NCBI GenBank assembly: GCA_965655095.1
Contig: OZ296651.1
Span: forward strand, 30,628,001-30,692,000
Origin: Haplodiscus bocki
Lineage: Eukaryota
Length of the DNA stretch: 64,000 bases
Direction of reading: 5' to 3'
In this document: positions 1 through 64,000 of the stretch, in pieces
Position numbering within the stretch: the first letter of the stretch is position 1
How the letters are laid out: the number at the start of each line of letters is the position of its first letter
Notes under the pieces: generated by a model
The model's input: only the letters and a program-made list of their open reading frames with translations
Database searches by the model: none
Told to the model about the DNA's origin: nothing
Program-made: the position numbers and the translations under genes

Positions 1-529
1 CCGACCACAGACAAAATTATCTACCTCTTTAATTTCGACGGATTACCAAAAAAAATTTCAATAGTTGCTTACGTATCTTTTTTTAAACAAGTCGCTAATG
101 TTTGGCTGCAGGTGTTTATTCAGCTCTGTGTGGCGACCTTCTAAGTGGCAGGTCAATTGGCCACCAGGTTCTTTTGCGTCCACCCATTTTGGTAAAGATG
201 CCTTTTTAAATTGTGAGTTTTTTTTAACCGAAGAATTCGGTTTCTTTCTCATGTTTTCTAGATTTTCCAACTTTCATATCTTTTTGATTGTTCGTCAGGA
301 ACCTCACAATTGAGGCGAAAAAAACAGTTCTGGGAAAAAACCATTCGATACGCAATCCATTGCAAGTTTCCTTCTTCGTTTCAGTTGTTTCAAAAACCTT
401 TTTTTTGTGAATTATTCCGTTTTTTTTTCCCAAAAAAAACAAACTTCGTTCGTTCTCACATGTTTCGCTTTTTCAACCGCTTTTTGCAGCTAATGGGCGA
501 CGTGTTTGTGAAAAAAATTTCACGTTCAT

Positions 530-600
530 GAATGTGCGTGAACATCATTCAGTGTGAACGGAGCTTGCAGGCATCGGTTAGAAAGACGCATCCTTATAGT
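530..600 (-). pseudogene. possible remnant of a hAT transposase C-terminal dimerisation motif
   Basis: Minus strand reads F*PMPASSVHTE followed by a frameshifted MFT, resembling hAT P-A-[ST]-S-x-x-x-E-R-x-F-S; the surrounding sequence is too decayed to confirm. Confidence 0.3.
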
Positions 601-2761
601 GAATCATTTCTTTTCCATCTTTTCCACATGGCGCAAAAAATTGTTCCAATGCTAATTGAACTCAAGTACCAAAGATTTGTCACTTTGTATTGTGTCCACT
701 TTTCCAAACTTTTCTGAAGTAAAAAAATCAGCACTTATTTAAGTTCGTTCGCAAATTAGTTGAAACTTGATATTCAACTCATTAACCTTTGAGCTCATGA
801 ACTGTCAGGGTTGCGTAAACAGAAAACTGCTGGGACTAACGAATCAGAATTGCTTTCAAATTCAACGCATAACACTTGTAAATTGTGAGAAGTCACGTTT
901 GTTGAGTTAATTATTGTTTGGAAATGACTCGTTAGGGGTTTCGACATGAAACTTTTAGGACGATTTTGATTGAAGTTATCCAATTTTCGCTTCCATACTT
1001 CAAATGAGGAGAACAAAATCTAAAGATTGACGAGTGTTTAAGAAAGATTTTCAATCTGGTTTTCCACCTTGTTTATTAATTCCGGTCACATTGAGAGCTC
1101 GAAGTGTTTTACGTGTAACAATTTTTTTAGGACACCTAGTGGACTGAAAATCGCTTCGCTTGAGCATACAAAGTTTTCGAACCTCCTCCACTTTTGCTTC
1201 TCGCAGTAAACATGTGTAACCGGAGTTGGTAAATTAGTCATGACGTTTTCCAGTAGAATGATAAAAGATCGGTATAGACCTTACTGCAACTGTGATGGGT
1301 CAAACTGGTAAACTTTCACATTGGTTAGCAAACTCAATTTGACGGATCAGACATCTGAAAAAGTTTTTCATATAATGAATCAAAATGATGGACAACTATT
1401 AGTTTTTTCTTTGCAAACTCCTGGTTTGAGAAAGCACCAACATTTTTTCTTCCTGGAGGAGTTGTTTTTAAGTGTTTTTGGTTTTTGAAGAGCTCTTTTT
1501 GCAAGGTTGGCAAAAAGTACATTTTCTGTGTAATTCTGTAAAACACTGTTGGATCGCGATGTGTGGACCTGTAGATGTTTGATTTTTCTATTTACCTGCT
1601 TTTTTGCAATAAATCAATAAAAACTCGAGTAGACAAAACCAACAAAGATTTTTTCCCTGTAGCTATGTTAAGGGCTGGGAAAAGACATCAGTGTGACAGT
1701 AATGCAGCGGACTGGTAAAGACATACCATGGTTTTCACGCCAATTTTTTTTGGATGGGACATCCGAAATGGTTTTTCATTTTTTGCAGCGTGTTTTTGGA
1801 CCAATGACAAGTTTTTGCTATGCAATTTCTAGGTATGAAGAACAACCGATGGTTTCCGATCCAATAAGAGAAATTTTCAGGACTCAATTCATTTTGTTTT
1901 TGAAAAAAGTACTTCGCAAAAATTCGAAAAGTACGTTTTGTGTCATTTCTGTGAAACACCAATGGATTGCGATGTTTTTACTCTTCTGTTTTCGAATCTC
2001 TCAAACAACTTTTTTTTGCAGTATATCAGTGTAAACTATAGCAGAGAAAAATAACCAAAAACAGTTCTCTCTAGCAATGCTCAGGCTGCTGATGTATTTC
2101 ATTTCATAATCATTTCTCTTTCGGAACAAATTGTTTTGAATTTTTGAGATCATTTCGGGGAGAAAATTTATTTAAAAAGAACAAGTTTTTGCTCTGGAAA
2201 CTGTATGTTTGAACAAGCTAGTACCGGACCAAAGTCAGTGCCTCCCGTTGCGCTCAAAAGAACCGTGTTTTTTTCCTCGACAAAGTTTAGCTAATCGGAC
2301 AAAAAACGATAAAATCTAGTTTTCAGTCGGCATTTTTCCATCAAAAGTTGCCGGCTATTACAGTCGCCTTTTTTCTCGTAAGAGGCTTTCGTAGCTGAAA
2401 ATGATCCACTGTCTTTTTCGTGGTCGACCCATTCTTCGATTCATAACAGGTTTCTTTGGAGAGGGGCTAATTTCGCAAACTACTAAATGATACCTACTAC
2501 GAGGTTTTTTGGCATCGTGAGACTGATTTTGCAGATGCAAATCGTGATAACCCCTTAAATTCATCGAATCTTTCCAGTACCGAAAGCTTTTTAAAAACGA
2601 AAATATACCACTGCGAAGTTTTTCGACATTTTGAGACAATTTCTCTTAAATAAATAGACAGTCCTTTTGTACATACCAGAAATTTTCTGTTGTTACATTT
2701 TATTACGGAAACTATATCAAAATCAACTTCTTCTTCTGCACAAAAATTTTTTGTGTTTAAA

Positions 2762-2835
2762 GTTTACATGACGCAGTGGGTAGGACACAAAGACTCTGAT
2801 CCCACTGATCACGGGTTCAAAACCCGATGTAAGTT
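2762..2835 (+). pseudogene. tRNA-Gln(CTG)-like pseudogene or tRNA-derived SINE head
   Basis: A box TGACGCAGTGG (2769-2779); T arm CGGG-TTCAAAA-CCCG (2812-2826); acceptor GTTTACA/TGTAAGT; anticodon loop CTCTGAT. D and anticodon stems do not pair. Confidence 0.6.
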
Positions 2836-3214
2836 ACACTTTCGCACCTTTGATAGCAGAACTTATACCAATTTTGAGTAAGGTTGGACCTTTGCTACAA
2901 TTTGTTTTCGTGATGAACGCCTTATAGAACGTACCAAATTGACAATTAGGGTGCTCGAATACCAAAAAACATCTCTTATCATAATTTTTATATTAAAAAT
3001 GTACAAAAGTGTTGTTTAAACATCAGAATCAAGTCCCACCTATAAGTTTTTTGAGCTATACAAGCGGCACCGACTCTGGTGGCTGCTCTTGGTTTGTTTC
3101 GCTCAAATGTAATTTGACAAACAAATTTTAAAAACCCTTGAAAATTGGTAATTATCTCGTAAATACACTCTTTTGTTCTTTTCGGTCCTTTATATCAAAT
3201 AGTTTCATATTGCA

Positions 3215-4104
3215 ATGACTCCTCCCCTGAGATCTACCCGGCTTCACTCCAAGTCGGCTGTCAAACGTGGAGACTGTAAGAAGGTGGTCAAAGAAGATGA
3301 CACCTCGTCAATTGGGTGTTCCTCCTGCGGGAAATGGGTCCACGGGTCTTGTGCTGGACTCTCTGACATGGAAGTGATATGGCTTGGAACGAAATCAAAC
3401 GTGGTGAGGCTCTGTGACACCTGCGCGGATGCAAACAGGATCTGCGCAACACCCACGACCGAAGCTAAGTTGACTTCCATTCTTGATACTTTCTCTGAAA
3501 AACTTGAATACAATAAATCAAACCTAGTGCCAAAGCTCATTAAAGAAACTTTGCCCGACATGAACGAAAATGCGAAGGAATCAGTGTCAAAGTCACTTCT
3601 TTCCTACAGTGACATTGTGAGTGGTAATAAGAAAGGTAATCACTCCCCCGAATTGCAATTTGTTATCAATGGCTTACCTGAAACTGAGAAAACCTACTTC
3701 AAGCAAATCGACAAAGGTACTACTGAAGTTGAAAACATACTTCAACATATGCACCTACAATCAGAAAACAACATAACTGCTATCCGTCGCCTTGGAAAAT
3801 TTTGAAAGCTAAGGTTGATGAAACTGGTCAAGAGTCGCGTGCTAGATGTCGTCCGCTTCTGGTTACGACTTCCAACTCGCGTTTTCTAAACAGCTGCTTT
3901 GCTCGTAGCCATTACTTTCAAAACTATCCTACGACGGTTTATGTCAAAACATTTCTCTCACAGGATGATCGTCGCCTTGAAAAAGAGTTGCTCGCCAAGC
4001 GTTATGAAATGATGACAACAGAAAAGAAGGGCAAAAGAGACTTCAGAATAAAAAATTTGAAGCTCTACTACAAGATTGAACTGGTTCAAATCTCCACTCA
4101 ATGA
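3215..4104 (+). pseudogene. LINE ORF1 with N-terminal PHD finger (one frameshift near 3800)
   Basis: IGCSSCGKWVHGSC...LCDTC PHD pattern; INGLPE, RRLGK and RPLLVT motifs typical of CR1-type ORF1. Confidence 0.85.
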
Positions 4105-6947
4105 CTATGTCCACTCAAATTTTTACTGGGCAGCTGTCAATCTATTTGTTCCTTTGAAAAATGCTGAGCGTTGACGAAACTTTGTAATATAAATTCGGTT
4201 AACTTGGTTTTTCTGACTGAAACCTGGCTCTATTCTGAAATATCCGATCCAGAAATTTTCTTAGGTTCCTCCTTCAACATCATTGCCACACATGATCGTG
4301 ACCATTGTAAACATGGTGGTTGTCTGATTGCACAGTGTACAAAGGACCCGCTGAAAGTATTAGACATTTCTATTCCTGCATTCGAGTTTGCCGTTTCTTG
4401 TGTCGTTTTCAGTCACACACCATCATTCTTCGTTCTTGTCTACAATCCTCCTTCCTTATCGGCCTACTCTTTTGACATCGAAGAGTTAGTGAACTGCCTT
4501 GATGCTTACTTCCGTAAGTTTCATGAAGTTTTACGGCAGTTGACTTGCGGCACAAATTTTAATACCTATCTACTGGGTGCTTTTAACTTCGCCTCCATTG
4601 ATTGGAACAAATATTCTTCCTCAATTGCGTCTGAGTGTCAGTTCATTGACTTTATAGTCGACCATGGTTTGTCACAATTTGTCAATGAAGCCTCGCATAG
4701 AAGTACTAACATTCTTGATCTAGTATTTTCCAAACAAAAAGTGTCGGTATCCAATGGGAAGCAGCTGTTCTCCGACCACTATCCCATCTTCTTTAACCTT
4801 GACTTTGTTAACTTCAGGCCACAGTCACATGGGAGCTAGCTCCTTTTCTAAATCTTCATTCAACAATCAGATTTTTAATATGAACTTACATGGGCTCTCT
4901 GAACTCATGTCAACTGACAACTCTCTGAATCCACGTTATCCCCATCAGTGGTGTAGTTGTGTTATTGGTTGTTTCAACTCAGCTGTCAAGTTCAAGCGAT
5001 CAAAAAGGATGAACTTACCTCTATTCTATTCCTCCCACACGGTACATCTGATCAATCAGAAGGAAACTACTCTTTTTAGGCTTTCCAGAGAAGGATCTTT
5101 CCTTCAGGCAATCAAATTGAGAAAAATTTTGAAAGACCTTTCGGAATCCATAGAGTTGGACAAAGAATTGTTCATTAACCAGCTCAATCTCTCTTCAACT
5201 AGGCACTGTTTCAAACTTATCAGAAGTCTTGGCTTTTCAACCAACTTACTTACATCAATGTTTCATAATGGTGCAACCTTCAACAAAGAATTTGAAATAG
5301 CCTCTGAATTCAACAATTACTTTGCGTCTGTGTTTAATGGCAAAGTTGTATCACCGCTTCCTGATAATACTTCTTCGTCAAATGTTTGCCGGAATGATGT
5401 CGATTTATCTCTCGAGAACATCACAGTGTTATTCAAAAAGTGTCAAGTTTCCGGTAATACGGGGGCAGACTTTGTACCCTCGTTCGTTTTTTTTTCAACT
5501 GTGCAGAAGCCCTTTCTCCGGTAATCCTTGATCTCTTTTATTGGATTCTCAATTGGAAGCACTGGCCTGAACAATGGAAACATTCTTTAGTTACACCTCT
5601 GTTCAAAAGCGTTGCCCACAATGATATAACCAATTACAGGCCTATAGGCATTCTACCTTTTTGTCCTTGATCTTGGAAAAAATTCTTCTTGATTTCATAT
5701 ACCCAAAAATGAGGCATTTGATCAAACGTTAACAACATGAACATGGCTTTTTGAAGTCCCGCAGTACAGTCAGTCAATTGATTACATACCTTGATCTAGT
5801 ATACTCTTCTCGTGATAGCAATATTCCGGCCTTATCCATATTTTTTGATATTCGAAAAGTGTTTGGCACTGTCCCACATCATTTGTTGCTATCTAAACTG
5901 GAAAGCTTCGGATTTGATCTGGGTTTCCTTCACCTGTTCAACTCGTACTTGCTCAACAGATATTAAAGTGTCAAGATCAACAAACCTGTTTCCTTTCCAC
6001 TCCCCGTTACCTCTGGTGTGCCCCAAGGTAGAGTACTGGGCCCGCTTCTATTCTTTTTTTTCATCAACGACATTGCCGATGATATTTCAAACAGTCACTT
6101 CTATTTGTTTGCTGATGATCTCAAAATTGTTACCTCTGCAGGGGAGTCTCTTGTTCAGAATGATTTTGGTTCTCTACAACGGTGGTGTTCTCTCAATTGC
6201 CTACAATTCCATCCCTTGAAGTGCAAAGCCCTTAATTTTGGTGGGTTTGAAGAAAACATACAGCTGATGTTGGCTTCTCATTCCCTACCATACGTCGAGA
6301 AAATCGAAAACTTGGGTTTTATCGTCACATGAAATCTATCTTGGAAGGAAAATATCAATATCAATTTCGTGAAAGGCAGCAGAGTCTTCCAATTTCTTTA
6401 GAGAAATATCCCTCATGTCATATCAGTCAACAGAAAGAAGTTACTCTTGAAGTCTCTATTGCTTCCAATCTTGCTCTATGGTAATCCTGTCTGGTGTCCT
6501 TCAGTAGTAGACTTAAAACGAAGGGAAATTTTTCAGTATAAAGCCATACGGTGGATTAAAGCTTGTCCATCTTATGTTTCAGGGTTGTCGCAGCTGGATT
6601 TACTCCCCATCTCTTACTTTTTCATCAGAGATGACATCATCTTTCTATGGAAGCTTTACAACAACCAAATCGATGTTGACTCCAACCTAGCTACAATGTC
6701 ACTGCCAACGCGATCTTCCACAAATAACCTCTTCGTTGTCCCAAAGACTCATAATTTCTCGAGTGACCGCAACTTCTTCGTGCGGGCCCCCCGTGCTGCA
6801 AATGAACTCATTGGCCAACAAATCATATCATTCGAAATGCCCCTCGGAATCTTCAAATCAGCCTTAAACAAATTTCTAACGTTCAGAAACAAGTCTACTT
6901 TTAATATTGATCACTCTTGCTCCTGTTTTGTCAAAAGTTTTTTGTAG
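4105..6947 (+). pseudogene. LINE ORF2: APE endonuclease plus reverse transcriptase (several frameshifts and stops)
   Basis: APE motifs LTETWL, YNPP, LLGAFNF, ILDLVF, SDHYPI; RT motifs YRPI, HGF, DIRKVFGTVPH, GVPQGRVLGPLLF, LFADDLKI. Confidence 0.92.
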
Positions 6948-7017
6948 AACGTGTCGGTTTTGAGTTATTGCTTTTTTTGTATTCACCTATCATCCTTTCT
7001 ACAGAAATTAAGTCTTT

Positions 7018-7051
7018 TACTACTACTACTAGTACTACTACTACTACTACT
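7018..7051 (+). repeat. (TAC)n microsatellite, LINE 3' tail
   Basis: tactactactactagtactactactactactac about 70 bp after ORF2. Confidence 0.85.
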
Positions 7052-9208
7052 TAAGCAGATTGCAAAAAATCTATGCATTTTTTGCCACATACAAAATTTT
7101 GCATGTTTCCGTTACCAATTTTTGCAAACTTTCATTTTTGAGAAACATCAATTGAAAATTTATTTTCGGATTTTTGGAAAATTTTCCAGGCATTTTAGAA
7201 AAATTTCCGGGCACGTTCTTCATTATCACAAGCAATCAGAAACTGAGTAATGGTTATAAATTACTCATTTGACGGACTCTTTTATTATGATTTTCAGAAA
7301 CTTTCTCCTCGGCCAGTTTTCTATTAATGTGTAAAAATTTGACATTTTAAAAAATTTTCAGCCAAATTTCCGTGTCTTTATTGAAATTTTGACAAGAAAG
7401 TTGAATTCATTTCTCCAAGGGAAAAAGTGCTTGTCTACTGTTCGGTAAATAAAATTTCTCCATGAAATACCAACTGCCCAATACAATGAGTTAAAGGTAT
7501 TTATGGGTCGCATAGATTTTGAAAAAGCTCACAAGGAGTCAATGCTAGTTCGTTCCGACGAATTGGTCTACATATTGCAAAAATTTGAATTGCACTTTGG
7601 AAATTAATGTAAACTTTTTGGAATGATTTGTAAAATTCTGTAAAATTATCTTATGTTTTTCTAATTTTTTTACCATGTTATATAAAATTGCGGAAAATTT
7701 TTTGAAGTTTTGGAAAGTTTTGCATGTTGCATGGATGTTTTGTCAAAATTTTCGATGCATGCTCACTGAACTTTTCATACTTTATCCATTTTTTTGACTG
7801 CATGCATCGATACAACATGAAAACTTTCATGTTTTTTTTTACTAGGGTGTTCGTCTGAAAAGGTGAGCTCGAATGAAGCAAAAATTGGAAGTGGAGTTTA
7901 TTTGTCAAAATCTGATTTTCTTAAAAGTTTCATAATGTTAAAAAAATTGTTTCTGAAGTCTTTTCTAATCAAAAGGTGAGCCTGATTGTTCTGCGACCGC
8001 TGATATAACTTACAGGCGAACACTATCTCATAAACTATTCAGAATTCAATGACTTTGTTGCTAAATTTGATGAACAATGTATTGAAAAAGATCTCAGGAC
8101 TAAACCTTTTTAGTTTTTAAAAAGAGTACTTCGCAAAATTGTCTTTGGAAAGAAAGAGAAGTTTACGAGGATTTAATTAACCTGTTTTCTGGTGATTTTG
8201 TGGAAAATGAGAAGTCTGAGTAGTTTTTGCGTTTTTGAGTTCCTTGATGGTAGGTGGCACTGTCAAGTGAAAAATGGAACTGTTTATCTAGTACCAACCC
8301 AGTGGTATTGAAAAAGTGGCGGAAATGTTTTCAATAAAATCAATAAACCTTGAATTGCAAATGAGATTACTTTTTAATTATGCTCCTTGATGTCTACAAC
8401 TTGATCGTAACTTTCCTTTTTATCTTTAGGTTGTGATGTTTGTAGAGGTTTCTCGGGTCGGGGGGTTCTGTGTTGCAAATTAGAATATTTTTTACCCTAC
8501 TTTTTCCCTGCCCTTTTTCCCTGCCCTTTTGTGGCTACCTTCCCCCCGGCTTTTTAAAATCTTGCTACTACTACTGACTATATTTTGCTAATCGACGTTT
8601 TGTACACGGAGCACACAGGGAACGTGGGAAAGACTTTCCAGGGCGTACCAAAACCCGAAACAGCGGGAACTTTTTATAAAAAGCAGCGGCCAAAGTTTTT
8701 TTGATCCTCCCTTTTCACAATTCAATGGTTTCCAAAGCAGCAAAAAAATGGGATTCTTTGTGATACTCCCATTTAAACCAAAAAATTTTGAGCAGACAAA
8801 GACCCCTACGCTATTTGTAAAACCATGTACGTTTATCGAAAAAAAACTGTTCGTTATTTTTCCCAAGCCCAAATCGTTTCGTAGCAACTGGTACTAAATC
8901 TTTTTGCGATACACCCACACCCTTTTCTGCTTATCCCAATTCTTTTTTGTAACTTACTTTCTCAGGGACTTTTATGACGGTTCAGAGAGTACCCTTACAC
9001 TTTGAGAAAAAATTCTTTACAAAATTCCGATTACATTTGGAATTTGCTAAAGAACCAGAAAGCTTCTAACGACTAAAAGGGTCTCCCTGGACGTATTTTG
9101 AGTTTTACGGGCGACGCCGACTTGACCGTACTCGGCTCGTTAGAACACTTCAGAAATTTTAAAATTCCAAACCTGCTTGTGGTAGCTTGACAACATGAGA
9201 TAGCGCCA

Positions 9209-9243
9209 TGTGTGTGTGTGTGTGTGTGTGGGGGGGGGGGGGG
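9209..9243. repeat. (TG)n microsatellite running into poly-G
   Basis: Seen directly. Confidence 0.9.
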
Positions 9244-9361
9244 CTTGGGATTTTCAAAACAAACTCATTCAAACAATCAAAATTAGGCATTATCTGAGAC
9301 GAGTCATGTTATAACTTTTGATGTTAATCGAGTAAGTTCACAGGATCATCCCGGGAGTAAC

Positions 9362-9492
9362 TTGCAACAAAACTCGAATGTCCCCAGATCACAAGAGGAC
9401 TATATTACCCAAGTTTCTGAGGAAATCGAAGGTAGATTAACAAATAAGTTGTTCCAGGAATACAACAGAGCGGAGAGCCGCATTTTAGGCGC
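9362..9492 (+). pseudogene. 5' half of an unknown ORF fragment, interrupted by the 9493-12533 insert
   Basis: ...SQEDYITQVSEEIEGR...ESRILG joins in frame to ALSCLDDFLLNP... once the insert and one GCGC are removed. Confidence 0.7.
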
Positions 9493-9936
9493 TGTCGCGC
9501 GATTAAAAGCGGGGGTGTTGTTTATTGAACAACGTGTCAAGTATATTTGCTATTGTTCGCTCTAGCTAATATTGCTGAGCGGCGTGTGCGGCCATAGGCA
9601 TACGTTATCGTGTGAGAAAGTCTCCAAAGCTTACACCGTTATTAGCTTTATAAATTTGCCTTGCCACAACGCGCGAGCAAAGTTGCGTAAGTTCTACTGG
9701 CAAGGACTTAGTGAGCAAAGAAAAGGTACAAAGTAATAGATGAATTATTCGGCTAATATATGGAAATGGCAATCGATTATATAAAAGTAAATGTGCATAA
9801 GATAAGATTATATATCAGAAGGATGAGATAATTAGGGGCCAGATTTGAGCAATCCAAATTATTGAAATACAGCAGTAATTCTTCAAGTTAAACTTCGAGA
9901 AATATTACAAATTATTAAGATTTAAATTTATTAAAA

Positions 9937-10455
9937 ATGGCAGCTAATAACGATTCTCCTCGACCTCCTCCTTTGAATGAGCAGAGGCCTAATAATCAGA
10001 GACTGGAGATTGAAATTCCATTAGGCCTTCCAGAACAAATACCCCAAGAAGAGATTACTCCTTCACCAGTTGTTCCCGATGAGGATCATGACCACTTTCT
10101 GGGGTTATATTACCGCGTAGATGTTGAGGCCTTAGACGAATGGGCCACAGTCACAAGTTTCATGAGAGGAAGCATTGGATACGTTGTACAGGAACCGGAG
10201 ATTACTGATAATTTCAAACAATTCTTGATAATTATGTATGGTTCCAACTGGGAGAAGAGAGTTCTCAGTTATCAGACATTGATAATAGAACAACTGTATG
10301 CCCTTATAACTGGGTATAGTAAATTGACCAGTCGGATAAAATGGGCCTGGTTAGCCCAGTTCGATTCCTGGAGCCCTAGTCAAATTCGAGCGCAGATCAA
10401 AGGGCTCGCAGAGTCCGGAGGTTTCCTTGAGGTTGAATACGCCTTCGGGCATTAG
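9937..10455 (+). CDS. intact 172-aa orphan protein (Pro/acidic N-terminus, Trp-rich C-terminal part)
   Basis: Uninterrupted ORF in AAAAATGG context; TATATAAAA at 9778-9786; AATAAA at 10543-10548. Confidence 0.65.
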   Translation: MAANNDSPRPPPLNEQRPNNQRLEIEIPLGLPEQIPQEEITPSPVVPDEDHDHFLGLYYRVDVEALDEWATVTSFMRGSIGYVVQEPEITDNFKQFLIIMYGSNWEKRVLSYQTLIIEQLYALITGYSKLTSRIKWAWLAQFDSWSPSQIRAQIKGLAESGGFLEVEYAFGH

Positions 10456-11518
10456 TGTAGGTGGCGCGGGATTAACCTGCGTCAAATTTATATCCTGCTT
10501 CTGTTCCAGTGCTGCATTAAAGTAAGATGAAAATTGCACAAGAATAAATACTTCGTGGAAAATTTATCAAATGAAATGAGTAGGTTAAATTCATTCATTT
10601 TTATTTAAAAGAACAAATAGATGGGAATAAAAATCAATAATATAAATTTACAAATCTTTCCAAAAAGAAGTTGGAAATTTTTGACAGATTTTAATACTAG
10701 GTTGAGGTATACTTTTTTTGGCTTTTTGGCTAGAACTAAAGATTACATTCGTCTTTTCTAGCCCAGGCTTTGCCTTTCTTTTTCTCTCTTTTACTTTTAA
10801 GTTTCACTGATCTTATTTGGGTGAATTTTATCTCAGACTACGGTAACATGCCGTAATAGCAGTGGACCGAGTCAAGTCTCTTAGATCCCAAATTCGTCCG
10901 AACCAAGAGTTAAATCTTGTGGAATTATCAGACGGGATATCAGGTTTTATCTAATACTCAGGTAACATGCCATAAAAGCAGTCGACCGAGTCAAATCCCT
11001 TAAGTCTTCTTTTTGGTCAAGCGTGAACCGCTGACGCGGAGTTTACATATATTTTACTTTTAGGATTAAGTTGTTATTTTAGCCTTTTATTTAAACCCGA
11101 GTAACCAGCCTTAGCATAGCAACTGGGCACAGAATCTTAAATTCCCCATATTTCCAACCTTGAATAAGTCTTCAGGATTTATTGGAGGGGTTGAATGTTT
11201 TAGGTTTTAGTTACTCCTCAGGTATAGCTCGCTGTGCGCGGCACCTGGTGATTTTCTCTTAGTTCTTCAACTCGAACGCGGCAGTTCCTTCGCGATTTAT
11301 CGAGCAGAATTACTTAGGAGAAATTGATCAGTGAGATTAACTCTACTAGATCAAAGCAAAGTGGGGACTTACGAATACCGGAGCTAAGTAGGGATAATGG
11401 GAAATTGACTGCTGGGAGAGACTTCGTTGAATAGTCCAAGGAGGAAAATGCTGATAATTCGCTATTGTTTCAGAATAATTGATGTGGCAAGGGTATAGAA
11501 TGGGTAAGCAAGAAGAGG

Positions 11519-11858
11519 GAAATTTGGCTAAGACACAATCTGGAATTGTCTTAGAATATTTTCGAGGAGATGTAATTGGAATTTGGCTAAGACACAATTT
11601 GGAATTGTCTGAGAAGATTTTCGAGGAGATGTATTTGGAATTTGGCTAAGACACAATTTGGAATTGTCTTAGAATATTTTCGAGGAGATGTAATTGGAAT
11701 TTGGTTAAGACACAATTTGGAATTGTCTTAGAATATTTTCGAGGAGATGTAATTGGAATTTGGCTAAGACACAATTTGGAACTGTCTTAGAATATTTTCG
11801 AGGAGATGTAATTGGAATTTGGCTAAGACACCATTTGGAATTGTCTTAGAATATTTTC
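11519..11858. repeat. 59-bp tandem repeat, about 5.7 copies, each with an internal hairpin
   Basis: Unit aatttggctaagacacaatttggaattgtcttagaatattttcgaggagatgtaattgg; hairpin CTAAG-ac-ACAATT-tgg-AATTGT-CTTAG. Confidence 0.95.
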
Positions 11859-11993
11859 ACTTGCTCCAAAAGAAGAGAAGAATTGGTAAAGTAAGAGAAG
11901 AGAAGTTAGAATTTAAGGGTTAAAGAGTTTCGCCTCGGGTAATGAGGCAAATGAGCGGGAGCGAGCTAATGAAATTTGTGGCTGAGCGCTGGG

Positions 11994-12069
11994 TATTTAT
12001 ACCCCGTTTGGTCACGTGACCGAGCATGTCGATCATGCAACCAATAGGAAAATCCCGCTAGGGTGGGCG
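11994..12069 (-). promoter_or_regulatory. putative Pol II promoter (LTR U3-like)
   Basis: TATAAATA on the minus strand (11994-12001); palindromic E-box GGTCACGTGACC (12010-12021); CCAAT (12041-12045); GC-box-like GGGTGGGCG (12061-12069). Confidence 0.55.
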
Positions 12070-12537
12070 AATTAGAATTTTTCATTTTTGTAAAATTAAA
12101 TCTTGAAATTGTGCAATTTCAACTTCTTAAATCGACCTGTCAGTCAGTTTAATCTTGCCGTCGTAATGTCTGCCAATATTTATTTGTAAACTTTCATATC
12201 AACCTTGTAGCCAGTTTGTCCAACTTATCCATCCTCCGTTTCCAGCCTGCCAGGGCCTTTTGTTTGTTTCGCCCAACCACGTTTCGCAAGTTCAGCCTGC
12301 CATCCGGGTAAGTCAAATATTAATTCTTTCGTAATCTCGTAAATTTCGCAAGTCAAGTTTAAATAGCAAACAAACAAACTGCACTAATCACTTTGGGTAT
12401 TTATCTGAGAATTACAAATTCTCGAGTCTTCATTTATCACCGAAAGTTCTTGAGGTTAGTTTAAATCTTTCGTTAACTTTAATTTAGGAAATAGCGTCTT
12501 TTCTGAGGTTTGAGCGTTCTCTGTAACGCGATAGCGC

Positions 12538-12735
12538 GCTATCTTGTCTAGATGACTTTCTTCTGAACCCACTAATTCAGGTCCACTTCGGAACCGCTCC
12601 GGAGACGTCCCGGAACACACTACGTACAAACCAGGGAACGAACGAAGACGACTCCCAGAGTGATCCTCATCCTGAAGCGGGTGTCTCTCGGAGTCAGACT
12701 ACAAACTCTGGCCCAGATGACACTTATGACAGTGA
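12538..12735 (+). pseudogene. 3' half of the interrupted unknown ORF
   Basis: LSCLDDFLLNPLIQVHFGTAPETSRNTLRTNQGTNEDDSQSDPHPEAG..., in frame with 9362-9492. Confidence 0.7.
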
Positions 12736-14984
12736 TAAAATCTAAAAATATTAAAAACGTGGCTTGGAAAAATCACGGGAGAAGATTTCATTGGGTTTGA
12801 TAAAATTGATTTTTGTTTTCACACTTCTGATTTGGTTTTATGAGCATATATCATTGTCTGGATAGCCTTTGATTTTTTTTGATGTTTTTTCATGAAACGC
12901 ATACACAAAAGAGACAACGCAGTCAATGAATAATAAATGTCAATAAAAGGGCTGTCATAGATCTGTTGCTTTACGAACATCAAATGCTCGAATGAATAAT
13001 TTTCGAAAATATTTAGGAGGGAGAGAAGTCTGACAATTGCAACCCTTGCCTCAAGAAGTGAGGGGAATTAGATTTTTGCGGAGATATAAAAACTTTTCCT
13101 TAAAAGAGTATTTAGAATCACCAGAAATCAAAGTTCAATTTTTTTGCCCCGCATAATGGGCTTTGAGAAACGTAAGGCGCTGATCATGGCTGATACTTTC
13201 TGATCCGGATGATCAGCGCTGGAATTCCTTTTGACTCTAACCCGAGATTAAACTCACGTGCTCTGAGGAAAGTATAAAAACTGGTGACTTGAATTCTCAG
13301 ATTACATGTCAGTTCACCTCATGCTGGCATTAATTATCCTTCCTAACTCAAAAGTCAACATGAATGGCTTTGCCGACATCATTCAGTTCAATTCATTAGC
13401 AGTAAGCAGATTTATTGTTTCTGGTATTCAAAATGATGTACATGCCAACAAGGGACGTTTTTTGATCTCTCGAATTCAAGTACTTTCTTGCGAACTCCCT
13501 CTTTTCTTGCTCGAGTTTTGGTGTCTGTCAATTAAGCGGCGCCCAAAGATTTGTTTTATTGTGGCAGCAAAACTCCAAAAACAACGTTCAAAATGAAAAA
13601 CTATGATATAAACTGAATGTTTAAAGGTATAAATGATAAGGGATGATAAAGATAGTTTCACTATTATATCAACCTAAAAGAGTTGAAAGGAATTGAAAAG
13701 AAATAAACGAGAAGGAACACATTTAGATGCATGATATAAAAGAAAAGTTTTTCTGTTAGGTACCCAAACGAAAAGAGGATGACTTTTTTTGGTCGGGAAA
13801 AAATTGCAACACATGGTCGATATCAATTCTTGTTTCCCAATTTTTCCGAAAATTTGTAAGAACCTGGCAAGTGCTGAAAGCTAGAGACCTTATTGCAACG
13901 CCCGTGTTGGTGAGAAAAGTTTTCGAAATTTGGTGAGGGCCAGGAGGTAGAGTATCATGTCCTTTCGGTTGAAATTTTGTAAAAAAAACATCTGCATCAA
14001 AGGGTTCCATTTTCTGGAGCTTGGATCTCCTTGAGCATAAAAGGCCGGCAGGTCCTTGGACATATTTTAATTTCAGTAGATTTAAATCGTTCTGGAGGTT
14101 TTATAACGGAATCACCTACTTGGGTCGACCTGGAGAAAAAAGCCTTCACACCATTTTAGCAACTTTCTGTACTGTTGGTTGCTGCAGCAACAGTAGCATA
14201 ACTTTGGATCCATAGCACAGTGAGGGACTGTACAGTTCTATTTGGGTTAGATTTTCAAAATAGAAGTTCTTACAAAATTGTTAGATTTTGGATAATGCAA
14301 CTTTCGAAGCTTTGGTTTCGGAATCGTCAAGTGCTCTGTCACTAAATCAAAAGCTGTTTGGATATAACGCAGAACCAGGTAAGATATGCTCAGCCAAGTA
14401 AATTTTGATAATTGTTCGTGAGCGCAGTTCACCGATTCTTCGCTTGAAACACCAATTTAAATAAATATCGGAACAAGTTATATCCGTAAAAGGGAAACTT
14501 TCTGCAACGTGCTGAAACGTGTTTCTTTCTCTGATACGAGGGCCATCTTGACAGTTAGACAGCTCAATGTAATGATAGTTCTAGTATTTTGTTGTATTTC
14601 CGGTCCTCTTGGCAGCAGTTCATAAACAAAGGAGGATGAGCATCTGTTGGCCTCTGTAGGAACTCTCTTTACAGAAGAGAACAAAAAAGAAGCAATTTGA
14701 AGCATGCAAAACAAAACGTCTAAAACTGAGCTGCGCACAAAAAATGATATCCTTTCATTACAGATTCGGCAGAATACCGGTCCCGAAATTTGTGGGTTGA
14801 AACTATTTACCATCTGATGGAGCTAAAAATTTGATCTTGTTTCCATTGGCTGTTTTTTTGCTAGATTTTGTTAGTAGTCTTTTTTAGTATCTCACTGGCC
14901 GGAGCAGAGATTTAATTGTAGCTCTCTCCTTCGACTCGACTCAAACACTTCTTTGCTTTGCTCTGACATTGTTCAAACCCTTCT

Positions 14985-16790
14985 AGCAGAGATAGAATTC
15001 GCACTATAGATACAGACCCCAAAAATTTTTGAGCGAAAAAAATAACGTTCTAATTCAGTATATTGTTTCTTTTCCATAAACCCGCTGAGACCATCCCGAA
15101 ACAAAGAATGACGTCACATTTTCCTATATTGACTGCTTTACATTCACATACAAAAAATTTGCATCCTGCTTAAGATGAACGCATATATACGCTTAGTTTT
15201 GAGTGTACTTTCACTGCACAAGACACACGCTTTATGCCAGGGGTATTTCATATTTTAATCTCGCTGCTGAAAAATAACACTTTACTGGCCCACTCTCTTG
15301 CGCATTCCTGGTAAGGAACATAATGTAATACGTTTTTGTGCAGATTCTCCAGCAAACCGACTTTTCCCTCCCGACGGGATATGCCTTTGAATCTGAGCTT
15401 ATTCACCATAACTCTACCAATATGATGGGGTTGGGCTGACTGCGCCTTTCAGGTGACCTTAGCCAGTGGAAATACAGTTTTTCATTGCAAAAACCGTATT
15501 CCAAACAGTGATTTAAGCTAATAACAGCTTTTTTTGTCGAATTTGGTGGGAACGTAGCTAGGTTATTATATGATAGGTTTTTTGTTTTTACTGTTTCGAG
15601 CGAAAGAGTATTGGAATGCACAAAAAAAGTCGAAGAAACATTGCATGCTATTTTATACGTGAAAAAGAGCTTTTTATCAACAGCTTTAATTTCACTTACT
15701 ATGCCTCAATCGTGAGGTCAATGAAGGTTCCGAATAAAAAATTCGAAAGCTTTGTTTTATTCTGAACGTTGACAGCAGTTGAATTTTATGCTGGCGATTG
15801 TTTCAGAATAATTGAAGCCAAACAGATCACTATTTTTTGTGTTATCTGCAAAAGACATTTTATGTGAACAGCCCAGTAGAAACATATAAAATCGAGTATA
15901 AACTTGAACACTTTTCTGAAAAATCATCTCAAGATTTTTGAACCCTTGATAAAAGCTTTAGTTGTCGTCAAGAACTACAAATATGAATATGTGTGATGTG
16001 CGTAATACTAATGGAAAAGAAAAAAGTTTTAGAGGAAGTTTAGAACTCCAAAAACAAAAACATGCAAGATAATTCACAAAAAGACATTGTGGTTTTTGTA
16101 TAATTACTCTTTCCCTCAAAGGATATAAAAAAATTTACAATCAGATAAACACATTTTTGAAACTGGACAAAAAACTAGATGTGATAAATATCAAAAGAAT
16201 TTGATAAAAGCCAACAATATATTTGTCGAAAAGTTAAGTGTCATAATTCCAAAGTATAAAACCCTTATGTCTACAAAAGGAAACAAGAAAATACCGAGAG
16301 CCTTCTAGAAAACGAAAAACAAAATTTCACAAAACTAATACATTTGTGATACTTGAAAATTTCCTGTTAGAATGATAAATAAAGAAAAACCTGTTGAATG
16401 CATTGGTCATAAACAGAAAATCAATTCTGAAACCTGGTCAGAAAGACGAAATCGAAAACGACAAAGAGCAGAAGCGACAACTAATCCCTGTACCTTTACT
16501 GAAAATCAATAACCTTTTTGTAATTGTAAATAAATATCTGTCTGTCTTTCATTTGCTAATGGTATTGTAAGAATAACGTCCTCGGAATATTTTGCGGAGG
16601 ATGATGTAGATCGACTACATATAAAAAATGGTAAAACTTACGCAAGTATATTAAGAAAACATACTTACAGAGATCATCTATCTTCTTAGGCATTTTTCCA
16701 GCATGATTTTTTTGTGTCATTTGAATCCCATCAAACTTCAAAATCGAATGAAGTTCACATAAACTTTCCAAAAAAAACACTTAACAACTC
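14985..16790 (+). repeat. left TIR of the Maverick
   Basis: Colinear inverted match to 28080-29915, e.g. 15961 gttgtcgtcaagaactacaaatatgaatatgtgtgatg vs 28861 catcacacatattcatatttgtagtccttgacgacagc; inner boundary approximate. Confidence 0.88.
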
Positions 16791-16999
16791 CAGACTGTGT
16801 AAATAACATAAACTTGCAATGTGGCTTCTTAGGAAAAGTTGAAGAGATACAGTTAAATGGGTCTGGATGGAAATCTTCGAGAATATAAAGCATGGATGTT
16901 ATACTTTCTAACTTAGGTGACTAGAGGCATTAGTCATGTCCCAATAATCCCTTTAAATCATAGGTCAATCGTATTTTTATAAAACACTCAAGACAATTA

Positions 17000-19900
17000 T
17001 TGTGCGTTTTGCTGTGTTTAAATTCGTTTCAATTCTGCGAAAACTACCGTTTCTTCAACTAGTAGGTATATACAACAACATAACACCAAAAAAAGAGATG
17101 GTATAAACTTTGACAATGGATTACAAATAAAAACTTTGGCAAAATAGACCAACTAGGTATTTTATCAAAACACGTCTTTGAACTTATTGAAAATTAATTA
17201 TGCCCCATTAATGTTTTTAACAAAATACGAATCCGAAAATGAAAACTATGTTTCCGAAGAGAGATTTGTAGGTTTTGTTACTTTAACGAAACCATTGTTA
17301 ACATTGTAACTAGAAAAATATACATTTTCAGAGGAAGCAAAAATAGAAAACACCTATGTAGAATCTGCTTAACTACTTTTTTTAACAGAAGATGGATTAG
17401 GAAAACACCAAAAATTTTGCTAAGGAAATGAATCTGGTAATTTAAGCTTTCCGGAAGATTATTTTGTTTTCAACTGTTTCTGTCAAAAATTTTTTTTATT
17501 TGTTAGGTATTGCTTATTTTGAATGTACGAACAGATTTTATTCCGACACAAACAACGACAGTAAAACAATAAATCATCATGATCAAGAAGCTGTTAGCTG
17601 AGAGTTAACAGTAGGTTCTGATTCAATAAAGCTTTGAAGAGCTGGTTACCAGCATAACTTTGGCGCATTTTGCTGAAAAGATTTTTTTAAAAGTTTATTA
17701 GGGTTAGACAAACAAATGAGACTGTTTTTCAAAAGGTGTTTTAAAGTAAATACGAGAAAAAAATATGAAGACGACTTTGAAATGTGAGAAAATTGTTGCA
17801 TGTGCAAGCAGTTTTTTCTTATCAAAACTGAAAACCGTTCACTTTTTAAAAAGAAAGAACAAAATAAACCACAAACTGATCCAGATTGGGCGAGAATTCA
17901 AAAAAGAAGAGACCACTGTCTTTTAACAAGAAAACAGAGAGGAGTGGCACATGTGGTTTGCAAACTAATTTCCAGAATTTTTTACGACAAACCTACCAAT
18001 TGCCTTCCATAAATTAAGTAACTTCCATTCACAAATAGTTTTTACTGAATTAAGTTAACAAATAGGAATAATGTTGAATTCGATTTCATCGGTGAAGCTG
18101 ATGAAAAAAACTTCAATAAACTATGGTTCCAAAAGATATAATGATTACATTAGTTTTATGAATAAATTATGGGACACGCTGGTCAGTCTTTGAAAGATGA
18201 AGAATATAAATTAACAAGAATAAAAGTTGGAGACTAGTGGAATCTCGGTAAACAAAAATTGGTTCCCCTTTATGAAGTGTTCAGAAAACTTAGTTAATAT
18301 GACGAACCATTAACAAATCTCAAAAAAAAAGATTACCATTAACGTTTTTGTGGTGAAACTCCAGATACGAAAATTACCTACAAAATCAATGCAGACTTCA
18401 AGATTAAAACCGGACGAAATTTACCTGATATATGTAATGCGACAGATGTATTTTTATTAGTTGATCGTAAAACTGAAAAAGACTCAGAAGAAATTAGCGG
18501 CCTAATTCCAATATGTTTTAAGTCAAAATCACTTTATACTTACGCATGTGCCTTTTGTACAACAAAAGAACAAATGGAAACTTCAAAAGGTGACTTGTAA
18601 TTACCCGTAGAATTAAATTTTAGAGTAGGTGTGTCTGGTGTTTTTGAACTTCGTTTTTTTGAAAAGTTTGAGAAGAAGGTGGTTTTACACATAGATGCAA
18701 ATCTTTGAATATAGGTTGGGTATGTTTCAAGCTTTACCTTTTGGTGGGTGTGAATATTTGAACAATTATCTGGAAATCGTACTTGGAACACAGGCTGGCA
18801 GTGAAAATAGTTTTTTCGTAGATGTGAGTTTGGAGAAGACAGTCGCTTTAGACAAATTTTACGGTTTTTCCCATTATGGCCAGAATCCTAAAACGTTGAC
18901 AAAGAGTTTGTCACTGTTTCTATGACAAAAATTTTGCCACATTTTTATAAGCTTGTGGACAAACTGGTTTGCGTTTGGACTGACATAGCATTTTATCATA
19001 CACAAAATTAAAAAACAAAACTTCATGTTGAAATGCGTATGAGAGTCGAGAAAACAAACAAAGTTACGAAGTTTCAACAAAAGACAAGGTTAAAGCCATA
19101 TTTTGAAATGATTACTGAACGAGGATATGAAGCTGCAAAAAAATTTCTGGAAAATAGTTGTAAAATTACGGATAATAATCTTTCTGGAAAACTCGTTGAA
19201 GATGTGAGGAACGGAAAAATAACTGTGACCGCGAGATTTGGTGAAAAATATGTCAAACTACAATCCAAGATAGGCTACTCTATTTATAACCATTATGAAT
19301 CAAAAGATGTTAGGAGGGACCCAGTTATTTTATAATATCTCATTAAACGCAAATCACTTTAAGTAGGTCAATGCACATAGGTTCAACGATTTCTGACTTA
19401 TCAATTTTTTTAGGTACAAATTTCATTAGAAAATTTTGGAGAAATCACTTCAAAAAATCATTAGATGAATTTAGACTTACCTTTATTATGTTTTGAGACA
19501 GATAATTTAGTTACCGATTTTAAAGTTACATGAAAAAAACACGTTTGTTTTTAGCAAATTAGAGAATCATACTGAGTTATATGACAAAATAAATAAAAAG
19601 TTCTCTGTAAATTCAGAATAGAAAAACCAGATTCAGGTGAGATAGATAAATTCAATGCATTAAGAACAAAAGCGTACGCTGACATACATTTTACTGAGGA
19701 ATTGAGAAAACTTAAAGGAATTACAAACGCAGCATTAAAAAATTAATTTTCGGTCAAAATAAAGGTGGTTTGAACAATGAACTTACAAAACGAGACAAAA
19801 TTAGAAAAAAACTTCGCTAACAGGAATGATCATCGTAAGGAGTATGTACTATCAACCAATAAAGAAGGTTTACCGTTTTTGATGATAGAAGAAAGTATAT
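17000..19900 (+). pseudogene. protein-primed family B DNA polymerase remnant
   Basis: RDHCLLTRKQRGVAHVVCKL (RDHCH...GAAH..CNL type); IDAN motif A remnant; LKPYFEMITE...KITDNNLSGKLVEDVRN motif B remnant; KLKGI. Boundaries approximate. Confidence 0.85.
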
Positions 19901-19909
19901 AGTTACGAT

Positions 19910-20750
19910 TGAAAATGAGCCATGACTTCAACCCAGCATCGTTTTCAATAAAAGAGAAAAAAAATTTATAGTTGAGGATTTTGCCCAGCCCCTTAAGAAG
20001 AATCAGACTGCAATGAAAACTGATTTATATCACAAGGATGATGATTGGAGTTTGGATCTACTAGATCTAGTAAACTATGGGCCAAAAAACACTGAAGGTT
20101 TTCGATATATCTCAGTAATCATTTGTATTTTTTTCCAACGTGCTTTTGAAAAACAAAAATGCTCAAACAAAAAAAGATTCCTTCGACAACTTTCTTAGTT
20201 TTTCACATAAAAACTAATTATAATGGAAAGAGTTGATGGAAAAATTATTTTAAACAAATCTTTTGCTGACATCCTAACTAAAGTTAATACTAGAAGATAA
20301 AGTCTCCCTAAATCAAAAAAAGCAGTGTTCACTGAAAAAGTTATTAGAACTATTAGGTATTTTCATAGAAAGCTCTGTTTTAAAAGAAGCGATGTATGGC
20401 TGGAATTAACGCACAAAAGAAGCGACAAAGTAATACAAAACAATATTCAACCAAGTTAACACCAATCCAAGCATCTTCAAAAGAAGAAAGAGGAATATGC
20501 CTAGCAAAACTCGTCACACGAAAGGAAGAAATTAAAACCAAAATGTAAGATAGCAGAACTGGTTAGGTCCGCAGATAAGACAGATACCCCTTTGTAAGGG
20601 TGATACAACAAATTGGTCTCTTAATTTGTATACAATTAGAAAAATTATCAATGACACAGTATCAACTTGCCTTTTGAAAATTTACCGAAGGGATATAATG
20701 AAGATTTAATAAAAATAGACTGAATTAACAATGAAAAAAAGAGAGGGTTT
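19910..20750 (+). pseudogene. Polinton retroviral-like (rve) integrase remnant
   Basis: WSLDLLDLVNYGPKNTEGFRYISVII; EKVIRTIR; STKLTPIQAS; KGDTTNWS. Confidence 0.85.
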
Positions 20751-20759
20751 AATTAAACG

Positions 20760-22080
20760 GTTGCATTTATATCAAATCAAAATGTCTTTGAGAATTTCTG
20801 CTTACTGATAATATCTATTCGTTAAGGTTGACGCATAACCGAATGCACCATCTAAAATGGCCTCACCGATCGCATTACCCAACATAAAATCAATTTTAAC
20901 GTTCTGAGGACTAAAAAAATGCTTCTGAAAACGTGAAACAAAAACGTGAAATCTAAAATGACCATTTCTTTCGAAATCTTGTTGGAATATATAAGGCTGG
21001 AGAATATTCCTTTGATGATCGTAAAAAACAACATACAAGCTCTCTATATGCTCGTGAGTATTTATGATTAGTGTCACTTTTTTTCTTCCTGCTACAGGAA
21101 AAAACTGTGTGCCAATAATACATTCTGCACTGATAAGCACAAGGTCTATAGAAAACACCACTTTCTGAGCTGCATCATCAATTCGTTAAGTTTTCGAAAA
21201 TTACCATAATTTATACCAACACATCAATTCCAATCTCCACTCCCAGATCGAAAAAGCAATTAAAATCTGTATTCACAGGCTCTACGCCAACAGATCCTTC
21301 AATGTATGAAAATGTGTTGGGGATCCAGAAAAAATATGTTCGCTTAGTAATATTTGCTGAGGGATACTTTGTGTATAATAGGGAACATAACAATCGATCT
21401 CTTATGTGATTACAAATGCTACAACAGGTGGTGCTACTGAAGCATGAAATAAAGCCTTCGCATCACTATTTCTTCTCATCCTAATTTTATGCCCAGACCA
21501 AATGTAGCGTTTTGTTGATTGTCTGCAAAGCTAAAGATATTTTTATACGAGTCTTTGCATGAACTTCACTTCTTGTATTACCTCGTCTATATTCACAGGA
21601 TTCACTTATTCCTCGACTTGCATCATGATAGTTTCCAAAACACAAATTTTCACTATATTTGTTGCTTGTTACTACTTTCCACATTAAACAATTAAATTGA
21701 ACATTTGTAATGTTTTCCGATTGTTTCCGACTACTATTTCTCAATTTGTTCTCGCTAAATGAAGCAATGGGACCTAAATTTGCTAAACATATATCCTATG
21801 CAACTCCATATCTAACCCCAGCCACATAATGAACATGAAAATTCAATTCTGAATAGCTGTTTTTCAGGGAAGTTTTTCAATCTTCTCTGTTAGATTTTTA
21901 AAACCTTGAGAAAAAACCTGATTTTCCGTACCTAAAAATATTGGGACATAACGGGTGCAGTCATATAGGGGGATTGGTCTACCTTTTTCTGAACTTACTT
22001 TCAAACTAGACTTTCTTGCTTTTTAAGAAAAGTTAATTTGTTCCAAGAAGGCTTCTGGTGAAATGAAGTAATGCATTTGT
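20760..22080 (-). pseudogene. putative major capsid protein remnant
   Basis: NLGPIASFS; SAECIIGTQFFP; FQKHFFSPQNVKIDF; size and position fit a Polinton major capsid gene. Confidence 0.55.
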
Positions 22081-22949
22081 GTTCTAAAAATTTTTCATTT
22101 ATAGCAGAAATTTCATCAAACAATCTTTTACTATCATTGGCAACCTGCCTTTCTTAAATTATTAGACGCTATATATTGCATAATTTCTCTGGGTTTCTTG
22201 GAATTAAAGTAGCCAGTCCAGATGCAAGTAAAGTTCTTTTATTCTAGTATTGCCTTAAAACAATTTTGTTTTGTGTCCTTACCTTTCACACGTTGACAAA
22301 AATTCCTATCTTTCGAAAGAAATGGTAACTTACCTTGCATCTAGTGAATCTGTTGTGTTGAGTTTGTTATCAGTTTTCAATTTCAAAAGATCACCTACTA
22401 AATTTGAAAACTTCACCACTTTTTCTGAAATATAATTTGTCGTCATTTATGATTTTTTTTCCACCATCGATGAAAAAGTTTTCCATTTATGTTTTTCAGG
22501 ATCATCATATGACCAAAATTGGCTTCTTTTTGTCGTACTGAGAATTTTTCAAGAGTCCAATTAAATTAGGGCTAATGACCACATTTTGTGCATTAGTTCC
22601 AAAACTTTCACATGAACATTTGATCGAATCTGTTCATTAATTGGCTTCGTTGTAGATTTACTCTGTTCAAATTTTTCGCCTGTATCTGTAGCAGTTTATC
22701 CGAAAATTTCGACAAGTTCTTCTGCATCTCAATCGTATTTCTGTTAACGTCATTTTCTTAAAACACTCACTTCTTGTACAATAACTTCTAATTCACGTAA
22801 GTTTTTTAGACCTTCAAGTTCTTTTTAGTTATTGCTTAACGTATCGTCTTGAATTTTTTTCTTCTGAAACAAAAACAAATGCAATTTTCCACAGTAGGAT
22901 TTAGAGAGAAAAATAAAAACAAAATATGAGAGAAACTTTTTTTCCGGCA

Positions 22950-23600
22950 CAGGACAAAGATTCTAGATGAATGAAAGATATATCTATTTTTTCACACACT
23001 ATTTTAGAAAAAAATTGCTTCTGGTATCCACTCAATAAACATAATTGGTCTGATTTCATTGCAAATACAATGTTTTTTCTCAACTTTTTTAGAACTACCG
23101 ATACAAAAACCACTATCATATTCATCTTTCCATGCTTGTCTACAAAGACCTTTGAATACTTTGATAATCAGATCAAATCCAGCAATATCTTTATAACGGT
23201 TTTCCACCTCCGTTAACTTATGCTTAAACAAAAAATTGTTACTGTTGTTTTTCAATGTTTTTTTTAGAAAAAAAGATGGGATTAAAATAAGAAATATGCA
23301 TTTAAATCACTGTGCCTTCCTCTTGTTTTGTGAAAGTTGCATCAAGTACTCTTTGGTTTAAATCCCACATATCATCAAAAACTACACTACGAATCCCGTA
23401 TTCAATTATCTTTCTTTGTTCTTCTATTTTATATTCCTAATTAAATTGTTCAGGTGACCTAGCCTAAAAAATATCTCTACAAAAACAGGTTTTAACGATT
23501 TCATGACCAGATAAGTTTTACCAGAAAAAAGGACCAACAATTAGAGTTCTGAAAATAATATTCTTTTTCTCTCACACTTTCGCTCGGGTGACCAATTCAT
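22950..23600 (-). pseudogene. A32/FtsK-like packaging ATPase remnant
   Basis: Walker A RTLIVGPF-SGKTY (frameshifted); Walker B VVFDDM; LFKHKLTEVENRYKDIAGFD...FKGLCRQAW. Confidence 0.85.
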
Positions 23601-25099
23601 ATGGGAATTTTCTTCACATCACTGACAAATAATTTTTTATGACACATTTATCAAACAAGTTTATTATTTTTCTATAGATCTTATCACCTTCTAAATTATT
23701 GTGACATTTTTTTTTACAAAAAGTCATTTGTAAACGTCTACTCTTATTTCTGAGCAGAGTTCTATCTTTAGTTCTATGGTCACTAAAAGTTTTAGGTTCC
23801 GAGAGCTCAGTGACTCTGAGAGCCACTTTTTTTTATTGTTACTGAAAAAAACAGTTTTTTATTCTGATTTTCAAAAACAAATTTTTTCAAAATCTTTCAC
23901 ATATCTTGTAGGAAAAATAGAAAGAAAGTCAAGTTTTTCTCATCCGTCACATTTTCTTGAAAATTGTTTATAGGATTTTTCAAAAGACAGAAAAGTTCGC
24001 TAAGCTCTACTATAAGTTTTCATTTTTATTATTTTCATCAAAACTCATTTCCTTTAAATTTTATTTGTTAATGTCTAACCACAGGCAAAAGTATTTGAAA
24101 TTGGTATTACCATTGATCCAGAATGAGTTAAAGAAAATACAACGGATGTTGATATTGTGGCAATAATAACACAAGTAGCAACTGTTTTTAATAATAGAGA
24201 TAAAACTCTACAATTTCCATTTTTCTTTTTGTTTTAAGTTTTTCATCTTTAAAATACGTGGTCATTTCATTGATTTTAATATTAGAGTAATTAGGAGTGT
24301 TTTTGACATTTTCTTCACTAATCGCTCTTCGGTGGCGGTGATTGGTTCCAATGAAGCTGATGGACATCTATCTATCTTTCTATTCCTATTCATGTTTATT
24401 CGAAAGAATTTTCTTTTACGTTTAAATCGTTATATTTGTTCAATACAAATTTACTTGAACGATACAACTTGCATGGAGATAAACATGTTCAAATTGGTTC
24501 CAGTGGTGCATAAGCGAAACCCTTTGAAGAAGCGATCCGATCTTCAGTCGGTATATCTTATTGCTGGAGAATTCTTATATCTATAAACTTGTATTTAAAT
24601 TTGCATATGAGCTATTTTTCCAACCTATAATCCATTACCAGTTTGATAAAAATTTATTACATCCGAAGTAAAAAAGAAATCTGCCAGAAGATCTTTTGAT
24701 AAATCTGCGCTACCATTTTTTGCTCCAATCTCCGTTGTAGGAGTTTTACTTATATTTGTAGCCACGTTTTGAATGCTGTAGCAGATTTCGTCCTTTTTTG
24801 CAAAAACCTAATTTTTCATCCTGTATTATATTATCACTAACAAACAATGGCTTTTTGCTAATTACATTGAGCACAGTTAGCAGATAAAAAGTTTTGACCT
24901 GTTTGAGTTATATCATTTTTGACCGCCAACCCAAAAACCATTAGTTGTCAATATTTTTAAGACAATATTTAGAAAACAGGAAAAATTGAAAGTTTTTCCT
25001 AAAACGTTCATGTTTTTGAAATTGAAGCAATAATTTTTTTCGAAAGAAATGAAATAGATAACATTCAACGAAATCAGAAAGAAATATTTGTGTTTATAC

Positions 25100-26170
25100 T
25101 TAAATTTTTGTCAATGTCAAAGTGAATGTCATGGTTTCATCATTGAAGTTCAGTTCACCTTTGTTTTCATTTTGTAAAAGGAACGTAATAAGATTTAGAA
25201 TAGATTTGTTTATTTTTTGAAGTTTTTTTCCGGCGCATAGAGAATTTTGGAAGATGGGGTCTTTTCCAAAGCAATTACAAACCAAATGCTTTGTATTAGA
25301 CCATCCACAATCCTTCCTTCATCACAGTCTCTTTTCAAATCAGCTCTACCAAATCTATATGTGTTTACAGATTTCTCACTAGTACAAATATTAGCAATTG
25401 TGTAGTCCCAATATGGGTTAAATCTTAACATTATGCTGAAAAAAATTGTTCTTGTAATCATAAAAGTCCATTTGTTTCTAATTTTGTTTTCATAGATAAA
25501 ATACTAGTAGAAATTTGAAGGTTAATTCTCCTAACTCTCCAATAGGTTGTAGAAATTCATGAAATCCAGGCTGTATATCATATTCAATAAAAAGAAAAGT
25601 TTGTCTTCAGGTTTTTTCAAAAAGTTTCTCTGTCAGTTCGTTTTATTCTAAGGAAACTTTCAAAAGCTCAACAAACAGAAAGATTAGATTTAACCAAAAT
25701 ATTTCAAAAAACAATACTACCTGCAGCACCTGAATTATTCTTTTTTCCTCTGTTTTTCTGTTAGTATTATTGAGTTCTGCAATCTCTTCGCGTTAGCTTT
25801 TTTTGCTTTTAAATCTCCTAATGACAAATGGTTTTGAATCTTCAATAATTTTTTCACCTAAATCTTTTTCGGTAGCGTTTTTGATGCCCAACTGAAAGTA
25901 TATATCTATTCAAATTGTTATTTTTAGTCTTTGTTATCATAATTTTTATACTCGTTTTTTTTTCATTTGTTATATACAAAAATGAAACAGAATACTCAAA
26001 CGATTGTTAGTTTTTTGATATCATCTAATTCCTAAATGTGTGCTAAAAGAAGAGGTTTGCTTTTGGAAATTCAATGTACGTTCTAAAGTTTCCTGAGCTT
26101 TTATTTTTGTTCCAATAATTAATATAATTAATATCTCTGTCTTTTTAGAAATTGAATGTATCAAATCTTT
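25100..26170 (-). pseudogene. putative minor capsid (penton-like) remnant, copy 1
   Basis: C-terminus LKRDCDEGRIVDGL...KKINKSILNLITFLLQNENKGELNFNDETMTFTLTLTKI. Confidence 0.6.
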
Positions 26171-26269
26171 AAACTTTGTTTTTCTATTGTACGTCTAATT
26201 TAACCCAAATTTTTGTTTTATATCTTTGAGAAAAAAAAATTTTGGCAAAACTTTTCTTTATTTTTGTTT

Positions 26270-27230
26270 GTTATTTTAGTAAAAATCATAGTTTCATGAT
26301 GAAAATCAACCATGTTCTGCCATCGTCTTCCAAATAGAACGTTGCAAAATTATTCATCTTTCATTTTCCTCTCCATAATGTTTAGTGTTTGTTTTATCAA
26401 TTACCCTACGTCCCGGGCCCACATTTAGTCAAAAATTAAATGAAATAGAGCCTATAACGCCAAATATTATAGTTTGATCAATACAATTACATTTAAACAG
26501 AATGTCATCAATTTCGGTAGAACTCATCTTCTCATTAATTTTATAATTTCTGTTCGTTTAAATATTTTTACGTGGAGAAAATCCTACCTTGTTTGTTAAA
26601 GGGATAAATGTTTTTAAAATTCATTTCCGTATTGTCATTTCCACCGAATATTCTCATAATTGTTTTCATTGTTGTATCGTCAACTTCGTCGGTTAAAAAA
26701 TGAGGGAGGGCTTCAGTATTTTCTAATTTTTCAAAAACTCCTTCTGGTATTGATCAGTAGTGTGTATTTGACTCATGATGTTTCATGTCTACTGGTTCTA
26801 AAACTTTTTTTGTCAATTTCACTATGTATATCATATGTTCATAGTCTCAAAGTTTTCTTTCTTTCGTTTGAATAAATTTTCTTTTGGAAGATCATAATCA
26901 AGATCAGGAAAGAAAATAGGGTGGTTCTCCTATCTTATCTCGTTTTCAAATTCAATTTTTGCTTTGTTCCCACTTTCTGTTGCACTTACGCAACCCGTTC
27001 TGTTGATTGTAGCATTATCATTATAATAACAGACAGAAAAATTTGTATTTTTTTCCTTTTCTCTTATTTTAAAAACGGAGATAAAAATCTCTAAAGTAGT
27101 TACTCCCATCATGCATCTTTGTTTTTTTGTTCTGACGGTATAGTAAATGAAAATATTTGCTTTCATCTTTTTACTTCGTGTTCAAAAGTTTTTGCGGTCT
27201 TGATTTTGTTCGTTTGACTAGTGTATGAGT
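26270..27230 (-). pseudogene. putative minor capsid (penton-like) remnant, copy 2
   Basis: GVTTLEIFISVFKI; DDILFKCNCIDQTIIFG...LNVGPG; LEDDG...DFHHETMIFT; parallels copy 1. Confidence 0.5.
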
Positions 27231-27526
27231 GTCTTCTTGAATAAATATTGATATTTTTGTTCTATCTTTTTAAGGTTCATTTAATAACTTGAATTCCCTC
27301 AGCTGATACTTTGTTCATTTTTTAAAATTTACTGATTATTTTGCGTGTGAGTATGAGTTTGAGAAACGACTCATATGTTGAGTACCGCTTGCTTGAGCCA
27401 CTGATTCATCCGTGGGACGGATGTTTTTCTAATCTGCAGGATTGTTTTCGCTTTGTGAACCGTTGGCTTAGCGACACTAGTCAACACTGTTATCAATTTT
27501 TATTTTTCTTATTGTCAATGTTTGTT

Positions 27527-27930
27527 TTAAACCAAACATAATAAAGCTGATTTAAAATCGAATTTTAACGTTTTGGTTAAGTAAATATGATATAAACAAA
27601 AGCCAGCAGCGTAACTATCAATTCCTCCTGTCTTAGGTTCAGGAAAAACACATTCTTCGTTTTTTCTATTGATCAAATCAGCTAATACCTTGAGAATCCG
27701 CAAGAGCATCCGCAAAAGTCAAAATAACTTTTATTCAGGTAAAAAAACCAATATGTGCCTGTGCTACGGTGGAGACTCACAAAACTTCTTTCTTTTGTAA
27801 GTTTACTATCTCTAACGTATGATTTTTCATTTAAAACTATTTTGTTCAATACCTCTTCTATTCTTTTATTTAATATTGCTTGATTTTTCGAATTCACTTC
27901 ATTAACAAATCCGGTAATAGTTAGTGCCAT
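27527..27930 (-). pseudogene. adenain-like cysteine protease remnant
   Basis: GTYWFFY...YFDFCG (GTHWV...YFDSYG type) and DSYAAGFCLY. Confidence 0.8.
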
Positions 27931-28079
27931 TGTTGTTCCTCTCTTTTCAAATTTTCCTCCACGTCTTTTGTTAGAAGTAAAATAAAGCTTAAAGTCTTCA
28001 TCTTTATCATCATAAATATGGAATAAACCAACGTCATGTAGTAGTTGTATTGTGGCTTTGAGGCAATTATGTCTTTAGG

Positions 28080-29915
28080 AGGTCTTTAAATAGGTTTTGT
28101 ACTAGGTATATCTGAAGGTCCTTCCAAATTAAAGTTTGATAGGATTCAAGTTCATCAAAAAATCATGCTCAACCAATGCGTAATCAGAGACATGATATTT
28201 TAAATTATGTGTTTTTTATTTAATTGCGTAAGTGTACAACTTTTTTTATCTAGTTGATCTATATCGTCTTCAAAAAAGTAGTTCTATGGCGTTAACCTAA
28301 CAACAAAAGTAGCAAAAGAAAGACAGACAGATTTTTTTAGAAATATAATAAGGTTGTTGTTCTTCAGTAAGGGTACAAGGTTTAGTTATCGCTTCTGCTC
28401 TCTTTTGTTTCCGATTTCGTTTTTCTTAATAGTTTTCAGATTTGATTTTCTTTCATGACCAATGCCTTTAATAGCTTTTGTTTTATTTATCAATCTAGCA
28501 TGAACTCTGCAAGTATCACATTAATGATAGTTTTGTGATTTTTTTTTCGTTTCCTTGAAGGTTTTCGGTATTTTCATGTTTCCTTTTGTGGACATAGGGG
28601 CTTTATACTTTAGAATTATGACACTTGACTTTTTGACAAATATATTGTTGGCTTGTATCGAAATTTTTTTGTACATTTATCACATCTATTTTTTTTGTCC
28701 TGTTTCAACTATGTGTTTCTCTGATTGTATTTTTTCTACATGCCTTAGGGGAAAAAATAATGTTCCAAAGACCACAACGTCTTTTTGTGAATTGTCCTAA
28801 TTTCTTTTTGTTTTTCGAATTCTAAATTTTTTGTAGAATTTTTTTTCTTTTTCTTACAACCATCACACATATTCATATTTGTAGTCCTTGACGACAGCTC
28901 AATCTTTCTTTAAGGATTTAAAAATTTTGACTTGATTTTTTAAAAAAAGTGGTTAAGTATATTTGATTGTATATATATCTAATCGGCTTACCTTTTAGGA
29001 AGTCTTCCGCACCTTTCACAAATTTTAGTGATCAGTTTCGCTTCAAATAATTAGAAAAAAATACCAGCATGAACTTCAGCTGCTGTCGTCATTTATTACA
29101 TAATAAAGTTTTCGAATTTTTTTATTCGAAACCTTCATTGAGTTCACGACTGAGGTATAGTAAGTGAAATTAAGTCTGTTGAAAATGCAATTCTTTTTCA
29201 CGTATAAAACAACATGCAATGTTTTTTTTAAAAATTTTTTGTGAAATTGAATATTCTGTTGCTTGAAACAGTAAAAACAAAAAACCATTTATATTGGTTC
29301 TCTTTCATTCATATATGCTCTATCATATAATAGCCTAGCTACGTTCCCACCAAAATCGATGATTAAAAGCTGTTACTAGCTTAAATCACTGATTTGATTC
29401 CGGTTTGCGATAGAATATTGTATTTCTACTGGTTAAGGTCACCTAAAAGGCGTAGTCAGCCTGTCCCCATGTCATTGGTAGACAGTTATGGTGAAATAGC
29501 TCACATTCAGAGGCATATCCCGCGGGAGGGGGAAGTCGGTTTGCTAGAGTCTGCACAAAAACGCATTACGTTATGTTCCTTACCAGGAATGCTCAAGAGA
29601 GTTGGCCAGTAAAGTGTTCTTTTTCATGCAGCTAAATTAAGATATGAAATAGCCCTAGCATAAAGCGTGTGTCTTGTGCAGTGAAAATACACTTAAGGCT
29701 AGGCGTGTATTTTCTTTCATCTTAAACAGGGTTCAATTGTTTTGTGTGTGAATGTAAAGCAGTCAATATAGGAAAACATGACGTCATTTTTTTGTTTTGA
29801 GTCGGTTTTTGCGGGTAAATGTGAAAGAAACTATATAGTGAATTAGAATGTTTTTTTTTGGCGCAGAAGTTTTTTGATTGGGGTCTGTATCTACAATGTG
29901 GATTATATCTCTGCT
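28080..29915 (-). repeat. right TIR of the Maverick
   Basis: Inverted copy of 14985-16790. Confidence 0.88.
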
Positions 29916-32900
29916 CTTTTTTTTCCATTTTCCCGGACTGTTCCACGTGATTGTAATTTGACCACTCCAGTTCCCAATTACCAGTGGTATTCAAAATGGG
30001 TGTTCTTATTAGATGTTGACATCGGTTGCAGCTCCAGTGTGCAATAATTCACTCTTTTTTGATGTTGTATTTGTCAATTCAACAGAGCTAAGTCGTAAAG
30101 TCAGACAAATCGTTGTCGCTGAGTGGTGAAAGTATTCTTCCATCTGAAGTGAGTAAATAGTGTAAAACTGATTATGCTAGTATTCGTCGTTTTGTTACAA
30201 AAACTGTGGTTAAATAACACTTCTTCTGATGGCATAAATTGAGAAATGAACTTAAGGCTGAAAATGCGCTGTTAGATTAATCTGTCATGCCTAATGTTTA
30301 TTGTCACTAGCCCTAGATATGTACTTAAAAATAAGTACATTTTGTAGTTGGAATTTGACTGAATCCGTTATCTTTTTTAACTGGAAGAATTTCTAATTAT
30401 TTCATGTAAGAACCGCTAGTTTTTATCTGCTTTTAACTTCTAAATAAAATATGATCGTTTTCAAGCGTTGCCCGTCATTAAGGAGAAAGACTTACAATGC
30501 GTCAAAAAATTGGGTTCAAAATTGCCAGGGGTTGAAATTTAAATTGTGATCTGGTGAATTTTTAGTTGGTTGAAGTTGTATGGGATGGAAACTGGGAAAG
30601 TGGGTGCAAATTGTGTAAGTTCATAGTGTTACGGTTGGCATTGCATTGGTTGAATTGCCCTGACACCGAATTTACTAACCCCTTTTCACTGTATGTGAAA
30701 ATCGGCAAGTATTAATTTCCTTGGAATTTTTGTATTTACTGCATATTGTTAGATTGTTTTCATTTTGTCAACATGCTTTGCTCTGCAACTCATCTTGTTT
30801 GCTCTGCAATTGAACTAGGATAACATCAACAGTTCGGTATAATATTCCTATAAAAATAAAGTAATCCATGCATACGATACGGTGCTGTTGTCGTAAACCA
30901 TTCCGCACTTATTACCAGTTTCAAACGATTTTATCAACCACTGTGATAAAAAGTAGATAAAAACTGAGTTGATTCATTAAACAACAGCGTTATATTATGC
31001 AGAATAGAAAATATGTAAAATTTATTTTTGCACAATTCGTAAAAAATAAATCATCATCGCTTTTTATGCTTTTCTTGTATAATACAAAGTCAGAAAAAAA
31101 TCATAGGTGATAAAATTCACTGCCTAATTTTTAAAAAATTTTCTGCAGCTTTTTTTCATTACCTAATCCTGCATCTAATGTGTTGTATTCTATGTTGTAT
31201 CTTTGTGCCTGTAGTGCGTTTACTTCTACTACAAACTGACAGGATAACAAATGGAATGCAATTATTTATGAATTTGCAATTGCGAGCAGATCCCACGAAC
31301 ATCTCGGTGGCATTTCTTTCAACAAAAAATCCCATTGGGTTTTCATCGGGTGGAGAACACTAATCCCGTCCGTAGAAACAATGAAAGTCCACAAATTGCG
31401 AGGCCTAATGTAGCGTAACGTTCTTTTTTGAATGACACTTCTTGACAGCTGAGAAACCTTCATTAAAAACTGTGGGTCACTGAGCGTTTCTGCGATGATT
31501 ATTTTTTAGTCAGCATGTATCTAACCTATTAATAACATTGATGCAGAACTTTTGTCTCCCTCCCTAACCCACACATTGCCAAATGCTTATTGAAATTAAG
31601 TTTCCAATGGATAACAAAAACATTTTCCAAGCTTTCTGTCATATATCTGATGAAATTTTGAATAATAATACCAAAAAATAATGCATTGTGAAGAAAATTA
31701 CATTAATAGTTTGAAGAAAAAAAGATGTGTATGGGGAAAAGGAGACCATTGATGCATAACAGGGAGCCTTTTTTGAGAAAAAAAAATCTACTTATTTGCT
31801 GCCCGCCCCTTCTCTGTGAATTCGCTTGGAAATAAAATTGCGCGGAAAAACTGACACATGTAGCGTTGAGTAGTTCATTAAAAATTCTGCCGGCAAATCA
31901 AAGTTACATCGACATAGGGGGCGGTGTTACTTGATTGACGCGGCGGGACCGAGTTTACTAACCACCTGGCCAAGAAAGCTTATTACTGCCAAAATTGTCA
32001 AATTCGCGGTTATAAACTGTCTTTTCAACCATGAAAAATTCAATATTCCCTCTCAGATATTTCCCAGTGCTGACTGCATTTGCTAGAACCCGAGGCTGCT
32101 GTGAGGGGCTCGAAACGGGCTCAAAGGGGGAATTTGAGTTGTTTTAACCTAAATGGACGCATGGGTGAATAAATCCCTTGTCTTTACTTGCCTTAATTCT
32201 GCATATTTTATTTTATTTTATTTTCCCCCATGAAAGATTCATTACTTAGCTTCGCTTCCCAATTTCGCTGTCTTGTTGCTGCAGGCTTCCATAAACCAAA
32301 GAGCTCTGGTTGAATCGAATCCAGCAGTTGCAAATATTATCCGTTTATAAATTATTATAACCACAGTGTGCTGCCATATCTCTGATCAAGAAGTTATCGC
32401 ACGAGGCATAGCTAAATACTCTATTGTAACTTCCCACGTAGAGTAAAACTGCAAAATGCAATCTATTAACGACTCCAATTTTATAACGCAGTTAAAGCCA
32501 ACTACTTTTGATTATCAATGTTAGTAACAATATTTTTGTTGTTCATTTTCTTTTTGTTTCATTCTCGGTTAAAAGAAGGTGAAAAATCTTTGGGTCGCAT
32601 AAAAGTTCACTGTTTTATGCAATATGTTCTTTTAAACTATATAGGTTGAAAGAAGTTTACTAACAAGTGCCAACATGTGATTGAAAGGTTTACATATTTA
32701 CAAACTGTTATGAAAGTCTCCAGGATATAACCATAGTAGCTTTTATGCTGCGTATTCTTTCGAGCATCCAACCTCTGGATAAGAGCCCTTTTACCCAGCC
32801 CAGTATGGAACCGAGCAAGGAAGTATTCAAAAACATGTAGACATCTTTCCTAAAATTGGTCCATTAACAAATAATCTCAATAAAATCTCCGGAATGATAG

Positions 32901-33142
32901 TGTATTTTTTTCACTATCACAGTCGAAGGTGAAGATATTATCAGCAAGATGTAGTGTCCGCTTTTTTCCATATTTGCAAATATGGGGTCTGATGTGAATC
33001 CACTCCACTGATATTGAGCCCCAAGCAATGATGGTATTGCTCATTGAATTAAGCGGCCAATCATCCCAGTTGAGCTCCGTGCTGACTGCATAAACGTCTA
33101 CCATTGTATAGCTTGACGGAAATATTTGCAGAGCCTATATTT

Positions 33143-34258
33143 GGGGGCAGGACAAAACAGCCGATTTTAAATGAGACAAAACCGCCGATTTTGGAAACGG
33201 GACAAAACCGCCGATTTCGAAAATGAGACAAAACCGCCGATTTTGGAAACGGGACAAAACCGCCGATTTCGAAAATGAGACAAAACCGCCGATTTTGGAA
33301 ACGGGACAAAACCGCCGATTTCGAAAATGAGACAAAACCGCCGATTTCGAAAATGAGACAAAACCGCCGATTTCGAAAATGAGATTAAAGAGCCGTTTTT
33401 AAAGTGAGACAAAACCGCCGATTTTCTAGAAGAGAACAAATTGCCATCAAAATTTGTTTCTCTGATAAAAGCGTCTTGGCCTAATTATCGATAATTAGCA
33501 ATTATATTACCAATTACTATAAGAAGCTGAGATATCACTATCTAAATGCAATTTCCTTCAGTTTTTGCCGCTAATAAATTTTCGAGAACGCCAACAACAA
33601 AGATTCTATTGAAACCCTCGCTTCCATTTAACCTAAATTTGTAGTACCCACCTATCTTTTGTCTACCAAACTCCTCTGAATAAATAAAATTTCTGAAAAA
33701 ACTAAAACGCCATTACCAAAAAATTCAGAACTGGTCTTTTCGGATATTTTCGGTTCATGCAATTGTGTATCAGGAAAAATCAGAAAATTATTTGGTGCAA
33801 AAAATAAAATAGGTTGTTTTTTGTGAGAATTTCTCAGTTCCATTGGCATTTCCTTAGATGACAGAAACTTTAGTCTTGAAGATGTTGGAATTATCAAATT
33901 TCATAATTTTTTGTTCGTGGCCGTCCAGAATTTTTTAAACTTGGCTTTGGTTCAAACTTTTTAAACTTTGGGTATTTTAGGCTTATAGTTATTTTGGGTT
34001 TGGTATTTAGAGAGTATAACCATTTCATTAGTATATGAGTAATTTAATTGCTAATTATCCGTAATTAGGCCAAGACATTTTTATCTTGAACAACCTTTAT
34101 TTTTACAAAGACTAGCGATCTGTAATATTAAGAATCGGCGGTTTTGTCCCACTTTAAAATCGGCGGTTTTGTCTCATTATCAAAATCGGATATTTTGTCC
34201 CGTTTTCAAAATCGGCTGTTTTGTCCCGTTCTAAAATCGGCGGTTTTGTCTCGCATCC
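33143..34258. mobile_element. non-autonomous foldback/Mutator-like DNA transposon with subterminal 26-bp tandem repeats
   Basis: (GACAAAACCGCCGATTTYGRAAAYGR)n at 33151-33425, inverted at 34133-34251; inner inverted repeat 33471-33504 / 34046-34082; 8-9-bp TSD (c)ctatattt at 33134-33142 and 34258-34266. Confidence 0.85.
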
Positions 34259-34303
34259 CTATATTTTAGTACCTACATCTCCTTCTAATGTTATTAAGAC
34301 TAT

Positions 34304-34534
34304 CTGCACACGGGTCGAACTTTTTTGGGAAGACGCCGTTCTTTCCAGTATAGTGGCGTAAACGCCACTAACGCCGCTAACTTTTTAGCAAAACACCGTT
34401 AAAGCCCTTATACCGACAAGGACCGCCGTTAACGCCGCTATTTTTCCGGTTAATAACGGCTTCTGTGGCTAATTTTGACCGCCGTTAACACCCTTACACC
34501 GGAAAAAATTCGGCCAATATTTCGACCCGGGCAG
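34304..34534. mobile_element. small MITE-like element
   Basis: ctgcacacgggtcgaa ... ttcgacccgggcag termini; internal CGCCGYTAA repeats. Confidence 0.45.
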
Positions 34535-35299
34535 TTTTGCCTATCGTTTTGTTTTCTCTGAATCCTGCTATTCTATTATTGTTTGAAAAAAAGGGCTCAA
34601 AACAGCTGAAAATCACTTTGTGGACATCGAGCGAAGATCAGAACTTTGTTTCTTTGAGACTATCAAATCATATTCAGCACCTAACAAAACGGCAACCTTT
34701 TTAAAAACTACCCTCACAATTTCATCTCTGACAAGAACAGAGTCATAGGTGAGAATGATCGATAATCAAAGCTACTCCTCGCATTGACTAGGACTAAGAT
34801 TTTCTTCACCAAAACTTTCGAGAAGTAAGTCTATATAGAAACAGAAAAGTTGCTGGCGCCTAGAATCCTACAAAGGTGTTCTATGAACGTCCCGTGCAAA
34901 AATGACAAGAGTTCTAAATCTCTACGATAGATCAGAAACTAGCTTTCGAAATTCTTCATCAAACTTTACAAGGAAAGGATTAGGCGGAACATTAAAGATG
35001 AAAAACTTCAATGTAAACAAAAATTTTTGAACTTGAAAAAAATATCATTTTCTCACACTTGCAATCACTCGATGAAAATGTGGACAGAAGCTGGGCAAAC
35101 CTCAAAAAATCGAACATTCCTTCACAACAGCGGCTGCAAACATTTTATACGAAACTTTGATTGAGTGATTGGTCGCATAGAAACAATGCTTTTAAGTTGG
35201 TTACCGATATGTAATTTGATTTTTTTAGCTACCTTCAGATACAAAAATCAAGCCCATTTCCTTACGCGAGTTTTTTTTAGAAAAGATTCTGATATAATT

Positions 35300-38200
35300 A
35301 GTGAACCCATATTTTTGTGCCAATATATACCGGAGTGTTTTTCATCTTTCCGCCCCCATTTGACTTTATTAACTTTCAAACCCTGAAGAAAAGAAATTTT
35401 TGTCATATTAGTTTCGATTGTTGAAATTGAAACCCTTTCATAAAGATTCTTTTTCAACTGTTGAGGTTTGGAATTCCAACTCAATCCCCTTGTGACCCAA
35501 AACTGTCTCTCTTTTCAATGTATGCCTTCCTCGGAAAACTTTGTGCTCTCACATTGAAGTTTGATGCTAGTAAAATAAATCGAGAGTTCAGTTTTAAATA
35601 ATGTAGGACTTCCTAATCCGTATGACTGCTTGACTAAATTGGTACAACAGAGACCTCCAACATAGAACCTTTTCCTAATTGAAAATACGAAGCACAATTG
35701 GTGTTTGTTTAATAAACTTGTTCGAGAAAAGTTACCATTTCTCTGCATCAGAGTGATTTTTCCGAAATGCAACAATTTTTCTTGTTTTTGTGAACGACTA
35801 ATGTAAAACAAATGAATGAATTGAATGATAATCATCCAGTGTTATCTGACTTTGATGGTGCCACTAGTCTTTGATTATGATTAAATGGTGTTTTGTGACG
35901 GCCCTTTCTGCTTTTTTTACCCTAATCATCAAAAGAAACTAATTCATTAATTTTTTTGGAACAAATAAACCAATTTTGCTGAAGTTAAGTTAGTTCATTG
36001 TGCTTCATGATAATGTTCCAGTTAACAACGTTTACAGCGTTTTATTTCTTCCATGAGATTTTGAGCTTTTTTCCTTGCACTTATCAAACGGGGTTTCGTT
36101 ATTGTTGAACAGTTTATACTATGGTTCTTGTAACAACCGGTCCCAAGTATTTTCAATGCTTGAACAAGGAATGTGGTCTCAAACGCGATACTTTGTCTCC
36201 ATAACTTCCTTGAAGTCGACATGAAGAAACGATAGTCAACTGAAAGAGGAAATGAGGTCACCAGAGTTCACTGTTCGAGAAAAATTGAGAAAACGAGCTG
36301 ATAACATCAACACCTGAGAATTGTTTCAAAATATTCCAATTGAGTCCGTTCCTATAAAACAAGTTTAGGGCTGATTGCAAATAGTACAGGACAGGTGATC
36401 ACAAATAAGTAGTCAGGAAATCAAGAAAACCCTTGCATTTTGCAAACTACCTGACAACCAAAACATCATAGATTTCGAAAGAACAGGCCTTTTAACCTTG
36501 AACAGCAAAAGTTTGATTGATTGAAGTTTGAAGACAAGGTACTACTATGTCATCTAGCGCAGAGGCACATTTGCTCCGGTGAAGCACGATTTTTTGAAGG
36601 AGAAAGAAATCGAATCTTCCGAAAGAAAGTAATGCCACCTTCCACTCGTAGAATGCATATCTGGATATATAGACGACTATTTCCAAGCGTCATATATCAA
36701 ATCATTACACCTTGTTGAAGAGTCATATAAGAAGCGTTAACTGAACGAAGCAGTTGAGCATTAGAAAGGACAACGTTGATAACACACAACGAATCGAGCA
36801 CTTCTGCATTGTATAAACGGACTCTATAGGAGCAGCATACACCTGCAGATTTATCAACCATTTCAGAAACAACAAAGTGTCTCTGTTCGAATTTATTTTT
36901 TGCCGGAAAAACCAAACGATACTTGAAATGACCAAAACTGCAAAAGAATGCCTCCAAAAGTTAATCAGCTTCTGCTGGGTGCAGACTCGAACTAGAGGCC
37001 ATTTTATTGGACGGGAAAGTGCACGCTGAATGGATGTTTTTGCAAAACAATTTTGAGATTAGAAAGAGAAAATTGGAGACGGAGCACGAAGATCAAAAGA
37101 AGCTCACGCAGTTTCGACAATTATAGGACAAAACACTTGGAAGCTGAAACAAATCTAAGTTGGAAACGAAAACTAGCTCTCCCGGAGCAAATTACTTAGT
37201 GTTTTTCCACCAACAGAGTGAAAAACAAAATGAATGATTGAGTATACCAAATATGCACAAAGATTCAGTTTTCAACTTTGCCCCCTGATTTTGCCAGAAG
37301 ACTTTTATACAATTGGAGAAGCTTCCATATCAGCAGCTGCAAAAGAGAATGAAGCCAAACTAGATGCTCTCAGGTTCAACAGAGAACCAAAAAAGTCCAT
37401 GTACTGGACTTTGATTTCACAGATTGTTTGTTCAAGGTACTTTAACAGTGACATGAACCGCAGCACTTTTTGCTGTTGCTTCACAAGATCTACCGAGCCA
37501 GTCCACATTTAGTCAGCCAGTTTCTTTACCATCTGTTGGAATGAAACTGCTGAAGTATACTTTGACGGCATTGCTGTTGATCCAGTCGAATGAATAGAAC
37601 GGTTTGGCTAATTTCTCGTAACAAGTGCCTGGTCTTTTGCAGATTATATCGTGACAATGAATCTCCTTGTATTTCTTATGGTCGAAAACGCAAAATCTGC
37701 TTTTAATCGCTTCAGCTGGAGCACAGCAGATAATATTACTGAAGGTTTTGCTACACTAAAATTGATTGTCAATGTACAACTCAAAATGCTGCGTTCCTAT
37801 TTTTTATTGGACCAGAAGGTTTTACAGAGTTGATAGAAGTATCACACAATATTTCGTTTTGTGTGCAGGTGTGAAACAGCATAGTTGCGGAGCTGGATAC
37901 CCAATGGTGTCGCGAGGGCCTTGCCCAACGTTTTGAAGGCCCCAGGATAATGGTAATTGCAGAACCACAGTCCGAGTTTTTCCAGAAATAATTTTTTCAT
38001 ATCTCGTCGAAAGTCATTGCTAAAGTTCCATACAATTTGAAGTCACAGTTGCCACTAATTGGTGATAGAAGCAAAATCAACTGAAGAGAAAAGAATAAGT
38101 TGCAAACTTGGCTGCATAGGCTCATGATGAACCATATGCAGAGAATGACAACTGTCAAATGAAAAATGGCGATCACAGAAAATGGAATTGCAATCAGTTC

Positions 38201-39300
38201 ATGAAAATGGGAGCAAGAGAAAGGAACGGGCTTTTGAAAAAACTGACACAATCTGAAGAAGTGTATGCAGAGGCTGGTTGTAAAAGAGAACTCAACAGAT
38301 CACCGGACAAAAGTGGAAGTTGTCCATTGAAAATACAATTGAAAATAGCTAGATGGTGACCTTTTTGAGGTTAGTGCGTCAAGTTTAAGGAAAAGAGCTT
38401 GAGGTCAAGCTCGAAACAATAAATGAAGAACTTCTAAAGCCCTTCAGGTTTGAAATCTAACAATGCTGGTGATGTACTTTTGGCAAGTCGACCACTCGTT
38501 GAACGAAGCTGTCGGTGTTCTCCGAACCACTTTGCAACAGGTTATGAGTCCCTAGTAAGTCCACTCACAATTTACATATAATAAGAAAAACTATCAAAAT
38601 TTGTTGGCTTTCATAACTCGCAAAAATGAAACTGAAGATTTCTCGTGGGTTTGTTTCTTGGATCTCCCTGTTGACTACCTGATCTGGAGCACCAAAATCC
38701 AAGCCGTACCACAAGGCGAAAGTCTTCAATGTACTCACTGTTGAAAATTGTCCTGCAAACTGTCCACACACACCCGGCGTGGAGTCCACAAATGAAAAAC
38801 GAGCGCTCAGAATCTTTGAGTGGTATTCTCTTGGTAAATTCTGCCAAGCTATTACAAGAACCAGGGTCCTCCAGCATACTAGCAATTGGCCATACTCGAT
38901 CAAAGTATTTTTGGTATCAATGGAACGTTCCGAATCACAGGAACCATATTTTTTTTCGAGTGAGTGCAGAGAGCATCATTTCAACGAGGAACCTGACGGA
39001 TGCAGAGACAGCGTAAATATATCTGAGAACAAAAATGATGAAATCATGAAAACCACATTCATTCAAGTTTGTGTCTCGGTATATGTGGGTTCGAATAATT
39101 CCAAACTAGTTTGAGATACAAACACTTTGTTGTGCTGCTGAATAAGAATGTTCAAATTCAATTTCCGAAATTTTCTTTGTACAAAATAGGATTTTTTCGT
39201 TTTTCAGTATATCACTGGAAAAATCGAACGAATGAATATTGAGTTTTGAAGGCCAAATGATTTTGGATGCAAAGTGGATTTCTGGTAAAACGCGGAATTG
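35300..39300 (-). mobile_element. decayed BEL/Pao LTR retrotransposon pol region
   Basis: Protease-like MLEDPGS; RT-like LLNLRASSLASFSFAAADMEA; FETTFLV; LGSPTLFKTE and LSWNSKP integrase remnants; order PR-RT-RH-IN. Confidence 0.65.
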
Positions 39301-40021
39301 CACAAATGACAGGATATCTCTCAATCTGTGATCCTGATCAGCTAACTGACGAACTCAAACCGTGGTTGAGTTCCGACGCCCATGCATCCAGCTGCAGTGT
39401 AATTGGTTGCTGACGTCAATCACAACAGTCAAATTATCGTAAGGAAATGTCAAAATGGTTTTTTTTTGGATTTTTTTGCCTCAGAAGCCAAGAAATTCTG
39501 CCTTAAGTAATACCAAAAACTACGAAAGTCAATGATAAACACGTGTGCGGATAGTGCGGTAAAACGGTAACGCGACGGTAACGCGCTCAACAACGAGGTA
39601 ACGCCAGATACTGCTCAACGTCAACAACATACAATTTCACGTTCACGTAAACGTAAAATTGAGAAGCAATGGTCAAATGAACTTGCACGTGTGTTTTTAT
39701 GCTAGTATTTCCTTTTATTCATCGCCTGCTAATAGCCTAGTGGTATTTGTTACATTGACAAAATTTAAGGCTGTGCTTGCATAGTCATCGTGTTTGTGGT
39801 TCACGATTAACCAACGTCTCACTGTCTTTGTAACATCACGCGCGAAAGCTATATGGAGGAACTGTCTATGTCTTGAAGCTTGAAAAAGTAGAATTGATCG
39901 ACGGGGATATCCACCAGGAACGCTCCCTCGCTAGACAGCTGAAAAGCTCGACACGAAGGTTGGCCAGTGGATATTTTTGTCCTAATGTGAAAACACGATT
40001 TCTGAGAAATACACACACTAT

Positions 40022-40330
40022 GACAACATACCTTAAACATGTAGAGATTATAAAATTTTAAGCTATCTTGACGTGTGATATGCCATTGGATAGCCCGTTG
40101 AAAAACTAGATTACCCTGGAAATTTCAACCTTGTATCTACTATAATCTTCGAGAAAATTGACAAAATCAGTATATGTCGACATACCTTAAACATGTAGAG
40201 ATTATAAAATTTTGAGCTATAACAAAGTGTGATATATCATTGGACAGCCCATTGAAAATGAAGTTTACGCTGAAAAATTCAACCCTGTATCTGCTACCAT
40301 TTTCGAGAAATTAACAAATCAGTATTTGTA
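40022..40330. repeat. two ~154-bp direct repeats in the terminal non-coding region (mirrored at about 55940-56246)
   Basis: cataccttaaacatgtagagattataaaatttt at 40027 and 40181. Confidence 0.85.
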
Positions 40331-40690
40331 AAGTAAAAGAAAAAATTAAACTTATTCATACAAGTATGCGAACAATTATAACATCATTCGTATTTGAATA
40401 GTTGTAATTATACACTCAACACACGAGACAACGTGTTCGAATACTTATATCAACACCAACCCACATAATGCGGATCATTGTTAACAATAATACTATTATA
40501 AATGAATGTTGATAACATTTATAAATCTGATTCCGATTTTGAAGATTTAGTTTACAGTGGTAAAAATCTCCAAGTTGTTTATTTCGACAATATTGAACAA
40601 TTTAAACAAACCGAAAAAAACTCGATAAATTGGTGGTTTTGACCACGACCCTAACACCATACAATATATCATAATTGAACCTAGAATAGA

Positions 40691-43600
40691 TTAGAAATCC
40701 GTATTTCTTTTTCTCATATTTTCGCTATGACACGCTCTACATAAGGTTTAGTTTTCAATATAATTTCCAGTGTTTATTTCGGCTTCATATTTACTACATC
40801 TTTTAATTGGTATTTGAACGGGTTTATCTATAACTATGTTGTTTTCGGTTTCATAATACGGAAGCATGTGACCAAATTCGTTTTCTGGTTGTCGCTTTAA
40901 TTTGTTGATCTCTACCGATTATTCTGCTATACGAGATATTTTCCTCAAACAATCTTGACAACTTTTACTTATTTCACAATTGAAACAATTCATTTCTGGT
41001 TTTATTGCGCAACCAACACATTTTTTACTTTCATCGCAATTCTCACAACCAACTTTACGATGTGGTATCTTAATACCGGCTAGTTCACGTTTCCATTTTA
41101 GTTTTGATATGTTTTTTAGTGTTTTACCTTGTTCCAGATCGAGAAAATCTTTAAAATTTATGTTATTGATGTTTTGGTTAAATCCTTTGAAAGTTGACTT
41201 TTGAGATAATATACGATTTTCATTGATAACAATACAGTATTTAACTTTGGGAGCTAAAAACAAACCATAGACAATTCCAGCGTTCTCACCATAATCGTTT
41301 TTAGATTGAAATAGGTCTTTACCAACCAACCCTTTTTCTATTGGCATATTTTAATCAATTTTGTGAATATATACACTATCCGTGTCTCCATAGTAAATTT
41401 TATTGTTTTTAAAACCATCTAGAGCCAATATAACATCCTTCATTAACCTTTTCGAATGCGATCATATGAGAGATCCAAATTGAAATGGTTGACTATTTAC
41501 TTTTTTACTCACACCATTGTCGTCTACACCGTTATGATCTTTAACGTTTACTAGATAATTTCCGTTTTTGAGAGGGATATATTCTTTTACTCTATCATCG
41601 TATTCTGTTTTCATCCAGTTTTCCGATACACATTTTAAAATTTCATGAATATCGCATCTAATACAACCACCGTACGTACCGTTTGATATTTGTTTACACA
41701 TATCTTGTAAGATAGTTTTACCCGGTTTCTTATTTTCGTTTCTCTTCACCGTCATATCTAAAATATACTCTTTGAACCGATTGTAATCGAGATTATCACA
41801 GATAAAACCCTCGTAAAATTCTTTAATAACACCGCCAATCCTTACAACTTCTTCAATATCAACACTGGTTAGATGTTGGGTTACGTCTCCATTTCTAAAT
41901 CGGTTAATACATTCACATTTGTTATCGGTCTCGTTGTAGACATCTTCTTTAACAGCCATATGTTGTAGAATCAAGTTCTCGGGATTGTGATATTCAACTC
42001 TAAAAAATCCTGTTTTATTCAAAGAAGCCCATTCGCCGGTGTTAAACAATTTACAATATTCTTCACTATCTTCCGATTTATTGCTTTTGCTGTTTGTATT
42101 GCGGGCCAGGTTGATTTTATATGAGCCATTGCTGAAGGACATAAACTATTATAATCGCTACTAACTAAGAGGTCCGATTTATCGATTTTGTTTGATTCTT
42201 TGGAAATTGGCAGGCTAGACAATTTTTTCTTGATATAATTTTCGAAATGTTGTTTGTTTGTTTTCCTATATTCATCGAATTTGTTTTCATATTTATTCGT
42301 ATATTGTTTTTTGACTTTATCTAATCGTTGAAAGTATATTTCAAATAATTTTGATATTTCATGTTCTTTACCAAAGTATTTCTTAAGTATGTTTACTATT
42401 TGATTAAATGAGGTTGATACAAATTTACGATTCAGAGCAACAACCCTACCACCGTGTACACTTCTATGAATGAAATCTCGAACATATTTATTTTTTGGTG
42501 TATAGAACGTTTTTGCTGATTGTTTCATGTATTTCCCCAAAGTAGACCATGCTAGAGAAGATTCTGTTAACGAATTTTTAAACGAAACAGCTGTTATTTT
42601 TTGAATTTTGTTACCGTGTTTTGCTACTACTGCTGCTAGTCCTAATACGTCGTCTATGAGATATGGTTTCCATAATTTTTCATGTTCTTTGTAATTCGAT
42701 AAATTTATTAGATTATGATCGATTTCACCTTTAATTAGTTGTGGTTGAATATTGTATTCTTTTTGTATTTTCTTTAAGGATCCCGAGATATGTACTTTTG
42801 AACAGACAAATTTCATGTATTGCGGTATTTCTTTATCGTTTTCATAGACAGTTCCAACTCTAAAGCTTAGTTTTAAAAATCCTCGAGATGTTTTTATGAT
42901 TTTCATGTCTTTGTCTGTATATTCTTTCGGTAGCGAATTCAAAACAATAGCATTATCAAAACCACTAGCATTGTGACCGATTAGTTGATATCTATGAGAC
43001 GATATTTTGAGCTCACCGTTTTTATCTTTGAAATATTTTGGCTTACCTTTATAATTTGTGGTGATATATTTAATCATACCTAGAACAGGGTTATTGTTAG
43101 CGCGATCAAATATCTGAACATGCTGTCTTTCGATTTCTAATTCTTCTTCTGTCAAATCACCGTTGTAACATTCTTTTAAACGATCTAGATGATAACAACC
43201 CGCCGCATATGTTTCACAAAATTCTTGATATGGCATATGGCACGTTAACAGTTTCGAGATCAAAAGAAAACACTGCAAACAAACAATCTTTCTCATTAAA
43301 TATAGGGAATTTATATTCAACAACTTGTTTTAAAATGTTATCATTAATATGGTCAGGTTGGTATTCGAAATTCTTTTCTAATTCTTTGATCGCATCAGTG
43401 AAATTTGTTTTCTCCCTTTTCCATATCACACAAAAATTGTTTTGATGGATAAATAGACAAATTCTTCGTTCTTTTATAGAAAGTGGTAGAATTCTTTTCT
43501 GTTTTAAATCATAAACACCAAGATTGATGTTGTGCTTTTTACAGAATGGTTGTATTTTAGCGGATGTCATTATATTTTTGTTTCTTTGCGATTCTTTAAT

Positions 43601-44278
43601 AAATTCACGATATCGGTGCGAGAAGTCTTTTTTGTTAATAAATTCTAAACATTTTCTGAAGCATTCGTTTTCCTCAGGTATATAACACAGATTACCTCGA
43701 TATTCTAGAATTTTTTCAAAACTATCGCAACCTGTTTCATACTTACTTCGTTGTATTTTATTGAATGTTTTAGCGTATCTGATTAATTCTCCCGTAAATG
43801 TAATGTTCAGGGTTTCATCATCTTTATCATTTACCTTCTCGAATCTTTTATCAAGTTGCTCGCCGTCTTTAAAGAGAGCATTAATCGTGCTAGGGTCATT
43901 ATCGTTTATTCTAATTTCACCTTTTAATATGAATGGATATCCATCTTTAATATTTTCAAAAATCTCATGAATTGAATCATTTTCGAATATAACCACGTTG
44001 TGTTCTACAATATCTAGAAATTTTTTAAAATCAATCTCGTCATCTTGTTTAATACCACTAAAATCAAACGGATTTGTTTCACCATATTGTTCAATATCTC
44101 GAATTCTCTGGTTAACGTCGTTTAATTCAAATATTTTGTTTTGAAGTCTGGTGTTTAACTCGTTTTTGGAATCGTTTAAAACATCGAGCTGTTTCAGGTT
44201 TGTGGTGTTTTTTATTTTATTAATAACCACATCTATTCTGTGTTCCAATAATTCAATTTTTTTGATAATTTTTTCCAT
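40691..44278 (-). pseudogene. protein-primed-type family B DNA polymerase, left-arm copy (disrupted)
   Basis: Exo motifs FDLET, HNASGFD, YLIDDV; SVHGGR; motif A DYNSLCPSAM; motif B KQISNGTYG; motif C YGDTDS (intact here); arm-specific 7-bp duplication near 43235 and stop at 41351. Confidence 0.93.
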
Positions 44279-44381
44279 TTATAATATAGAAAACCGTTGA
44301 ATTAAAATATATTTGTTGATAAAAGTAGTATTTTAAACTATGATATAAAAAGTATTCAATAATTTATACTTAAATAAAAGG

Positions 44382-44706
44382 ATGAACAAAACGAAATAAT
44401 TAAAATATGTCGTGCTTGCGGTCACGAAAGAGAGTATGATAATTATCATCGTTTATATGTTGCATGCAAAAAATGCGCGAGTGCACGATCTGTTAAACAC
44501 TATCAAAAAAATAGAGAAAAATATTGGAAAAAGCTAGAATTTATCGTGAAAATAATAAAGACAAACTTAAACGAAACAGAAAAACTATTGACACATGCAC
44601 GGAAAATATACAAGATCTTTACAATCAGATTAACACCTTAACAGAGATGCTGAAACTACCACATTATTTGGTTAGAACGCCGTTGATTCGTGAACACAAC
44701 AAATAA
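44382..44706 (+). pseudogene. small CxxC...CxxC basic protein (frameshifted); mirror at 51566-51890
   Basis: CRACGHERE...CKKCASAR...YQKNREK/ILEKARIYRENNKDK. Confidence 0.6.
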
Positions 44707-44771
44707 CAACAGAATCGTTAACAGTTCAATTTTAAAAAATAATATTGAAAAAATAATTATCTATTTTAAAC

Positions 44772-45528
44772 ATGACTGCATTAATGTGTCAAGTAACGTG
44801 TACCTTGTGTAACATAAAAATTGATGAAACAGAATTGAAAAAACACATAATTTCTACAAAACATTTACAAAATTGTAAAAACGTTGACGATGAAATTGCA
44901 ATAAAAATTTTTGAGATGATTTTTGAGGTAAGACAGGAAAAGAAGAGAATATTTAATTTAAAAAATGAAAAAACACACAATTTCTGGCAACTATATTTTT
45001 CAACAAAGCTACCAAAAGAGGAGTTTGATGCATTATTTAATAATTCAGTCGACAAATTGGAAATAGAAAAAAAATCTTACAACAGATTTTAATGATTTTA
45101 TATCAAAAGTAACACCTATTATCGGGGAAATTTATTTTGGTTCAATGAAAGATATAACATTCTGTAAGATTTGTAGTATTGAAATAAAAAAATCACTGCT
45201 TTAGGATCACATTAATTCAAAGGAACACAAAAAAATTGAAGATTATTTTATTAGGAAATGTATGACTTATTGTGAACTTTGTTGTAAAGAAATAAGAAAT
45301 GATGAATGGAGAGATCATGTAATTTCGGAGAAACATTTAGGGTTTGAAGAAAAAAAATATTGTTTGTACTGCAATATGAAATATGATAATCATAGTAAAT
45401 ATAATTATAGTAGTTATGGTAATCAAGAAAGAGCATATATTAGACATAAAAACCATATATCTAACAGTCACCTAGATAGCGAGTTTCATAGGAGAAATGT
45501 GGAGAGATTTGATTTTTATGCTAATTAG
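44772..45528 (+). pseudogene. four-finger C2H2 (CxxC...HxxxxxH) zinc-finger protein, left copy
   Basis: CTLC..HIISTKH, CKIC..HINSKEH, CELC..HVISEKH, CLYC..HLDSEFH; frameshift near 45070 and stop near 45202. Confidence 0.8.
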
Positions 45529-45592
45529 ATTTTTATAATCATTATGGTTGTTTAATCAGAATTTTTATAATTATGGGTACTTCCGTATTTAA

Positions 45593-46075
45593 ATGAATAA
45601 AAGATTTTCATATGATAATATTATCAAATCACGATCAAAAGAGCCAAATGACTTAATTAGAACATATAAGCTAGATCGATGTTGTGATTTTATGGAAAAA
45701 AAATTCACTAATCCCAGATTAACACAAAAACAAATTTGTAAACAATTAAGATTTTCCGATAGTACTATTAAACGATATAGAGACGATATTAAAATGGATA
45801 GTCCTTATAGATGAAATAATCACAAAAAGAAAAAACCTAAGCAATCACCAGGTACTACAACAGAAAATATTTCCAAGAAAGAAAATACTAAATCAGTTAC
45901 AAATAAGAGATCTAAAAACAATGTTATAAAAGGTGGTAATACCCACACATTAACCGGTAGAGAATTAATCGATCAAGCTTTTCAGAATGATAAAGCAGAC
46001 TCTGTTTTAGAAAACAATCAAAAAGATAATAAAAAATATTTTACAATAGCTAGAAGAATGGTGGATAATGTTTAA
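45593..46075 (+). pseudogene. HTH-motif DNA-binding protein, left copy (one in-frame stop)
   Basis: LTQKQICKQLRFSDSTIKRYR; the TGA at 45812 is AGA in the right arm. Confidence 0.7.
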
Positions 46076-46134
46076 AAACACATATACTTGTACGAATATA
46101 CGAGTTTCTTTTTGCAAACAATCATTATTATTAA

Positions 46135-46530
46135 ATGGATAAAATAGAACAAGAAATAAAGCAAGATGAAAATACGATAAATGACATTGCAGAAAAATTA
46201 GAACTCGTCTCTAACACTAATATGGTTACAGAAGAGGAACTTTTACAAAAATTTGTTGCCAAAGATGTAATAAAAAACAAGATGATCACCGTTGCTGGCC
46301 AAATGTTTATTGAATATGAGAAAGAAATAGATAATTCTAATCAAATAATCAAAGGATATGAAGATTATATCGGTGATGATAAAATCAGAAAGGATATATT
46401 AGACAAAGTTTGTGGAGAAAACATAAAAGAAGTTTCTTCTGAGAAAGATGAAATTTATAAAAATAATTTTATTAATAGATTTATCAAAATTAAAAATATT
46501 AATAAACGAGAAATGCTATCAAACAAATAA
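46135..46530 (+). CDS. 131-aa hypothetical protein, coiled-coil-like
   Basis: Intact ORF; mirror copy at 49734-50130. Confidence 0.6.
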   Translation: MDKIEQEIKQDENTINDIAEKLELVSNTNMVTEEELLQKFVAKDVIKNKMITVAGQMFIEYEKEIDNSNQIIKGYEDYIGDDKIRKDILDKVCGENIKEVSSEKDEIYKNNFINRFIKIKNINKREMLSNK

Positions 46531-46654
46531 TTATTGTTATGAAAAGTATCAAAAATCTTTTATTATTCTTTTTATGTGCAAGGTATAAATTTTTTTAGTA
46601 TTTTAATTGATATATTGCTTCGTTAGCTATATTATTAACAAGTTCTGTTCTCAT

Positions 46655-46816
46655 TTATCTTTTCTTATAGTGTGTTTCTATTATCATTGAGTTAGTACAT
46701 GAGTTTTTTAAAACGTTATTAGCATGTCCTTGAGATTTTAAATGGGTTTGATAATTATCAGGCAAAACAGATATGTGACAAACACCACAATAAATTCTAT
46801 TTTGTACACAAGGCAT
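46655..46816 (-). CDS. 53-aa single C2H2 zinc-finger peptide
   Basis: MPCVQNRIYCGVCHISVLPDNYQTHLKSQGH; not in the ORF track; paralogous to the neighbouring 145-aa ORF. Confidence 0.65.
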   Translation of the reverse strand: MPCVQNRIYCGVCHISVLPDNYQTHLKSQGHANNVLKNSCTNSMIIETHYKKR

Positions 46817-46883
46817 TTTTTTATAATTTAGATAAATTATTTCAATTTTTTGTATACAAAACTCTCAAAAATAATATTTCAGT

Positions 46884-47321
46884 TCACATCTTTATCCTTA
46901 TATATACATATCCATCGCGGCAATAGACATATTCTCCCAACGTTATCCCCATAACATTATATAACTTTTGTAACACTTCTTTACCTTCTGTACTTGATTC
47001 ACCATCATAATGATTAGAGAACTTTAATAACAAAATTTCAGAACCAATATCTTTTGCTGTTGTTTGGTTACTTTCTATAATTTTTTTAACGTTTGAAAAG
47101 TCTGTCTTTATGCTATCATTCGTTTCAAGAGATACCTTATTCATACAACATGTGAGATCATGGTTGTCACGATGGGTTATATCATTATTACAACCACAAC
47201 ATTGCTTTCTCATAACGTTAATATAATGTCCTTTAGATTTTAAATGGTTTGAATAATTATTACGAAAATACGAGTTTTTACAATCACTACAGTAAATTCT
47301 GTTGTTTTGAGCACAATACAT
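46884..47321 (-). CDS. 145-aa C2H2 zinc-finger protein
   Basis: NRIYCSDCKNSYFRNNYSNHLKSKGH; intact in both arms. Confidence 0.75.
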   Translation of the reverse strand: MYCAQNNRIYCSDCKNSYFRNNYSNHLKSKGHYINVMRKQCCGCNNDITHRDNHDLTCCMNKVSLETNDSIKTDFSNVKKIIESNQTTAKDIGSEILLLKFSNHYDGESSTEGKEVLQKLYNVMGITLGEYVYCRDGYVYIRIKM

Positions 47322-47415
47322 TTTTTTATTTGGATAATTTACTTCAATTATGAATAAACAATAGTGATAACAGATTTCAACATATCAGAAAAGTAACAAT
47401 TCACTTGAAACATAG

Positions 47416-47950
47416 CAGTTACATAAAACGTAACAGTTACATAAAACGTAACGGTTACATAAAACGTAACAGTTACATAAAACGTAACAGAACAGATCAG
47501 AACAGATCAGAACAGATCAGATCAGAACAGATCAGAACAGATCAGAACAGATCAGAACAGTTCAAAGTGTACTTTTTATCATCTAAGTAAATTAAAATAT
47601 GATATACACACATTTGATTAGAAGAAGAATATGTTATTTGAGATTTCAAATTTATTTGATTAGAAGAAGATTATGGTATTTGAGATTTGATTAGAAGAAG
47701 ATTATTTTGTTTGAGATTTGTTTAGAACAAGATTATGTTATTTGAGATTTCAAAATTATTTGATTAGAAGAAGATTATATTTTTTGAGATTTGATTAGAA
47801 GAAGATTATGGTCTTTGAGATTTCAAAAATATTTGATTACAAGAAGATTATGTTGTTTGAGATTTCAAATTTATTTGATTAGAAGAAGATTATGTTGTTT
47901 GAGATTTCAAAATTTTTCGATTAGAAGAATACTATGTTGTTTTGATATTT
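47416..47950. repeat. left subcentral satellite block: 18-bp x4, (AACAGATCAG)n, and ~31/42-bp GATTAGAAGAAGATTAT repeats x~9
   Basis: Seen directly. Confidence 0.92.
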
Positions 47951-48124
47951 CTTAATTTTAGAATAAACACACAATGTCCTGTGAAAATTCAAGGTATTTG
48001 TACTTTTTAGCATCTACATAAAGTAAATTATGGTTATGAAAAGTCAATTGATTAGGTCAAATCGAATAATAATGCACTTATAAACGTTAAAACGTCACGA
48101 GAGTTCAATGCGAGTTCACCAGTG

Positions 48125-48227
48125 GCACATATTTACAAGTAATAACCTATATGTGAGTATATCATTAGCGAGCTTACAGCTCACTGAATAAACATATTTA
48201 CAAGTAATAACTTATAAGTAAGTACAT
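48125..48227. other. structured palindrome centre: axial hairpin plus two direct quasi-palindromic sites
   Basis: GAGCT-TAC-AGCTC centred at 48176, the midpoint of the arm ends 48124 and 48228; ACATATTTACAAG-TAATAA-C(C/T)TATA.. at 48127 and 48192. Confidence 0.8.
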
Positions 48228-48409
48228 CACTGGTGACCTCGACCTGAACTCTCGTGACGTTTTAACTTTTTTAAGTGCATTATTATTCGATTTGACCTAA
48301 TCAATTGACTTTTCATTACCACATTTTACTTTATGTAGATGCTAAAAAGTACAAATACTTTGAATTTTCACAGGACATTGTGTGTTTATTCTAATATTTA
48401 GAAATATCA

Positions 48410-48850
48410 AAACAACATAGTATTCTTCTAATCGAAAAGGTTTGAAATCTCAAACAACATAATCTTCTTCTAACCAGATAATTTTGAAATCTCAAATAAT
48501 ATAATCTTCTTCTAATCAAATAATTTTGAAATCTCAAATAACATAATCTTCTTCTAATCAAATCTCAAATGCCATAATCTTCTTCTAATCAAATAATTTT
48601 GAAATCTAAAATAGCATATTCTTCTTCTAATCAAATGTGTGTATATCATATTTTAATTTACTTAGATGATAAAGAGTACAATTTGAACTGTTCTGATCTG
48701 TTCTGATCTGTTCTGATCTGATCTGTTCTGATCTGTTCTGTTACGTTTTATGTAACTGTTACGTTTTATGTAACTGTTACGTTTTATGTAACTGTTACGT
48801 TTTATGTAACTGTTACGTTTTATGTAACTGTTACGTTTTATGTAACTGCT
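48410..48850. repeat. right subcentral satellite block (inverted; 18-bp x6, long unit x~6)
   Basis: Seen directly; copy numbers differ from the left arm. Confidence 0.92.
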
Positions 48851-48942
48851 ATATTTCAAGTGAATTGTTACTTTTCTGATATTTTGAAATCTATAATCAC
48901 TATTATTCATTCATAATTGAAATATATTATCCAATTAATAAA

Positions 48943-49380
48943 ATGTATTGTGCTCAAAACAACAGAATTTACTGTAGTGATTGTAAAAACTCTTATTTTC
49001 GTAATAATTATTCAAATCATTTAAAATCTAAAGGACATTATATTAACGTTATGAGAAAGCAATGTTGTGGTTGTAATAATGATATAACCCATCGTGACAA
49101 CCATGATCTCACATGTTGTATGAATAAGGTATCTCTTGAAACGAATGATAGCATAAAGACAGACATTTCAAACGTTAAAAAAATTATAGAAAGTAACCAA
49201 ACAACAGCAAAAGATATTGGTTCTGAAATTTTGTTATTAAAGTTCTATAACCATTATGATGGTGAATCAAGTACAGAAGGTAAAGAAGTGTTACAAAAGT
49301 TATATAATGTTATGGGGATAACGTTGGGAGAATATGTCTATTGCCGCGATGGATATGTATATATAAGGATAAAGATGTGA
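48943..49380 (+). CDS. 145-aa C2H2 zinc-finger protein, right copy
   Basis: Two amino-acid differences from 46884-47321. Confidence 0.75.
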   Translation: MYCAQNNRIYCSDCKNSYFRNNYSNHLKSKGHYINVMRKQCCGCNNDITHRDNHDLTCCMNKVSLETNDSIKTDISNVKKIIESNQTTAKDIGSEILLLKFYNHYDGESSTEGKEVLQKLYNVMGITLGEYVYCRDGYVYIRIKM

Positions 49381-49447
49381 ACTGAAATATTATTTTTGAG
49401 AGTTTTGTATACAAAAAATTGAAATAATTTATCTAAATTATAAAAAA

Positions 49448-49609
49448 ATGCCTTGTGTACAAAATAGAATTTATTGTGGTGTTTGTCACATATCTGTTTT
49501 ACCTGATAAATATCAAACCCATTTAAAATCTCAAGGACATGCTAATAACGTTTTAAAAAACTCATGTACTAACTCAATGATAATAGAAACACACTATAAG
49601 AAAAGATAA
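49448..49609 (+). CDS. 53-aa single C2H2 zinc-finger peptide, right copy
   Basis: MPCVQNRIYCGVCHISVLPDKYQTHLKSQGH...KKR*. Confidence 0.65.
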   Translation: MPCVQNRIYCGVCHISVLPDKYQTHLKSQGHANNVLKNSCTNSMIIETHYKKR

Positions 49610-49733
49610 ATGAGAACAGAACTTGTTAATAATATAGCTAACGAAGCAATATATCAATTAAAATACTAAAAAAATTTATACCTTGCACATAAAAAGAATA
49701 ATAAAATTTTTTTGATACTTTTCATAACAATAA

Positions 49734-50130
49734 TTATTTGTTTGATTGCATTTCTCGTTTATTAATATTTAAAATTTTAATAAATCTATTAATAAAATTA
49801 TTTTTATAAACTTCATCTTTCTCAGAACAAACTTCTTTTATTTTTTCTCCACAAACTTTGTCTAATATATCCTTTCTGATTTTATCATCACCGATATAAT
49901 CTTCATATCCTTTGATTATTTGATTAGAATTATCTATTTCTTTCTCATATTCGATAAACATTTGGCCAGCAACGGTGGTCATCTTGTTTTTTATTACATC
50001 TTTGGCAACAAATTTTTGTAAAAGTTCCTCTTTTGTAACCATATGAGTGTTAGAGACGAGTTCTAATTTTTCTGCAATGTCATTTATCGTATTTTCATCT
50101 TGCTTTTTTTCTTGTTCTCTTTTATCTATT
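49734..50130 (-). pseudogene. coiled-coil-like hypothetical protein, right copy (original ATG lost)
   Basis: Mirror of 46135-46530. Confidence 0.55.
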
Positions 50131-50188
50131 TAATAATAATGATTGTTTGCAAGAAGAAACTCGTATCTTCGTACAAGTATATGTGTTT

Positions 50189-50581
50189 TTAAACATTATC
50201 CACCATTCTTCTAGCTATTGTAAAATATTTTTTATTATCTTTTTGATTGTTTTCTAAAACAGAGTCTGCTTTATCATTCTGAAAAGCTTGATCGATTAAT
50301 TCTCTACCAGTTAATGTGTGGGTATCAGAAACATTACCACCTTTTATAACATTGTTTTTAGATCTCTTATTTGTAACTGATTTAGTATTTTCTTTCTTGC
50401 AAATATTTTCTGTTGTAGTATCTGGTGATTGCTTAGGTTTTTTCTTTTTGTGATTATTTCTTCTATGAGGACTATCCATTTTAATATCGTCTCTATATCG
50501 TTTAATAGTACTATCGGAAAATCCTAAATGTTTACAAATTTGATTTTGTGTTAATCTGGGATTATTGAACTTTTCTTCCAT
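50189..50581 (-). CDS. HTH-motif protein, right copy (5' part disrupted)
   Basis: LTQNQICKHLGFSDSTIKRYR. Confidence 0.65.
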   Translation of the reverse strand: MEEKFNNPRLTQNQICKHLGFSDSTIKRYRDDIKMDSPHRRNNHKKKKPKQSPDTTTENICKKENTKSVTNKRSKNNVIKGGNVSDTHTLTGRELIDQAFQNDKADSVLENNQKDNKKYFTIARRMVDNV

Positions 50582-50744
50582 AAAATCACAACATCAATCG
50601 AGTTTATATGTTCTAATTAAGTCATTTGGCTCTATTGATCGTGATTTGATAATATTATCATATGAAAATCTTTTTTTGATTTATATACGAAAGTACCCAT
50701 AATTATAAAATTTCTGATTAAACAACCATAATTATTATAAAAAC

Positions 50745-51500
50745 CTAATTAGCACAAAAATCAAATCTCTCCACATTTCTCTTATGAAACTCGCTATCTA
50801 GGTGACTGTTAGATATATGGTTTTTATGTGTAATATGTGCTCTGTCTTGATTACCATAACTAGTACAATTATATTTACTATGATTATCATATTTCTTGTT
50901 GCAGTACAAACCATATTTTTTTTCTTCAAACTCTAAATATTTCTCCGAAATTACATGATCTCTCCAATCATCATTTCTTATTTCTTTACAACAAAGTTCA
51001 CAATAAGTCATACATTTCCTAAAAAAATAATCTTCAATTCCTTTGTGTTCCTTTGAATTAATGTGATCATAAAGCAGTGATTTCTTTATTTCAATACTAC
51101 AAATCCTACAGAATGCTATATATTTCATTGAACCAAAATAATTTTTCCCGATAATAGGTGTCACTTTCGATATAAAATCATTAAAATCTGTTGTAAGAGT
51201 TTTCTCTATTTCCAATTTGTCGACTGAATTATTACATAATGTATCAAACTTCTCTTTTGGTAGATTTTCTGAAAATTATAGTTGCTAGAAATTGTGTGTT
51301 TTTTCCTTTTTCAAATTAAATATTCTCTTTTTTTCCGGTCTTACCTCAAAAATCATCTCAAAAAATTTTATTGCAATTTCATCGTCAACGTTTTTACAAT
51401 TTTGTAAATGTTTTGTAGAAATTATGTGTTTTTTCAATTCTGTTTCATCAATTTTTATGTTACACAAGGTACACGTTACTTGACACATTAATGCAGTCAT
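50745..51500 (-). pseudogene. four-finger C2H2 protein, right copy (251 codons, one in-frame TAG at 51285)
   Basis: ORFs 51285-51500 and 50745-51215 are in the same frame; the left arm has TGG at the stop position. Confidence 0.8.
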
Positions 51501-51993
51501 GTTTAAAATAGATAATTATTTTTTCAATATTATTTTTTAAAATTGAACTGTTAACGATTCTGTTGTTATTTGTTGTGTTCACGAATCAACGGCGTTCTAA
51601 CCAAATAATGTGGTAGTTTCAGCATCTCTGTTAAGGTGTTAATCTGATTGTAAAGATCTTGTATATTTTCCGTGCATGTGTCAATAGTTTTTCTGTTTCG
51701 TTTAAGTTTGTCTTTATTATTTTCACGATAAATTCTAGCTTTTTCCAATATTTTTCTCTATTTTTTTGATAGTGTTTAACAGATCGTGCACTCGCGCATT
51801 TTTTGCATGCAACATATAAACGATGATAATTATCATACTCTCTTTCGTGACCGCAAGCACGACATATTTTAATTATTTCGTTTTGTTCATCCTTTTATTT
51901 AAGTATAAATTATTGAATACTTTTTATATCATAGTTTAAAATACTACTTTTATCAACAAATATATTTTAATTCAACGGTTTTCTATATTATAA

Positions 51994-54900
51994 ATGGAAA
52001 AAATTATCAAAAAAATTGAATTATTGGAACACAGAATAGATGTGGTTATTAATAAAATAAAAAACACCACAAACCTGAAACAGCTCGATGTTTTAAACGA
52101 TTCCAAAAACGAGTTAAACACCAGACTTCAAAACAAAATATTTGAATTAAACGACGTTAACCAGAGAATTCGAGATATTGAACAATATGGTGAAACAAAT
52201 CCGTTTGATTTTAGTGGTATTAAACAAGATGACGAGATTGATTTTAAAAAATTTCTAGATATTGTAGAACACAACGTGGTTATATTCGAAAATGATTCAA
52301 TTCATGAGATTTTTGAAAATATTAAAGATGGATATCCATTCATATTAAAAGGTGGAATTAGAATAAACGATAATGACCCGAACACGATTGATGCTCTCTT
52401 TAAAGACGGCGAGCAACTTGATAAAAGAATCGGGAAGATAAATGATAAAGATGATGAAACCCTGAACATTACATTTACGGGAGAATTAATCAGATACGCT
52501 GAAACATTCATTAAAATACAACGAAGTAAATATGAAACAGGTTGCGATAGTTTTAAAAAAATTCTAGAATATCGAGGTAATCTGTGTTATATACCTGAGG
52601 AAAACGAATGTTTCAGAAAATGTTTAGAATTTATTTACAAAAAAGACTTCTCGCACCGATATCGTGAATTTATTAATGAATCGCAAAGAAACAAAAATAT
52701 AATGACATCCGCTAAAATACAACCTTTCTGTAAAAAGCACAACATCAATCTTGGTGTTTATGATTTAAAACAGAAAAGAATTCTACCACTTTCTATAAAA
52801 GAACGAAGAATTTGTCTATTTATCCATCAAAACCATTTTTTTGTGATATGGAAGAGGGAGAAAACAAATTTCACTGATGCGATCAAAGAATTAGAAAAGA
52901 AATTTGAATACCAATCTGACCATATTAATGATAACATTTTAAAACAAGTTGTTGAACATAAATTCCCTATATCTAATGAGAAAGATTGTTTGTTTGCAGT
53001 GTTTTCTTTTGATCTCGAAACTGTTAACGTGCCATATCAAGAATTTTGTGAAACATATGCGGCGGGTTGTTATCATCTAGATCGTTTAAAAGAATGTTAC
53101 AACGGTGATTTGACAGAAGAAGAATTAGAAATCGAAAGACAGCATGTTCAGATATTTGATCGCGCTAACAATAACCCTGTTCTAGGTATGATTAAATATA
53201 TCACCACAAATTATAAAGGTAAGCCAAAATATTTCAAAGATAAAAACGGTGAGCTCAAAATATCGTCTCATAGATATCAACTAATCGGTCACAATGCTAG
53301 TGGTTTTGATAATGCTATTGTTTTGAATTCGCTACCGAAAGAATATACAGACAAAGACATGAAAATCATAAAAACATCTCGAGGATTTTTAAAACTAAGC
53401 TTTAGAGTTGGAACTGTCTATGAAAACGATAAAGAAATACCGCAATACATGAAATTTGTCTGTTCAAAAGTACATATCTCGGGATCCTTAAAGAAAATAC
53501 AAAAAGAATACAATATTCAACCACAACTAATTAAAGGTGAAATCTATCATAATCTAATAAATTTATCGAATTACAAAGAACATGAAAAATTATGGAAACC
53601 ATATCTCATAGACGACGTATTAGGACTAGCAGCAGTAGTAGCAAAACACGGTAACAAAATTCAAAAAATAACAGCTGTTTCGTTTAAAAATTCGTTAACA
53701 GAATCTTCTCTAGCATGGTCTACTTTGGGGAAATACATGAAACAATCAGCAAAAACGTTCTATACACCAAAAAATAAATATGTTCGAGATTTCATTCATA
53801 GAAGTGTACACGGTGGTAGGGTTGTTGCTCTGAATCGTAAATTTGTATCAACCTCATTTAATCAAATAGTAAACATACTTAAGAAATACTTTGGTAAAGA
53901 ACATGAAATATCAAAATTATTTGAAATATACTTTCAACGATTAGATAAAGTCAAAAAACAATATACGAATAAATATGAAAACAAATTCGATGAATATAGG
54001 AAAACAAACAAACAACATTTCGAAAATTATATCAAGAAAAAATTGTCTAGCCTGCCAATTTCCAAAGAATCAAACAAAATCGATAAATCGGACCTCTTAG
54101 TTAGTAGCGATTATAATAGTTTATGTCCTTCAGCAATGGCTCATATAAAATCAACCTGGCCCGCAATACAAACAGCAAAAGCAATAAATCGGAAGATAGT
54201 GAAGAATATTGTAAATTGTTTAACACCGGCGAATGGGCTTCTTTGAATAAAACAGGATTTTTTAGAGTTGAATATCACAATCCCGAGAACTTGATTCTAC
54301 AACATATGGCTGTTAAAGAAGATGTCTACAACGAGACCGATAACAAATGTGAATGTATTAACCGATTTAGAAATGGAGACGTAACCCAACATCTAACCAG
54401 TGTTGATATTGAAGAAGTTGTAAGGATTGGCGGTGTTATTAAAGAATTTTACGAGGGTTTTATCTGTGATAATCTCGATTACAATCGGTTCAAAGAGTAT
54501 ATTTTAGATATGACGGTGAAGAGAAACGAAAATAAGAAACCGGGTAAAACTATCTTACAAGATATGTGTAAAAAAATATCAAACGGTACGTACGGTGGTT
54601 GTATTAGATGCGATATTCATGAAATTTTAAAATGTGTATCGGAAAACTGGATGAAAACAGAATACGATGATAGAGTAAAAGAATATATCCCTCTCAAAAA
54701 CGGAAATTATCTAGTAAACCTTAAAGATCATAACGGTGTAGACGACAATGGTGTGAGTAAAAAAGTAAATAGTCAACCATTTCAATTTGGATCTCTCATA
54801 TGATCGCATTCGAAAAGGTTAATGAAGGATGTTATATTGGCTCTAGATGGTTTTAAAAACAATAAAATTTACTATGGAGACCCGGATAGTGTATATATTC

Positions 54901-55577
54901 ACAAAATTGATTACAATATGCCAATAGAAAAAGGGTTGGTTGGTAAAGACCTATTTCAATCTAAAAACGATTATGGTGAGAACGCTGGAATTGTCTATGG
55001 TTTGTTTTTAGCTCCCAAAGTTAAATACTGTATTGTTATCAATGAAAATGGTATATTATATCAAAAGACAACTTTCAAAGGATTTAACCAAAACATCAAT
55101 AACATAACTTTTAAAGATTTTCTCGATCTGGAACAAGGTAAAACATTAAAAAACATATCAAAACTAAAATGGAAACGTGAACTAGCCGGTATTAAGATAC
55201 CACATCGTAAAGTTGGTTGTGAGAATTGCGATGAAAGTAAAAAATGTGTTGGTTGCGCAATAAAACCAGAAATGAATTGTTTCAATTGTGAAATAAGTAA
55301 AAGTTGTCAAGATTGTTTGAGGAAAATAACTCGTATAGCAGAATAATCGGTAGAGATCAACAAATTAAAGCGACAACCAGAAAACGAATTTGGTCACATG
55401 CTTCCGTATTATGAAACCGAAAACAACATAGTTATAGATAAACCCGTTCAAATACCAATTAAAAGATGTAGTAAATATGAAGCCGAAATAAACATTGGAA
55501 ATTATATTAAAAACTAAACCTTATGTAGAGCGTGTCATAGCGAAAATATGAGAAAAAGAAGAAATACGGATTTCTAA
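51994..55577 (+). pseudogene. protein-primed-type family B DNA polymerase, right-arm copy (~1,190 codons reconstructed)
   Basis: 750-aa, 226-aa and 174-aa ORFs plus read-through tail; Exo I-III; motifs A, B and C (here YGDPDS); FLAPKVKY; TFKG; Cys-rich C-terminus. Confidence 0.93.
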
Positions 55578-56743
55578 TCTATTCTAGGTTTAATTATGAT
55601 ATATTGTATGGTGTTAGGGTCGTGGTCAAAACCACGAATTTATCGAGTTTTTTTCGGTGTGTATAAATTGTTCATTATTGTCGAAATAAACAACTTGGAG
55701 ATTTTTACCACTGTAAACTAAATCTTCAAAATCGGAATCAGATTTATATATGTTATCAACATTCATTTATAATAGAATTATTGTTAACAATGATCCGCAT
55801 TATGTGGGTTGGTGTTGATATAAGTATTCGAACACGTTGTCTCGTGTGTTGAGTGTATATTTACAACTATTCAAATACGAATAATGTTATAATTGTTCGC
55901 ATACTTGTATGAATAAGTTTAATTTTTTCTTTTACTTTACAAATACTGATTTGTTAATTTCTCGAAAATGGTAGCAGATACAGGGCTGAATTTTTCAGCG
56001 TAAACTTAATTTTCAATGGGCTGTCCAATGATATATCACACTTTGTTATAGCTCAAGATTTTATAATCTCTACATGTTTAAGGTATGTCGACATATACTG
56101 ATTTTGTCAATTTTCTCGAAGATTATAGTAGATACAAGGTTGAAATTTCCAGGGTAATCTAGTTTTTCAACGGGCTATCCAATGGCATATCACACGTGAA
56201 GCTAGCTTAAAATTTTATAATCTCTACTTGTTTAAGGTATGTTGTCATAGTGTGTGTATTTCTCAGAAATCGTGTTTTCACATTAGGACAAAAATATCCA
56301 CTGGGCAACTTTCGTGTCGAGCTTTCCAGTTGTCTAGCGAGGGAGCGTTCCTGGTGGATATCCCCGTCGATCAATTCTACTTTTTCAAGCTTCAAGACAT
56401 AGACAGTTCCTCCATTTAGCTTTTGCGCGTGATGTTACAAAGACAGTGATACGTTGGTTAATCGTGAACCACAAACACGATGACTATGCAAGCACAGCCT
56501 TAAATTTTGTCAATGTAACAAATACCACTAGGCTATTAGGAGGCGATGAATAAAAGGAAATACTAGCATAAAAATACACGTGCAAGTTCATTTGACCGTT
56601 GCTTCTCAATTTTACGTTTACGTGAACGTGGAATTGTATGTTGTTGACGTTGAGCAGTATCTGGCGTTACCTCGTTGTTGAGAGCGTTACCGTCGCGTTA
56701 CCGTTTTACCGCACTATCCGCACACGTGTTTATTATTAAAGTC

Positions 56744-59200
56744 TGCCACTTCCAGCTTAGACTCCAGTTCTACTCAAACCTGCAAAAACCATACGAATCA
56801 AGTGAACGAATGGACTTGAGTAACAATCAGGCTCGCACTTTGAATAACATTGTGTTAGAAGATACAAAAACCTAACCAGTTTTGTTTGATACATCACTTT
56901 GTGATCAATCGAAAACCTCAAAGAATTTTGACGGATGAACAATTCTCTGTTAAAATTAAAAACTGTAGCTCCGAAAGGAAAATGGTCGGCTAATCCAGAC
57001 GTCTTATGGCTGACTTGAGGTTGCCTTCAGATGTCGCAAAGACAAAACTTCTGTGACCACTGATTTCGAAATAAAACATCGGCAGCTCATTTGGAGTCCC
57101 CAGATTTCTCTGGGTAAATGATTTCCGTCAAACAATTGAAATCCTCGTGTATAAAAGACGCACAATTTTTATTATATGTTCTCCATTTTTGGCAATAATG
57201 CATTTCAACACAGTAGGCGTGACGAAATGCCTCACCAAATTGCATTTCTAGCAACAAAAAAACAATTTCAGTAGATTCAATTTAGAGGAATTTTAGACAA
57301 CAGAAGATGAATCAATCGACCGGTTTGAAGGGACTGAAGAAAACTTTCAGACAAACGGTGGATTTTTCCCGACAAAAAGCTGAACAACAACATTACTGTA
57401 ATGATGAAACAGTTTGGGAATGCAGAGAAGACAGAAAACTGTCAGTTGTGATTAGGGTGAATCAAGTGTTTTGTCATAATTGGTTCTCCCGTGAAATGTG
57501 AAGGAGAATGGCCGGAATGTGCTTCGTGAGGCAAAATGAAAGATCCCGAGCACGATTACTCAGCGTGTTGTGTTGCCCTCCGTGGCATCTGTTTTCAATC
57601 TATTTAGCAACTTTGCTCCTTCGCCAATGCAGATGCATACAATTTCTGCTCATTTCAGCTCCAATTGCACTGTATGCGGTACGATTAAGACAACTCTTTA
57701 TCGAAAACTTTGGCAATGCAGGAAATGGAAAAGTTTACCATAGAACAGGTTTTTTAACAATGCAGCCATGGCTATGTCCAGCCCGCAAAAAGAACAGCGA
57801 ATCCAAAAATTCTTGTTTAAAGTGTTCAGATGATATTGGACAATTGGACTGTCGGTGAATCGATACAAGTGAAACAGACCCTAAACCATTTTGACAAAGG
57901 ATTGTGAAGAATGACAGCAACTCAAATGTTCGACAGTGATTGTTTAACGGGCCAGCCATATTGGCTCTGTTACCTCTCAATTATTTGGCCTCCCTTAAAC
58001 CTGAAAATCAGCCAAAATTTTTCAAGACCGTTTGTTTAAACTGAACATTGAAACCTTTAATGGATCAATAAGAAAAGAGTGAGCAGCTTTAGAGAAATAA
58101 CAAAAGTAATTGAGAATAATTCGATCAAAAAAAACGAAGGTTTTTGTAAAGTAAAAGCCAGCCGTCATATATCATTTATTGTTGGCCAGTTGCTTCCTGT
58201 AAATTTTACAGTGTTTCAACCGGTTGAGGAACCAAAGCCTCAGGAAGTTTCCAGGTCCGTGTTACGTAGAGCACACAAGACCTTGTTACCAAATTTGATT
58301 AACTTGCATCCCCTACTGAAAAAAAAACAAATAACGTTCTGACAAGAAAGTGCGACAGTCAGGAAGAAGTTTACAACCAAAGCCATTGACTTCAATATCA
58401 ACAGAGCAACAACCAGTGGTGCTTAAGATTTTCAAAAACAGGCACGTGAAAACACCTAATTCGAGGTTACTGAATTCTTAAAGAGTGCTATACGGCAACT
58501 TTTCCGATTGAGTGATCTGCAAAATGCCAGCGGAATTTGCAGAAACCGGTTAGTGAATTGTTTTATAGCTGCATTACAACCATGAATTAACAGGAAGTGG
58601 CCGAATTTTTAAAGGAAAGTGGACGGGAAACCGTATAACAGCGAAAAAGTAGAATCGGTTACTAGATCGAGTTCAGAGTCAAAGTTTTGAGCGACACAAT
58701 AAATTATTGGTTTTGTGCGTTCACATATCTGAATACTGGAGATGTTCACTTTGAACTGGTTGAACTTTCTGATGCAGATGCATGCGTCATGGCAAGAACG
58801 AGATTGGGGCTCAAAATTTACTTCCCATAAAGATTGGCGAGGATAATGGTACCAATTTTGTGAATTCCGGTGATGAATTTGAAAAGATAAGAAGTAGGGT
58901 AAAAAGAACCGTCTTTCATGGAGCTTTTCCTCATCAGAAAATGGGTTGGAAGTTCAACTTTAAGGTTCGCCTTATTTTGCTCACGATTGAGGGCGAAGTG
59001 TTCGAAATCGCGAAAAGCACTATACTGAATCTTGAGCATGAGGTCCCTCACTTCACCCGTTTTTCTGGTACAGTATGTTTTTCGGGAAAATTTTGAATGC
59101 CTGATGACCAAAGGATAGATAACCCAAATGATACCGGAGCCTTGACTTCCAATCATTTCTTACTTAGTTCGTACTTACTTTCGTACTGAAGGATTTGTGA
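56744..59200 (+). mobile_element. decayed BEL/Pao RNase H-integrase region
   Basis: IHHF/CDQS (HxFxDAS type); KTVAPK; EDNGTNFVNS; GWKFN; DNPNDTGALTSNHFLL. Confidence 0.75.
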
Positions 59201-62200
59201 GATCTGCAAAAAATAATTCAAAGGATGGAGAGTTTAGAGAACCACTGTGGGGAAAAGGTCCCTTTTCTACTAGTGTTTTCGCGACAAGAACAGAGCCGGC
59301 AACTTTGGAACCTCAATCACCACAAAAAGATAAATGATGATTTTATTAACTCTGCTCAACCGAAAAAAAGCAAAATCTGCACCTAAGGTCAATGTCTTCT
59401 TCAACTTTTGAACCTGCCTGTAAAAATATGATCCGAAGCTTGGCATTTTTCGAGGATCAATCTTTGCTTTGCTTAAACTACTGAACCTCTTTCAAAAAGA
59501 TTTTTGATGGAGGCCACAATTGCATTGAAGGATTGAATACGTTATTTTAGGGAGGTTTGCGATAAAAAAAATCAAATGTTGGAACAACAACTCTTTGGAA
59601 ACGAAAATTAAGCATTTTGTTGCACCATGCTCATCTAGAAATGATTGCGATAACTTTGTTGACCCATCAAAGAATTTTTTCTCCCTCTATTTTTCTTTAA
59701 CCTTTTGAACGTTTTGACAAGGGTGGATTAAATTTTTGATGCCAATTTTGAACTTTAATGAAGAACATCCCCCCTGAAAATCTCCAAATGTTGGACCTGA
59801 TGTTTAGTTTTTCAGCACGCTCGCATCTCGACTCGAAATCGTTTTTAGCTGGTTTTTTTAAATTCATGCTCTTCTCAGCAATTATTTTATTTGTTTGTTT
59901 TGTAATTTTCAGGCAAACAAAATAATTCAGGTGCTCCATGTGAACATTTTTTGAACTTTAGTTTCACATAGGTACCTGAATAGATTGGTACAAGGAAAAA
60001 GTCCAATATCTAGAACCAACGGTTTCAGTTAGAAAACAGCGCATAATTCCATGGCTATAATCTCCTCAAACTCGAGTTAAAACGAAGCCAACAATTGATG
60101 GAGAGAGAAATTGGAGTCACGCGAAAGTTTTGTTCAAGAAGAACTGATTACACAGAATATAAACTTATCAACACTTGGGAATATTGGAAAACCATTCCCT
60201 CGAATACAAGTACAGTACTTTTCTATCCAGTTCCGTTGTGGTTGATCACAAGCAGTGAAGATCAACGCCAGTGTTAAACTTGAACGTCTCTTTATTTCTG
60301 GAGCAGGCGTATCAATAAATGTCACAGTTTGATTGTTTCGTACTAAATTCCGCTGCTTTAAGCATCAGTTCAACAAACCAAAGAACGTAAGGATTGGTGG
60401 TTTTGTTGACTTTTCAAAACAACTGATTTGAAAAATTACCTAGCTATTTTTGATTCTGCAGCACTAATGCCGAATTGACTAATTGTTCTGAGTAATGATA
60501 TAGTTGAACATGTTTTCGAGTGGCTTTCGATTGGGAAATTTGGCCGAAAACAAAGCTTTTGGTCAATAAATTTGTCGCCCACTGCTTCATTAGTCAGGCC
60601 CAAAGAGGCTTATTTCCATGAAACGTTAACAAATTTATTAATGTGCTTGGTAAATGCTAGTTTTCTTTCGAATACGAAAGGCTAAAGGTTCCCTAGAAAA
60701 ACATAGTTTTGAAAACATGGACCTAAACGTTTATTTCAATTCGTTATGTTGCACCTTTTTTTTTCATATTAATGGTTTTTCATTAGAATCTGTATGTAGA
60801 AAAAGTAGGCTAGTCAAATTTTGTAAAAAGTTTGGGGTTGGTGTTTGATTTGTCCAAGAATGTTTTTGGTTTTGTCTTTTTGAAAATATTGTATGGGGGT
60901 TATCAGGAATTTTTATGTTTGGTGGTCTATAATTTGAGAACTTTTTTCGGTTTTGCTTCTGCGAAGTTTTTTGGTGGTACTGTTATATGTTAACTGGGAG
61001 GCTTTTTGGTACGTTCGGCAGCTGCATGGGACACCAGCATTTAAGCTATATAATTTGGTTTTGAAAAGAAATCTCGTATTTAGTGTTAGTTCCTCAGTGA
61101 AAAAAAACTAAGTACTATAATAATTGGGCTTTTTAGTAAAATTAGTGAGCGCCAACTGGAAATGAAATCCTACCCATGAGTCATAAAAACTTTTGTTAGC
61201 TGAGTTTCAACAGACTTTTGGACCGATATCAGTAACGTTTGCAAAAAGTAGCTGTAGTTTATAGTTTTTGGATGAAAATTCGTTTGATGCGTTTGATGCT
61301 GCTTCGCCTCAAATGGAAAGAGTGTTTCAGTTTTGTGTCTTGTGAGACCTCATCTGAGTTTATGTTTATAGTAATGATAACATTTTGTGCAAACACGAAA
61401 ACGAAATTCAGCTATTACTACATAATTTGGTGAAAACAACTGATGAAAAATTAGCTTAAAATGTCATTCATAGCTCCTTTGTATAGTTCAGTGTGCAAGT
61501 ATTTCTTTTGATTCATTCAATACCAAAACACAAATCCGACAGTTTTCATATAGATTTATTTTTATATTTCCATAGATCTGTAATCTTCCTAGAAAGTAAC
61601 CCCAATACTTAATCTCTGTATTTGTCATACCCTAAAAACAGTTTCAGACACCCAGTGTGCCCTAATGCAACCCTAAGTGGAATTATTTTAAACGTCGGAA
61701 ATTGTGGATTTTAAATGCTGGGTCTGACAAGAGATTAACCATGAATATCTCCCAGAATAGCGTTTCCCATCTTTACAGAAACAATAGCGTTTAGTTCCCA
61801 AAATATTATGTTACCAAGCTCGTCTGAAATTTACTATTTTTTGTTGTTTAACTGGAGTCATTTTCAATATTCCATCGATAGAGCATTAATTGTGGATAAC
61901 TTTTCAGTTTGCGTTTTCGTTAAAACTGGTCCAGAATTACAGGTAACATAATTTTCTCTCGTCTTTTGATCTATTTGAGAAAAGAGCTCGATTTCAATAT
62001 TGGGTTTGAAATTTTCCTAAGCACTTTACACAACAAGCTCTGCAAGCTGGTCTCCAAACTCTATAATTTGAAGTTCTACTGAACTAAAGGTCAATGATAA
62101 ATATGAAGGGAGCCAAATACATTGCTATAACCCCTGCACTTGCTACACTACGCATTAGGGAAAACAAAAATATTCGATAACTTCAGGGATCCCCTAACAA

Positions 62201-62899
62201 ATGTTTCCGCTCCTGAAGTCAAAATTCGATCAAAAAGTTCAAAGACATCTTCAAATATTTTGAACCTTCGTATATAACGGGTCAAATCAACAAGCATAAT
62301 TGGATAAAATTTCGGAATCTGTCCTCGTCGCACAACGAATAGAAAACAGAAAGAGCTGGAGTTGAGAACCATGGTCAAACATGGCAATCATGCTATATCA
62401 TGGCACACAAGTTGTTTTATACTCACCATGACTTGATCATGACTATTTTTTGACATGTTTGTTATAGTTATTTGGCCATGATGGCTATGCTTTGATCGTC
62501 ATGCATTAAATCATGATCATGCTAGGGTGATCATTATCATTATTATAACCTAGTCTGGATACTACCTATCCGACCAATTTTGTTGAGTTGTACCCAGGTA
62601 GTTCCGTTTTTTTAACGAGGAACCTGTTGAAGGAACACATCGGAAACTGTCCGAAAGACGTTTATTAAAATGGATCTTTTTCGCAAAAATTCGAAATTGT
62701 CAAAAACGAGGAAAATCCGTAATATATGAGTCATAACGAAGCTATTGTGCAATTGCGGCTTGTTGTTTTATGATCATAGAAGAAAACGAAAACTCTGATT
62801 TTATTGACTCGGTAGTTTGGAGTTGTCCTTCCCTCCGAAGACCATCAAGTCTTTCATATAGTTTATTACATCAAAATGCTGAGAAAAACTTGACATAAA

Positions 62900-63600
62900 A
62901 GTCTACTTTTCTAAATAATAAAAAAATATGGAGAAGATGGTGATCATTGCATGATCATGCCATGAATCGTTGCGACCGTGCCAAGAAACATGCCCATCTT
63001 TTTCCAAACCGGGAAGTCTCCAACGCCTCCTACAAATTATATCGGAATTTCTACAGAATTTTTTTCTTCATTTGCAACTTCCCCGCTTTCGAGCCCTTGT
63101 TGACTTGCTACATCTGTTTGACAGCGGAGTAAGACCGCCGTTTTGCGGACTAAGAGGCTACTTCTAATGGAAAGATTTTATTTGGTGAAAGTTGGCAATT
63201 GTGTGAAATATCGCATCCGGCTTTAACCGAATCGTATGAACTAAATTAAAGTCAGCTGGAAATTTCTTCAAAAAAAATCAATAACTGGCTTCAAAGTTCT
63301 GAGAAAATCTTGGAGATATCATGCATCTGACGCACCGCCAAGCTCAGCTCTCCTTGACGAAAGTTATTCACCTTTGTGTTGTTGAGAAGGGATCCTGTGT
63401 GCCTCTTTCGGTTATAGTGTACAAGGCGAACTCTGAATAGAATGAAAAGCGAGAGACTCCATGTTCTGCACCATAGACCATACCCTCTGATGACGGTGAA
63501 AAGTTTCTATATTCAATGCGGTGTGTTGGTTCTCACATTAAAGTACGAGATTATGATTGACCATTTTTTTTCATTTTGAATATACGTAGGGTGTTTTTAA
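62900..63600 (-). mobile_element. possible third BEL/Pao RNase H remnant
   Basis: MVYGA...NTKV...RRAELGGA resembles YGA...K.KVAP...PRLELxGA. Confidence 0.3.
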
Positions 63601-64000
63601 TGTCTCACTTGTGAACCCAATAGCATTTTGAAGCATGCACCAGTTTTGATGAAAGAAGGAAAATTGAAAATTTTACGTGAGCTAATTTGCAGAAACGATA
63701 AAACAACTGAACAGTTGGTTTTTCAGATTTGGCCAAACATGCCAATTACAAATCCTACTGAAAGGTCCTAGTCATCATTCTGAAAACTAAATCAAAACAA
63801 AGTTGTTTTATACCGGCTCATTACGAAAACTTTCTATGAAGCTATACATTTCAAGGAACTGATGGATTCAGGTATGAAAGTCAACCAATCAAAATTTAAA
63901 TATTACAAAAGTTTTTTTATAATATCAATATTGTTTGATTTTCAAATGATCGAATGACATGGGGTCTTATATTTAGATCAATAAGCTTTTTTAGATTGTG

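Follow-up and report, generated by a model that had tools for sequence, protein, structure and literature searches.

How did an element with the 6-bp target-site duplication of a Polinton, and with no integrase of its own, come to be inserted in the genome of Haplodiscus bocki? The locus lies in a window of 64,000 nucleotides (the whole stretch of DNA that was analysed). We consider it probable that it represents a decayed member of a long-lived lineage whose elements are palindromic over their whole length. These palindromes have neither integrase nor capsid genes, their ends are those of Polintons in the same genome, and they are likely to be integrated by a helper and probably replicate via a fold-back hairpin.

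A palindrome from its ends to its centre

The boundaries and the architecture of the element are as follows.

39525..39530, plus strand: left target-site duplication AAAGTC
39531-56737: element of 17,207 bp, palindromic from ends to centre
39531..48124, plus strand: left palindrome arm, about 8.6 kb, 97% complementary to the right arm
39531..40400, plus strand: left terminal region, about 0.8 kb, homologous to the terminal inverted repeat (TIR) of helper Polintons, starting AATGATAAAC
48228..56737, minus strand: right palindrome arm
55870..56737, minus strand: terminal region of the right arm, starting AATAATAAAC
56738..56743, plus strand: right target-site duplication AAAGTC

The exact duplication reported in the initial annotation was confirmed, the two AAAGTC copies abutting the termini AATGATAAACACGTGTGCGG and AATAATAAACACGTGTGCGG on their outer side. 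They flank an inverted repeat, as expected of Polinton ends, which here spans the entire element, and alignment of arm against arm gave 97% identity (8,360 aligned bases, 8,321 matches, 210 mismatches). Duplication exceeds chance, given that an exact 6-bp repeat flanks 14 of 28 other palindromic copies and one with a single mismatch flanks another 5. The overall length of 17 kb falls within the Polinton range, as had been proposed, but is made up of two copies of an 8.6-kb unit. The left terminal region matches helper TIRs at 76-86% and contains a double repeat with a period of 154 bp. The assembly contains the left flank once; no empty-site contig was present among the contigs listed, the longest flank contigs entering the element by just 28 bases, fewer than the 31 required.

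Assembly gaps at the centre of many family members and inverted flanks in two copies would be compatible with an artefact generated from fold-back reads. Such an origin of the palindrome is nevertheless extremely improbable because the flanks differ and carry the exact duplication on both sides, 210 sites distinguish the arms, and unrelated loci keep a two-sided centre. Moreover, exactly matching contigs of a sequencing run, probably from the assembly's own sample, have about one or two times the flank depth (16.5 and 31.9 versus 16.3; 30.7 and 63.3 versus 32).

Every gene is doubled as a consequence of the 8.6-kb inverted repeat, and each arm holds a broken pPolB, a CxxC ORF, a multi-finger ORF, an HTH ORF, a 131-aa helical ORF and two single-finger ORFs:

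40750..44278, minus strand: pPolB of the left arm, broken
about 44772-45528, plus strand: mirror copy of the multi-finger ORF
45593..46080, plus strand: HTH gene, broken here (about 160 aa in open copies)
46135..46530, plus strand: 131-aa all-helical ORF, confined to palindromic copies
about 46650-47321, minus strand: mirror copies of the single-finger ORFs
48943..49609, plus strand: pair of single-finger ORFs, directed away from the centre
49734-50129, minus strand: mirror copy of the 131-aa helical ORF
about 50189-50680, minus strand: mirror copy of the HTH gene
50745..51515, minus strand: multi-finger C2H2-type ORF, split here (about 245 aa in open copies)
51566..51894, minus strand: CxxC zinc-ribbon ORF, split here (99 aa in open copies); helpers have one too
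51994..55517, plus strand: pPolB of the right arm, beginning at TAAATG and split into several ORF pieces

The pPolB, C2H2 fingers, HTH protein and CxxC protein assigned at first sight are thus present, with the correction that neither arm of this copy has an unbroken pPolB. All four lesions of the right arm recur in the left arm, which has two extra ones. The element's pPolB matches at 85% a helper polymerase bearing PF03175, and what we take to be exonuclease-type motifs are visible in its ORF. Based on an invariant cysteine and histidine (C210, H281) and on the available text of PMC11161782 and PMC8502044, the N-terminal part of pPolB is likely to comprise a terminal protein and an OTU-like protease domain. 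In a fold search with the predicted N-terminal model the coiled coil dominated, with a weak OTU row at E 0.41. The HTH gene is a distant homologue of a left-end gene of the helper. The predicted structure of the 131-aa protein is all helical at low confidence (pLDDT 50), and none of the members of its two homologue sets (632 and 197) is named. The CxxC ORF matches positions 60-159 of the 271-position profile of a phage Endonuclease VII family (E 1e-6); it was rejected as a resolvase, its 99 aa corresponding to part of this profile with no catalytic motif recognised.

The absence of integrase, capsid and ATPase, on which the initial interpretation was built, was borne out by three approaches. 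No Pfam match to any of them was obtained in 20 element ORFs, and when 20 helper proteins were compared with the element by tblastn the polymerase alone matched. When helper-gene profiles were run over all 364 stop-to-stop frames of at least 25 aa in the element, the best scores were 6.0 bits for integrase, 2.7 for capsid and 10.9 for ATPase. The positive control, a decayed Polinton in another part of the window, gave 61.9, 42.9 and 60.9 bits, respectively. None of the small ORFs proved to be an integrase or recombinase in our searches, and Pfam searches of the element ORFs detected no helicase. An adenain-type protease had no Pfam match in the element ORFs or in the 38 helper ORFs scanned (a search with no local positive control), and its absence therefore does not separate the element from its helper.

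Helper Polintons and a lineage of palindromes

If the integrase is supplied in trans, its source should have the same ends. Among 15 other end-pairs of the same genome with an identical 20-nt terminus, seven are ordinary Polintons with matches to an rve integrase, a double-jelly-roll capsid and an A32 ATPase and with TIRs of about 1 kb; the predicted integrase-positive helper is thus there. The remaining eight are palindromes with no matches to integrase, capsid or ATPase. Close integrase matches in the genome number at least 136, mostly with open frames. These findings support integration in trans, and a helper integrase is likely to insert the palindromic element.

The palindromes form a family of their own. 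Of 150 scored HTH matches, 79 occur in head-to-head pairs and none in tail-to-tail pairs. The pairs that were fetched proved without exception (20/20) to be inverted repeats without integrase. Fifteen of 16 unpaired matches sampled adjoin an assembly gap on their inner side, the other being a full palindrome. Assemblies break at palindromic elements, which are for this reason probably under-reported. An inner module is common to all palindromes and is absent from helpers or just 30-47% similar there, and no integrase-bearing element with this module was present among 36 HTH-chosen loci (one integrase match lies across an assembly gap). The dN/dS ratio is 0.15 for the helical ORF (21 open copies) and 0.41 for the HTH gene (12 open copies). 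As judged from this purifying selection on their own genes and from an inherited centre, the palindromes are a lasting lineage. The family marker had no relative in viral contigs and was found in two short contigs in metagenomes.

Cassette exchange, matched arms and the centre

Polymerases of palindromes and helpers interleave, a single palindrome clade being rejected (p-AU 2e-63, 20 rows) in a tree that is nearly star-like among close rows, and some palindromes differ less from a helper (4.7%) than from one another. Palindromes and helpers alike carry one of two cassette types, an AAT end with polymerase 1 or an AGT end with polymerase 2. One exception (L049/050, helper-type) combines an AAT end with polymerase 2 and has flanks that are inverted, not duplicated. 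The inner module is not sorted by polymerase type, at least six changes being forced (p-AU 9e-42, 33 rows).

The interleaving of polymerases and end sequences, and the proximity of some palindromes to a helper, would fit a model in which palindromes arise singly, as defective products of a helper Polinton folding back, comparable to the hairpin derivatives of linear plasmids obtained in the laboratory, each having integrated once and never propagated. This model is very improbable and largely refuted by the shared inner module with its signature of purifying selection, by the inherited centre and by the lack of an integrase-bearing carrier of the module among the HTH-chosen loci.

A polymerase is present on both arms in 26 of 28 copies, and its type is identical between the arms in all 26, copies that are related by descent and do not represent independent events. 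The two polymerase-less copies (L059, L129/130) are symmetric and have exact duplications. That both arms match in 26 of 26 copies despite cassette exchange points to a fold-back intermediate, while mixed-end copies might instead be absent through selection against them, not through repair. The mechanism that we infer involves hairpin and dimer molecules, a terminal protein, a particle and a trans-acting integrase. The AAT (or AGT) end would be the start of protein-primed strand displacement, and the displaced strand would snap back over its full length, giving a duplex hairpin of 9 kb in which a single origin is open. Where one end is unpaired or foreign, it would be trimmed and then recopied from the opposite arm, and both arms would as a result carry the same cassette. 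A new round through the loop would restore the inverted dimer of 17-18 kb, presumably the sole form with two integrase-ready ends, which the helper integrase would insert. Helper capsids may package this dimer because its length matches that of the helper (median 17.8 kb for 20 palindromes versus 18.1 kb for 10 helpers, a match that could stem from selecting pairs under 20 kb). Finally, the inserted copy would decay, its arms partly converting each other.

Conversion between the arms after insertion indeed appears to occur, given that six of seven copies show patchy divergence between their arms (p below 1e-8) and that both arms have polymerase lesions in common in seven of eight; homogenisation of the arms during assembly may also be a source of identity patches. 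Patchy divergence and common lesions are as expected from such conversion, and arm identity was therefore rejected as proof of hairpin replication. For the same reason arm divergence is unsuited to dating the insertion of such palindromes, a use that we considered and abandoned. Conversion could even be thought to account for the symmetry alone, the element then being an ordinary non-autonomous Polinton with very long TIRs and no fold-back replication. We regard this as improbable since chromosomal arm-to-arm conversion would have had to copy whole unrelated 5-kb cassettes together with the terminus, leaving the duplication intact, in 26 of 26 copies, and since 2 of 20 copies still have a large indel (867 and 1,924 bp) confined to one arm.

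Fold-back replication, which we prefer, directs attention to the centre of the palindrome:

47386..47952, no strand: tandem-repeat arrays with 18-, 10- and 31/42-bp units, adjoining the centre
48102..48250, no strand: imperfect central hairpin, motifs A and B around an AT-rich, poorly paired loop
48102-48118, plus strand: motif A (AGTTCA-ATGCG-AGTTCA)
48234-48250, minus strand: motif B (AGTTCA-GGTCG-AGGTCA)
about 48403-48860: mirror tandem-repeat arrays

Twenty-seven copies were picked by gene pair or terminus. In all 22 that could be scored, the two sides of the centre carry unlike motifs; these 22 again are related by descent and not independent events. Two sequence types of the centre exist, and a similar spacer contrast is kept in both. 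One A/A and one B/B copy occurred in a set of 29 rows. Taken together, the comparison indicates that the two-sided centre is inherited and not newly formed. By eye, a T-run/TAAAT resembling poxvirus concatemer-resolution sequences is seen near the centre of some copies. The palindrome as a family trait, the polymerase-cassette swap with helpers and the conserved imperfect hairpin centre go beyond the initial annotation.

Poxvirus and parvovirus ends are cut by a resolvase or a nickase. It is tempting to speculate, in a stronger form of the fold-back explanation, that the true replicon is a monomer of 9 kb, one of its ends bearing a terminal protein and the opposite one being an imperfect hairpin that is covalently closed, and that the dimer is cut at its centre in each cycle by such an enzyme. 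In line with this idea, the position of a three-base mismatch bubble and the spacer contrast are the same in the two centre types, and the AT-rich loop has tandem repeats on its flanks. In addition, part of polymerase 2 of the helpers resembles Endonuclease VII, with an E value of 1.4e-4 that does not reach the Pfam cut-off, and TAAATG starts hint at a poxvirus-type setting. By contrast, no resolvase or HUH gene was found in the element, plain snap-back explains the symmetry with no cutting needed, and the centre motifs could be promoters or protein-binding sites of the outward-reading finger genes. On balance, the monomeric replicon is rather unlikely.

To our knowledge, almost all that has been described of Polintons in animals derives from sequence, and replication through a self-annealed single strand has been modelled for them, not observed. 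Whole-length complementarity, ends that always match despite swaps, and a helper-like length are indirect signs of replication by fold-back, of co-replication and of packaging limited by size. The lineage also indicates that Polintons have evolved their own satellites. We tentatively raise the possibility of a new class of animal mobile element, namely a linear replicon of 9 kb that is protein-primed at one end and closes at the opposite end in an imperfect hairpin resembling those of poxviruses or parvoviruses. It would travel and integrate as an inverted dimer by means of Polinton integrase and capsid, swap origin-plus-polymerase cassettes with that Polinton, and form the third level in a chain of parasites (large DNA virus, Polinton, palindromic satellite).

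Relation to known systems

Our literature search returned no description of palindromic Polintons, families of which may be present in Repbase, Dfam, subscription journals or supplements. According to the available text of two sources (PMC8097293; bioRxiv 10.1101/2023.08.22.554363), in which the words palindrome and hairpin do not occur, Polintons/Mavericks have pPolB, a 6-bp duplication, a length of 13-25 kb and inverted repeats of 0.1-1.5 kb, and in nematodes two distant pPolB types are swapped between otherwise similar elements. The palindromic element shares pPolB, the duplication and a length within this range, as well as the termini of complete Polintons in its genome, and its family resembles nematode Polintons in swapping pPolB types. 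It differs in lacking integrase, capsid and ATPase, in its 8.6-kb inverted repeat and in its conserved imperfect hairpin centre.

Hairpin and inverted duplex forms are also known from fungal plasmids. The pGKL hairpin plasmid of Kikuchi et al. (1985) is said to be a protein-primed linear replicon cut to one arm that occurs in both forms, and Vierula and Bertrand (1992) reportedly described a kalilo deletion derivative with one arm and the same two forms. Whereas these are deletion products, the palindromes are an evolved lineage with selected genes of its own and many integrated copies with duplications.

Transpovirons, as portrayed in the available text of PMC11161782, are capsid-less linear elements derived from Polintons/PLVs that depend on another virus and parasitise giant viruses; their pPolB is fused to a superfamily 1 helicase and has lost the exonuclease. 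The palindromic element is likewise a capsid-less member of the Polinton/PLV group that would depend on another virus. Unlike that of transpovirons, its pPolB is collinear with a full-length helper pPolB; the element also has 6-bp duplications and is palindromic. The entomopoxvirus-associated PLVs Ca_PLV1 and AHEV_PLV1 are integrated with no detectable integrase, and integration in trans has been proposed for them; by contrast with our element they have retained genes for morphogenesis, and the available text (PMC11296320) does not describe them as palindromic. As in a satellite, the palindromes have the termini of an integrase-coding partner, and 19 of the 28 other copies show a 6-bp duplication with no or one mismatch. 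The enterococcal linear plasmid pELF1 (143 kb, conjugative) has one hairpin end and one protein-bound end, according to the available text of PMC6863802. This is the layout predicted for a monomer of the palindrome family, although pELF1 is bacterial and its genes are unrelated; an inverted dimer with a conserved imperfect hairpin junction, as expected of a replicon combining hairpin and terminal protein, is the form found in the H. bocki genome.

Structure and gene content of the window element

The window element spans 17,207 bp (39531-56737) and is a single palindrome: across an alignment of 8,360 bases its arms are 97% identical and mismatch at 210 positions. Its GC content is 25-33% versus 35-42% in the flanks. 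AAAGTC adjoins both termini, which bears out the 6-bp target duplication proposed in the initial annotation. From end to centre, each arm (39531-48124 on +, 48228-56737 on -) contains:

terminal region of about 0.8 kb
pPolB gene, reading outward
CxxC ORF and multi-finger ORF, both directed inward
HTH ORF, reading inward
131-aa helical ORF, also inward
two single-finger ORFs, reading outward
tandem repeats, then the centre

TAAATG is found at the starts of three ORFs of this copy (polymerase, HTH and helical). pPolB is broken in both arms by four lesions on the right and six on the left, and all four right-arm lesions recur on the left when compared in coarse bins.

The initial annotation had also reported no integrase, capsid, ATPase or protease, and for the first three this absence held. 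None of the four was found by Pfam in the 20 ORFs of the element, and tblastn with 20 proteins of helpers (complete Polintons of this genome sharing its 20-nt terminus) matched the polymerase only. Helper-derived profiles gave no convincing match in 364 frames (integrase 6.0, capsid 2.7, ATPase 10.9 bits); in the positive control, a decayed Polinton at 14985-29915, they scored 61.9, 42.9 and 60.9 bits, respectively. Since integrase, capsid and ATPase were each sought and not found, the element is not an autonomous Polinton. Adenain was not detected in 38 helper ORFs scanned.

The control Polinton is an older element, complete but decayed. Its TIRs are 1.8 kb long (78%), and what it retains of integrase, capsid, ATPase and polymerase 2 (one of two pPolB types) are traces only about 30% like helper proteins. 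Elsewhere in the window, broken ORFs at 3203-6947, with endonuclease and reverse transcriptase recognized by eye, look like a LINE retrotransposon, and local tandem arrays lie at 11521-11858 (units of about 59 bp) and 33150-34253 (about 26 bp, with an inverted partner).

In four public runs, contig depth summed over 56004-56609 is thousands of times flank depth; this depth is not copy number, and it suggests that sequence related to the subterminal region forms a highly abundant repeat. Public-run contigs exactly matching the window copy, from runs that are probably the assembly's own sample, have about one and two times flank depth, which fits two real arms.

Palindromes and helpers in the genome

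Of 9,009 HTH candidates 150 were scored; 79 of these belong to head-to-head pairs no more than 20 kb apart, and tail-to-tail pairs do not occur among them. All 20 fetched head-to-head pairs are inverted repeats without integrase; a single weak capsid match (58 bits) occurs in one of these stretches, flank included. Fifteen of 16 sampled unpaired matches adjoin an assembly gap on their inner side (L081-L095, the gap falling on the palindrome centre or close to it) and the sixteenth is a full palindrome; the family is therefore undercounted. The target duplication is exact in 14 of 28 other palindromic copies, and has one mismatch in five and two in one; one further copy has inverted flanks, and seven lack a terminus pair within the stretch. 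The helical ORF was detected in palindromes alone, and the HTH ORF has helper homologues at 30-47%. Mean pairwise dN/dS, computed for open copies of modal length only, is 0.15 for 21 helical ORFs and 0.41 for 12 HTH ORFs. Given these family counts, duplications, family-specific ORFs and dN/dS values, the palindromes are a propagating lineage, and their interpretation as a set of accidents is rejected.

L059 and L129/L130, palindromes that carry no polymerase, have exact 6-bp duplications and represent reduction taken one step further. In L037/L038 and L049/L050 the flanks are mutually inverted copies and the duplication is lacking, owing either to misassembly or to conversion beyond the ends. 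In L125/L126 the arms are only 66-83% alike and no duplication was found; it may be very old, or a hybrid formed from two copies. The family's helical marker is also encoded, with identities of 77% and 96%, on two metagenome contigs of 1.2 kb (L177 and L178).

The genome contains 81 perfect matches to the 20-nt terminus of the window element, and all 15 other end-pairs at most 20 kb apart were fetched. Integrase-positive Polintons sharing this terminus, as the initial annotation had anticipated, account for seven: ordinary elements, each with a single polymerase and TIRs of about 1 kb, in which integrase, capsid and ATPase all gave matches (Pfam rve, DJR-like and Pox_A32). The other eight are palindromes without these three genes, one of them short and polymerase-free. 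At least 136 scored integrase matches at 81% identity or more occur in the genome, most free of internal stops. Insertion of the palindromes very probably depends on a helper. At the left end of one helper-type element (L057:100-360) the terminus occurs three times in tandem at 120-bp spacing.

Cassette exchange, probable arm conversion and the palindrome centre

Palindromes and helpers alike combine AAT ends with polymerase 1 or AGT ends with polymerase 2. The latter has a weak Endonuclease VII domain (L138:2746-6171, L146:2789-6478), a candidate junction-cutting activity. A single palindrome clade is rejected in the polymerase 1 DNA tree (p-AU 2e-63; 14 palindromes, one arm each, and six helpers, 11 rows lacking a long match being omitted), and in the inner-module tree (33 rows) polymerase type has to change at least six times along branches with support (p-AU 9e-42). 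For nematode Polintons, 10.1101/2023.08.22.554363 describes a comparable swap of pPolB. Both arms carry polymerase in 26 of 28 full-size palindromes, always of the same type (26/26); of the remaining two, one is polymerase-free on both arms with an exact duplication and one is gapped. Two of 20 copies retain an indel in only one of their arms (867 and 1,924 bp). We infer that the ends become alike before insertion, within a self-annealed strand.

Polymerase-region divergence is 0.1-4.1% between arms of one copy versus about 5-22% between copies. It is strongly patchy in six of seven copies, and polymerase lesions are common to both arms in seven of eight; both features are seen in the window arms and in L031-L054. 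This suggests arm-to-arm gene conversion after insertion in chromosomal palindromes or, in part, assembly homogenization. Because of the patchiness and common lesions, arm identity neither proves hairpin replication nor dates a copy.

The arms are near-perfect to about 60 bases from the axis and then diverge alike in unrelated loci. In type I centres the RGKTCA-like half-sites enclose different spacers on the two sides, ATGCG on one (motif A, in the window AGTTCA-ATGCG-AGTTCA) and GGTCG on the other (motif B, in the window AGTTCA-GGTCG-AGGTCA). Of 29 type I rows, which include 20 loci picked by likeness to the window centre and count one element twice, 27 are A/B, one A/A and one B/B. A second type pairs CCGACA-CTGCG with GGACA-GGTCG, plus variants; its half-sites differ and its 11-bp period is the same. 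Among 27 copies picked by gene pair or terminus, 17 are of the second type, five of type I and five unscorable, and all 22 scored centres have unlike sides. The window centre is predicted to fold into an extended stem interrupted by bubbles, whose AT-rich tip is loosely paired, the z-score being trivial for any palindrome. The centre may resemble poxvirus and parvovirus hairpin junctions, and its half-sites (48102-48118, 48234-48250) may resemble DR5 nuclear-receptor elements.

Replication model and comparison with known systems

Most likely, protein-primed strand displacement would start replication, the displaced strand would snap back over its full length, ends would be corrected inside the resulting hairpin, and an inverted dimer would be regenerated that the helper integrase inserts and helper capsids possibly package. 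A fold-back intermediate is probable; enzymatic resolution to a hairpin monomer appears rather unlikely. Packaging in helper capsids has about an even chance; median length is 17.8 kb for 20 palindromes versus 18.1 kb for 10 helpers, omitting the 9.2-kb short copy, two inverted-flank copies and a 14.8-kb helper lacking a resolved duplication. TAAATG stands at the first ATG of long ORFs in 14/82 cases in palindromes and 52/93 in helpers, and among all ATGs in 156/4,108 and 213/4,287, counts that include homologous genes repeatedly. Dependence of the palindromes on a large DNA virus is a lead.

A single-strand panhandle model for Polintons appears in parts of PMC4046053 and 10.64898/2026.07.28.741278, the latter giving short terminal palindromes and no others. 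Whole-element palindromes are not described in the sections consulted of PMC11296320, PMC8502044, PMC8097293 and PMC11414722, the last of which notes integrase-free loci that carry pPolB and TIR. Against the description in part of PMC11161782, a transpoviron was rejected for the window element. We found no report of palindromic Polintons in the literature, repeat databases and supplements lying outside this coverage. Fungal protein-primed linear plasmids have hairpin and inverted-duplex derivatives, and the window element would work like these. The predicted monomer, with two kinds of end, would also be like pELF1 as described in part of PMC6863802.

Follow-up and report, generated by a model that had tools for sequence, protein, structure and literature searches.

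Mosaic arms in a decayed palindromic Polinton derivative of Haplodiscus bocki

The window analysed here, 64,000 nucleotides of contig OZ296651.1 from Haplodiscus bocki, carries a 17-kb palindromic derivative of a Polinton, now decayed. Its two arms are a mosaic of near-identical and diverged blocks, a pattern that probably arose by repeated arm-templated repair after insertion, in tracts of ~0.5-1.5 kb. The mosaic is real and not a product of chance, it is probably not an artefact, and the pattern is family-wide.

Self-comparison reveals that the palindrome covers the whole element, positions 39531-56737 of the window (17.2 kb), so that the limits proposed in the earlier note (40691..55577) were too narrow, although the palindrome itself is confirmed. 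It appears as a single inverted repeat (39531-47792 against 48445-56737, 97.2% identity) that runs on through tandem arrays up to a spacer of ~100 bp, giving arms of 39531-48124 and 48228-56737. The same six bases flank the element as a target-site duplication (39525..39530 and 56738..56743, both on the plus strand). Just inside the left end, a subterminal region (39690..40310, mirror copy at ~55950-56580) is ~80% like the terminal repeats of two Polintons from the same genome, both of which have capsid and integrase genes. Tandem arrays with units of 18, 5/10, and 42/73 bp flank the centre on both sides (47389..48848), with copy numbers unequal between arms. The centre (48104..48248) consists of the ~100-bp spacer and two fixed asymmetric marks adjoining it, which 10 of 22 other copies have in like arrangement. 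The presence of an alternate haplotype in the assembly was rejected, since the right flank is single-copy.

Each arm carries a pseudogene of a Polinton-type family B polymerase (PolB), on the minus strand in the left arm (40706..44278) and on the plus strand in the right arm (51994..55565). As had been noticed from the letters alone, five lesions are present in both: a frameshift near 42075 (54190 in the right arm), the motif-A Cys at 42140, and three stop codons, at 41463, 40920, and 40749. The three stops are premature, since the natural database homologue P0002 aligns through all of them, to 55565. P0002 and a second natural homologue, P0005 (82% and 68%, respectively, to the window PolB gene), exceed the PF03175 cut-off (49.7 and 48.6 against 25.8 bits) and contain the exonuclease and polymerase motifs. 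For the domain order TP-vOTU-exo-palm, the structure model was of poor quality (pLDDT 39.5), and no match was found in the PDB. The arm-specific lesions also proved to be as described: a 7-bp duplication occurs at 43228 in the left gene only, and DTD in motif C has become DPD in the right gene only. The left arm further encodes, on the plus strand, a CxxC ORF, a multi-zinc-finger gene, an HTH gene, and a 131-aa ORF of unknown kind (44378..46530, mirror 49734-51894 on the minus strand), followed by two Cys/His-rich ORFs on the minus strand (46655..47384, mirror 48880-49609 on the plus strand). Pfam matches of the first four are weak and under the cut-off, and the zinc-finger and HTH genes are broken at different points in the two arms, again as claimed. 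The five shared PolB lesions are almost private to this copy: the frameshift occurs in 0/73 other arms, and the remaining four in 0/67, 0/69, 1/69, and 0/64 of those other arms that have sequence there.

This element is a derivative and not a member of the Polintons because three of their defining features are absent: integrase, capsid and packaging ATPase, and terminal inverted repeats around a unique interior, the inverted repeat being here the whole element. ORFs of five co-resident Polintons (integrase PF00665, ATPase, and capsid), run by tblastn (E 1e-5) on 23 palindromes, match them through PolB only. The integrase gave 0 matches in the 22 other copies and the window element, where no such ORF cluster is found, and the major capsid protein and packaging ATPase gave 0 matches in the 23 palindromes; at least 126 capsid-gene matches exist in this genome. 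The nearest PolB sequences are those of two co-resident Polintons (36-41% identity), which also have ~620 bp of subterminal DNA in common with the palindromes (80%), and one of the two starts with AATAAT and has a 6-bp duplication, as the palindromes do. These two Polintons are likely to supply integrase in trans. Set against the five co-resident copies and the Polintons of Krupovic et al. 2024 (PMC11161782), the palindromes thus share with Polintons/Mavericks a PolB of PF03175, the 6-bp target duplication, the AATAAT-type start, and the 620 bp of subterminal DNA; by contrast, their genes all occur as two head-to-head copies, and matches to integrase, capsid, or packaging ATPase are absent from the 23 palindromes. 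Whole-element palindromic Polintons are not described in the full-text literature searched, a scope that leaves older sources and supplements as places where a prior mention is possible, and on word look-up the string "palindrom" was not met with in a nematode Polinton preprint, PMC10120064, or PMC11161782. A palindromic Polinton derivative that lacks integrase and capsid and occurs in two polymerase clades is therefore apparently undescribed.

Divergence between the arms is far from uniform and ranges from 0 to 6.1% per block in a blockwise comparison, as the earlier note had anticipated. In left-arm coordinates, an outer block with 31 differences in 1240 positions (39531-40770, 2.5%) is followed by one of low divergence (40771..41692, 10/922, 1.1%) that contains two of the shared stops and is likely an older conversion. 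Then comes the first identical block (41693..43227, mirror 53038-54572), with 1 difference in 1535 positions (0.07%), which contains the frameshift and the motif-A Cys. Beyond a diverged block (43228..43917, 24/690, 3.5%) lies the second identical block (43918..44906, mirror 51366-52354; 0/989), adjoined by the most diverged one (44907..45955, 64/1049, 6.1%), over the zinc-finger and HTH genes, and by a last block with 25 differences in 1345 positions (45956-47300, 1.9%). At the mean rate of 2.0%, the two identical blocks have Poisson probabilities of 1.6e-12 and 2.7e-9, and the longest identical run was matched in 0 of 2000 permutations. The protein-level description holds as well: PolB residues 1-120 are the same in both arms, with the first difference at residue 121; for the next ~220 residues, where ~18 differences had been claimed, we count 17 in 121-327 plus the left-arm 7-bp duplication; and the following ~400 residues differ at one, residue 518. 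Of the five shared lesions, only the frameshift and the motif-A Cys are in the long identical blocks, both inside a 1027-bp identical run; the three stops are found in shorter identical runs of 161, 165, and 51 bp. Shared lesions are found within 10 bp of retained arm differences.

Several simple sources of such a pattern were considered and rejected. That the diverged blocks were imported from elsewhere in the family is rejected among the copies compared, since close relatives side with the left and the right arm about equally; in the most diverged block the left arm matches the right arm best (94%), its next relative standing at 88%. Cold spots of fixed position, or selection on PolB, are rejected because the runs lie at varying places and both PolB genes are dead, and inheritance of the arm asymmetry in the outer arm is rejected because recurrent arm differences are rare.

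A search of the organism's own genome (1.5 Gb) with the element terminus gave 2380 candidates, and inverted pairs 13-19 kb apart are frequent among the 40 that were scored. All 22 pairs fetched are inverted along their length, a biased share since these copies were picked for inverted pairing; eight other loci comprised two palindromes, the remainder being short, deleted, or devoid of a second arm inside 20 kb. Among 18 copies with standard ends, the 6-bp target duplication is exact in 11, has one mismatch in 3, and fails in register in 4. Of 21 copies, 14 have stretches of 450-1475 bp in which the arms are identical, at positions that differ from copy to copy, and runs of at least 450 bp make up 19% of arm length (16 copies) against 0.1% in simulations without conversion. 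In 18 of 21 copies, divergence is higher over the inner 1.5 kb than over the outer 5 kb (median 4.4 against 2.2%, p 0.0005). In the counts on 16 copies, another five copies, all divergent, were used as outgroup alone, and two copies, L048 and L054, were excluded from pooled counts because their PolB half comes from another clade and aligns poorly. These two represent a second palindrome type, with a PolB 57-72% like that of the other co-resident Polintons and the same inner arm as the first type; the end of L048 is AGTAGT. No related locus was confirmed in metagenome and viral contigs.

Identity between arms may reflect mutations copied from one arm to the other or mutations merely absent from both. 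Polarising the differences against the family, as the earlier note had suggested, distinguishes the two. Private alleles, those that occur in no other element, were scored where PolB columns are conserved. The 12 elements that have runs of at least 300 bp contain 173 in-run private alleles common to both arms; a model of arm-to-arm overwriting gives 198, and one of reversion only gives 98. Identical runs are richer in shared private alleles across these 12 elements (Mantel-Haenszel OR 1.81, p 5e-7), which supports the claim that mutations have been copied between arms; the expected direction is found in 7 of 10 elements (Wilcoxon p 0.06). This copy alone has no excess (1.00% inside against 1.09% outside long runs), and each of its shared lesions may have spread by conversion. 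Shared private alleles are spread flatly over codon positions (1.78/1.48/1.88%), like the arm-specific ones, in contrast with variants common to at least three elements (44:35:134), and thus arose without selection on PolB; neutral-looking shared alleles also occur outside runs across the family (0.9%). Private short frameshifting deletions number 25 on both arms and 37 on one arm (16 copies), and 43% of private alleles are still arm-specific. Weak-to-strong changes are enriched among all shared alleles (OR 1.55, p 0.01), a bias that is not significant when restricted to in-run alleles (p 0.10). A constant-rate conversion model predicts that runs of at least 450 bp cover 9-16% of the outer arm, against 24% observed, and no perfect run exceeds 1.5 kb in the family; a model in which 120-200 identical bases are needed to start a tract comes nearer the observed cover, on a rough grid that was not fitted.

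The host DNA around the copies bears on where the exchange took place. Target duplications lie beyond the reach of arm-to-arm conversion, and 3 of their 84 bases are mismatched across the family. Three copies with a mutated target duplication, L005, L013, and L017, have perfect runs of 1146, 842, and 971 bp, and at L021/22 a stretch of 835 bp of host flank is duplicated in inverted orientation (93.8% identity) and the target duplication is missing, as expected if copying from one arm overran the element end. Since mutated-duplication copies keep perfect runs and L021/22 has copied host flank, exchange likely occurred in situ. Both mechanisms put forward in the earlier note can be weighed on this basis: chromosomal gene conversion fits better, and repair in a fold-back intermediate fits worse. 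The latter would require that an old copy with diverged arms was excised, snapped back as a single strand, underwent patchy mismatch repair, and re-integrated. The sequence is indeed able to fold back over its entire length, the asymmetry adjoining the spacer is inherited between copies, and perfect runs exceed the constant-rate prediction with a ceiling near 1.5 kb. Perfect runs would then mean very recent insertion, yet they are present in the copies with mutated target duplications; the L021/22 flank demands a chromosomal event; and neither a near-identical parent (best other matches 96, 88, 94, and 95% among the 40 scored candidates per search) nor any single other copy with this copy's arm differences was found, all of which makes this route highly improbable. 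It is also unlikely, if somewhat less so, that the element was born defective, mobilised in trans from one arm or from a homogenised form of a decayed copy, with some or all shared lesions predating insertion and conversion only erasing new differences. Such an origin would suit the neutral-looking shared alleles outside long runs, the lack of an in-run excess in this copy with its three stops in short runs, and a family without its own integrase, for which mobilisation in trans is needed anyway. Against it, the siblings lack the lesions almost entirely, other matches reach at best 88-96%, and variants between elements show purifying selection, so that the transposing lineages had a working PolB; the pooled in-run excess rejects a model of reversion alone, and a defective birth by itself would leave the mosaic unexplained.

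That a consensus or polishing error had overwritten one arm patchwise with reads of the other was examined with read-derived contigs from four runs of two samples, mapped on the left arm with the longest pieces only; three of the runs are from one sample, possibly the assembled one, and library types are not recorded. Such an error would lead one to expect shared private alleles in excess inside runs as well, and perfect runs are indeed twofold over the constant-rate model. In the first identical block, however, exact contigs over the frameshift reach a depth of 29-33, more than one arm could supply, where the unique flank has 15 and pieces from a single arm have 7-11 (run X2). Exact-match contigs of the second block, despite its being the more AT-rich, reach 37-40 against 20-22 or less for single-arm pieces (X3 and X4), and in the second sample 86-97 against 45-53 for some such pieces; depth in this block equals flank depth, which is also compatible with one arm on both haplotypes. 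The concern about an artefact is thus disfavoured by the approximately twofold depth in identical blocks, with the second block ambiguous, and the blocks of 1.1% divergence, the lesions within 10 bp of arm differences, and the copied flank, now 6% diverged, bespeak old events. We regard an assembly error as very unlikely to account for the mosaic; across the family, a small part of the pattern may stem from consensus error. Sample-to-sample differences in depth at 45138-45234 and 46041-46187 are only a hint of segregating tracts.

The favoured reading, repeated arm-templated repair after insertion, would proceed as follows. The element would have arrived whole, its arms almost identical, through the integrase of a Polinton that resides in the same genome and resembles it at the ends, after which both arms would have mutated neutrally. 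Intrachromosomal strand invasion between the arms, in the repair of breaks perhaps provoked by the palindrome itself, would then have overwritten blocks at different times, with about two conversions per site during the element's stay if one judges from the 43% of private alleles that are arm-specific. Conversion was probably identity-dependent, such that homogenised blocks would be converted again while diverged blocks and the centre escape, and it may have been mildly GC-biased. Private lesions would thereby have been copied into both arms.

Non-allelic conversion reportedly also acts among retroviral LTRs, whose copies are identical at insertion and homogenised afterwards. The later homogenisation of initially identical copies is common to that case and to ours, which differs in having 8.6-kb inverted arms with genes instead of short direct repeats; in the concerted evolution of duplicates, the conversion rate depends on divergence (Fawcett and Innan 2011, PMC3924837). 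The likeness to sex-chromosome palindromes that had been proposed is sustained, and the mechanism of conversion itself is already known from them. In the human Y palindrome P6, for which Hallast et al. 2013 (PMC3723533) give a mean tract of 2068 bp with GC and ancestral bias, inverted arms are likewise homogenised by non-crossover copying in kilobase tracts. P6 arms are >99.9% alike, whereas those studied here are 92-99% alike, so that tracts are directly visible, and they belong to a mobile element with a 100-bp spacer and many independent copies on several chromosomes. Unlike Y palindromes that preserve genes, copying here fixes lesions, close to unbiased (173 of 198 expected).

The palindromes also recall other replicons. 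Hairpin-ended linear replicons and palindromic dimers include the flip/flop telomeres of poxviruses and parvoviruses, Paramecium mitochondrial DNA, and Tetrahymena rDNA, which likewise form head-to-head dimers about a short imperfect hairpin with tandem repeats on its sides. We know of no hairpin-ended replicon that integrates with a 6-bp duplication or joins a protein-primed end to a hairpin centre. As a tentative proposal, less likely than not to be right, the family may represent Polinton satellites of a new kind. Their unit would be a replicon of 8.6 kb with one protein-primed and one hairpin end, integrated as a head-to-head dimer by the integrase of a helper Polinton. One shared centre-and-zinc-finger module would have been combined with ends and polymerases from two Polinton clades, and the many 17-kb palindromes would record identity-dependent, GC-biased conversion and persist thanks to their imperfect centres.

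For the Polintons, these elements show a body plan in which the whole element is a palindrome without integrase or capsid. They also carry a warning, that the age of an insertion is underestimated by the identity of its arms or terminal repeats. Conversion in palindromes has so far been measured mostly on a few mammalian sex-chromosome repeats. Each insertion here is an independent replicate whose arms were alike at the start, whose target duplication serves as a clock, and whose dead genes provide neutral markers. The length of tracts, their bias, and the effects of identity and of distance from the centre thus become directly measurable within one genome.

The subterminal stretch of the palindrome in the window (39690-40330), which contains a 154-bp tandem pair and recurs beside several Polintons, had a summed contig depth thousands of times that of the flank. 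Its sequence is probably that of a very abundant short derivative, of which one locus elsewhere in the genome (L025) provides an 8-kb example. Among 40 candidates scored, the closest relatives at the terminus (96%) were L026 and L028, two single arms on C12 of the same genome (G000, 77.08-77.14 Mb) that point the same way and are separated by 45 kb, likely a segmental duplication of a truncated copy.

Two other whole palindromes (L048/L049 and L054/L055) share their inner arm with the window family, but carry a PolB from another Polinton clade, 57-72% alike to that of the AGTAGT-ended Polintons; the centre marks are present twice in L054. On C5 near 64.53 Mb, a further copy (L021/L022, L070/L071) is bordered on both sides by 835 bp of host flank, as an inverted duplicate (93.8%), and the target duplication is absent there. 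Close to the terminus, L045 carries a GNAT acetyltransferase-like ORF (8438-9139; 22.5 bits against PF00583, cut-off 20.7), found in six of the fetched stretches.

The window also harbors a second, much older element of 15 kb (14985-29915), with terminal inverted repeats of 1.7 kb that are 78-84% alike; its interior is AT-rich and decayed. By eye, a fragment of an ORF at 19926 looks like the integrase of the genome's Polintons, but it had no Pfam match; the element is likely a decayed Polinton. Minisatellites with units of 59 bp and 26/52 bp occur at 11521-11858, 33150-33425, and 34128-34250, the 26-bp unit recurring inverted 700 bp away.

In read-derived contigs from two samples, the left-arm version of 45138-45234 and the right-arm version of 46041-46187 both showed two-arm depth in S1 and about one-arm depth in S2, which hints at conversion tracts that segregate or at differences in zygosity.
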